DNA of 32,000 nt, taken from assembly GCF_001598795.1 (NCBI RefSeq), contig NZ_BCZP01000008.1, positions 150,001 to 182,000 on the forward strand. Direction: 5' to 3'. Shown piece by piece: positions 1 through 32,000 of this stretch. The notes beneath the pieces were generated by a model, which was given only the letters and a program-made list of their open reading frames with translations, was not told where the DNA came from and searched no databases. The stretch's first letter is position 1, and each line of letters starts with the position of its first letter. The position numbers and the translations under genes are program-made. This DNA comes from Delftia acidovorans NBRC 14950. GTDB lineage: Bacteria > Pseudomonadota > Gammaproteobacteria > Burkholderiales > Burkholderiaceae_C.

Positions 1-200
1 GCTCGACCTTCTTCCTTCTCACGGGATTCCACGGCTTCCACGTCTTTGTGGGCATGCTGATGCTGTTCTTCATCACCATGCGCCTGCATGCGGGGCACTT
101 CACGTCCGAGCGGCATTTCGGCTTCGAGGGCGCGGCATGGTACTGGCACTTCGTGGACGTGGTCTGGCTGTTCCTCTACGTCCTCGTGTACTGGATGTGA
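1..200 (+). CDS. ctaE: Cytochrome c oxidase subunit III, C-terminal fragment (5' end lies outside the window)
   Basis: Frame 3 reads ...[59 protein letters not shown], with TGA at 198-200. The [16 protein letters not shown] block is the conserved COX3 C-terminus. The neighbouring genes (SURF1, SCO) fit a cox cluster. Confidence 0.85.
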
Positions 201-219
201 GGGCCTGCCCGCCCCATGC

Positions 220-247
220 AAAAAGAAGCGCCTGGGCGCTTCTTTTT
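220..247. terminator. Bidirectional rho-independent terminator between the convergent COX3 gene and the DUF2909-like gene
   Basis: AAAAAGAAGCGC-CTGG-GCGCTTCTTTTT forms a GC-rich stem with an A-run on one side and a T-run on the other. It sits between the stop codons at 198-200 (+) and 271-273 (-). Confidence 0.7.
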
Positions 248-270
248 GTTTGCGGGGGCAGGGGGCTTGT

Positions 271-513
271 CTATTGCCCGGCGGTCCAGCCGGTGGGATG
301 GATGTAGCCCAGCTTGGCCGCCAGCAGCACGCACAGGAACAGCGCGATGGACAGGCCCACGCGCAGCGCCAGTGCGCGGAACATGGCGCGGCTGCGGCGC
401 CTGTCGTCGCCCGGACCCTCCTGGTCTTCGGGATTGCGGCGCATCATGAAGAACAAGGCGCTGCCCAGACTGGCGACAATGGCCAGCAGGGCGAGAACGA
501 TCACGAATTTCAT
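271..513 (-). CDS. Twin-transmembrane-helix small protein (DUF2909-like), associated with cytochrome oxidase clusters
   Basis: The 80-aa ORF has two hydrophobic helices (MKFVIVLALLAIVASLGSALFF and ALRVGLSIALFLCVLLAA) separated by a charged loop, and ends in a ...GYIHPTGW tail. Small proteins of this type, on the opposite strand between coxC and SURF1, are typical of Burkholderiales cox loci (recalled from memory). Confidence 0.7.
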   Translation of the reverse strand: MKFVIVLALLAIVASLGSALFFMMRRNPEDQEGPGDDRRRSRAMFRALALRVGLSIALFLCVLLAAKLGYIHPTGWTAGQ

Positions 514-542
514 GGGTGGATTATCCGGTGCGTGTTTCCAGA

Positions 543-1316
543 ATGCCAGACCGCTGGCGGTTTGTACTGATCACCTTGGCCGCGCTGATCGGCGTGGCCA
601 TCACACTGTCCCTGGGCCGCTGGCAACTGCAGCGGGCGGCCTACAAGCAGCAATTGTTCGATGCCGTGCAGCGCCAGCAGGGCCTGCCGCCGTTGGACAA
701 CGCGCAGCTGGCGCCCATGCAACCCGGTGCTGCCCTGAACACCGAGGCGGCGCCCTGGCTGCACCGGCCCGTGCGACTGCAGGGCCACTGGATTGCCGGG
801 CAGTCGCTGTACCTGGACAACCGCCAGATGCAGGGCCAGCCGGGCTTCTTTGTGCTCACGCCGCTGCGGCTGGCCGCGCCGCATGAGGATGTGGTGATTG
901 CCGTGCAGCGCGGCTGGGTGCCGCGCAACTTCCTGGACCGCACGGCCTTGCCCGAGGTGCAGACGCCCGAAGGCCTGGTGACCGTTGAGGGGCGCATGGA
1001 GGCCGCGCCGTCCCGGCTCTACGAATTCGGTCGTGCAGGGGCAGACCCTGATGGGCAAAAGTCGCGCATCCGACAGAATGTGGACATTGCCGAATGGGCC
1101 GTGGCCTCCGGGCTGCCGCTGCGCGAATGGAGCCTGCTGCAGACTGGCGAAGCCAGCGAAGGCCTGCGGCGCGACTGGCCCGTTGTGACGGCCGGTGTCG
1201 AGAAACACCATGGCTATGCGTTCCAATGGTTTGGACTTGCGGCCCTGATCACGCTTTTGTATGTCTGGTTCCAAATCGTCCGACGCTTTGTCCGTCCGCG
1301 CCATGCCCGCTCCTGA
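543..1316 (+). CDS. SURF1 family cytochrome oxidase assembly protein
   Basis: The N-terminal TM segment is followed by LSLGRWQLQRAAYKQ, the SURF1 signature GxWQxxR. A second C-terminal TM segment (YAFQWFGLAALITLLYVWF) is present. The ORF track begins at a GTG at 516. I prefer the ATG at 543 (MPDRWRF...), but the start is uncertain. Confidence 0.85.
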   Translation: MPDRWRFVLITLAALIGVAITLSLGRWQLQRAAYKQQLFDAVQRQQGLPPLDNAQLAPMQPGAALNTEAAPWLHRPVRLQGHWIAGQSLYLDNRQMQGQPGFFVLTPLRLAAPHEDVVIAVQRGWVPRNFLDRTALPEVQTPEGLVTVEGRMEAAPSRLYEFGRAGADPDGQKSRIRQNVDIAEWAVASGLPLREWSLLQTGEASEGLRRDWPVVTAGVEKHHGYAFQWFGLAALITLLYVWFQIVRRFVRPRHARS

Positions 1317-1992
1317 GACTCCCCTGGAGATGACTGTCCATGGCCTGCCACCCTTGCAGCCGGCCCTTGCCGGCGCGCAACGCACGCGCAGCGGCCGCTG
1401 GAAGATGCTGGCCGTGTTCGCGGTCTGCGCCGCGCCCGTGGTGGCCTCCTATTTCACCTACTACGTGCTGCGGCCTGGCCAGCAGCGCAGCTTTGGCGAG
1501 CTGATCGCGGCCCAGCCGGCCCTGCCTTCGGCCACGGCCACCACGCTGGACGGCGCGCCGCTGCCGCTGCAGTCGCTCAAGGGCCAGTGGCTGCTTCTCA
1601 GCGTGGCGGGCGGTGCCTGCGGCAGCGCCTGCGAGAGCCATCTCTATCTGCAGCGCCAGCTGCGCGAAACCCTGGGCCGCGAAAAGGACCGGCTGGACCG
1701 GGTCTGGCTCATCTCCGACGACGCACCCGTGCCCGCGCACCTGCGCCCCGCGCTGGCCCAGGCCACGGTGCTGCGCGTGCCCGAGGCCGTGCTGCGCGGC
1801 TGGCTGCAGCCGACGCCCGGCCATGCGCTGCAGGACCACCTGTACGTGGTGGACCCGCAGGGCCACTGGATGATGCGCATGCCCGCGGGCCTTGGCATGG
1901 CCGATGCCGGCAAGGCCAAGCGCGACCTGGACCGGCTGCTGCGTGCATCGGCTTCCTGGGACACGGCAGGGCGCCCGGGCGACGGCGAGTAA
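1303..1992 (+). CDS. SCO-like thioredoxin-fold membrane-anchored protein (cytochrome-oxidase-associated, CxxxC motif)
   Basis: It has an N-terminal TM anchor (WKMLAVFAVCAAPVVASYF). The block LKGQWLLLSVAGGACGSACESHLYLQRQLRETLGREKDRLDRVWLISDD parallels the SCO block FAGKVVVVFFGYTQCPDVCPTTLQELVEVKQQLGADGDRLQGVFVTLDP of the next gene. The start is ambiguous (ATG at 1261, 1303 or 1330), and it overlaps the SURF1 3' end. Confidence 0.6.
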   Translation: MPAPETPLEMTVHGLPPLQPALAGAQRTRSGRWKMLAVFAVCAAPVVASYFTYYVLRPGQQRSFGELIAAQPALPSATATTLDGAPLPLQSLKGQWLLLSVAGGACGSACESHLYLQRQLRETLGREKDRLDRVWLISDDAPVPAHLRPALAQATVLRVPEAVLRGWLQPTPGHALQDHLYVVDPQGHWMMRMPAGLGMADAGKAKRDLDRLLRASASWDTAGRPGDGE

Positions 1993-2086
1993 GGCTGGCC
2001 AGTAGGTCCTGGCAGGCCCTGGTAGGCCGGCAGGCAGGCCCCGCAGCGCCGGGGTCTTGCGGTTATGGGTTATGGTTTGCGGCTGT

Positions 2087-2125
2087 GCGAAAGCGCCTTC
2101 AGCGGACGCTTTCGCCTTTTCCCTT
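2087..2125 (+). terminator. Possible intrinsic terminator after the SCO-like gene
   Basis: GCGAAAGCG (2087-2095) pairs perfectly with CGCTTTCGC (2107-2115) around an 11-nt loop. The stem is followed by CTTTTCCCTTTC. The T-tract is interrupted, so this call is tentative. Confidence 0.3.
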
Positions 2126-2192
2126 TCCAGCCCGGGCCGGCGCGCAGCCTTTGCGGCCACGCAGCCTGCGGCAACTACCTTGTTGAGGAAGC

Positions 2193-2807
2193 ATGAACAA
2201 ACGGACAGCGCTGCGCGTTCTGGGCTTGACCGCCATGGCATGGGGCGCCCTGGCGCTGAGCGGATGCTCGCGCGAGGCAAAGACCAGTTTCCAGGGTGTC
2301 GATGTCACGGGCGCCGAGTACGCCAAGGACATTCCCCTGCGCGATGTGGACGGCAAGCAGCGCAGCATCAAGGACTTCGCGGGCAAGGTCGTTGTGGTCT
2401 TCTTCGGCTACACGCAATGCCCCGATGTCTGCCCCACCACCCTGCAGGAGCTGGTCGAGGTAAAGCAGCAACTGGGCGCCGATGGCGACAGGCTGCAGGG
2501 CGTCTTCGTCACCCTGGACCCCGAGCGCGACACGCCCGAGGTGCTCAAGGCCTACCTGGGCAATTTCGACCCCGGCTTCGTCGGCCTGCACGGCACACCG
2601 GACGAGACGGCGGCCGTGGCCAAGGACTTCAAGCTCTTCTACAAGAAAGTGCCCGGCAAGACCGAAGGCACCTACACGCTGGACCATTCGGCCGGCAGCT
2701 ATGTCTATGACACGGCCGGCCGCCTGCGCGTGTATGAGCGATACGGCGGCGGCCCGCAGGTGCTGGGCGCCGACGTCAAGGCCCTGCTGCAGGAAAAGCG
2801 TTCCTGA
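2193..2807 (+). CDS. SCO family copper chaperone (SenC/PrrC-type), lipoprotein-like
   Basis: The signal/lipobox-like N-terminus is LALSGCS. The canonical SCO motif FFGYTQCPDVCPTT (CxxxC) and the downstream LDHS His are present. An RBS (GAGGAA) lies at 2185-2190. Confidence 0.9.
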   Translation: MNKRTALRVLGLTAMAWGALALSGCSREAKTSFQGVDVTGAEYAKDIPLRDVDGKQRSIKDFAGKVVVVFFGYTQCPDVCPTTLQELVEVKQQLGADGDRLQGVFVTLDPERDTPEVLKAYLGNFDPGFVGLHGTPDETAAVAKDFKLFYKKVPGKTEGTYTLDHSAGSYVYDTAGRLRVYERYGGGPQVLGADVKALLQEKRS

Positions 2808-2825
2808 TCCTGCGCGCGCCGCAGC

Positions 2826-2847
2826 CAATGTGACCCCCGTCACATTG
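2826..2847. promoter_or_regulatory. Perfect 9+9 bp palindrome containing a consensus CRP-type box, TGTGA-N6-TCACA
   Basis: The sequence is CAATGTGAC-CCCC-GTCACATTG, with TGTGA at 2829-2833 and TCACA at 2840-2844. It lies 19 nt after the SCO stop and about 120 nt upstream of the aer-like start. It could alternatively act as a hairpin terminator, but it lacks a proper T-tract. Confidence 0.5.
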
Positions 2848-2968
2848 ACTGCGTTTAGGTGCGCTGCAGCACACCATCCCTGATGTGCATCGCCTCAGGA
2901 CTGCTTAGAGTGGGCCCCGCCTGGGGGTGTCATGCCGACGCCCCGCCCATCTCCGAGAGACCTGATCC

Positions 2969-4546
2969 ATGCGGCGAAACGTGTACGTCACCCAGCGTGA
3001 GTACCCTCTGAGCGAAGGAGAGACGCTTCTTTCCGTCACCGACCTGAAGGGGCGCATCGTCTATGCCAACGATGCCTTCATCCGCGTCAGCGGCTTCGAG
3101 GCCGCCGAGCTCTACGGCAAGGCCCACAGCATCGTGCGCCATCCCGACATGCCGGCCGCCGCCTTTGCCGACATGTGGTCCACCATCCAGCGCGGGCTTC
3201 CCTGGAGCGCCCTGGTCAAGAACCGGCGCAAGAACGGCGACCACTACTGGGTGCGCGCCAACGCCAGTCCCATACGCCATGCGGGCGCCGTGGTCGGCTA
3301 CCTGTCCGTGCGCACCCGGCCCGAGCCGCGCGAGGTACAGCAGCATGCGGCGCTCTATGAACAGATCAATGCCGGCGTGCGCTCGCTTGGCCTGCACCGG
3401 GGCTTTCCCGTGGGGCGTGGCGCCGTGGGCGCACTGCAGCGGTGGTGGCGCTTTCGGCCACTGGCCTGGCGCGTGCAGGCCGTGGTGGCCGGCCTGTGGC
3501 TGCTGGGGTCGGCCGGGCTGTGGTCACCCGCGCTGCAGGCATCGGCCGTGCCGCTGGCGCAGGTCTGGCCGGCCTGGCTGATCTGGAGCCTGGCCTGCGT
3601 GGCGGCCGGGCAGTGGCTGCGCAGCCGGCTGCTCATGCCCCTGGCGGCGCTGCGCGGTCAGGCCCAGGCCGTGGCCAGCGGGCAGCAGACCGATGCACGG
3701 TTCCTGCAGCGCACGGACGAGATCGGTGCCATCGGCAGCGCCGTGCGGCAGACCGGGCTCAACCTGGTCTCCCTGGTCGGCGACATCCAGGGCAAGAGCG
3801 ACCAGGTGCGCCGCTGCGCGCTGGCCGTGCAGCAGGGCAGTACCGAACTGAGCGACCGCACCGAGGCCGCGGCCGCAAGCCTGGAGCAGTCGGCCCAGGC
3901 CATGCAGGCCCTGGCCAGCGCCATCGAGCGCAGCAGCGCCCAGGCCGGCGAGGCCGCCGCCCGCGCGCGGCACGGCGTGGACATGGCGGGGCGGAGCAGC
4001 CGCATGGTCGTGCAGCTGGACCAGGGCATGCGCGGCGTGGCCCAGACCAGCGACCAGGTGGGGCAGATCAGCTCGCTCATCGACGGCATCGCCTTCCAGA
4101 CCAACCTGCTGGCGCTCAACGCCGCCGTGGAGGCGGCACGCGCGGGGGAACACGGCAAGGGCTTTGCCGTGGTGGCCGACGAGGTGCGCGGCCTGTCCCA
4201 GCGCAGCGCCCACGCCGCGCGCCAGATCAAGGCGTTGATCGAGGCATCGCAGCAGCAGGTGGCGCAAAGCTGCGCCATGGCGCGTGAAGTGGGCGAGGCC
4301 ATGCTGGCCGTGCAGGCCGATATGCGCGAGCAACTGGTGCTGGCCGAAGGCATGCAGGCCGCCAGCCAAGCCCAGGCCGGCGGCGTGCAGCAGGTGCAGG
4401 CCGCCGTGCAGCAGCTCGAACAGATGACCCAGCACAATGCTGCCCTGGCGCGCAACACCATCGGGCACGCACAGCTGCTGGCCGGACAGGCGCAGGCGCT
4501 GGAGGCGGCGGCATCGGTCTTTCACGGCAACGGGGCGTCCGCATGA
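2969..4546 (+). CDS. aer: Aer-like PAS-domain methyl-accepting chemotaxis protein (aerotaxis/energy-taxis receptor type)
   Basis: The N-terminal PAS block [73 protein letters not shown] closely matches the Aer FAD-PAS motif as I recall it. A hydrophobic hairpin sits mid-protein. The MCP signalling core is [45 protein letters not shown]. Confidence 0.9.
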
Positions 4547-6315
4547 TGGCGGCGGGCTGGAGCATGGTTGCCTGTGATCCCGCCGCACCGGGCGAGGCGC
4601 TGGACGAAGACCTCAAGCGCGTGGCCATGGAGGCCGCGCCCGACGGTATCTTGCTTGTGGACCGCAGCGGCCGCATCCTGCTGGCCAATCCCGCCATGCA
4701 GGCCATGAGCGGCTATGGCGCCGCCGAATTGCTGGGCCACTCGCTGCAGATGCTGCTGCCGGCCGAGGCGCAGGCGGCCCACGGGCCGCAACTGCAGTCC
4801 TACTTCGCCCAGCCCGCGCGCCGGCCCATGGGCCAGGGGCGGGACCTGTGGCTGCTGCGCAAGGACGGCAAGCGCCTGTCGGTGGACATCGCCCTGGGCC
4901 ACTCGCCGCACGGCAGTGGCGTGGCCGTGGCCTTTGTGCGCGACCTGTCGCAGCTGCGCCAGATGGAAGCCTGCATGCACTACCACGCCACCCACGACAC
5001 GCTGACCGGCCTGCTCAACCGCTGGCAGTTCGGGCTGCAGGTGGAACAGGCGATCTCGCAAGCGCAGGCGCAGGCTGAATCGGGCGCCGGCCCCGCGTCC
5101 TTTGCGCTGCTGCTGCTCGACCTCGACAACTTCAAGGCCATCAACGACGGTTATGGCCACGACGTGGGCGACCAGGTCCTCAAGGAGGTGGCGCGCCGCC
5201 TGCAGGTCGCGCTGGGCGGCTCGGCCACGCTGGCGCGCATGGGCGGTGACGAGTTCACCGCCCTGCTGCAGCCCTGCAACGAGCCCGATCTGCGCCAGCG
5301 CATCGACGCGCTGCTGCACGAGCTGTGCCGGCCCTGCACCATAGGCCACTACGCGCTGAACTTCGGTGCCAGCGTGGGCGCAGCCTTCTATCCCCAGGAC
5401 GCGGGCGATGCGGCCACCCTCATGCGCTATGCCGACATGGCCATGTACGACGCCAAGCAGCGCAGCCGCTCCTCCTATGCGCGCTATGCCTGCGCCATGG
5501 GCGAGGCCATGGCCGAGAAAGTGCTGCTGCACGAACGCCTCAAGCGTGCCCTGGACCGGGGCCTGCTGAGCCTGCACTTCCAGCCCCAGGTGCAGGTGCT
5601 GGGCGGCCAGGTCCAGGGCGTGGAAGCCCTGCTGCGCTGGAACGACGAGCAGATGGGCTGGGTCTCGCCCGAACGCTTCGTGCCCGTGGCCGAATCCACG
5701 GGGCTGATCCTGGCGCTGGGGGAATGGGTGATCGATGCTGCCTGCCGCCAGGCCGGCGACTGGCTGCGCGCAGGCATGCCGCTGCGCGTGGCGGTCAACC
5801 TCTCGGCCCAGCAACTGCGCCAGGCCGACCTGCAGCAGCGCCTCATGGCCAGCCTGGCCCGGCATGGCGTGCCGCCGCACCTGCTGGAACTGGAAGTCAC
5901 CGAGTCCGCCGCCATGACCGACCCTCTGCAGGCGCGCGAGCTGCTGGGCAGCCTGCTGGCGGCCGGCGTCTGCGTGGTGCTGGACGATTTCGGCACCGGC
6001 TACTCCTCGCTGGCCCACCTGCGCGATCTGCCCGTCTCGCGCGTGAAGATAGACCGCACCTTCATCGGCCCCATGCTCGACAGCCCGGCCGACGCCAAGA
6101 TCGTCAAGGCCGTGATCGCGCTGGCCCGAACCCTGGGCCTGCAGGTGGTCGCCGAAGGTGTGGAAACGGCCGAGCAACTGCGCCTGCTGCGCATCCTGGA
6201 CTGCGACGCCTACCAGGGCTGGCTCTTCGCCCGCGCCATGCCGGCAGAGCAGATTCCTGCGCTGATCCACAGGCCCGTGGCGACGCTGCTGGCGCAGCAG
6301 GCGGGGGTGGCTTAG
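4543..6315 (+). CDS. PAS-GGDEF-EAL protein (c-di-GMP cyclase/phosphodiesterase)
   Basis: It has a PAS-like N-terminus ([27 protein letters not shown]), an intact GGDEF motif ([11 protein letters not shown]) and EAL-domain motifs ([24 protein letters not shown]). Its ATG at 4543 overlaps the aer-like TGA at 4544-4546 (ATGA). Confidence 0.9.
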
Positions 6316-6334
6316 GGTGTGAACAGAACCTGGT

Positions 6335-6730
6335 TCAGGCCTGCCTTTGGAGATGCCTGCGCGCAGCGCGCAACAGATGATTGACGGCGTGCAGCATGAG
6401 GTCATCCCTGTCGTCGCCGTTCACGCGCTGGAGGATTCCCACGGCACGGTCCAGGTCCGAAGACATTCTGGGCAGTACCACAGCCTCCATGTCTGGCAGG
6501 GGCTCGTTGTTCATGTGGCCATAGGCCGTGTCGTAGTAGCTGCGCAGCAAATCGCGCGCGCCATGCACGTCCGGGTACTGGCACTGCTGCGCGTGCACTT
6601 CCAGCACGGCCAGCGCCGCTTCCATATGGCATAGCGCATCGGACGCCAGGTCCTCGGCGTTGAACACAGGCTGCGGGGGCGGGCTTGCACACGCCTGGCG
6701 GGCAGGCGCCGATATGCCATCATCCGACAT
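6335..6730 (-). CDS. Hypothetical protein, 131 aa, no recognised family
   Basis: This is the longest ORF in the interval. Third codon positions are GC-rich. An SD-like AAGGA lies about 9 nt upstream of the ATG at 6730. It runs divergent to the XRE gene. I recognise no motif in it. Confidence 0.5.
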   Translation of the reverse strand: MSDDGISAPARQACASPPPQPVFNAEDLASDALCHMEAALAVLEVHAQQCQYPDVHGARDLLRSYYDTAYGHMNNEPLPDMEAVVLPRMSSDLDRAVGILQRVNGDDRDDLMLHAVNHLLRAARRHLQRQA

Positions 6731-6763
6731 GGTTTCGTTCCTTCTGAAAGGGCGCGAATCAGC

Positions 6764-6792
6764 AGATCCGTGTGTTTGAGCAATACGGATCT
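6764..6792. promoter_or_regulatory. 8-bp inverted repeat in the divergent promoter region (candidate operator)
   Basis: AGATCCGT (6764-6771) and ACGGATCT (6785-6792) are separated by 13 nt. They lie in an AT-enriched spacer (6731-6880) that is about 47% GC by my hand count. Confidence 0.3.
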
Positions 6793-6844
6793 TGCAAGCG
6801 GGCTCGCACAGTGACTGCTGTCGAGTGTGAATGCATAGTACATC

Positions 6845-6860
6845 AAAAGACTAGTCTTTG
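6845..6860. repeat. Copy 1 of the palindrome AAAAGACTAGTCTTT(G), 21 nt upstream of the XRE start codon
   Basis: The core AAAGACTAGTCTTT (6846-6859) is a perfect 14-bp palindrome. It is embedded in ATCAAAAGACTAGTCTTTGAT. The same 15 nt recur at 7327-7341. Confidence 0.9.
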
Positions 6861-6880
6861 ATAGCCTTTTTCAATCCTTC

Positions 6881-7336
6881 ATGGGAAATCCCGATTTCGC
6901 GAACCGTCTGGCAGACGCTCGAAGCCGTCTGCACCTGACCCAGGTCGAACTGGCCGTGGCCAGCGATATTGCCGCCACACAGATCAGCCGTTACGAGACC
7001 AGGAGGGCCAAGCCGCGCCCGGACGTTGCCAAGCGCCTGGCTGCCGCGCTCGCTGTGGATCTGGAGTGGTTGCTCAGCGGAACAGAGTCGCCGGAGAATG
7101 AAAAAGCGCCCAGTGGGGGCGAGCCTGCGTCAAATCTGGTCTTGCGAGCCACCGCGGATACGGCAAGGCGATGGGGGGAAATCCTTGCCAGAACCGGACT
7201 GGCGCCAGAGCAGCTGTTTCGCCGGATGGTGCTTGAGTTCGAGGCGCAGACAGAGACCAGGTACGGAGAACTTCTTCACCGTATCGAGCGGTTGGAGCAG
7301 GCGTTGGGAGGCCATAAGAACGTTGGAAAAGACTAG
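6881..7336 (+). CDS. XRE-family helix-turn-helix transcriptional regulator
   Basis: The N-terminal HTH_XRE pattern is LADARSRLHLTQVELAVASDIAATQISRYETRRAKPRPDVAKRLAAAL. The 151-aa protein has a C-terminal half of unknown function. Confidence 0.8.
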   Translation: MGNPDFANRLADARSRLHLTQVELAVASDIAATQISRYETRRAKPRPDVAKRLAAALAVDLEWLLSGTESPENEKAPSGGEPASNLVLRATADTARRWGEILARTGLAPEQLFRRMVLEFEAQTETRYGELLHRIERLEQALGGHKNVGKD

Positions 7337-7342
7337 TCTTTT
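7327..7342. repeat. Copy 2 of the palindrome, AAAAGACTAGTCTTTT (perfect 16 bp), containing both convergent stop codons
   Basis: The central CTAG (7333-7336) supplies TAG for the XRE gene (7334-7336, +) and TAG for the Crp/Fnr gene (7333-7335, -). Both proteins therefore end in K-D-stop. Confidence 0.9.
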
Positions 7343-8076
7343 TTGCTGGCCGTCTGCCCTTCGCCGCCTCCATCCTGCACACCCGCCCCACTGATCCTCA
7401 ACAACACCGCAGGCTGCAGCACGCAATGCCATCGATCTGGCCGCTCCAGCGCGCCGAGCTGCACCAGGCGCACAAGGCTGCGCGCGATGGTTTCGCGCGT
7501 GGTGGCCAGCAGGGCGGCCAGTGCGCCCTGGCTGGGCAGGCGCACGAGCAGGCTTGACTGCAGCGCGGCCAGTTGCATCAGGGTGGCGGCCAGCTGGCGC
7601 AGCACGCCGGGGATGCGGACGATGTGGGCCCATTCCGCCAGCAGGGCGTTGTTGCAGGTGTAGCTGGTGGCCAGCGCGCGCACGAAGGCGGCATCGACCA
7701 GGCCGCGGCGCGTGATGGTGGCGATGTCCACGCAGCAGATGCGCCCCGGGCCCAGTGCCTCGAAGTGCATGGCCGAGGGCTGCTGCAGCCAGCCCGGGCT
7801 GCCCAGCGCATGGCCGTTGCCGAACAGCGCCACGGGCCGCTGCACGCCGTCGCCGCCACGGCGGATGGCCAGGACGAAGCCGATCTTGATCACCTGGAAT
7901 TCATGGGCGACGCTGCCCTGTGCCTGGAGCTTCTGGCCCTTGGCCAGGCCGCGTTCGCGGATATGCGGCAGCCATTGCTGGAATGCGGGCTCGGGCAATT
8001 GGCCCAGCAGGCAATGGGACGAACGCATGCATTCGCTGCAGCGAACCGCTGAAGGCGTGGAGGACGACGATGGCAT
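7333..8076 (-). CDS. Crp/Fnr-family transcriptional regulator with an FNR-like N-terminal Cys cluster
   Basis: The N-terminal CSECMRSSHC (C-x2-C-x5-C) has the same spacing as E. coli FNR C20/C23/C29, and an internal ICCVD may correspond to the fourth Cys. A central beta-roll-like effector domain is present. The C-terminal HTH is LLATTRETIARSLVRL. Confidence 0.8.
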   Translation of the reverse strand: MPSSSSTPSAVRCSECMRSSHCLLGQLPEPAFQQWLPHIRERGLAKGQKLQAQGSVAHEFQVIKIGFVLAIRRGGDGVQRPVALFGNGHALGSPGWLQQPSAMHFEALGPGRICCVDIATITRRGLVDAAFVRALATSYTCNNALLAEWAHIVRIPGVLRQLAATLMQLAALQSSLLVRLPSQGALAALLATTRETIARSLVRLVQLGALERPDRWHCVLQPAVLLRISGAGVQDGGGEGQTASKKD

Positions 8077-8263
8077 GGGGCACGCAGGCTAGGATGCGCC
8101 GCTGCCTGGGCGGGCAGACAGCCACCCAGGGCACCGGCAGTGGACCCGGGCGGCGCGCCCCGGGAGAAGCCGTGCAGGCTAGCGGGCTATGCCGTTGAAT
8201 GCAACGCGATGTAACGCGTTTCGCGCGGGATGGCGGCCATCTGCCGCTGTTTCTTGACCTGGG

Positions 8264-9250
8264 TCAGACGGCTGCGGTGCTGTCGGCGTTGTTGGCGCTG
8301 CCGCTGCTGTCACTGCTGCCACTGCTGCCACTGCCGTGCGCGCGGGCAGCCTCGCGCATGCGTGCCAGTTCGCGTGCGGGCAGCGGGATGTCGCCGCTGG
8401 CGACCTTCATCAGCAGGCAGTGCAGCATTTCGGTGGACAGGCCGTGCAGCACCAGGCGGTGGCCGGCGCGCAGGGTGGACAGGGGCACCAGCGGGTGCTT
8501 GTTGTTGAGCATGACCAGATGCTCGGGCGAGGCGAGGATCTTGGCCGCATAGATGGCCACGGTCTCGTCCAGCTGCAGCGAGTTGCTGGCGCGCCAGAAG
8601 TCGTTGTCGGTCAGCAGCAGCTGGTAGACGGGCGTGTAGACCTCGATGGCGCTTTGCAGGTCCAGCAGGTTCAGGCGCCCGCGCGGCATGTCCTCAAGGC
8701 GCAGGGGCGGGTTGCGCAGCATGGCGAAGTCGGGCTCGGCCACGGGCTGCAGTTCCTGGCCTGCGGCGCGCAGCGCGTTGTTCAGGCGGATGACGAAGTT
8801 GAACAGGTTCAGGTCGTGCCTGAGGAACAGGTCGTCCTTGATGTCGTCGATGCTGTCCGGCTCCAGCGGTGTGGTGGACACGGGCGTGGGCGCGTTGGCC
8901 GCGACAAAGGCCAGGATCTGCGAGCCCAGGTGGAAATGGCGCAGGATGAGCCAGTTGGCCTCGGGCGAGACGAAGCGGTTCATGCTGAAGGCCAGCAACC
9001 GGTGCAGCAGCCTGGAGTGCGCCCAGTTGCGCGGCAGCAGCACCTTGAGGATCTGGATGAGCACGATGCTGGTGCGTGCCAGCGGCCGCAGGAAGGGCAG
9101 CAGGTACTGGCGCGAGCCGCTGCTGCAGTCACGCAGCCAGGCGGCCTTGACGTCGTCGGGCAGCGGCGTGCTCTGGTCCAGGTACAGCGCGCGCCAGGGG
9201 CTGGGGTCGCGCTCGTCGTGGGGCGGTTCGATAAAGTCTGGTGGTTGCAT
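8264..9250 (-). CDS. Hypothetical protein (328 aa) with a Ser/Gly-rich C-terminal tail; last gene of the lipid-type operon
   Basis: The start ATG at 9250-9248 overlaps the TGA of the upstream gene (ATGA). The sequence begins MQPPDFIEPPHDERDPSPW.... It has one hydrophobic segment (ARTSIVLIQILKVLLP) and ends HGSGSSGSSDSSGSANNADSTAAV. I recognise no family. The 659-aa ORF in the track (8264..10243) is an upstream extension of this reading frame that overlaps the KAS III::HDO gene out of frame. Confidence 0.7.
   Translation of the reverse strand: MQPPDFIEPPHDERDPSPWRALYLDQSTPLPDDVKAAWLRDCSSGSRQYLLPFLRPLARTSIVLIQILKVLLPRNWAHSRLLHRLLAFSMNRFVSPEANWLILRHFHLGSQILAFVAANAPTPVSTTPLEPDSIDDIKDDLFLRHDLNLFNFVIRLNNALRAAGQELQPVAEPDFAMLRNPPLRLEDMPRGRLNLLDLQSAIEVYTPVYQLLLTDNDFWRASNSLQLDETVAIYAAKILASPEHLVMLNNKHPLVPLSTLRAGHRLVLHGLSTEMLHCLLMKVASGDIPLPARELARMREAARAHGSGSSGSSDSSGSANNADSTAAV
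8296..8334. repeat. Trinucleotide/9-nt low-complexity repeat encoding the Ser/Gly tail
   Basis: GCTGCCGCTGCTGTCACTGCTGCCACTGCTGCCACTGCC contains ACTGCTGCC units in tandem. All units are in frame. Confidence 0.8.
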
Positions 9251-11202
9251 CAGTGCTCCTCGGGCAGGACATGCTCGAACTGCATCAGGTACAGCGCCGC
9301 CGTGTGGCGCGCGGTGCGCACGATGGCCTGCGCCGCCGTGCCCCCGCTGCCGTCTGTGCCGTCCAGCGCCATCACCATCTGCACGGCCATGAGCCAGCGC
9401 TCCAGGTGGTGTTCGTCGTTGGCTCCGTGGTATTCCAGGAAGCGGAAGGCATCGGGCGGCAGCGGCAGGCTGGCGCGCAGCAGCGGCAGCAGGCTGGGCA
9501 CGATGCGCTGGCCCGTGCCTTCGATGATGTAGATGGCGCCCAGCAGGCCGATCGGATTGGGCGTGGCGGCCAGGCCGTGCAGGTAGGCGTTGAGCGCCTC
9601 GCCGCCGGGGTTGCGGCGCAGGCGGGTGAGGTCGGTCTCGGTGCCGCCGGCCTTGAGGTAGTCCTCGTGCAGGATGCGGAAGTCGTTCTGCTCCTCGCCC
9701 GCATGCACGTCGATCAGCGCGGCCAGCGCCGCGTGCTCGCCGGTCAGCGAGGCCGCGCCCTCGCGCATCCACAGGCTGCCCTCGCGCACTTGGGGAACCC
9801 AGTGGCTCATCCAGCGCACGTAGTCGGCGGTCTGCAGCCTGCCTGTGCGTATGCGCTGCAGCAGCGGCGTGCGCCACACGCGCGAGCGGTAGTCCTGCCA
9901 GAGGCTGGCCAGTTCGGTCAGCAGCGGCGCCAGCGTGGCCGGGGCCTGGTTCGGGTCGTGGGGCGGGGCGATGGTGGAGACATCGGGCAGCAGGTCCGGG
10001 GCAGCGGGAGCTTCGGCGGTGGCACTGCGTGCTGTGGCCTTGGCCAGGGTGGCGGCGGGAGCCTGGGCCGCATCCTCCACTTCCAGCAGCATGTAGCCGG
10101 CCGTGAAGCGGCCCGATTCGGGAATGAAGCACAGCACGGTATCGCCGTGCTTCAGGCGTGCCGATTCCGTGCGCAGGAACTCGGACAGCATCACGAAGAT
10201 GGAGGCCGCGCCCGTGTTGCCGCGCCAGGCCAGGTTGCTCCACCAGCGCTCGCGCGGGATGCCGAGCTGGGCCTTGCCCAGCAGCTCATCGACCACGGGG
10301 ATGAAGCGCTCGGACGAGTAGTGGCACAGGAAATGGTCGATGCCGCGCCCGGGCACCCAGCCCGTGTGGGCCAGGTGGGCGTATTCGTGGATGCAGACAT
10401 CGAACAGGTGCGGCAGCAGGCGGATGTCCTGGCGCAGCGACAGCGCGCCTGCGGCCTCGGCATCGCCCCAGGCGGCAAAGTCCAGGTGGCTGGTGGCGCG
10501 GTCGGGCGTCAGGCCCAGCTGCATGCAGACCGGGTAGTCGCCCGCAAAGCTGCGCAGGTGCGTCCAGCGCAGCTTCAGGCGCAGGCCGGGCGCCTGGGGC
10601 AGGGCCTGCGGGCCGCCCAGCAGCACGGCGCCTGCGCCATCGGACAGCATCCAGCGCAGGAAGTGGGCGTCGAAATCCGTGTTGTATCCCTGGGCCGCGA
10701 AGCGCGAGCGCTTGAACAGGCGCGAGGGCATTTCGCTGGCCACGGCCAGGGCCAGCAAGTCGGGCGCGCGGTCCACGGCCTGGGCCGCTGCCTGCAGCGC
10801 GCCCACGCTGGCGGCGCAGACGCCGTGCACGGACAGGGTCTCCATGGGCGGCGCGGCCATCTCGCCCTGGATCATGTTGGCAAAGCCGGGCATGAGCGCA
10901 TCGCCGCCCGACGAGCCGCTGGCCAGGAAGCCGACATCGCCCAGCGCACGCCCGGCCTGTGCCAGGCAGTCATGGATGGCCTGGGCGGCCATGGCCGTGT
11001 TGCTGTGGACGGTGCGGCCTTCGGCGTCTATGGCGTAGTGGCGCTGGACAATGCCGTTCTCGGCCAGGATGCGGCGCTTGAGGCGCTCGGACAGGCGGTT
11101 GAGCGGCGCCACGTAGGCATCCATGCCTGCGTTGTCCACGGGTTCACCGGGCAGGAACATGCCTGCGGCATGCAGATAGACGTTGGAATAGGCGACGGGC
11201 AT
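9250..11202 (-). CDS. Fusion protein: KAS III (FabH-like) condensing-enzyme domain + heme-oxygenase-like diiron oxidase (iron-containing redox enzyme family) domain
   Basis: - The protein is 650 aa.
- aa 1-376 (nt 10075-11202) carry a Cys/His/Asn triad in KAS III contexts: HGVC129AAS, FLCH294YSS and RGN329TGAAS.
- aa 377-425 form an Ala/Pro-rich linker.
- aa 426-650 (nt 9253-9927) are helical, with carboxylate/His ligand-like motifs: HAGEEQNDFRILHED, IIEGTG and LEYHGANDEHHLE. Confidence 0.8.
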   Translation of the reverse strand: MPVAYSNVYLHAAGMFLPGEPVDNAGMDAYVAPLNRLSERLKRRILAENGIVQRHYAIDAEGRTVHSNTAMAAQAIHDCLAQAGRALGDVGFLASGSSGGDALMPGFANMIQGEMAAPPMETLSVHGVCAASVGALQAAAQAVDRAPDLLALAVASEMPSRLFKRSRFAAQGYNTDFDAHFLRWMLSDGAGAVLLGGPQALPQAPGLRLKLRWTHLRSFAGDYPVCMQLGLTPDRATSHLDFAAWGDAEAAGALSLRQDIRLLPHLFDVCIHEYAHLAHTGWVPGRGIDHFLCHYSSERFIPVVDELLGKAQLGIPRERWWSNLAWRGNTGAASIFVMLSEFLRTESARLKHGDTVLCFIPESGRFTAGYMLLEVEDAAQAPAATLAKATARSATAEAPAAPDLLPDVSTIAPPHDPNQAPATLAPLLTELASLWQDYRSRVWRTPLLQRIRTGRLQTADYVRWMSHWVPQVREGSLWMREGAASLTGEHAALAALIDVHAGEEQNDFRILHEDYLKAGGTETDLTRLRRNPGGEALNAYLHGLAATPNPIGLLGAIYIIEGTGQRIVPSLLPLLRASLPLPPDAFRFLEYHGANDEHHLERWLMAVQMVMALDGTDGSGGTAAQAIVRTARHTAALYLMQFEHVLPEEH

Positions 11203-11217
11203 GGGTTCAGGGTCGTA

Positions 11218-12153
11218 TCAGTCGTATGTTCCGGGAGGCATTTGCGCACGCGTGCGCGCCGGCGGCCAGACCGTGCCGAGCACGAAGACGCGGGCCATGT
11301 AGGGTAGCAGTCCGCCTTCGTTGAGCGCAGGTGTCACGCGCTGGCGATAGTGTTCGCTGTGCAGGCGCGTGAGCTCGGACCAGTGGGCCTGGGGCCGCTC
11401 GTGGTGGGCCGTGTGCAGGCCGATGTTGAACAGCAGCGGATTGACCCAGCCCTCGAAATTGCGTGCGTAGTTCAGTGGCGTGGCGCTGTCCATCCGCTGG
11501 CCGCGCGTCAGCGGCCGGCCATCGGCATGGGCGTGCTGCAGGTAGTTGGTGGCCAGCAGCCAGTGCAGGCCATGCAACTGGGGAACGATCACCAGCAGCA
11601 AGGCCTTTTGCCAATCCAGCGACAGCAGCAGTGCCCAGCTGCCCAGCCACAGCAGGTACTGGCCCATGCAGTAGCGAAAGGCACCGGGCCAATGCCGCCG
11701 CAGCTGGCCCAGCCAGCGCAGGAACAGCGGGTACAGCACCCAGCCGGCCTGCAGCGGGTGGAGCAGGTAGCCCGGCAGATGGTTGTGGTCGCCGCCGAAG
11801 CGGTAGGTGCGTGCCATGTCGCGCGGGCCGTGGCGGAAGCGGTGGTGGTTGGCCACATGGGCGGGCCAGAACACAAAGGTCGGGTGGCCCTGCAGCAGGG
11901 TCAGCCAGTAGTCGGTGAAGCGGTTGGCCCAGCGCCCGCGCCACATGCGCAAATGCGTGTGGTTGTGGTGGATGACGCCCACGCCCAGCGTGAGGAACAG
12001 CTCGATCCCGTAGAGCCACAGGTTCCAGCCGTGCTGCCACTGCCACCACACGATCAGCGGCAGCGCCACCAGATAGGCCAGCGACTGCAGGTCGCGCCAG
12101 TGGCGCAGCCGGGGCAGCCATGGCTGGGCGTGGCGAGCAGGTGGTCGGCTCAT
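11218..12153 (-). CDS. Membrane fatty acid desaturase family protein (three His boxes)
   Basis: The His boxes are IHHNHTH, HVANHHRFRH and HTAHHERP, with hydrophobic segments between them. The ATG at 12153 overlaps the upstream TGA (ATGA). Confidence 0.8.
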   Translation of the reverse strand: MSRPPARHAQPWLPRLRHWRDLQSLAYLVALPLIVWWQWQHGWNLWLYGIELFLTLGVGVIHHNHTHLRMWRGRWANRFTDYWLTLLQGHPTFVFWPAHVANHHRFRHGPRDMARTYRFGGDHNHLPGYLLHPLQAGWVLYPLFLRWLGQLRRHWPGAFRYCMGQYLLWLGSWALLLSLDWQKALLLVIVPQLHGLHWLLATNYLQHAHADGRPLTRGQRMDSATPLNYARNFEGWVNPLLFNIGLHTAHHERPQAHWSELTRLHSEHYRQRVTPALNEGGLLPYMARVFVLGTVWPPARTRAQMPPGTYD

Positions 12154-12896
12154 TCCGTCCTGGGCCGGGCCGTGGCGGGCAGTGCTACGCGCGTTCGCAT
12201 CAGCCGGTCCATGAAGGCCAGCGCAAAGCCGTAGTTGCCATTGGGCCGGGCATGGTGCAGATGGTGGCGCCGGCTGGCGGCCAGCGCATGCGTGTCGGAC
12301 ACCCCGGGAAAGAAGTCATAGTTGGAGTGGCCTATGACGTTCAGCAGCAGGCTGAGTACCGGCACCGAGGCCAGCGACCAGAAACTGAAGTCATGCACCA
12401 CCATGGGCAGCAGGATGACGTTGCCCAGCATCAGCGCTTCGATGGGATGAAAGCTGTAGGTGGACCACGGCGTGGTGACGATGGAGCGGTGGTGGTCACC
12501 ATGAAAGCGCCCCAGCAGCCGCGTATGCAGCAGGCGGTGGTTGATCCAGAAATGCACATCGTTCCAGATCAGCAGCACCGCGATTTCGATGGCAATGCGC
12601 CAGGGGCCTGCATCGGGCTCCAGCCGCGCCCACCCCAATTGCAGAAGGCCCCAGGGCACGATCATGCCGATGCCGAAGATCAGCACCGAATGCAGCGACT
12701 GGCGCCATTCGCGGCGCAACTGATCGGGCTTGAGCGGGCGCGTGTCCAGCACGCGGCCCACGCCGCGCCGCTGCAGCCAGCGCGTAAGCGCCGTCATGCC
12801 CCAGCCGCCGGTCGTGTACAGCACGCCGAAGAAGAGCAGGCCCCAGGCCATGACCTGCCAGGCGTTGAGTTCGGTGAAGGCTTGGGCAGCGGTCAT
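12150..12896 (-). CDS. Fatty acid hydroxylase / sterol desaturase superfamily protein
   Basis: The His motifs are HFWINHRLLH, HGDHHRS, GHSNYD and RHHLHHARPNGNYG, which is the FA_hydroxylase pattern. Multiple TM segments are present. I prefer the ATG start at 12896, but a GTG at 12914 (1 nt after the Bug stop) is possible. Confidence 0.8.
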   Translation of the reverse strand: MTAAQAFTELNAWQVMAWGLLFFGVLYTTGGWGMTALTRWLQRRGVGRVLDTRPLKPDQLRREWRQSLHSVLIFGIGMIVPWGLLQLGWARLEPDAGPWRIAIEIAVLLIWNDVHFWINHRLLHTRLLGRFHGDHHRSIVTTPWSTYSFHPIEALMLGNVILLPMVVHDFSFWSLASVPVLSLLLNVIGHSNYDFFPGVSDTHALAASRRHHLHHARPNGNYGFALAFMDRLMRTRVALPATARPRTE

Positions 12897-12915
12897 GGCA
12901 GTGTGATCGAGCACG

Positions 12916-13908
12916 TCATTGCGCGTGGATTCCCTGTTCGCGGATGATGCGGCCCAGTGCCGTCACGTCCTGGCGTATGCGCAGGGCCAGGCCCTCGGGT
13001 GAGCTGCCGACAGCCTGCCAGCCCTGGGCGGCCAGGCGTGCACGCATCTCGGGCGAGCGCACGATCTCGCTGACCGCTTCGGCCAGCTTCTGCACATGGG
13101 CGGCGGGCATGGCCTTGGGCGCGGCCACGGCGTTCCAGATCTCCAGATCGAAATCCCCCACGCCCAGCTCCTTGAGGCTGGGCAGTCCCGGCGCCAGCGG
13201 GCTGCGCGCGGCCGACGTCACGGCCACGCCGCGCAGCTTGCCGGCCTGCACCTGGGCCATGGCCAGTGCGGGCGGCAGCATGGACAGCTGCAGGTCGCCG
13301 CCCTGGATGGCGTTGAACACCTGCGGATAGCCGGGGTAGGGAATGTGTTCGGGCCTGAGCGCGGAGCGGCTCTTGAGCAGCTCCATGCCCAGGTGGCCCA
13401 CCGTGCCCACGCCTGGGGAACCGTAGCTCCAGCGGCTGCCGGCCTGGGCAGCGGCCTCCAGGAAGGCCCGGCCTTCGGGCGCGCCAGCCGGAGCCACCAG
13501 CACCAGGGGCGCCACGCCGATCAGGCTGACGGGCTGCAGGTCCTTCACAGGGTCGTAGCGCACGGCGGGGTTGAGCAGGCGGGCAATCGTCAGGTTGCCG
13601 TTGATCATCACGCTGAAGGTATGGCCGTCGCGCGCACGGGCCACCTGCTCGCCTGCGATGTTGCCGCCTGCGCCCACCTTGTTCTCGACGATGACGGGCT
13701 GGCCCAGACGCTTTTCCAGCGGCTCGGCCAGTGCGCGCGCCGTGAGGTCCGGGGAAGATCCTGCGGGAAAGCCGACGATCAGGTGCAGCGGCTTGCTGGG
13801 CCAGTTGTCGCCCGCCACGGCAGCGCAAGGCAGCAGGGCCGAGGCCAGGGCGGTGGCCAAGGCATTGGCGAAGAGGCGGCGTAGTGGCGAGATGGCGCTG
13901 GCGGGCAT
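12916..13908 (-). CDS. Bug family (TctC-like) periplasmic tripartite tricarboxylate transporter substrate-binding protein
   Basis: The signal peptide is MPASAISPLRRLFANALATALASALLPCAAVA. It is followed by WPSKPLHLIVGFPAGSSPDLTARAL, typical of Bug proteins. The track start at 13941 is a TTG, so I prefer the ATG at 13908. Confidence 0.85.
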   Translation of the reverse strand: MPASAISPLRRLFANALATALASALLPCAAVAGDNWPSKPLHLIVGFPAGSSPDLTARALAEPLEKRLGQPVIVENKVGAGGNIAGEQVARARDGHTFSVMINGNLTIARLLNPAVRYDPVKDLQPVSLIGVAPLVLVAPAGAPEGRAFLEAAAQAGSRWSYGSPGVGTVGHLGMELLKSRSALRPEHIPYPGYPQVFNAIQGGDLQLSMLPPALAMAQVQAGKLRGVAVTSAARSPLAPGLPSLKELGVGDFDLEIWNAVAAPKAMPAAHVQKLAEAVSEIVRSPEMRARLAAQGWQAVGSSPEGLALRIRQDVTALGRIIREQGIHAQ

Positions 13909-13942
13909 GGGGTACGTGGGGGCCGCAAAGGCTGCGGACAAT

Positions 13943-13968
13943 AAAAAACCCGGAGATTATCCGGGTTT
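13943..13968 (-). terminator. Rho-independent terminator of rpoH
   Basis: The minus strand reads AAACCCGGA-UAAUC-UCCGGGUUU followed by UUUUU. The 9-bp stem pairs 13946-13954 with 13960-13968. It lies 38 nt after the rpoH stop. Confidence 0.8.
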
Positions 13969-14005
13969 GTCGTGAAGCGGCCTGTCAGCCCAGGTCGTCA
14001 GGCTG

Positions 14006-14950
14006 TCAGGCGAACTCGGCCAGGGCCTTCTTCATCTTCTTCATGGCAGCCACCTCGATCTGGCGGATGCGCTCGGCGCTCACGCCATACACGGCGGCCA
14101 GCTCATGCAGCGTCATGCCGCCCGAGCCGTCGTCGTTGACCTTGAGCCAGCGCTCCTCGACGATGCGGCGGCTGCGGTCGTCCAGCGAATCCAGCGCCAT
14201 GGCAATGCCGTCGGTGGCCAGGTGGTCGCGCTGGCGCGACTCGATCATGGCCGTGGGTTCGTGTGCGCCATCGGCCAGGTAGGCGATGGGGCCGAAGGCC
14301 TGCTCGCCATCGTCGCTGGGCGAGGGGTCCAGCAGCACGTCGCCACCTGCCAGGCGCGTTTCCATCTCCATGACGTCTTCGCGCTTGACGTTGAGCTTCT
14401 CTGCCACGGCGTCGATCTCGCCCGAGGTCAGCGTGTCACGCAGCATGGCGCCGTCCTCGGCCATGGCGGCGTCGGACTTCAGGCCCTGCTTCATGGAACG
14501 CAGGTTGAAGAACAGCTTGCGCTGGGCCTTGGTCGTGGCGACCTTGACCATGCGCCAGTTCTTCAGGATGTACTCGTGGATCTCGGCCTTGATCCAGTGC
14601 ATGGCGTAGCTCACCAGGCGCACGTTCTGATCGGGGTCGAAGCGCTTGACGGCCTTCATCAGGCCCACGTTGCCTTCCTGGATCAGGTCGCCGTGCGGCA
14701 GGCCGTAGCCCAGGTACTGGCGCGAGATGGACACCACCAGGCGCAGGTGGGACATCACCAGACGCCCTGCGGCGTCCAGATCGCTGTGTTCTTTGAGCTT
14801 GCGGGCGTAGTCCTGCTCTTCCTCAAGGGTGAGCATGGGCAGGCGGTTGACCGCGGAAATGTAGGCATCCAGATTGCCCAGAGGCGGCACCAGGGCCCAG
14901 GGGTTAGCGGGTGCCAAGGTGGTCGCAATGGAGCCGGAGGCGTTTGTCAT
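14006..14950 (-). CDS. rpoH: RNA polymerase sigma-32 (heat-shock sigma factor RpoH)
   Basis: The region 2 block is YGLPHGDLIQEGNVGLMKAVKRFDP. The RpoH box QRKLFFNLR is present. The region 4 HTH is LHELAAVYGVSAERIRQIE. I prefer the ATG at 14950 (MTNAS...), which has AGGAA 8 nt upstream. Confidence 0.9.
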   Translation of the reverse strand: MTNASGSIATTLAPANPWALVPPLGNLDAYISAVNRLPMLTLEEEQDYARKLKEHSDLDAAGRLVMSHLRLVVSISRQYLGYGLPHGDLIQEGNVGLMKAVKRFDPDQNVRLVSYAMHWIKAEIHEYILKNWRMVKVATTKAQRKLFFNLRSMKQGLKSDAAMAEDGAMLRDTLTSGEIDAVAEKLNVKREDVMEMETRLAGGDVLLDPSPSDDGEQAFGPIAYLADGAHEPTAMIESRQRDHLATDGIAMALDSLDDRSRRIVEERWLKVNDDGSGGMTLHELAAVYGVSAERIRQIEVAAMKKMKKALAEFA

Positions 14951-14977
14951 TGCAGAGTTCCTTTCTTCCATTCCTTC

Positions 14978-15007
14978 ATATTAGCACTCGTTATGACCGA
15001 GTGCTAA
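14978..15007 (-). promoter_or_regulatory. Candidate sigma-70-type rpoH promoter overlapped by a perfect 10-bp inverted repeat
   Basis: The minus strand reads TTAGCACTCG-GTCATAA-CGAGTGCTAA-TAT. TTAGCA could serve as -35 and TAATAT as -10 with 18-nt spacing. The palindrome arms are 14981-14990 and 14998-15007. A related GCACTC-N7-GAGTGC repeat lies at 15039-15057. Confidence 0.3.
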
Positions 15008-15136
15008 AGCCAAAGTTCCGTGGGTTTTTCAGACGGTTGCACTCATTTTTGGAGTGCCAAAAGTCGTTTGTGCCTAGTCTGAGCGATTTTTGGAAACCCT
15101 GCTTGCCAGCGGTGGGCGCATATTGCTGGGAGAGCA

Positions 15137-15925
15137 TTACAGTTTTTCCAGCAGGCTTTCAATCTGCCGGCCCAGTTGCAGCAAGGCCGGGTGCAGCTCC
15201 TGCACGATGGCCGGCAAAGGCTCCGTGGTGGAGACGCTGCAGTTCAGGACATAGATGGCATCGGGTGTCACCAGCGGCGTGGCCAGCGCAACCACTTCCG
15301 GCTGCCACGATGCGGCGCAGAAGCCTTGGCTTTTCACGGACTTGATCGCCGCCTGGATCTGCTGCTCCAGCGCAGGCCATTGGGCGCCCCTCTTGAGCCT
15401 GAAGCTGTCGAGCAAGGCCTTGCGCCTGGCCGATGGCGCCGCCGCCAGGTAGGCGCGCCCCAGCGACGTCAGCTCCATGGGAACGCGCTGCCCCGAGACC
15501 ACATGCCTGAGCACGATCCGGCGGTTGTAGCGTATGGATTCCAGGTAGACCATCTCGTCCCGGTCGGGACATGCCAGGCCCACGTTGATCCTGCGTGTCT
15601 CGGCGAGGGTGCGCATCAGGGGCGCCGCAATCGACAGCACCGTCGAGCCCGTGCGCATGGCGTGCGCCAGGCTCAGGACCGCCGGGGCCAGGCGAAAGGC
15701 CCGGCTTGGGTGGTCGGCCTGCAGCATGCCGCAGCCGACCAGGGTCTGCGTCAGCCGGGTGACCGTGGCCTTGGACAGGCCGGTGCGTTCCGCCAGGTCG
15801 CTGTTGCCCAGCAGTTCCGAGCCGGGCCTGAACGCACGGAGTATTTCGACGCCTCTTTCCAGGGAGCGGTTGCTCGGGGACTGTCCCGGCTTGTCATGGA
15901 GGATGGGGGATCGCCTGTTCGTCAT
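15137..15925 (-). CDS. IclR family transcriptional regulator
   Basis: The N-terminal wHTH is SLERGVEILRAFRPGSELLGNSDLAERTGLSKATVTRLTQTL, followed by an IclR-type effector domain. I prefer the ATG at 15925 (MTNRRSP) over the longer track ORF. Confidence 0.8.
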   Translation of the reverse strand: MTNRRSPILHDKPGQSPSNRSLERGVEILRAFRPGSELLGNSDLAERTGLSKATVTRLTQTLVGCGMLQADHPSRAFRLAPAVLSLAHAMRTGSTVLSIAAPLMRTLAETRRINVGLACPDRDEMVYLESIRYNRRIVLRHVVSGQRVPMELTSLGRAYLAAAPSARRKALLDSFRLKRGAQWPALEQQIQAAIKSVKSQGFCAASWQPEVVALATPLVTPDAIYVLNCSVSTTEPLPAIVQELHPALLQLGRQIESLLEKL

Positions 15926-16201
15926 GCTGCTGCCGCTGGTGGGGGACCGCGCTTGCCCCGGTGTCGAAAGCTGTGTTCTTCCTGCCCGGGTACGGGCGCC
16001 TGATGGAAGCCAAGTATTCCACCGAATGCAAGGGAAATGCAGCCGCAGGCTCTGGCGCGCCCGCTTTGGAATTTCACTGGTTGGAATATGGGGGGTCACA
16101 AGTGCGGTGCGTTTCCCTAAGCTTTCACAAGCCAGTCGCCAGCGTCATCGCAACGCTGGCGCAGTGACCGGACCTCTGTCCATAGAACCAGGAGACACAC
16201 C

Positions 16202-17179
16202 ATGCCCAGTTTCGCCGCCCGCCGTTGTGCAAGGGCCATTGCGTTCATTGCCGTGCTCGCGACTGTCTGCAGCGCAGCATCTGCAGCCTTCCCGGAAAAG
16301 CCCGTGCGCCTCGTCGTGCCCTTTGCGCCAGGCGGTGGAACGGACCTGATCGCCCGCACGCTGGGGGCCGAGATGGCCAAGGACCTGGGCCAGCCCGTCA
16401 TCGTGGACAACAAGCCCGGTGCCGGCACGATCATCGGCACCGACAACGTTGCCAAGAGTGCGCCGGACGGTTACTCCGTGGTCGTGGCTTCGTTCGCGCA
16501 CGCCGTCAATCCGGCGTTGCAGGCCAAGCTGCCGTACGGGAGCAACAAGGCCTTTGCTCCGGTGATCCTGATCGGCCGCGGCCCCAACGTGCTGGTGGTG
16601 CCCGCCGCCAGCCCGTACAAGACGGTGGCGGACGTGATGGCCGCCGCCAAGGCCAGTCCCGACAAGCTGACCTATGCCTCGCAGGGCGCCGGGACTTCGG
16701 CGCATCTGGCGGGTGAGCTGTTTGCCAACCTTGCCAAGGTCAGGCTCACCCATGTGCCCTACCGCGGCGCAGGCCCGGCGCTCACCGATCTCATGGGCGG
16801 GCAGGTGGACATGATGTTCGCCACGGCGGCGGCGGTATCCACCTTCATCGACAACGGCAAGCTGCGCGTACTGGGTGTCACCACGGCCGAGCCGTCAGCG
16901 GCCTTCAAGAACGTGCCACCCATCGCCGTCACCGTCCCGGGCTACCGCGTCGAGAGCTGGTACGGCCTGTACGCGCCGGCAGCCACACCTGCCGCCGTGA
17001 TCGATCGCCTGAACGCCGCGGCCCGCAAGGCGGCCCGCTCGCCGGAGTTCGTTCGCAAGCTGGAGCACGAGGGCCTGATGGTCAATGCAGGACCTGCCGC
17101 GGAACTGGACACCTATGTGCAGGCCGAGGAAAAGCGCTGGGCGCAGATCGTCAAGCAAAACAACATCCATCCCGATTGA
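16202..17179 (+). CDS. Bug family (TctC-like) periplasmic substrate-binding protein
   Basis: A signal peptide is followed by FPEKPVRLVVPFAPGGGTDLIARTL, and the length (325 aa) is typical. It is divergent from the IclR gene. Confidence 0.85.
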   Translation: MPSFAARRCARAIAFIAVLATVCSAASAAFPEKPVRLVVPFAPGGGTDLIARTLGAEMAKDLGQPVIVDNKPGAGTIIGTDNVAKSAPDGYSVVVASFAHAVNPALQAKLPYGSNKAFAPVILIGRGPNVLVVPAASPYKTVADVMAAAKASPDKLTYASQGAGTSAHLAGELFANLAKVRLTHVPYRGAGPALTDLMGGQVDMMFATAAAVSTFIDNGKLRVLGVTTAEPSAAFKNVPPIAVTVPGYRVESWYGLYAPAATPAAVIDRLNAAARKAARSPEFVRKLEHEGLMVNAGPAAELDTYVQAEEKRWAQIVKQNNIHPD

Positions 17180-17212
17180 TCGCACTGGCTGCGATCGCTT
17201 TCAAAGCACGCC

Positions 17213-18004
17213 ATGAACTACGAACTGATCCAACTGAATGTCGCCGATGCGGTGGCGACCGTGACCCTGAACCGCCCCGACAAGCGCAACGCCATGAGTG
17301 ACGACATGCGCACCGAGTTCATTGATGCCCTGGAGCGCGTGGCGGCAGACAAGGCCATCAAGGCCCTGGTGCTGACAGGCGCGGGCAAGGGATTTTGCGC
17401 AGGCGGTGACATTGCCGGAATGCAAAGGCGCATGAATGCTCCCGCGGGCGAGGTGGGCTTCAACGGCTGGCAGCGCCAGCAGCGCGTGCACCATGTCCAG
17501 GCCCTGCTGCATACCATGCCCAAGCCCGTGATCGCCGCCGTCAACGGCGCAGCGTCGGGCCTGGGGGCGGACACGGCGCTGGCCTGCGACTTCGTGATCG
17601 CCAGCGAATGGGCCAGCTTCGCGTGGAGCTATGTGCTGCGCGGCATCATCCCGGACGGCGGCGGCATGTACTTCCTGCCGCGCCGTGTGGGCCTGGCCAA
17701 GGCCAAGGAGCTGATCTTCACGGGGCGCCAGGTCAAGCTGCCGGAAGCCCTGGCCCTGGGCATCGTGGACCGCCAGGCCAGTGCCGAGACCTTGGTGGCA
17801 GAGGCCCAGGCCTGGGCGCGCGAGCTGTCCTCGGCTTCTTCCACCGCGCTGGCATTGACCAAGACCATCCTGAACCAGAGCTTCGAGCTGTCTTCGCACG
17901 ATGTCTTCGCCCAGGGCAGCCAGGCCCAGGGCATCTGCTACACCAGCAGTGAACACCGCGCATCGGTGGAGGCCTTCCTGGCCAAGACAGCCGGCAAGGA
18001 GTGA
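17213..18004 (+). CDS. Enoyl-CoA hydratase/isomerase (crotonase) family protein
   Basis: Crotonase motifs are present: LNRPDKRNAM, LTGAGKGFCAGGDI and AAVNGAASGLGADTALACDF. Confidence 0.85.
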   Translation: MNYELIQLNVADAVATVTLNRPDKRNAMSDDMRTEFIDALERVAADKAIKALVLTGAGKGFCAGGDIAGMQRRMNAPAGEVGFNGWQRQQRVHHVQALLHTMPKPVIAAVNGAASGLGADTALACDFVIASEWASFAWSYVLRGIIPDGGGMYFLPRRVGLAKAKELIFTGRQVKLPEALALGIVDRQASAETLVAEAQAWARELSSASSTALALTKTILNQSFELSSHDVFAQGSQAQGICYTSSEHRASVEAFLAKTAGKE

Positions 18005-18008
18005 TGCC

Positions 18009-20111
18009 ATGAGCGAAGCCATTGCCAAGCTGCTGTCGCCGCGCAGCGTCGCCGTCATAGGCGCCTCTGCCGACCTGAAAAAGACCACGGGCCGTCCGGT
18101 GGCCTACCTGCAAAAGCACGGGTTTGCCGGCCGCATTCTTCCCGTCAATCCGCGCGTGGAGCGCATCGGCGATCTGGCCTGCTATCCCGATGTGGCCTCG
18201 TTGCCTGAAGTGCCTGATGTGGCCGTCGTGCTGCTGGGCGCCGAGCGTGCGCACCAGGCCGTCAGGGAGCTGTCGGCGCTGGGCTGCGCGGCAGCCATCG
18301 TGCTGGCCAGCGGCTATACGGAAACGGGCGAGGAGGGCGCACTGCGCCAGCGGCAATTGGTCGAGGCGGCCGGCAGCATGCGCCTGCTGGGGCCCAACAC
18401 CATCGGGCTGGTCAACCTGACCGACCGGATCGTGCTGTCGCCCTCGGGCGCGCTGGAGATGGACGAGTTCCCCGTCGGAGGCATCGGTGTCGTCTCGCAA
18501 AGCGGCGGCATCCTGGGCTCGCTGCTGTCGCGCGCCGCCGCGCGTGGCATCGGCCTGTCCAAGCTCATCTCCACCAGCAACGAAGTCGATCTGGAACTGG
18601 CCGATTTCATCGACCACCTGGCCGATGACCCGGCCACCAAGGTGATCGCGCTGTATGTGGAGACGGTGCGCCATCCCGCCAGGTTCCGTGCCGCCTGCCT
18701 GAAGGCCGCGCGTGCCGGCAAGCCCGTGGTGGCCTTCAAGATCGGCCGCTCCGAGGCTGGCGCCAAGGCTGCCGTATCGCACACGGGGGCCATGGCCGGT
18801 GCGGATCGCATGTACGACGCGCTGTTCCGGCAGGTCGGCGTGATCCGTGCGCAAAGCTTTGCCGACCTGCTGGACGTGCCCGCTGCGCTGGCCACGGGCC
18901 GCAGGCTGCGCGGCAGGCGCATCGCCATCCTGACGTCCACCGGCGGTGCGGGCACCCTGGTGTCGGACGATCTGGGCGTGGCCGGATTCGACACGCCGGC
19001 CCCTGACCAGGCGACGGCCGACGCACTGCGCGCGCTGCAGACCGGCAGCGAGGCCGTGCTGGACCGCAACCCCATCGACGTGACCCTGGCGGGCCTGCGT
19101 CCCGACCTGCTGCGCGGCGCCATCAATGCCTTGCTGGCAAGCCCCAGCTACGACGCGCTGGTGATCATCGTCGGCTCCTCCAGCCTGGCCATGCCCGAGC
19201 TGCTGGCCGGTGCCATCCAGGACTGCCTGCCCCACTCCGACAAGCCGGTGCTGGCCTACGTCAGCCCGCATGCGCCGGAAATCGGCGCGCTGCTCACGCA
19301 ACGCGGCGTGCCGGCCTTCGCTGCGGCGGAAAGCTGCACGGCCGCGCTGGCGGGCATGCTGCGCGTCAACGGCTTCCAGGGTGCGCCTTCCGAGCTGGTC
19401 GTAGGAAAAGGCTCCCTGCATGACCAGGACCTGCCCGTTGGCTGCCTCGATGAAGCGCAGGCCAAGGCCGTTTTCCGCCGTTTCGGCGTGCCGTGCGCGG
19501 CCGAGCGTGTGGTGCGCACCGCCGAAGAGGCCGAAGCCGCCGCGCGCGAACTGGGCGGCCGGGTGGTGCTCAAGATCCTTTCGTCCCAGATCACGCACAA
19601 GAGCGATGTGGGCGGTGTCGCCGTCGGCCTGACTGCGCAAACCATAGGTGCCCGGATGGGCGCGATGGTGGCCGAGGTGCAGGCCAGGGCGTGCGTGCGC
19701 CCGGACCGGTTCCTGGTGCAGCAGATGGTGGCTGGTGGCACCGAGCTGATTCTTGGCCTGCACAAGGATGCGCTGGGCACCGCCGTGATGCTGGGCATGG
19801 GAGGCGTGACGGCCGAGCTGTTCCAGGACACCACGCTGCGGTTGCTGCCGGACGACGGCTCACAGCTGGGGGTGCTGAGCCTGTCTGACGCACTGGAGAT
19901 GGCCAGGGAGCTCAAGACCTGGCCGCTGCTGGACGGCTTTCGCGGCCGGCCCAGGGCCGATGTCGATGCGCTGGCCCATGCCATCGTCGCGTTCTCTGCA
20001 ATGGCCGCCCGGCTGGGCGACCGCGTGATCGAAGCGGAGATCAACCCGGTGTTCGTGCTGCCGCAGGGCCAGGGCGTGTGCGCTGCCGATGGTGTGCTGG
20101 TTCTGGCCTGA
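18009..20111 (+). CDS. NDP-forming acyl-CoA synthetase (acetate--CoA ligase family, CoA-binding + ATP-grasp domains)
   Basis: The N-terminal CoA-binding block is LLSPRSVAVIGASADLKKTTGRPV. Succinyl-CoA-ligase-like middle domains are present, including VSHTGAMAG. The C-terminal ATP-grasp carries VVLKILSSQITHKSDVGGV. The ATG at 18009 lies 4 nt after the hydratase stop. Confidence 0.8.
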   Translation: MSEAIAKLLSPRSVAVIGASADLKKTTGRPVAYLQKHGFAGRILPVNPRVERIGDLACYPDVASLPEVPDVAVVLLGAERAHQAVRELSALGCAAAIVLASGYTETGEEGALRQRQLVEAAGSMRLLGPNTIGLVNLTDRIVLSPSGALEMDEFPVGGIGVVSQSGGILGSLLSRAAARGIGLSKLISTSNEVDLELADFIDHLADDPATKVIALYVETVRHPARFRAACLKAARAGKPVVAFKIGRSEAGAKAAVSHTGAMAGADRMYDALFRQVGVIRAQSFADLLDVPAALATGRRLRGRRIAILTSTGGAGTLVSDDLGVAGFDTPAPDQATADALRALQTGSEAVLDRNPIDVTLAGLRPDLLRGAINALLASPSYDALVIIVGSSSLAMPELLAGAIQDCLPHSDKPVLAYVSPHAPEIGALLTQRGVPAFAAAESCTAALAGMLRVNGFQGAPSELVVGKGSLHDQDLPVGCLDEAQAKAVFRRFGVPCAAERVVRTAEEAEAAARELGGRVVLKILSSQITHKSDVGGVAVGLTAQTIGARMGAMVAEVQARACVRPDRFLVQQMVAGGTELILGLHKDALGTAVMLGMGGVTAELFQDTTLRLLPDDGSQLGVLSLSDALEMARELKTWPLLDGFRGRPRADVDALAHAIVAFSAMAARLGDRVIEAEINPVFVLPQGQGVCAADGVLVLA

Positions 20112-20182
20112 GGGCGCCAGGTACTGCACATTTCTTCCAAAAAAAGACGGCCTCATTGAGGGCCAGTCCAAGGAGACCGCAC

Positions 20183-21538
20183 ATGCATGCGACCGAAGTG
20201 TTGGGGGAGTTTGCCGCTCAATACCACCGTACCGAGCTTCCCGAAGCCGTCATCCACCATGCCAAGCGTGCCGTGATCGACTGGTATGCCGCTTTGTTCC
20301 CGGGGCTGGGCGCGGCCCCTCTTGCACAGTTGGAGCAGGTGCTTGCCGAGGACCTGGACCGCGGCTCCTGCCGGCTTGGAAACGGCCGCATGGCCACGGC
20401 GCGGGCGGCGGCACTGCTCAACGGTTCGGCGGCCCATGCCGCCGAGGTGGACGACAGCTTCCGCGATGCCATGTACCACCCCGGGGCCGCAACCATTGCG
20501 GCGGCGCTGGCGGCAAGCCAGCAGGCAGGGGCCAGTGGCCTGGACTTCCTGCGTGCCGTGGTGCTGGGCTATGAGGTCTCCACCCGCATCGGCGTGACCC
20601 TGGGCCGGGCCCACTACCGCTTCTGGCACAACACCGGCACCGTGGGCGTCTTCGGGGCAGCGGCAGCCGCAGGGTATGCGCTGCGGCTGGATGCAGGGCA
20701 ATTCGCCCATGCACTGGCCACGGCGGCCACCTTCTCTGCCGGGTTGCAGCAGGCATTTCGCATGGATTCGATGTCCAAGCCCCTGCATGCCGGGCGCGCA
20801 GCGGAGGCCGGCCTGCTGGCCGCGCAGCTTGCGCACCAGGGGGTGACGGGATCGCTGGACGTGCTGGATGGAGAACTGGGCCTGGGCCGCGCAGTCAGCG
20901 ACGGACCCGACTGGTCAGACATCGGTGCGACCCTGGGCAGGGACTTCCACATTACCCGGCTCACCTTCAAGAACCACGTCGGCTGCGGTCATACGTTCGC
21001 CGCCATCGACGCCGCGCTGGCCTTGCGCAGCCAGCATGCCCTGCGGGCGGACGACATCTGCAGCGTGGCCGTGGCCACCTATGGCCCGGCCCTGGATATT
21101 GCCTGCTACACCGATCCTGCGACGGAAAACGAAGCCCGCTTCAGTCTTCGTTTCGTGGTGGCCACGGCCCTGGTCCATGGCAGCGTGCGGCTTTCGGCGT
21201 ACAGCCCGGAGCGCCTGGCCGATCCCGCCGTTCGCGCAATGCTTGGGCGTGTCCAGGTGGCCGTGGACCCGCAAATCGACCGGGCCTTCCCTGGCAAGAG
21301 ATCGGCACGCGTGGAAATCGTCACCAGGGATGGCCGCTGCCATGGCTGGTTCCAGCCGGACCGCAAGGGCGATCCCGAGCTGCCTCTGTCGGATGGAGAG
21401 CTGGAGGACAAGTTCATCGAGCTTGCCGCGCCCGTCGCCGGCGAGGGACGTGCCCGGCAGCTGCTTTCCAACATCTGGGAGCTTGAACGGGCGGGCTGCC
21501 TTGCAGGCCTCGCGGCCTGGCCTTCAGCAGGCCTGTGA
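20183..21538 (+). CDS. MmgE/PrpD family protein (2-methylcitrate dehydratase superfamily; substrate unknown)
   Basis: The 451-aa protein has a PrpD-family pattern: [25 protein letters not shown] and [17 protein letters not shown]. An RBS (AGGAGA) lies at 20171-20176. Confidence 0.8.
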
Positions 21539-23494
21539 CAGCTGCTCCAGGATCGCCGGGTTCTCCAGGGTGGAGGTGTCCTGCACGATGGGCTCGCCGC
21601 GTGCAATGCTGCGCAGCAATCGCCGCATGATCTTGCCGCTGCGGGTCTTGGGCAGGTTGTCGCCGAACCGGATGTCCCTGGGCTTGGCGATCGGCCCGAT
21701 CTCCTTGGCCACCCACTCCCGCAGCAGCCTGGCGATGTCGGCCGCCTCGGCGCCGCTGGGCCGCGAACGCTTGAGGACGACGAAGGCGCATATGGCCTCT
21801 CCCGTCGTGTCATCGGGCCGCCCCACGACGGCGGCCTCCGCCACCAGGTCGGTCATGGCCACCAGGGCGGACTCGATCTCCATCGTGCCCATGCGGTGGC
21901 CGCTGACGTTGAGCACATCGTCGATGCGGCCGGTGATGGTGAAGTAGCCGGTGCGCGCATCGCGGACCGCGCCGTCTCCCGCCAGGTAGTAGCGGCCCTT
22001 GAATTCTTCGGGAAAGTAGCTGGCGACAAACCGCTCGGGATGGCCCCAGATGTTCCTGATCATGGAGGGCCAGGGGCGCTTGATCACCAGGATGCCGCTG
22101 TCGCCCCAGGGCAGCTCGTTGCCGGCCTCGTCCACCACGGCGGCGGCAATGCCCGGGAAGGCCAGTGTGCAGGAGCCGGGCACGAGGTCCGTGGCTCCGG
22201 GCAGCGGCGTGATCATGTGCCCGCCCGTCTCCGTCTGCCAGAACGTATCGACGATGGGGCAGCGGCCCCCGCCCACCTGCTCGTGGTACCAGTGCCAGGC
22301 GGCGGGATTGATCGGCTCGCCCACGGACCCCAGGATGCGCAGGCTGCCCAGGTCGTAGCGCGCGGGATGCACCTGCGCATCGGCGTCGGCGGCCTTGATC
22401 AGCGAGCGAATGGCCGTGGGCGCCGTGTAGAAGACCGTCACCCCATGGGCCTCGATCATTTTCCAGAAGCGTCCCGCGTCCGGGTAGGTGGGCACGCCCT
22501 CGAACACCACCTGCGTGGCGCCCAGCGCCAGCGGGCCGTAGGCGATATAGGTATGGCCGGTCACCCATCCGATGTCCGCCGTACACCAGAAGACATCGCA
22601 GGGCTGCAGGTCGAAGGTCCAGGCGCAGGTCACGGCGGCGTGCAGCAGATAGCCTCCCGTGGCGTGCTGGACGCCCTTGGGGGTTCCGGTGGAGCCCGAG
22701 GTGTAGAGCAGGAACAGCGGATGCTCGGCCTGCACCCATTCCGGTTCGCAGACATCGCTCTGGGCTGCGGTGATTTCTTCAAGCCACAGGTCCCGGGGCT
22801 GGTGCATGGCGATGGCGCCGCCCGTGCGCCGTGCCACCAGCACGTGGCGGACCTGCTCGCAGCCGGGCTGGGCCAGGGCCTCGTCCACGATGCTCTTGAG
22901 GGGCAATTGCCGTCCTCCCCGCACTTGCTGGTCTGCCGTGATGACGGCGCAGGCCCCCGTGTCCGCGATGCGGTCGCGCAGCGCCGTGGCGGAGAAGCCG
23001 CCGAACACCACGCAGTGAATGGCACCTATGCGTGCACAGGCCTGCATGGCGGCCACGCCGTCAATCGACATGGCCATGTAGATGACGACGCGGTCGCCCT
23101 TGCCGACACCCAGGCTGCGCAGGGCGTTGGCCAGGCGATTGACCCGGACAAGAAGCTGCGCATAGGTCACCTGCGTCACCGCGCCGTCATCGGCTTCGAA
23201 GATGAGGGCCGTGCGCTCGCCCAGCCCCCGCTGGATGTTGCGCTCCAGGCAGTTCCAGCTGGCGTTGAGCGTGCCGTCGTTGAACCATTCGTAGAACGGG
23301 GCGCGGCTTTCATCGAGCACGCGCGTGAACGGGCGCTTCCACGCGACGAACTCGCGCGCGAGCCGGCCCCAGAACGCCTGGGGATCGGCGTCCGCCTCCG
23401 CGACGAGCCGGTCATAGGCGGCGCGCCCGCTCACGCGCGCATTGCGGGCCAGCTCTGCAGATGGGGGATAGGACGGTGCAAGGTCTTGGCTCAT
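21524..23494 (-). CDS. acs: Acetyl-CoA synthetase (AMP-forming acetate--CoA ligase)
   Basis: The 656-aa protein carries the Acs-typical N-terminus ([20 protein letters not shown]...[17 protein letters not shown]). The AMP-binding motif [11 protein letters not shown] and the blocks WQTETGG and [11 protein letters not shown] are present. Confidence 0.9.
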
Positions 23495-23538
23495 GGTGGT
23501 TGTCTCCTGGGTCTAGAAATCAAGGGGGTCACGAAGCC

Positions 23539-23589
23539 GGCGCAAAAAAACTCCGGCGCAAAGGCTTCGGCGCAAAGGCTCAGGCGCAA
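23539..23589. repeat. Four direct repeats of GGCGCAA(A/G)G in the mdcH-acs spacer
   Basis: GGCGCAA occurs at 23539, 23555, 23569 and 23583, a period of 16/14/14 nt. Copies 2 and 3 sit inside identical CGGCGCAAAGGCT units. Confidence 0.7.
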
Positions 23590-23601
23590 GGCCCCGGGGC
23601 G

Positions 23602-24513
23602 TCAGTCCCCGCAGTGCCGGCCTATCCAGCCGGCAATGGCCGCCACGCTGCGGAAGTCGTCGCAGGAGCGGGCCGGAATGTCCGGATGGCGCTGGTTCCA
23701 CAGGCGTGCCAGCGCCTGGCCGGGGCCGATCTCCAGAACGCACCGCACCTGGCGTGCGGCAATGCTGTCCATGCAGTCGTCCCAGTGCACCGTGCCCGCT
23801 ATCTGCTCGGACAGGGCTGCACGGGCGCCTGCGGCGTCACGCACCCGCCGGGCCGTGTTGCTGAAAAGCGCCACGGCGGGCGCGTGCACGGCCACCTGGC
23901 CCAGGTCCTGTGCGAAGGCCTGGGCGGCCTGGCGCATCCACGGGGTGTGGGACGCCACCTGCACGCGCAGCCGGGTGGCATGCGCGCCCTGGCGGGCCGC
24001 CAGCGCCTGCGCCTGCTCCAGTGCCGCGTGGGGGCCGCCCAGGATGAGGTTCTCTGGCCCGTTGCGTATGGCCACGGCCAGCCCGGTCGTCTCCAGCAGG
24101 GCGGCCATGCGCGCGGGCGGCAGGCCGCTGACGGCCAGCAGCCCGCCGCCGGGCATCTGCTGCGCGCAGCGGTCCATGGCCGCCGCGCGGCGCGCGGCCA
24201 GGGCAACGATGTCGCAGGCATCCAGCGCGCCCGCGGCACCGAATGCGGGCAGTTCCCCCACGCTGTAGCCCGCCACGGCCGAAGGCGCGGGCAGTTGCGG
24301 GGACAGCTGCATCCACGCGGCCATGGCCAGGCCCGCCAGCAGCGGCTGGGCCACGGCGTTGGACTCGGCCCACGGCGCATCCGCCAACCTGTCGCGCCAG
24401 TGCGAAACCTGCAGCTGTTCGCAGACTGCCTGTGTCCATGCATCGTCCGCCAGCCAGGGGAGCATGGCGGGATGCTGCGTACCCTGGCCCGAAAACAGCA
24501 GTGCAAAGCTCAT
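23602..24513 (-). CDS. mdcH: Malonate decarboxylase epsilon subunit (malonyl-CoA:ACP transacylase)
   Basis: MSFALLFSGQGTQHPAML and GYSVGE form the FabD-like acyltransferase active-site motif. The ATG at 24513 overlaps the mdcB TGA (ATGA). Confidence 0.85.
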   Translation of the reverse strand: MSFALLFSGQGTQHPAMLPWLADDAWTQAVCEQLQVSHWRDRLADAPWAESNAVAQPLLAGLAMAAWMQLSPQLPAPSAVAGYSVGELPAFGAAGALDACDIVALAARRAAAMDRCAQQMPGGGLLAVSGLPPARMAALLETTGLAVAIRNGPENLILGGPHAALEQAQALAARQGAHATRLRVQVASHTPWMRQAAQAFAQDLGQVAVHAPAVALFSNTARRVRDAAGARAALSEQIAGTVHWDDCMDSIAARQVRCVLEIGPGQALARLWNQRHPDIPARSCDDFRSVAAIAGWIGRHCGD

Positions 24514-25370
24514 GGCCGCTCGCAGACACGCAGCACCCAGCAGGCCGCCGCCAGGGTATCGGCCGCGCCGCCCGGTGAAAGGCGGCGCGCCACGAAATCG
24601 TCGCAAATGGCCTGCGCCCTGGACAGGCCGTCGGGATGCGCGCAGCCGCCCGCCTGGAGAAAGCGCCGCGCGGCATCCTGGCCTTGGCGCAGCCCCTGCA
24701 TGCCCGCGCGGTGGGCGAGGTTGCAGTCGTCCAGCACCGCCATGATGTGGAACAGGGCCTCCAGCCGCGCCAAGGGAGCGGGCAGCCCGCTGGCATGCGC
24801 TCTGGCCAGCGCCGGCACGGCGGTCTCGAACAAAACGGGGAAACCCAGGGCCGCCTCCTGCGATGCGCCCCGCAGGCCGTGGCGGCGCGCGGCGATGCCG
24901 CCGGGCAGGGCGGAGGTCCGCAGGCTGCGCTGCTGCAGCGCATCGCCCCAGTGGCGGCACAGGGCCTCGCGCAGCCATGCGGCGCCGGGAATGCAGGCCT
25001 GCTCGGCCAGCACCGCGCCGCCGGCCGCGCACAGCAGGCCCAGCATGAAGACGGCGCCACGGTGGGTGTTGATGCCGCCGGTGGCGGCCAGCATGCGCTG
25101 CTCCGCCTCGATGCCCAGGCGCTCCAGCACGGGAAACGATGCGCCCTGGCTGCCTGCCTGGGCCATTTTGGGGAAGTAGCTGCGCAGCGCGAACAGGCTG
25201 CGCATGAAGCTGTGGGCATCCATGTCGTCATGGCTGCCGCGGTCCACCAGGGTCACCAGGCCGGGCTTGGGCGTCAGCGACAGCTCGTCGTAGAGGGCCA
25301 GCGTGGCCGCGCGGCCGATATGCCCGGTCGATGGCAAGGCCCGGGCCGGGTGGAGAAGGGCAGGTTTCAT
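24510..25370 (-). CDS. mdcB: Triphosphoribosyl-dephospho-CoA synthase
   Basis: LYDELSLTPKPGLVTLVDRGSHDDMD is typical of MdcB/CitG. The ATG at 25370 overlaps the mdcG TGA (ATGA). Confidence 0.85.
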   Translation of the reverse strand: MKPALLHPARALPSTGHIGRAATLALYDELSLTPKPGLVTLVDRGSHDDMDAHSFMRSLFALRSYFPKMAQAGSQGASFPVLERLGIEAEQRMLAATGGINTHRGAVFMLGLLCAAGGAVLAEQACIPGAAWLREALCRHWGDALQQRSLRTSALPGGIAARRHGLRGASQEAALGFPVLFETAVPALARAHASGLPAPLARLEALFHIMAVLDDCNLAHRAGMQGLRQGQDAARRFLQAGGCAHPDGLSRAQAICDDFVARRLSPGGAADTLAAACWVLRVCERP

Positions 25371-26080
25371 GCAGGAACTCCAGGCGCCGCAGCCGGCGCA
25401 CACCATTCATGGTCTTCACGCAGTGCCACCCCGTGCAGGCCCTTGACCAGGACCGATCGCACCTTGCCTGCACGCCAGGCGGCCCATTCGCGCCAGGCCA
25501 CGGCCCAGCCGCCGGGAAACACCAGCTCGGCATCCACGCGCGGGCCTTCCTGCGGCATGGCCTGCAGCAGGCTGGCCAGCCGATCGCCCTGTTCGGCGCC
25601 ATCGACCGGCACCCAGAGGTCGATGTCCGAGCCGGGCCGCAGATAGGGCAGACCCGTGATGCACTGCCACCCGTGGCTGCCGAAGACAAAGCCCGTCGCG
25701 CAGGCCGTGTGCAATCGCTGCTGCAAGGAGTCCAGCGCCTGGCGCAGGGCGCCGGACACCGCCAGGGGCGAGGCCATCAGCTCGTCCAGCGAGGGAAATT
25801 CGCGGGTGCCGATGGCCGCGCCGCGCGCCACATCGAAGCCCATGCGCCGCCGCTGCCAGCGCCCGGGCGCAGGCAGGCCCAGCGCCATCAGGCCGGCGGC
25901 GGCATGCTCGGCCGACTGCCGCGCGACCACCAGCGGCAGTGCATGGTCGCGCCAGTGCGTGAGGATCTCGCGCGCCTGCGCATCCCAGGGGCGTTCCAGC
26001 AGGTCCGCCCAGGCCTGCGGGCCCAGGTCCACCAGCTGGTGGCGGTGCAGGGTGTCCAGCATGCTGCGGCCTGCCTTCAT
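25367..26080 (-). CDS. mdcG: Malonate decarboxylase holo-ACP synthase (phosphoribosyl-dephospho-CoA transferase)
   Basis: The protein is about 237 aa. The C-terminal nucleotidyltransferase-like block LRPGSDIDLWVP matches MdcG, as does its position in the operon. The ATG at 26080 overlaps the mdcE TGA, and an alternative ATG lies at 26062. Confidence 0.75.
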   Translation of the reverse strand: MKAGRSMLDTLHRHQLVDLGPQAWADLLERPWDAQAREILTHWRDHALPLVVARQSAEHAAAGLMALGLPAPGRWQRRRMGFDVARGAAIGTREFPSLDELMASPLAVSGALRQALDSLQQRLHTACATGFVFGSHGWQCITGLPYLRPGSDIDLWVPVDGAEQGDRLASLLQAMPQEGPRVDAELVFPGGWAVAWREWAAWRAGKVRSVLVKGLHGVALREDHEWCAPAAAPGVPA

Positions 26081-26778
26081 CCAGCGGCCAGGACGCGCTG
26101 CACCACCTCGGCGGCCAGCTTGCGGCCGCCGCGCTCGGCGCCGTCCAGTGCGCGCATGTCCTCGCGCGGGCTGTGGGCCAGGGCGTCGCGCAGCGCCGCC
26201 TGCAGATCGCCTTGCCACAGGCCGCGCACGCCGCCCATGGCCACGTAGTTGCCCACGCCGGGGGCGAACACCGGGTTGGACTCGGACAGGGCATTGAGCA
26301 GGGACTCGGGCAGCTTGGTGATGCGCGACATGGCGGGGATGCGCATCACGCGGATCTCGGCCTCGGGCAGGGCGTAGCAGGCATCGGCGATCAGGCCCGA
26401 GGTGATGAAGCCGCCCGACAGCGCCTGGTCATAGACCAGGCCGATGACGCGGTGGCCCCGGCGCCGTGCCAGGTCGATGCAGGTGCCCAGGTGGGCCATG
26501 GCACGGTTGATGCCCAGCAGCTCGTCATGGCGGCGCAGTTGCTGGCCCTGCGTGTCGATCAGCAGCAAGATGGGGCGGCCAGGGTGCGCGCCGACCGTCT
26601 CCAGCACCACCCGGGCCTGGGCCAGGGCCAGCCGCACGCCGATGGGCGCGTGGCCCGTGGTGCCGACGATGGCGAGGGTCTGGCCATCGAACACGGCGTG
26701 GCCTTCGAGGAAATCGCCGTTGGCGTGAATCTGGTGGCCCGGGCCGAACAGGTGCTCGGCAAGTGTGTTCCATTGCAT
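26077..26778 (-). CDS. mdcE: Malonate decarboxylase gamma subunit (carboxyltransferase)
   Basis: The sequence MQWNTLAEHLFG...LLIDTQGQQLRRHDELLGINRAMAHL is MdcE-like. The ATG is at 26778. Confidence 0.85.
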   Translation of the reverse strand: MQWNTLAEHLFGPGHQIHANGDFLEGHAVFDGQTLAIVGTTGHAPIGVRLALAQARVVLETVGAHPGRPILLLIDTQGQQLRRHDELLGINRAMAHLGTCIDLARRRGHRVIGLVYDQALSGGFITSGLIADACYALPEAEIRVMRIPAMSRITKLPESLLNALSESNPVFAPGVGNYVAMGGVRGLWQGDLQAALRDALAHSPREDMRALDGAERGGRKLAAEVVQRVLAAG

Positions 26779-26783
26779 GGCGG

Positions 26784-27701
26784 CTACTCCTGTGAAATGC
26801 CAGTGGCGGGCGTCGTGCGCAAGGCACGCACGGCGGCGGCGTCCAGGTCGGGCACGCGCCAGGCGTCGGGCACGCCCAGTGCCTGCCACAGGCGCATGGC
26901 CTCGTCCTGAGGGCCGATGGCGCTGCCCGCCTTGAGGGCGTCCAGGGTGTCCAGCCGCGCGCGCAGCAGCGCATGCTCCTGCAGCAGCCCTTCAAGACTC
27001 ACCGGACGGGAGTGGTCCAGCGCGGCGATGGCGGCGACGCGGAAGGCCTCGACATCGTCGGCCACCAGCGCATCGCAGTCGCCGCACAGCCAGCGGTGCT
27101 TGCCGCCCGTGGTGCGCCAGACCAGGGCGCGGTCGCGCGCATCGAATTCATCGACGCCGTGCGAGGCCTCGATCACCTCCGGTCCCGACATGGCCAGGCG
27201 GCCGATGTCGCTCATCACCACCTGGTCGGCGCAGCGCGCCACGATGCCCATGCCGCCGAAGCAGCCGTTGGCCCCGCCGATGAGGACCACCACAGGGATG
27301 CCAGAGGCGCGCACGTCCAGCAGGGCGCGCATGACCTCCGACACCGCGATCAGCCCGGCATTGGCCTCATGCAGCCGAACGCCGCCCGACTCGGCCAGCA
27401 GCAGCACGGCCGCGGGCCGCTCCAGTAGGGCGCGGCGCAGCAGGCCCACGAGCTTGGCGCCATGCACCTCGCCCACGCCCCCGCCCATGAATTCGCCCTC
27501 CTGCGCGGCCACAAACACCGTGCGCCGGCCCAGCAGGCCCCGGCCGATGGCCACGCCGTCGTCAAAGGCGCTGGGCACGCCCAGCTGTGCCAGATGCGGG
27601 CTGGTCAGCCGCTCGGAGGGCGGCAGCCATTCATGGAAGCTGCCGGCATCCAGCAGCTTCGCCAGGCGCTCGCGCGCCGTGCATTCCGCGTAGCTGATCA
27701 T
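26784..27701 (-). CDS. mdcD: Malonate decarboxylase beta subunit (carboxyltransferase)
   Basis: MISYAECTARERLAKLLDAGSFHEW...FVAAQEGEFMGGGVGEVHGAK is the carboxyltransferase N-domain pattern. The ATG at 27701 overlaps the mdcC TGA (ATGA). Confidence 0.85.
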   Translation of the reverse strand: MISYAECTARERLAKLLDAGSFHEWLPPSERLTSPHLAQLGVPSAFDDGVAIGRGLLGRRTVFVAAQEGEFMGGGVGEVHGAKLVGLLRRALLERPAAVLLLAESGGVRLHEANAGLIAVSEVMRALLDVRASGIPVVVLIGGANGCFGGMGIVARCADQVVMSDIGRLAMSGPEVIEASHGVDEFDARDRALVWRTTGGKHRWLCGDCDALVADDVEAFRVAAIAALDHSRPVSLEGLLQEHALLRARLDTLDALKAGSAIGPQDEAMRLWQALGVPDAWRVPDLDAAAVRALRTTPATGISQE

Positions 27702-28030
27702 GGCTGGCCTCCCTGCAGTTCGGCCAGGGCCTGGTCCAGCCGCAGGCTGACCACGGCCGGCGTGGCCCCCATGTCGTTGATGGACACGCGCACGCCGCCC
27801 ACAGGGTGGCGCTCGCGAAAATCCTCCACCACGGCCTGCCAGATGGCGCCGAAGCCGTGTGCCGAGGTCTGCACCTGCACTTCGCAGCCATCGCCGCCCG
27901 TGCTCTCCAGCATCACCTCCAGATTGCCCGAGCCGACCACGCCGACCAGGACGGGGGCAAAGGCGCCGGCCGGCCGGCCGCCTGCGAAGCAATAGCTCAG
28001 GGACTCCAGCCCTGCGGGTATCTCGCTCAT
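27698..28030 (-). CDS. mdcC: Malonate decarboxylase acyl carrier protein (delta subunit)
   Basis: The 110-aa protein contains VLVGVVGSGNLEVMLE, which holds the prosthetic-group Ser context of MdcC/CitD-type ACPs. An AGGAGA RBS is present. Confidence 0.85.
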   Translation of the reverse strand: MSEIPAGLESLSYCFAGGRPAGAFAPVLVGVVGSGNLEVMLESTGGDGCEVQVQTSAHGFGAIWQAVVEDFRERHPVGGVRVSINDMGATPAVVSLRLDQALAELQGGQP

Positions 28031-28040
28031 GTCGTCTCTC

Positions 28041-29723
28041 CTACCAGTTCCTGAATCGGCGGGGAGGCTGATACAGCCCGCCCGAGGCCTGGGCCAGATC
28101 GCGCATGCTGCGCGCGGCCAGCAGATTGCGCGTGGCCTGGCGCGGGTCGATGCCCAGATCCTGCGGACGGCGGATCACCCCGCGGTCACGCAGGTTCTCC
28201 ACCATGCGACGGTCGCGCGCCAGGCCCACGGCCGTGTAGCCGGCCACGCCGCGGATGGCCTGCTCGCGCTCTTCGTCGCTGCGGCACAGCAGCAGGTTGG
28301 CAATGCCTTCCTCCGTCAGGATGTGGGTCACGTCCTCGCCGTAGATCATGATGGGCGGCAGGTCCATGCCGGCCTGCTCCTGCAGCGTCCAGGCATCGAG
28401 CCGCTCCACGAAGGCGGGCTGCATGTGCTCGCGGAAGGTCTCCACCATCTGCACCACCAGCTTTTGCCCGCGTGGCGTGCCTGCCGCGCCGCTGCGGCCC
28501 GCCCGCGCCTCGCGCCCGGCCTTGAGCCAGGCGGCGCTGGCATGGCGCCGGCCGCGCGCGTCCGCACCCATGTTGGGGGCGCCGCCGAAGCCGGCAATGC
28601 GCCCCAGCGTCGCGGTGGAGCTGTTGCCGTCCAGGTCGATCTGCAGCGTCGAGCCGATGAACAGGTCGCAGGCATAGTGGCCCGCCGCCTGGCAGAAGGC
28701 GCGGTTGCTGCGCAGGCTGCCGTCGGCGCCGGTGAAGAACACGTCCGAGCGCGCCCGGATGTAGTCCTCCATGCCCAGCTCGGAGCCGAACGAATGGATG
28801 GACTCCACCCAGCCGGCCTCGATGGCCGGTATCAGCGCCGGATGCGGGTTCAGCGCCCAGTGCCGCGCAATGCGGCCCTTCAGCCCCAGCGATTCGCCGT
28901 AGGTCGGCAGCAGCAGCTCGATGGCTGCCGTGTCGAAGCCGATGCCATGGTTCAGGCGCTGGACCTCGTACTCGGCGTAGATGCCCTTGATGGCCATCAT
29001 GGCCATCAGCACCTGGATTTCGCTGATCTGGGCCGGGTCGCGCGTGAACAGCGGCTCGATGACGTTGGGCCGGGGCGCCTGCACGACGAAATGCACCCAG
29101 TCCGAGGGAATGTCCACGCGCGGCAGCGCCGTGGTGGTGCCATCCACCATCTCGTTGACCTGGGCGATGACGATGCCGCCCGAAAAGGCCGTGGCCTCGA
29201 CGATGGCCGGCGTGTCCTCGGTGTTGGGGCCGGTGTACAGGTTGCCCTGGGCATCGGCCGCGTGGGCCGCCACCAGGGCCACCTTGGGCGTCAGGTCCAC
29301 GAAGTAGCGCGCGAACAGCTCCAGGTAGGTGTGGATGGCCCCGATCTCCAGCTGCCGGGCCGAGACCAGCTTGGCCAGCCGCGCCCCTTGCGGGCCGGAG
29401 AAGCTGAAGTCCAGCCGCCGCGCGATGCCGTTTTCAAACACATCCAGGTGCTCCGGCAGCGCCAGCACCGACTGCACCATGTGCAGGTCGTGCACCTGCT
29501 GCGGATCGAGCTGGACCAGGGCGCGGGCCAGGAAGTCGGCCTGCTTCTGGTTGTTGCCTTCGAGGCAGACGCGGTCGCCGGGCGCCAGCACGGCGTGCAG
29601 CAGCTCGGTGATGGCGCCGGCATCGACGCGCTTGCCGGCCAGGCGCGGCCCGAGGGCTGCCTGGGCGCGCGCCAGCCTGGCGGCGCGCTCCCCGGCTTTG
29701 AGGTTCCAGGAGGGGTCAGTCAT
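28041..29723 (-). CDS. mdcA: Malonate decarboxylase alpha subunit (acetyl-S-ACP:malonate ACP transferase)
   Basis: The 560-aa protein has MdcA-like size and sequence (MTDPSWNLKAGERAARL...) and is the first enzyme gene of the mdc cluster. Confidence 0.85.
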   Translation of the reverse strand: MTDPSWNLKAGERAARLARAQAALGPRLAGKRVDAGAITELLHAVLAPGDRVCLEGNNQKQADFLARALVQLDPQQVHDLHMVQSVLALPEHLDVFENGIARRLDFSFSGPQGARLAKLVSARQLEIGAIHTYLELFARYFVDLTPKVALVAAHAADAQGNLYTGPNTEDTPAIVEATAFSGGIVIAQVNEMVDGTTTALPRVDIPSDWVHFVVQAPRPNVIEPLFTRDPAQISEIQVLMAMMAIKGIYAEYEVQRLNHGIGFDTAAIELLLPTYGESLGLKGRIARHWALNPHPALIPAIEAGWVESIHSFGSELGMEDYIRARSDVFFTGADGSLRSNRAFCQAAGHYACDLFIGSTLQIDLDGNSSTATLGRIAGFGGAPNMGADARGRRHASAAWLKAGREARAGRSGAAGTPRGQKLVVQMVETFREHMQPAFVERLDAWTLQEQAGMDLPPIMIYGEDVTHILTEEGIANLLLCRSDEEREQAIRGVAGYTAVGLARDRRMVENLRDRGVIRRPQDLGIDPRQATRNLLAARSMRDLAQASGGLYQPPRRFRNW

Positions 29724-29787
29724 GGGGTATCAGGGGTTGGCGTGACATGGAGGGGGCAGGGGGCGGGCGTCCCGTCGAAGTGCCTGG

Positions 29788-31161
29788 CTAGAGGACCACG
29801 AACAGCAGCCACACGAGCAGCGGCGCCACCAGGGTGACAAGGCCGCCGTAGACCATCAGCTGGCGGAAGAAGCGGTCGCGGTCCACGCCCTTGGCATTGG
29901 CCAGGACGAGGGCGCCGTTGGTCGAGAAGGGGCTGACATCCACGATGGTCGAGGACACGGCCATGGCCGCGATGAAGCCGACGGCGCTCACATCGGAGCC
30001 GCCCTGCAGGAAGGGAACGGCCAGCGGAATCAGCGAGCCCAGCACCGCCGTCGAGGAGGCGAAGGCCGACACCACGGCGCCCACGAAGCACAGCAGCAAG
30101 GCCGCCACCAGGGGCGAGGTCAGCTGCGCCACGCTGTGGCCTACGAAGTCGATGGTGCCCATCTTGTCCATCACGCCCACATAGGTGCTGACACCCACGA
30201 TGAGCATGATCTCGGGCCAGGACACCTGGCCCAGCGCGCGCTTTTGCAGGTTGGGCGCCATCAGCGTCAGCACCAGGCCGATGGTGATGGAGACAAAGCC
30301 GATGTCCTGCTTGAAGAACAGGGTGAGGACCGCGAGCGCCAGCAGGCCGACCACGGTGGCCACCTGGTAGCTGCGCGATTGCGGTGCGGCGTCCTGTTCA
30401 GGGGCGGCGCGCATCAGCGAGTCGCTGGAGCGTGCAGCCGTGTTGCGCTCCTCGGACAGGGCCTCGCCTTCGGCGTCGCCATACACCTGGGCGCCGCCCT
30501 GGGCATGCGAGACGCGCGGCGTGGCGGGCACGCTGCCATCGGCATCGGCCTTCATGCGCATCAGCCGGGCGCCGCCCATCAGGAAGAACAGCAGCACGGC
30601 CACGGCCAGGTTGACCCCCATGCTGGCCAGCATGGTCGCCATCTCGTTGAGCGGCAGGCCCGCCTTGGCCACGATCTTGTTGGTGATGCCGCCGTAGATG
30701 CTGATGGGCGAGAAGCCGCCGCCCTGCGCGCCATGGATCACCAGCAGACCCATCATCAGCGGATTGATGCCGTACTTGGCGGCAAAGCCCAGGGCAATGG
30801 GCGCGATGATGGCCACGGCCGCAGGGCTGACGGCGCCCACCGCCGTCAGCAGGGCCGCAATGAAGAACATGATCCACGGTATGGCGGCAATGCGCCCGCG
30901 CACGGCGCGCACCGCCATGCGGACCAGCCAGTCGATGGTTCCGTTGTTCTGCGCCAGCGCGAACAGGTAGGTGATGCCCGCCAGCGTCAGAAACAGGTCG
31001 GCGGGGAAACCGCCAATGATGGCCTTGGTCCCCATGCCGGCCACCAGGGTGCCGACCAGGAAGGCCCCGACAAAGGCCAGCAGGCCCATGTTGATGGGCA
31101 GTGCCGTCGCCAGGACGAACATGCCTATCAACGCGCCAATCGATATCCAATGGGAATTCAT
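29788..31161 (-). CDS. MatC-like dicarboxylate (malonate) carrier, ion-transporter superfamily permease
   Basis: The 457-aa polytopic membrane protein has a large central hydrophilic loop. The N-terminus (ISIGALIGMFVLATALPINMGLLAFVGAFLVG...GGFPADLFLTLAGITYLF) resembles MatC-type carriers. It lies immediately upstream of mdcA. I prefer the ATG at 31161. Confidence 0.65.
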   Translation of the reverse strand: MNSHWISIGALIGMFVLATALPINMGLLAFVGAFLVGTLVAGMGTKAIIGGFPADLFLTLAGITYLFALAQNNGTIDWLVRMAVRAVRGRIAAIPWIMFFIAALLTAVGAVSPAAVAIIAPIALGFAAKYGINPLMMGLLVIHGAQGGGFSPISIYGGITNKIVAKAGLPLNEMATMLASMGVNLAVAVLLFFLMGGARLMRMKADADGSVPATPRVSHAQGGAQVYGDAEGEALSEERNTAARSSDSLMRAAPEQDAAPQSRSYQVATVVGLLALAVLTLFFKQDIGFVSITIGLVLTLMAPNLQKRALGQVSWPEIMLIVGVSTYVGVMDKMGTIDFVGHSVAQLTSPLVAALLLCFVGAVVSAFASSTAVLGSLIPLAVPFLQGGSDVSAVGFIAAMAVSSTIVDVSPFSTNGALVLANAKGVDRDRFFRQLMVYGGLVTLVAPLLVWLLFVVL

Positions 31162-31197
31162 GCGATGTCTCCGGTTTTTTATGCGCCTGCAATACGT

Positions 31198-31215
31198 GTG
31201 CATGCTGGTATGCAC
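31198..31215. promoter_or_regulatory. Inverted repeat GTGCAT-N6-ATGCAC upstream of the MatC-like gene (candidate LysR/MdcR operator)
   Basis: The arms 31198-31203 and 31210-31215 are perfect reverse complements. They lie 37-54 nt upstream of the carrier start codon. Confidence 0.3.
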
Positions 31216-31328
31216 GGTACGCGGCGGCCCGGAGCGCATCAATAAAGCGCGAGCGCCAACAATTACGCAGAGAGAAACAATGAAGGGTTAACCCGGCGAA
31301 GCGGGGCTGTCGCCCCCGGCATGCCGGG

Positions 31329-32000
31329 TCAGCCGAGCTGCCCGTTCGCGAGGCGGCACACGCTGAGCAGGGCCAGCAGGTTGGGGTCGCGTTCGCGGGA
31401 GCGCAAAAAGGTCAGCACGATGGTCTGGCGCATCAGGTACCTGGCCTGCAGCGGTATCAGCTGCACCTTCTGCGGCATCACGCCGCGCACCCGCCCGGGC
31501 AGCAGCGTGTAGCCGACGCCGCCGCTGACCAGGTTCATCAGCGAGAAGATGTCATCCGTCTTCATCACCACGTTGGGCGTGAAGCCGGCCACCCGGAAGG
31601 ACTCCATGAAGCCGCCATAGGTCGCAAAGCCTTCGCCCAGGCTCACGAAGTTCTCGCGCGCCATGGCGCCCAGATCGACCTCGGCCAGATGCGCATAGGG
31701 CGAGCCCACGGGCGCGGCAAAGAAAATGTCGTCCTCGAACAGCAGCTGCGTCTGCATGTCGGCGGCGTTGTCCGGCATGGCCATCAGCGCCGCGTCCAGC
31801 GTTCCGTTGCGCAGCCGCTCCAGCAGGCCGGCGTTCGAGCCCAGCACCAGTTCGGTCTGCAGATCGGGGCGGCGCAGCTTCAGCGCCATCACCAGCGCCG
31901 GCACGGTGCGGTTGGTCAGGGAGTACAGCGAGCCGATGCGGATGCGGTCCGCCGAGTAGCCTGCCACCTCGCGCGTGGCGCGTATGCCCTCGGACATGGT
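31329..32000 (-). CDS. LysR-family transcriptional regulator, C-terminal substrate-binding part (N-terminal HTH lies outside the window)
   Basis: ADRIRIGSLYSLTNRTVPALVMALKLRRPDLQTELVLGSNAGLLERLRNGTLDAALM is the typical start of a LysR effector domain. The reading frame stays open to the window edge. Confidence 0.65.
   Translation of the reverse strand, partial: TMSEGIRATREVAGYSADRIRIGSLYSLTNRTVPALVMALKLRRPDLQTELVLGSNAGLLERLRNGTLDAALMAMPDNAADMQTQLLFEDDIFFAAPVGSPYAHLAEVDLGAMARENFVSLGEGFATYGGFMESFRVAGFTPNVVMKTDDIFSLMNLVSGGVGYTLLPGRVRGVMPQKVQLIPLQARYLMRQTIVLTFLRSRERDPNLLALLSVCRLANGQLG

Follow-up and report, generated by a model that had tools for sequence, protein, structure and literature searches.

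The DarABC/StlCDE systems produce dialkylresorcinols in Pseudomonas, Chitinophaga and Azoarcus and isopropylstilbene in Photorhabdus. All Delftia genomes carry an orphan antiSMASH 'resorcinol' biosynthetic gene cluster, and that of Variovorax is without similarity to known clusters (PMC9045143, PMC13339810, PMC10946135). We infer that this orphan cluster of the Delftia and Variovorax genome papers is the locus studied here, whose StlD/DarB-like ketosynthase (KS) places it in the antiSMASH 'resorcinol' type. The locus lies in a window of 32,000 nt from Delftia acidovorans NBRC 14950 (contig NZ_BCZP01000008.1, positions 150,001 to 182,000), a reading of which from the sequence alone had matched the gene set to no described pathway; none was found in the searchable literature, and a KS fused to a heme-oxygenase-like domain (HDO) was likewise not found in the literature searched.

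Five co-directional minus-strand genes nearly abut between nt 8264 and 13908, as is evident from the ORFs, codon-position GC and junction sequences (Table 1), and profile-HMM searches (Pfam, NCBIfam) upheld the family calls made earlier for all five proteins. The FA_hydroxylase and FA_desaturase-family genes are joined by an ATGA overlap, and a gap of 15 nt separates the latter from the KS::HDO fusion gene, in which the two domains are linked by an Ala/Pro-rich stretch (aa ~378-426). The junction of the fusion gene with the DUF6999 gene, first read as a second ATGA overlap, is TGATG, with stop and start overlapping by 1 nt. The Bug gene has an ATG at 13908, its longest ORF beginning with TTG at 13941, and the hairpin between it and rpoH (TIGR02392, 390 bits) is predicted to be a terminator at which the transcription unit has its upstream limit.

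Table 1. Features of the locus and its immediate surroundings, in window coordinates
Feature	Position (nt)	Strand	Evidence
Crp/Fnr-family regulator, FNR-like Cys pattern (context only)	7333-8076	-	HTH_Crp_2 and cNMP_binding
DUF6999 protein, 328 aa	8264-9250	-	PF22523, 431 bits
KS::HDO fusion, 650 aa	9250-11202	-	ACP_syn_III_C and Haem_oxygenas_2, both above Pfam cut-offs
HDO (heme-oxygenase-like) domain, fusion C-terminus, aa ~427-650	9253-9924	-	PF14518, 3DDE match
StlD/DarB-like ketosynthase domain, fusion N-terminus, aa 6-375	10078-11187	-	StlD alignment, NCBIfam
FA_desaturase/AlkB-superfamily membrane His-box enzyme, 311 aa	11218-12153	-	PF00487, E 2e-20
FA_hydroxylase-superfamily membrane His-box enzyme, 254 aa (first cassette gene)	12150-12914	-	PF04116, E 5e-22
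Bug/TctC-family periplasmic binding protein	12916-13908	-	PF03401, E 1.8e-51
Terminator-like hairpin and T-tract after rpoH	13946-13968	-	9-bp stem, TTTATT tail

Of 78 informative loci in other species, among them Delftia, Comamonas, Acidovorax, Variovorax and Achromobacter, 73 have the FA_hydroxylase, FA_desaturase-family, KS::HDO and DUF6999 genes in this order, and the arrangement is therefore more than chance. The set spans at least six genera at 65-85% amino acid identity with otherwise unrelated flanks, and we propose nt 8264-12914 as a biosynthetic cassette of four genes that is self-contained and vertically conserved. Of the five-gene operon described by the sequence-only reading, these four genes thus hold together well beyond this genome, whereas the Bug gene, like rpoH, lies beside the cassette only in Comamonas/Delftia loci; in Variovorax, Alcaligenaceae, Leeia and several Comamonas/Acidovorax loci no Bug gene precedes the cassette. 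Clustering of neighbours over the loci revealed no further recurrent partner of the cassette, and neither this nor profile search found an ACP, thioesterase, CoA ligase or reductase, in agreement with the earlier description; no DarA-like or ACP gene is present in the window or in the compared loci.

A true five-gene unit, with the Bug protein as importer of a carboxylate precursor and O2-dependent expression under the FNR-like protein, would fit the proximity of the hydroxylase start to the Bug stop (GTG 1 nt past it, or ATG 12896, 19 nt past it), the terminator preceding the Bug gene, the FNR-like cysteines of the regulator (C13-x2-C16-x5-C22 and C114/C115, read from the translation) and the need that all four enzymes would have for O2. 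It is nonetheless improbable, given that the Bug-hydroxylase gap is ~250 nt in C. thiooxydans, that TctA/TctB membrane partners are absent, that a regulator homologue adjoins the cassette only in four Delftia-like loci, and that no FNR-box-like site was found near the operon. Because the Bug gene is lineage-limited and genes of this family abound here, a second one lying in the window at 16202-17179, the idea of an imported carboxylate is not supported; of the claim for an FNR-like regulator, the cysteine pattern stands but the tie to the operon does not. The Bug gene, rpoH and the regulator are local synteny, neighbours of the cassette in Delftia and not components of it.

The KS domain, previously assigned to KAS III, is a condensing enzyme of specifically StlD/DarB-like and not generic KAS III type. 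It aligns over its full length with Photorhabdus StlD (5GK0, E 6e-57), and the StlD/DarB model is far the best NCBIfam match (E 2.9e-88, compared with 2.8e-17 for FabH-type models). C129, E157, H294 and N329 show no variation among fusions with as little as 32% identity, the Cys-His-Asn triad and the extra StlD-specific Glu all being kept, and the residue altered in the depositors' StlD mutant 5GK2 is precisely the His aligned with H294. By these residues the domain is of StlD/DarB type with an intact active site, in the cyclohexanedione/resorcinol-forming family. Its scores for the StlD/DarB model (296 bits) and the DarB model (228) fall below the NCBI curated cut-offs of 450 and 550, respectively, and so its chemistry may differ from that of StlD and DarB. 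The thiolase-fold domain could instead run in the cleavage direction within a catabolic cassette for alkylresorcinols, alkylphenols or similar lipids, since Comamonadaceae are versatile degraders and oxygenase-rich clusters are often catabolic. This is very improbable: to our knowledge every described StlD/DarB-type enzyme is a biosynthetic condensing enzyme, neighbour clustering found no conserved ring-cleavage dioxygenase, dehydrogenase, CoA ligase or transporter, and the cassette is kept in lineages of very different lifestyles.

The isolated HDO domain scores 35.9 bits against PF14518 (cut-off 28.9) and matches the HO-like fold protein 3DDE in sequence (E 4.5e-7); the best Foldseek matches of its model, which is of low confidence (pLDDT 61), are 3DDE, HmuO, TenA and RohS. 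Within the betaproteobacterial clade H500, E503/E504, E561 and H592-x3-D596-x2-H599 do not vary, and most of the distant fusions also have them; the domain keeps a full 3-His/3-carboxylate set of predicted metal ligands (H500, E504, E561, H592, D596 and H599). The FA_hydroxylase (79 bits against PF04116, cut-off 31) carries hydrophobic segments, holds a conserved position in most loci and has His boxes H121-x4-H126, H138-x2-H141H142 and H217H218-x-H220H221 that are invariant among 9 orthologues from 6 genera. The FA_desaturase-family protein (74 bits against PF00487, cut-off 29.7) has invariant boxes H63-x3-H67, H99-x3-H103H104 and H247-x2-H250H251 and an invariant NYLQHAHADG motif, which we take to resemble the NYxEHYG motif of AlkB. 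Neither His-box enzyme has an NCBIfam equivalog match or a PDB sequence relative. The 328-aa protein first listed as unknown belongs to DUF6999, is ~70% identical between families and has invariant H105, H145-D146, D228-E229, H269 and E274 at 23-29% identity (H277 in 7 of 8), the conserved residues including H-x4-E-x2-H. Its AF2 model is all-helical (pLDDT 72), with no significant structural or profile relative, and neither sequence nor fold searches brought up a PDB relative. These conserved residues suggest that DUF6999 may be a catalytic metalloprotein, a candidate fourth metalloenzyme of the cassette.

The HDO and FA_desaturase families include the olefin-forming UndA and UndB, and UndA is the top, non-significant Foldseek match for DUF6999. 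A hydrocarbon pathway, in which the HDO and the desaturase-like protein act like UndA and UndB to form terminal alkenes from an acyl substrate supplied or elongated by the KS, would also suit a cluster with no reductase or thioesterase. Such a pathway, raised as a lead by the sequence-only reading, now has little probability: the likeness to UndA/UndB is at family level with nothing specific in either protein, the HDO sequence matches PF14518 and 3DDE rather than UndA, and the desaturase partner is not one conserved orthologue across lineages. The KS, a StlD/DarB-like ring former and not an elongating or initiating KAS III, points to a putative cyclohexanedione/resorcinol scaffold over such olefins.

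The reading that we tentatively prefer, at slightly less than an even chance, is that the cassette makes, in an O2-dependent manner, a cyclic lipid that derives from fatty acids, is oxidised and belongs to the 2,5-dialkyl-cyclohexane-1,3-dione/dialkylresorcinol type, the product being probably further hydroxylated or quinone-like. The KS would join a 3-oxoacyl thioester and a 2-enoyl thioester, which would presumably come from primary fatty-acid metabolism, the cassette having no ACP gene of its own, and Michael addition and Claisen condensation would yield a carboxy-cyclohexanedione, as with StlD and DarB. The fused HDO would stand in for the missing DarA/StlC aromatase by O2-dependent oxidative decarboxylation and desaturation of this intermediate, or by another ring oxidation, a role that we infer on chemical grounds, the reaction types of HDOs being unreadable from sequence. 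DUF6999, as a further helical-bundle metalloenzyme, would act on the same intermediate as the HDO, the AlkB-like and sterol-desaturase-like membrane enzymes would hydroxylate or desaturate the ring or alkyl chains, and the hydrophobic product would be kept in the envelope or exported there.

In Burkholderiales the genes of the two membrane enzymes precede KS::HDO and DUF6999, partial sets aside: Corticibacter and locus L077 hold the fusion and DUF6999 only, L047 and L048 the hydroxylase and DUF6999, and L051 lacks the hydroxylase, and hence the four proteins do not necessarily share a substrate molecule. At 33-50% identity, KS::HDO and DUF6999 also lie side by side in Polyangia and in further distant lineages, DUF6999 adjoins KS::HDO in every lineage examined, and one Polyangia MAG has the two as a single ORF. 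The core of the locus is in fact KS::HDO with DUF6999. The neighbours of the distant pairs share a lipid and oxidative theme, comprising MMPL exporters, PapA-like (PapA-type) acyltransferases, beta-oxidation genes, ExxH ferritin-like proteins, non-orthologous Delta9/SCD-like desaturases and an FA_hydroxylase homologue (33% identical, beside KS::HDO in L095); the Polyangia pair adjoins a PapA-type condensation-domain acyltransferase and an MMPL transporter.

The Polyangia neighbours, which also include beta-oxidation genes, could together with a PLD/cardiolipin-synthase-like gene that immediately precedes the cassette in Leeia and ~37 Variovorax loci reflect membrane-lipid remodelling, whereby the His-box enzymes introduce hydroxyl groups or double bonds into the acyl chains of envelope lipids, phospholipids or others, and KS::HDO with DUF6999 makes or attaches an unusual branched or oxidised acyl group with no resorcinol ring. 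The KS scores below the StlD/DarB cut-offs would agree, as would the very high sequence conservation (~70% between families); conservation of this degree typifies core envelope functions, is uncommon in a cluster that makes a specialised metabolite and could point to a more housekeeping role. We consider this unlikely, since the KS retains the StlD-specific Glu and triad, Variovorax and Leeia have PLD genes of different subtypes while Comamonas and Delftia have none, and some genomes carry only the core pair. Alternatively, the same chemistry could give a diffusible dialkylresorcinol or cyclohexanedione quorum signal, comparable to Photorhabdus PauR signalling; DarB-type products are known signals (PMC7154725, PMC4414361), and the cassette is small, self-contained and widespread. 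This carries a similarly low probability: no LuxR-solo or other regulator is conserved beside the cassette in any clade, the MMPL exporters and PapA-type acyltransferases near distant versions suggest an envelope lipid, and the presence of two tailoring enzymes that are integral to the membrane speaks for a very hydrophobic product.

With its putative dialkylresorcinol-type product, the cassette resembles DarABC/StlCDE in its StlD/DarB-type condensing enzyme with Cys-His-Asn and Glu and in substrates that are presumably fatty-acid-derived, but differs in lacking the DarA/StlC aromatase and DarC/StlE ACP, in fusing the KS, which scores under the curated family cut-offs, to an HDO, and in having DUF6999 as an obligate partner along with two membrane His-box enzymes. 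The HDO shares the helical HO-like domain PF14518 and the 3-His/3-carboxylate pattern, including H-x3-D-x2-H, with UndA, BesC, SznF, CADD, RohS, AetD and PolF, but unlike these it is fused to a ketosynthase, and its nearest solved relative, 3DDE, is an uncharacterised structural-genomics protein. The membrane enzymes hold all the canonical His boxes of AlkB/XylM hydroxylases, fatty-acid desaturases (PF00487) and the sterol-desaturase/CrtZ/fatty-acid-hydroxylase superfamily (PF04116), whereas a gene for a rubredoxin, ferredoxin or cytochrome b5 partner is absent. The Polyangia KS::HDO-DUF6999 pair beside a PapA-type acyltransferase and MMPL follows the same export logic as mycobacterial-type Pks/PapA/MmpL lipid loci, a likeness that is confined to distant relatives outside this window and does not extend to a modular PKS.

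Five minus-strand open reading frames between 8264 and 13941 of the window show the codon-position GC bias of genuine genes in a genome of about 68% GC. A sequence-only reading had named families for four of them, and Pfam profile matches returned the same, TctC (Bug), FA_hydroxylase, FA_desaturase and a ketosynthase (KS) fused to a heme-oxygenase-like (HDO) domain, and gave DUF6999 as the family of the 328-aa protein. The co-directional, nearly abutting arrangement described for 8264-13908 was likewise borne out, and direct reading of the junctions reproduced three of the four that had been given: the hydroxylase gene starts at a GTG 1 nt or an ATG 19 nt after the Bug stop, the hydroxylase and desaturase genes share an ATGA overlap, and 15 nt separate the desaturase gene from KS::HDO. 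The fourth, between KS::HDO and DUF6999, had been given as ATGA but is TGATG, with a stop/start overlap of 1 nt. These overlaps or gaps of at most 19 nt, together with the absence of any terminator-like site found within the cluster, are consistent with a single operon for the five genes, and the observed gene cluster is real, beyond chance. Upstream, a terminator-like hairpin (13968-13946) comes after the end of rpoH at 14006; the approximately 37 nt between this hairpin and the Bug ATG (13908) are too short for a standard promoter, so the cluster may be transcribed by read-through from rpoH, or its promoter may lie within these elements or overlap them. The DUF6999 frame continues open for about 1 kb into the fusion gene, which produces a spurious 659-aa ORF (8264-10243, minus strand), and the cluster also overlaps with numerous long antisense shadow ORFs, as is typical for high-GC DNA.

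Features of the window and of compared genome loci (L numbers)
Locus	Feature	Position	Strand	Evidence or context
Window	TctC/Bug	12916-13941	-	Pfam E 1.8e-51
Window	FA_hydroxylase	12150-12914	-	Pfam E 5e-22
Window	FA_desaturase	11218-12153	-	Pfam E 2e-20
Window	KS::HDO, 650 aa	9250-11202	-	ACP_syn_III_C and Haem_oxygenas_2, both above Pfam cut-off
Window	DUF6999, 328 aa	8264-9250	-	Pfam 431 bits
Window	XRE-type HTH gene	6881-7336	+	between PAS genes and regulator
Window	131-aa ORF	6335-6730	-	between PAS genes and regulator
Window	PAS-MCP chemoreceptor and PAS-GGDEF-EAL protein	2969-6315	+	downstream of regulator
Window	IclR regulator divergent from second Bug/TctC, enoyl-CoA hydratase, ADP-forming acyl-CoA synthetase	15137-20111
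Window	Acetyl-CoA synthetase	21524-23494	-	unrelated to cassette
Window	Malonate decarboxylase operon (mdcA; acyl-carrier delta, gamma, MdcB subunits)	24510-29723	-	unrelated to cassette
L089	PLDc_2 upstream gene	3758-5332
L087	PLDc_2 upstream gene	4209-5366
L090, Polyangia MAG	KS::HDO core			upstream Metal_hydrol, PapA-type condensation protein; downstream MMPL; DUF6999 N-terminal half in fusion ORF
L091, Polyangia MAG	KS::HDO core			upstream beta-oxidation genes; downstream MMPL, DUF1329, 558-aa protein, FA_desaturase
L092	KS::HDO core			upstream GNAT
L093/L094	KS::HDO core			upstream RnfD-like; downstream FA_desaturase, 269-aa two-ExxH protein
L095	KS::HDO core			upstream divergent FA_hydroxylase; downstream FA_desaturase, 243-aa two-ExxH protein

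An alignment pattern scan placed relatives of DUF6999 in 378 species genomes, the best 80 of which were fetched and compared with the window proteins by tblastn, and the 78 loci uncut by a contig end were counted. The hydroxylase, desaturase, KS::HDO and DUF6999 genes share one order and orientation in 73 of these 78, and the neighbourhood conservation that was to be checked for the five-gene set holds for four genes, with the Bug gene outside the conserved unit. The loci belong to Delftia, Comamonas, Acidovorax, Variovorax, Achromobacter and one Alcaligenaceae strain, at 65-85% amino-acid identity, and the same four genes are also present in Leeia and Bordetella genomosp. 1. The nearest relatives are other Delftia: the window's fusion is 91% identical to that of D. 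tsuruhatensis, and one locus (L007) is 95-99% identical throughout; from genus to genus, the flanks are unrelated. A cassette of the Comamonas type (approximately 80% amino-acid identity) is also present on one contig with the label 'Pantoea sp. 18069', which is probably a contaminant or mislabelled. Reduced forms also occur: Corticibacter (L001/L027) and L077 possess the fusion and DUF6999 only, L051 has the cassette without the hydroxylase, and two Variovorax loci (L047 and L048) have the order PLD-hydroxylase-DUF6999 without the desaturase and fusion. These are natural 'deletion mutants' useful in comparative lipidomics.

Clustering of all neighbouring ORFs recovered only the four cassette families as spanning at least six clades, and no recurrent ACP, thioesterase, ligase, reductase, transporter or regulator was found in it, in agreement with the earlier remark that the set comes without an ACP, thioesterase, ligase or reductase. 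The lack of a recurrent regulator and the presence of two membrane enzymes count against the rival proposal that the cassette makes a diffusible signal.

Only the Comamonas/Delftia lineage has the Bug gene and rpoH beside the cassette, and in C. thiooxydans about 250 nt separate the Bug and hydroxylase genes. A second Bug gene in the window (16202-17179) means that Bug adjacency carries little weight. The neighbouring Crp/Fnr gene encodes Crp/Fnr domains with C-x2-C-x5-C and a central Cys, but it is adjacent to the cassette only in Delftia, and no FNR box (TTGAT-N4-ATCAA-like, up to two mismatches) was found near the operon. The rival of a five-gene unit linked to Bug and FNR, as first read, is favoured by the tight junctions in the window and opposed by these distributions: the Bug protein was rejected as a pathway component on its phylogenetic distribution, and FNR regulation was set aside, no FNR-box-like site having been found near the operon. 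Both links should be dropped, and the unit is better described as a cassette of four genes built on a core of two; at 4.65 kb, the four genes (nt 8264-12914) make a compact construct suited to heterologous expression.

In about 37 Variovorax loci, the gene immediately upstream of the hydroxylase is a PLDc_2 gene (phospholipase D/cardiolipin-synthase-like); Leeia has another subtype in this place, and Comamonas and Delftia have none. The PLD-like gene was not adopted as a fifth component, being limited to Variovorax and Leeia with differing subtypes. Such a neighbour would suit the rival in which the cassette remodels existing membrane lipids, against which stands the ketosynthase of the conserved unit. 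A catabolic cassette is a further rival. The genes at 15137-20111 are a separate carboxylate-utilisation unit that is not conserved together with the cassette. In C. thiooxydans, too, the GGDEF-EAL gene lies close to the cassette.

Among 1.8 billion representative proteins searched, full-length KS::HDO fusions were recovered at identities as low as 33%, and Pfam confirmed their architecture. In each distant locus examined (L090-L095), DUF6999 comes immediately after the fusion, which makes KS::HDO plus DUF6999 the invariant core. The DUF6999 query matched 3404 protein clusters (90% identity) at E ≤ 1e-5, and the family is large, with a range from Betaproteobacteria to Polyangia. The desaturases of the distant clusters are Delta9/SCD-like and non-orthologous to that of the window, and the L095 hydroxylase is a homologue of the window's hydroxylase with 33% identity. 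In these gene neighbourhoods, differing O2-dependent diiron enzymes and lipid-handling genes have been recruited around the core. The proteins that follow the desaturase in L093 (12082-12891) and L095 (11992-12723) contain two ExxH motifs (DEVAHG, EKDEHRH), and one of them has a faint Phenol_Hydrox match; they look like ferritin-like diiron proteins, putatively a further oxygenase type in the distant clusters. In L090 (4054-7073), the KS, the HDO and the N-terminal half of DUF6999 are called as a single 868-aa protein (P0257), and the remainder of DUF6999 is in a 158-aa ORF after it. This may be either a true triple fusion broken by a frameshift or an assembly error, and P0257 was accordingly used only as adjacency evidence.

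The best NCBIfam model for the KS domain is NF005293, 'StlD/DarB family beta-ketosynthase' (E 2.9e-88, profile positions 1-377 of 378), and FabH models score it far worse (E approximately 1e-17). A phmmer search of the PDB matched residues 6-375 to Photorhabdus StlD (5GK0, chain positions 23-401) with an E of 6.4e-57. At the positions of the StlD catalytic residues, presumably C126, E154, H302 and N335 in that enzyme, the domain has C129, E157, H294 and N329, which do not vary among 13 fusions with identities as low as 32%; in the deposited StlD mutant 5GK2, the changed residue is the His aligned with H294. The domain nonetheless misses the curated cut-offs, with 296.5 bits against 450 for NF005293 and 228.4 against 550 for DarB (NF053539), and orthologues and distant fusions likewise fall below the StlD/DarB cut-off (296-444 bits). 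By these scores, the KS domains of the fusions are placed as a peripheral clade of the StlD/DarB family, to which the scaffold chemistry can be narrowed. No DarA/StlC-type aromatase and no dedicated ACP (DarC/StlE) was identified by family among the neighbours in the window and about 95 loci, and the cassette comes without redox partners.

The HDO domain, which follows an Ala/Pro-rich linker, matches PF14518 (35.9 bits against a cut-off of 28.9) and the uncharacterised HO-like protein 3DDE (E 4.5e-7). An AlphaFold2 model built with 12 close sequences as input is poor (pLDDT 61); its top Foldseek matches are all HO-like, with 3DDE at a probability of 0.97, and it is too poor for ranking HDO subfamilies. 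All 10 betaproteobacterial sequences compared share H500, E503/E504, E561 and H592-x3-D596-x2-H599, and most distant fusions retain these residues; one distant clade (P0248, P0250) is without the Glu pair and the last His. HDOs have a 3-His/3-carboxylate pattern, and the domain possesses a predicted diiron ligand set of this type, including H-x3-D/E-x2-H. The hydroxylase (PF04116, 79 bits against 31) has invariant HX4H, HX2HH and HX2HH boxes and hydrophobic segments at 73-96 and 155-195. The desaturase-family protein (PF00487, 74 bits against 29.7) has three invariant His boxes, HX3H, HX3HH and HX2HH (H63-H67, H99-H103H104 and H247-H250H251), and an invariant NYLQHAHADG motif, which we take to recall AlkB-type hydroxylases, as a lead only. 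It has no NCBIfam equivalog match, and neither membrane protein has a sequence match among solved structures or a curated close relative. The rival reading of the cassette as an olefin pathway would draw on the HDO and desaturase families, and has the StlD/DarB-like KS set against it.

The DUF6999 protein matches PF22523 with 431 bits against a cut-off of 27, covering 274 of 275 profile positions, and is approximately 70% identical from one bacterial family to another. H105, H145-D146, D228-E229, H269 and E274 are kept at 23-29% identity, as is H277 in 7 of 8 sequences. The protein is predicted to be all-helical (AlphaFold2, pLDDT 72, pTM 0.75), and in this model the conserved residues lie on four long helices, as expected for a candidate dimetal site. 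Fold and profile searches gave nothing significant, with PDB profile searches empty, and DUF6999 as a divergent HDO was rejected, given hhalign probabilities below 1% against HDO-domain profiles and a best, non-significant Foldseek E of 0.85. The Foldseek PDB list is headed by the HDOs UndA, PolF and HamA, all non-significant, and a forced alignment places H269, E274 and H277 on HDO H592, D596 and H599; this modelled resemblance is a weak hint. DUF6999 is likely a new metalloenzyme family, and no paper mentioning it or describing a function was found.

StlD/DarB enzymes join 2-enoyl and 3-oxoacyl thioesters by Michael addition and Claisen condensation to give a carboxy-cyclohexanedione. By analogy, the KS would build this ring from primary fatty-acid intermediates, the tethered HDO would oxidise it, DUF6999 and the two membrane enzymes would add further oxidations, and the product would be a hydrophobic envelope or exported lipid. 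This general model is held tentatively, at slightly under an even chance. UndA-like oxidative decarboxylation by the HDO would aromatise the ring in one step, which would explain the missing DarA, and this particular step is less likely than the general model. The fuller proposal is doubtful: KS::HDO and DUF6999 would constitute an ancient cross-phylum two-protein machine for undescribed oxidised resorcinolic or quinone-like lipids, in which the HDO would replace DarA through a new reaction, oxidative decarboxylative aromatisation of the carboxy-cyclohexanedione, and DUF6999 would found a new helical dimetal oxygenase family.

No description of a KS-HDO fusion or of the cassette gene set was found in the literature searched, and within the searches on DUF6999, the fusion and the gene set, the earlier statement that the set is undescribed held up. 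Of note are the unprecedented KS::HDO fusion, the likely new metalloenzyme family DUF6999 and the breadth and conservation of the pathway. Solving it would bring to light a new class of lipid or cofactor in widespread bacteria of soil, plants and the clinic, add a new reaction to the rapidly expanding HDO superfamily, and assign a function, possibly with a new metal site, to DUF6999.

An antiSMASH 'resorcinol' cluster without a similar known cluster is reported in all Delftia genomes (PMC9045143, PMC13339810, PMC5334598, PMC8248536), and in Variovorax a stand-alone 'resorcinol' region unlike any known cluster sits beside a separate arylpolyene-resorcinol hybrid (PMC10946135). From the DarB-like KS, we infer that these clusters are the cassette locus, the papers giving no coordinates; the unexplained 'resorcinol' cluster routinely listed in genome papers on Delftia, Variovorax and relatives would then be the DarA-less cassette. 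The listianol cluster (PMC13192835), a promising literature match, proved to be a canonical DarA/DarB system in Methylobacterium, unrelated to the cassette. Of the known systems, the DarABC/StlCDE resorcinol/stilbene pathway comes closest; the cassette shares with it only the ketosynthase, and that at a score below the curated family cut-off.

Follow-up and report, generated by a model that had tools for sequence, protein, structure and literature searches.

A conserved fusion of a predicted StlD/DarB-type ketosynthase with a candidate heme-oxygenase-like dimetal oxidase domain in Delftia acidovorans and other bacteria

Introduction

Ketosynthases of the DarB type yield carboxy-cyclohexanediones (carboxy-CHDs), and the subsequent aromatization by DarA is decarboxylative (PMC6836626). 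'DarA-less' DarB homologues form a recognized orphan group (PMC6836626). Heme-oxygenase-like dimetal oxidases (HDOs) are defined by a Glu on core α2 and an HxxxDxxH motif on core α3, and catalyse N-oxygenation, olefin formation, methine excision and nitrile formation (PMC13133933). A seventh ligand, a Glu on aux α2, marks a substrate-independent HDO subgroup whose assigned members, SznF and RohS, are N-oxygenases; UndA, BesC and AetD are triggered by the carboxylate of their substrate, with UndA and BesC forming olefins (PMC13133933). Among the HDOs named in that work, none has a ring of polyketide or fatty-acid origin as its substrate and none is fused to a condensing enzyme (PMC13133933).

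Here we analyse a gene from a 32,000-nucleotide stretch of Delftia acidovorans NBRC 14950 (the window) whose product joins a predicted StlD/DarB-type ketosynthase to an HDO domain, together with the small cassette in which it lies.

Results

A single polypeptide with two domains

The fusion gene and its parts are as follows.

9250..11202, minus strand: fusion gene (predicted StlD/DarB-type ketosynthase, linker and HDO domain), 650 aa; from the ORF, GC3, PF08541 and PF14518, and full-length homologues
10075..11202, minus strand: ketosynthase domain, aa 1-376; NF005293 over aa 8-375, 5gk0 over aa 6-375, conservation at least 99%
10816-10818, minus strand: Cys129 codon, aligned with the StlD catalytic Cys
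10732-10734, minus strand: Glu157 codon, aligned with StlD Glu154
10321-10323, minus strand: His294 codon, aligned with the StlD catalytic His
10216-10218, minus strand: Asn329 codon, aligned with the StlD catalytic Asn
9973..10074, minus strand: Ala/Pro-rich tether (aa 377-410), variable and with gaps in the alignments
9253..9972, minus strand: HDO domain, aa 411-650, opening with I-A-x-P-H-D-P (411-417); from PF14518, the 3DDE profile, AF2, Foldseek and conservation

The 650-aa ORF runs from an ATG to a stop codon at 9250-9252 on the minus strand. Its GC fraction is 0.90 at third against 0.49 at second codon positions, indicating a strong coding bias; the high GC content accounts for the long ORFs seen on the opposite strand and in the remaining frames. 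Both Pfam domains fall on the one protein, PF08541 at the N-terminus and PF14518 at the C-terminus. The ORF is uninterrupted in 193 distinct full-length homologues and at 76 genome loci from many genera, the homologues coming from β- and γ-proteobacteria and from distant lineages with identities down to ~32-33%. A reading of the window made from its sequence alone (the sequence-only reading) had proposed a single polypeptide combining a KAS III-fold condensing enzyme with an HDO domain bearing metal-ligand motifs, and the ORF and its 193 homologues bear this out. The gene is not two genes separated by a hidden frameshift or stop, since the same ORF recurs at 76 loci. These independent loci and the distinct sequences rule out an assembly or frameshift artefact, which, even taken jointly with the FabH alternative discussed below, retains a practically negligible probability. 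The fusion is a real, widely conserved bacterial gene. A literature search on the ketosynthase-HDO architecture, DUF6999, PF14518 and 3DDE found no description of such a fusion, in agreement with the earlier remark that no characterized enzyme has this architecture.

The ketosynthase domain resembles StlD and DarB

The NCBIfam StlD/DarB model NF005293 aligns end to end with aa 8-375 (E 2.9e-88) at 296.5 bits, which is below its curated cut-off of 450 bits; relatives with an HDO partner reach 380-424 bits. The crystal structure of StlD (PDB 5gk0) was matched over aa 6-375 (E 6.4e-57) and could be aligned residue by residue. Among the distinct full-length homologues, Cys129 is kept in 193/193, His294 in 192/193, and Asn329 and Glu157 in 191/193 each. 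Glu157 corresponds to StlD Glu154, numbered by our own count along the 5gk0 alignment, which we take from the StlD structure work to have a catalytic role in the active site. Based on these alignments, we assign the domain to a divergent branch of the StlD/DarB family and predict a head-to-head condensing ketosynthase. From this family, a carboxy-cyclohexanedione-type ring would be expected rather than an elongated β-ketoacyl chain; as the NF005293 score lies below the cut-off, the condensation chemistry of the fusion could nevertheless differ from that of StlD/DarB.

A FabH isozyme priming fatty-acid synthesis can be rejected: scores with the FabH models are well short of the respective cut-offs (TIGR00747, 46 bits versus 292; NF006829, 63 bits versus 249), in contrast to the end-to-end alignment with the StlD/DarB model. 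The sole point in favour of FabH is that database records give some fusion homologues the generic name 'beta-ketoacyl-ACP synthase III'. Of the earlier description as a FabH-like KAS III domain, the KAS III fold, the extent of ~376 aa and the complete Cys129/His294/Asn329 triad stood, and the FabH likeness gave way to a StlD/DarB type.

Tether and split genes

Across homologues the Ala/Pro-rich linker measures 36-71 aa (median 54), close to the ~50 aa of the sequence-only reading. Residues 377-405 vary, but the last part of the linker, I-A-x-P-H-D-P, is conserved, so that the really variable tether is only ~35 aa. The same reading had deduced direct channelling from the covalent fusion. The fusion does not by itself demonstrate this: the tether is long and variable, and the distant relative L080 encodes ketosynthase (424 bits on the StlD/DarB model) and HDO in separate genes with a 4-nt overlap; the partnership thus does not require fusion. 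A stand-alone ketosynthase (P0147) is followed by an HDO fragment. The pairing of ketosynthase and HDO is ancient and specific. At another locus (L087), a classical DarB-like gene has a 301-aa neighbour without a family match.

The order of the domains bears on whether the HDO might act before the ketosynthase, for example by oxidizing an acyl chain to a 2-enoyl or β-oxo substrate and passing it to Cys129. A flexible tether would permit traffic both ways, and DarB-type enzymes do require an α,β-unsaturated acyl thioester alongside a β-keto one (PMC6836626). Nevertheless, we regard this order of events as improbable: both substrates are ordinary fatty-acid-cycle intermediates that need no special supply, the HDO comes after the ketosynthase in the fusion and in the split version alike, and the substrate-triggered HDOs UndA, BesC and AetD use a free carboxylate, none named in PMC13133933 acting on a thioester.

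Fold and candidate metal ligands of the HDO domain

The C-terminal domain scores 32.3 bits with PF14518, above the gathering score of 28.9, and the family was matched in 9 of 11 diverse fusions. Its AF2 model (pLDDT 94.7, pTM 0.91) is all-helical and forms the seven-helix heme-oxygenase-like bundle that the earlier comparison with UndA and CADD had anticipated. Foldseek ranks 3DDE, CADD and UndA best, with TM scores of 0.73-0.86 (3DDE, 0.81; CADD, 0.80-0.86, or 0.85-0.86 normalized to the target; UndA, 0.73-0.75). By sequence, 3DDE is the sole solved structure within reach (profile E 5e-13); the HDO domain could be aligned with neither CADD nor UndA to set ligand equivalences, and neither UndA nor BesC was matched at E≤10. 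A TenA/PqqC identity, the contrary outcome considered earlier, is not indicated, for no TenA/PqqC match from Pfam or NCBIfam falls in the fusion and TenA structures come after the HDOs in the ranking (TM 0.65-0.72, E at least 3e-4). The exception is the unassigned 'TenA homolog' PSPTO1738 (3oql; TM 0.71-0.74, E 3.7e-5 to 1e-4), which is level with UndA. The domain is probably an oxygen-activating, two-metal oxidase.

Candidate ligands are E474, H500, E504, D507, E561, H592, D596 and H599, and seven to eight of these positions are 96-100% conserved in 193 sequences with identities down to ~32%. The core α3 motif HxxxDxxH lies on a predicted helix as H592-x3-D596-x2-H599, with H592 in 190/190 ungapped sequences, Asp or Glu at 596 in 190/193 and H599 in 187/193. 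The core α2 Glu is E561 (191/193), aligned with the 3DDE Glu. On core α1, E504 is 98% conserved and Asp507 is invariant, occupying the position of the His in the E-x2-H of 3DDE; His500, also invariant, precedes E504 by four residues, or one turn, and might stand in for the core-α1 His. Glu474 (96% conserved) resides on predicted aux α2, 30 residues before E504, compared with a spacing of 26 in SznF/RohS, and in the model might come near the position of their seventh Glu ligand. His512 is only 78% conserved, being Tyr, Phe or Glu elsewhere, and is therefore an unlikely ligand. Two of the motifs singled out earlier, IIEGTG (E561) and EYHGANDEHH (H592, D596 and H599), proved conserved at their ligand positions, and EEQNDFRILHED did so for E504 and D507 but not for His512. 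The earlier ligand assignment is partly wrong, with His512 an unlikely ligand and Asp507 at the core-α1 His position in the 3DDE alignment.

Such conservation, together with the above-threshold PF14518 score, speaks against a catalytically inert domain, whether an appendage with a structural, regulatory or O2/iron-sensing role or a CADD-like protein that sacrifices itself. CADD does rank with the best structural matches, and one subclade has retained the domain with two degenerate ligand positions (E504→G, H599→Q/N), both of which would fit inertness; on balance we consider it very improbable.

A conserved cassette with DUF6999

The genes and elements around the fusion are listed below.

7333..8076, minus strand: Crp/Fnr-family regulator gene, downstream of the cassette; from Pfam and synteny
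8264..9250, minus strand: DUF6999 gene, 328 aa (PF22523, E 1.8e-129); its ATG overlaps the fusion TGA
11218..12153, minus strand: membrane fatty-acid-desaturase-family gene, 311 aa (PF00487, E 2e-20)
12150..12914, minus strand: membrane fatty-acid-hydroxylase-family gene, 254 aa (PF04116, E 5e-22; hydrophobic segments)
12916..13941, minus strand: gene for a periplasmic binding protein of the TctC family, closely packed with the cassette (PF03401; synteny)
13946..13968, minus strand: terminator-like hairpin downstream of rpoH; from a consensus scan only

The cassette of hydroxylase-like, desaturase-like, fusion and DUF6999 genes recurs across β- and γ-proteobacteria and is two to four genes long; the always-adjacent DUF6999 gene and the two membrane di-iron-type genes had been missed in the sequence-only reading. 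The overlap of the DUF6999 start with the fusion stop implies translational coupling. DUF6999 adjoins the fusion in nearly all loci, is joined to it in a triple ketosynthase-HDO-DUF6999 fusion (P0137), and is an obligate partner. Its homologues are named 'DUF6999 family protein' or 'hypothetical protein' in source records; a Foldseek comparison of its model with solved structures gave no significant match, and its sequence found none in the PDB or NCBIfam. The protein is extremely conserved, and its many invariant His, Asp, Glu and Asn residues suggest an enzyme, which could itself be an aromatase or decarboxylase. Kinship with Coq4 was rejected (hhalign probability 0.1).

Upstream, the desaturase start overlaps the hydroxylase stop (ATGA). 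The desaturase-family gene precedes the fusion in most proteobacterial loci and the hydroxylase-family gene is likewise kept in the cassette; no solved relatives of either protein were found. The cassette contains no PP-binding domain, carrier protein or ligase, no nitrogen-handling genes and, by annotation and family hits in which no DarA model took part, no DarA/StlC aromatase.

Upstream, the transcription unit is likely bounded by the hairpin. The TctC-family gene, found at Comamonadaceae loci only, is probably local context. The Crp/Fnr gene is kept mainly at Delftia-like loci, where its identity in L001-L005 is 75-97%; Comamonas guangdongensis (L013) has one copy, 51% identical and ~3 kb downstream. 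A link of this gene to the cassette is conjectural. As rpoH, TctC, Crp and further acyl-CoA genes of the window are not kept with the cassette outside Comamonadaceae, we discount them as cassette parts.

Variant loci add to this picture. In P0128, one of two members examined from the ligand-degenerate subclade, a Coq4 homologue fills the overlapping downstream slot of DUF6999. In coenzyme Q synthesis, COQ4 catalyses the oxidative C1 decarboxylation of a carboxylated ring (PMC10680789). Distant members have MMPL lipid-type exporters and a PapA/condensation acyltransferase beside them, in keeping with a lipid product.

Discussion

We tentatively favour a reading in which the ketosynthase builds a carboxy-CHD-type product and the HDO decarboxylates and aromatizes it, or oxidizes it in another way, in place of DarA, as the core of a small conserved fatty-acid-derived pathway whose oxidized product is most likely a lipid. 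The ketosynthase, placed by family, would load an acyl thioester on Cys129 and join a second fatty-acyl thioester head to head; with no carrier protein or ligase in the cassette, the latter would come from primary metabolism. By analogy with characterized family members, the product would be a 2,5-dialkyl-carboxy-cyclohexanedione. The tethered HDO, binding two metals (Fe2 or Mn/Fe) via E504, D507 (and/or H500), E561, H592, D596 and H599, would then activate O2 and oxidize this product. Most economically, the reaction would be an UndA-like oxidative decarboxylation in which CO2 and a neighbouring hydrogen are lost to leave a ring double bond, and tautomerization would give the dialkylresorcinol, the task of DarA in classical dar/stl clusters. 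DUF6999 may act on or with the same intermediate, and the hydroxylase-like and desaturase-like membrane di-iron-type enzymes might subsequently tailor the ring or alkyl chains.

Alternatively, the HDO could oxidize the ketosynthase product or its alkyl chains in some other way, be it by hydroxylation, desaturation, C-C cleavage or ring opening, with aromatization and decarboxylation left to another protein, such as DUF6999, or occurring spontaneously. HDOs catalyse many reaction types, the invariant residues of DUF6999 point to an enzyme, and the candidate seventh ligand Glu474 resembles the substrate-independent (N-oxygenase) subgroup, which also argues against an UndA-like, carboxylate-triggered mechanism. 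Conversely, the cassette is devoid of nitrogen-handling genes, the carboxy-CHD of DarB-type enzymes needs precisely a two-electron decarboxylative oxidation (PMC6836626), and a Coq4 homologue occupies the DUF6999 slot in one member (P0128) of the ligand-degenerate subclade. We judge this alternative unlikely, if still a serious contender. Asp507 in place of the canonical core-α1 His runs counter to the HDO step as drawn, and the structural neighbours (CADD ahead of UndA) do not tell the reactions apart.

With the HDO, one DarA-less DarB clade of the orphan group (PMC6836626) gains a concrete, testable partner. If the reaction were confirmed, the substrates of HDOs would extend to a new class and their ligand sets to a new variant with Asp for the core-α1 His. 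A broader and rather doubtful proposal is a second, so far unrecognized route to resorcinol- or quinone-type lipids. In it an HDO, either fused to a DarB-type ketosynthase or paired with one, replaces DarA through an UndA-like oxidative decarboxylation, DUF6999 is a new enzyme, and β-/γ-proteobacteria, among them Delftia, Comamonas, Variovorax, Bordetella, Collimonas, Lysobacter and Cellvibrio, widely make the product as a membrane redox lipid or signal. Being short and self-contained and occurring in bacteria that are easy to grow, several of them relevant to the clinic or the environment, the cassette offers a tractable system.

Comparison with known systems

The N-terminal domain aligns over its full length with StlD/DarB of the dialkylresorcinol, stilbene and bartoloside pathways and shares the triad and the Glu. 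Classical systems pair StlD/DarB with DarA/StlC, often next to an ACP gene as well; such a pairing is also seen in the listianol pathway with its DarB and DarA. The cassette has instead an attached HDO and DUF6999, and no annotated aromatase. Like the cassette, the bartoloside and putative microcarbonin clusters have no dedicated ACP and carry desaturase/oxygenase genes beside the ketosynthase (PMC6836626). COQ4, whose homologue takes the downstream slot of the P0128 fusion, is absent from the window.

Among HDOs, the Chlamydia pABA synthase CADD, an Fe/Mn dimetal enzyme, shares the fold at 11-12% identity. It sacrifices itself in its reaction and serves folate synthesis, a role of which the gene context of the fusion gives no hint. 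The stand-alone, 239-aa structural-genomics protein 3DDE (Sden_3740, Shewanella denitrificans), to which no function is assigned, aligns at the core α2 and α3 ligand positions but has His where the fusion has Asp507 and Glu474. SznF sets a precedent for an HDO fused to other catalytic domains, with successive steps on one polypeptide, and Glu474 might match its seventh Glu ligand on aux α2; unlike the fusion, SznF has dimerization and cupin domains as partners and N-oxygenates an arginine derivative. UndA and BesC have the same seven-helix fold, core α2 Glu and core α3 HxxxDxxH as the fusion, but are stand-alone proteins with a core-α1 His and no aux-α2 Glu, in contrast to Asp507, the extra His500 and the possible Glu474. 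Both act on carboxylates and lose CO2 or a carbon fragment to form a C=C bond (PMC13133933), formally the reaction needed to aromatize a carboxy-cyclohexanedione.

Results

A ketosynthase (KS) and a heme-oxygenase-like dimetal oxidase/oxygenase (HDO) domain are joined in one 650-residue protein, encoded by an ATG-initiated ORF in a window of ~68% GC. GC contents at its codon positions 1, 2 and 3 are 0.72, 0.49 and 0.90, and because this pattern is typical of real genes, the ORF is a genuine gene; the signature is not found in the long overlapping ORFs of other frames. The nearest genomes, Delftia tsuruhatensis and D. acidovorans, encode proteins of 98% identity. A representative-library search returned 1,166 relatives at E ≤0.001, 163 of them at E ≤1e-30, with full-length fusions found down to 33% identity. 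Around the fusion, the window contains the following features:

8264..9250, minus strand, DUF6999 gene, 328 aa (PF22523, E 1.8e-129)
9250..11202, minus strand, KS–HDO fusion, 650 aa
11218..12153, minus strand, fatty-acid-desaturase-family gene, tightly packed upstream of the fusion
12150..12914, minus strand, fatty-acid-hydroxylase-family gene, ATGA overlap with the desaturase-family gene
13946-13968, minus strand, strong terminator-like hairpin, AAACCCGGA...TCCGGGTTT then a T-run

The fusion stop codon overlaps the DUF6999 ATG. Next upstream of the hydroxylase-family gene lies a TctC gene, separated from rpoH by the hairpin. Further along, window 16202-23494 holds a second TctC-family gene with enoyl-CoA hydratase, ADP-forming acyl-CoA synthetase, PrpD/MmgE-family and acetyl-CoA-synthetase-like genes behind an IclR regulator; this acyl-CoA catabolic cluster has no synteny tie to the cassette. 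Window 24510-31997 carries a malonate decarboxylase operon (CitG-like MdcB, MdcE, α subunit), a MatC-type dicarboxylate carrier and a LysR regulator, and the operon is not conserved with the cassette.

Among the 76 genome loci surveyed, hydroxylase, desaturase, fusion and DUF6999 genes follow one another in this order in Delftia, Comamonas, Acidovorax, Collimonas, Janthinobacterium, Undibacterium, Iodobacter, Chitinimonas, Chitinibacter, Andreprevotia, Rhodoferax, Casimicrobium, Cellvibrio and one Lysobacter MAG, among others. The presence of the fusion as one ORF at these loci, together with the intact ORF and its third-position GC, upholds the single polypeptide proposed in a sequence-only reading. 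The cassette also occurs in Variovorax and Bordetella genomosp. 1, and is found with no detectable desaturase in two other Lysobacter/Novilysobacter genomes, Pseudoxanthomonas and Mesopusillimonas. TctC, rpoH and a Crp-type regulator accompany it in Comamonadaceae only. Since Corticibacter (L026) and two distant fusions, P0124 (43% identity) and P0134 (37%), retain just the fusion and DUF6999, these two genes are the minimal conserved module. In Variovorax, a PLD/cardiolipin-synthase-like gene lies directly upstream (L077:2758-4332). A PF10118 'metal-dependent hydrolase' gene, with a weak likeness to the ferritin-like di-iron COQ7/AurF proteins, is found near the cassette in two unrelated genomes (L077:10301-11137 and L084:1813-2595).

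In the N-terminal domain, Pfam detects only PF08541, the C-terminal half of the KAS III fold. The NCBIfam StlD/DarB β-ketosynthase model NF005293, by comparison, aligns end-to-end with residues 8-375 (E 2.9e-88) at 296 bits, below its curated cut-off of 450, and the DarB model scores 228 bits. The closest solved structure is Photorhabdus StlD (5gk0, E 6.4e-57, residues 6-375); matches to the remaining KAS III, OleA and CorB structures all have E >1e-6. On these alignments the domain is assigned to the head-to-head condensing StlD/DarB group as a divergent member. The FabH likeness first read from the sequence does not hold, as FabH models reach merely 46-63 bits against 296 for StlD/DarB, and a FabH-type elongating primer synthase is rejected. 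The triad named in that reading is nonetheless correct, because Cys129, His294 and Asn329 align with the catalytic Cys, His and Asn of StlD (the His being the residue mutated in 5gk2) and, like Glu157, are 99-100% conserved among 193 distinct full-length homologues. Glu157 aligns with a StlD Glu, Glu154 by count along the 5gk0 alignment.

The linker is Ala/Pro-rich, as originally described: residues 377-405 are variable and gapped in alignments, and its length among homologues ranges from 36 to 71 aa. Residues 411-417 (I-A-x-P-H-D-P), which run into the first helix of the C-terminal domain, are ≥90% conserved in proteobacterial members. The linker end I-A-P-P-H-D-P (window 9955-9972, aa 411-416) resembles P-P-H-D-x-R-D-P-x-P-W (window 9196-9220), the invariant N-terminal motif of DUF6999; the likeness may reflect a short docking motif common to both, or be fortuitous.

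For the C-terminal domain, PF14518 ('iron-containing redox enzyme') matches residues 469-608 (32.3 bits against a gathering score of 28.9) and is matched in nine of 11 diverse fusions. Sequence searches reach just one solved relative, 3DDE (E 4.5e-7 when the sequence was used alone, 5e-13 with a profile of 22 sequences), a functionally unassigned Shewanella protein whose fold is heme-oxygenase-like. A confident AlphaFold2 model of residues 420-650, based on the same profile alignment, has the expected set of long helices (pLDDT 94.7, pTM 0.91). In a Foldseek search of the PDB with this model, 3DDE is top (TM 0.81), with CADD at 0.79-0.86 and UndA at 0.72-0.75; the unassigned TenA homologue 3oql (0.71-0.74) is level with UndA, and HmuO heme oxygenase, most TenA proteins and HrmI rank lower (query-normalised TM of about 0.65-0.72). 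In the RohS paper (PMC13133933), HDOs are defined as seven-helix bundles with six ligands: core α1 supplies a Glu and a His, core α2 a Glu, and core α3 the HxxxDxxH motif. A seventh Glu, carried on aux α2 by some members, is the mark of a substrate-independent subgroup (PMC13133933; SznF in PMC7848743). Candidate positions in the fusion are:

Core α1, H500, 99% conserved, four residues before E504, possible substitute His
Core α1, E504, 98% conserved, canonical Glu
Core α1, D507, 100% conserved, aligned with the His of 3DDE 'E-x2-H'
Core α2, E561, 99% conserved, canonical
Core α3, H592-x3-D596-x2-H599, 100%, 99% (D or E) and 97% conserved, canonical motif
Aux α2 (predicted), E474, 96% conserved, spaced much like the seventh Glu in SznF/RohS

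His512 and His598 are unlikely ligands, since the former is merely 78% conserved and the latter varies among homologues. The domain thus appears to carry most of the features that define HDOs, with a variant set of candidate ligands on core α1. The putative metal-ligand motifs of the sequence-only reading survive at E561, H592, D596 and H599, but not at His512.

DUF6999 is unusually conserved, with a mean column identity of 68-70% across β- and γ-proteobacteria and numerous invariant positions occupied by His, Asp, Glu or Asn. No strong transmembrane segment was found in it. Its model is all-α (pLDDT 80) and gave no significant Foldseek match in the PDB; a kinship with Coq4 was considered and no relation is detectable. 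The Delftia protein ends in a Ser/Gly-rich tail (window 8264-8350, GSGSSGSSDSSGSANNADSTAAV) that is not in homologues of other genera.

The two domains are not always fused in this way. Soil contig L080 (L080:3-2451) carries, in order, the carrier-protein end of a larger gene, a stand-alone 376-aa KS (424 bits with the StlD/DarB model) and a distinct HDO gene of 239 aa, which overlaps the KS gene by 4 nt in another frame; a second stand-alone KS, P0147, has an HDO fragment downstream. In P0137 (868 aa; MAG GCA_041389605.1, L084:4054-7073), one ORF spans KS, HDO and the N-terminal half of DUF6999, and an overlapping ORF downstream holds the second half; the gene resembles a triple fusion that a frameshift may have interrupted. 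It is flanked by PapA/condensation acyltransferase, PF10118 ferritin-like and MMPL genes. Because both split and triple-fused variants exist, the KS–HDO partnership marks out one clade of the DarB-like radiation, in which the fused gene is one arrangement among others. In a ligand-degenerate subclade (P0128, P0130 and a third alignment member), E503/E504 are replaced by Tyr-Gly and H599 by Gln or Asn; in the two gene neighbourhoods inspected, those of P0128 and P0130, DUF6999 is absent. P0128 has an MMPL transporter gene on one side and an overlapping Coq4 homologue on the other, and P0130 has a GH3-family gene next downstream. The overlapping MMPL–fusion–Coq4 operon of this subclade, with H599 as Gln and no DUF6999, lies at L082:5632-10588 (and L083).

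Discussion

DarB-type enzymes make a carboxy-cyclohexanedione by condensing a β-ketoacyl with a 2-enoyl thioester, and DarA/StlC aromatases aromatise this product with loss of CO2; DarB homologues that lack DarA are an unexplained group (PMC6836626). Two HDOs, UndA and BesC, bind the carboxylate of their substrate and generate olefins by oxidation (PMC13133933). As our best, still tentative explanation, somewhat short of an even chance, the HDO domain may oxidatively decarboxylate the KS product to a dialkylresorcinol, in the place of DarA. UndA takes off CO2 and a β-hydrogen; a like reaction on a 4-carboxy-cyclohexane-1,3-dione would give the 4,5-ene, which is the keto tautomer of a 2,5-dialkylresorcinol. 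The Coq4 gene at the P0128 locus fits this decarboxylation, since COQ4 oxidatively decarboxylates a ring carboxylate (PMC10680789). Genes for MMPL exporters and a PapA-type acyltransferase next to distant members, and the PF10118 gene near two unrelated loci, likewise fit as circumstantial support. Caveats are the sub-threshold StlD/DarB score, the Asp-for-His change, the possibility that DUF6999 is itself the aromatase or decarboxylase, and candidate Glu474, which as a seventh ligand would point to the substrate-independent subgroup. It is much safer, and in our judgement very probable, that the protein acts as both ketosynthase and dimetal oxidase in a conserved pathway leading to an oxidised lipid derived from fatty acids.

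Both domain families are already known, and NCBI annotation names for homologues include 'iron-containing redox enzyme family protein' and 'StlD/DarB family beta-ketosynthase'. Within the literature library searched, no paper was found on the KS–HDO fusion, DUF6999 or the cassette; the architecture and operon are uncharacterised yet widespread. Compared with the dar/stl systems, the cassette has no DarA-annotated gene and no ACP, and has instead a putative O2-activating dimetal domain tethered to its ketosynthase.
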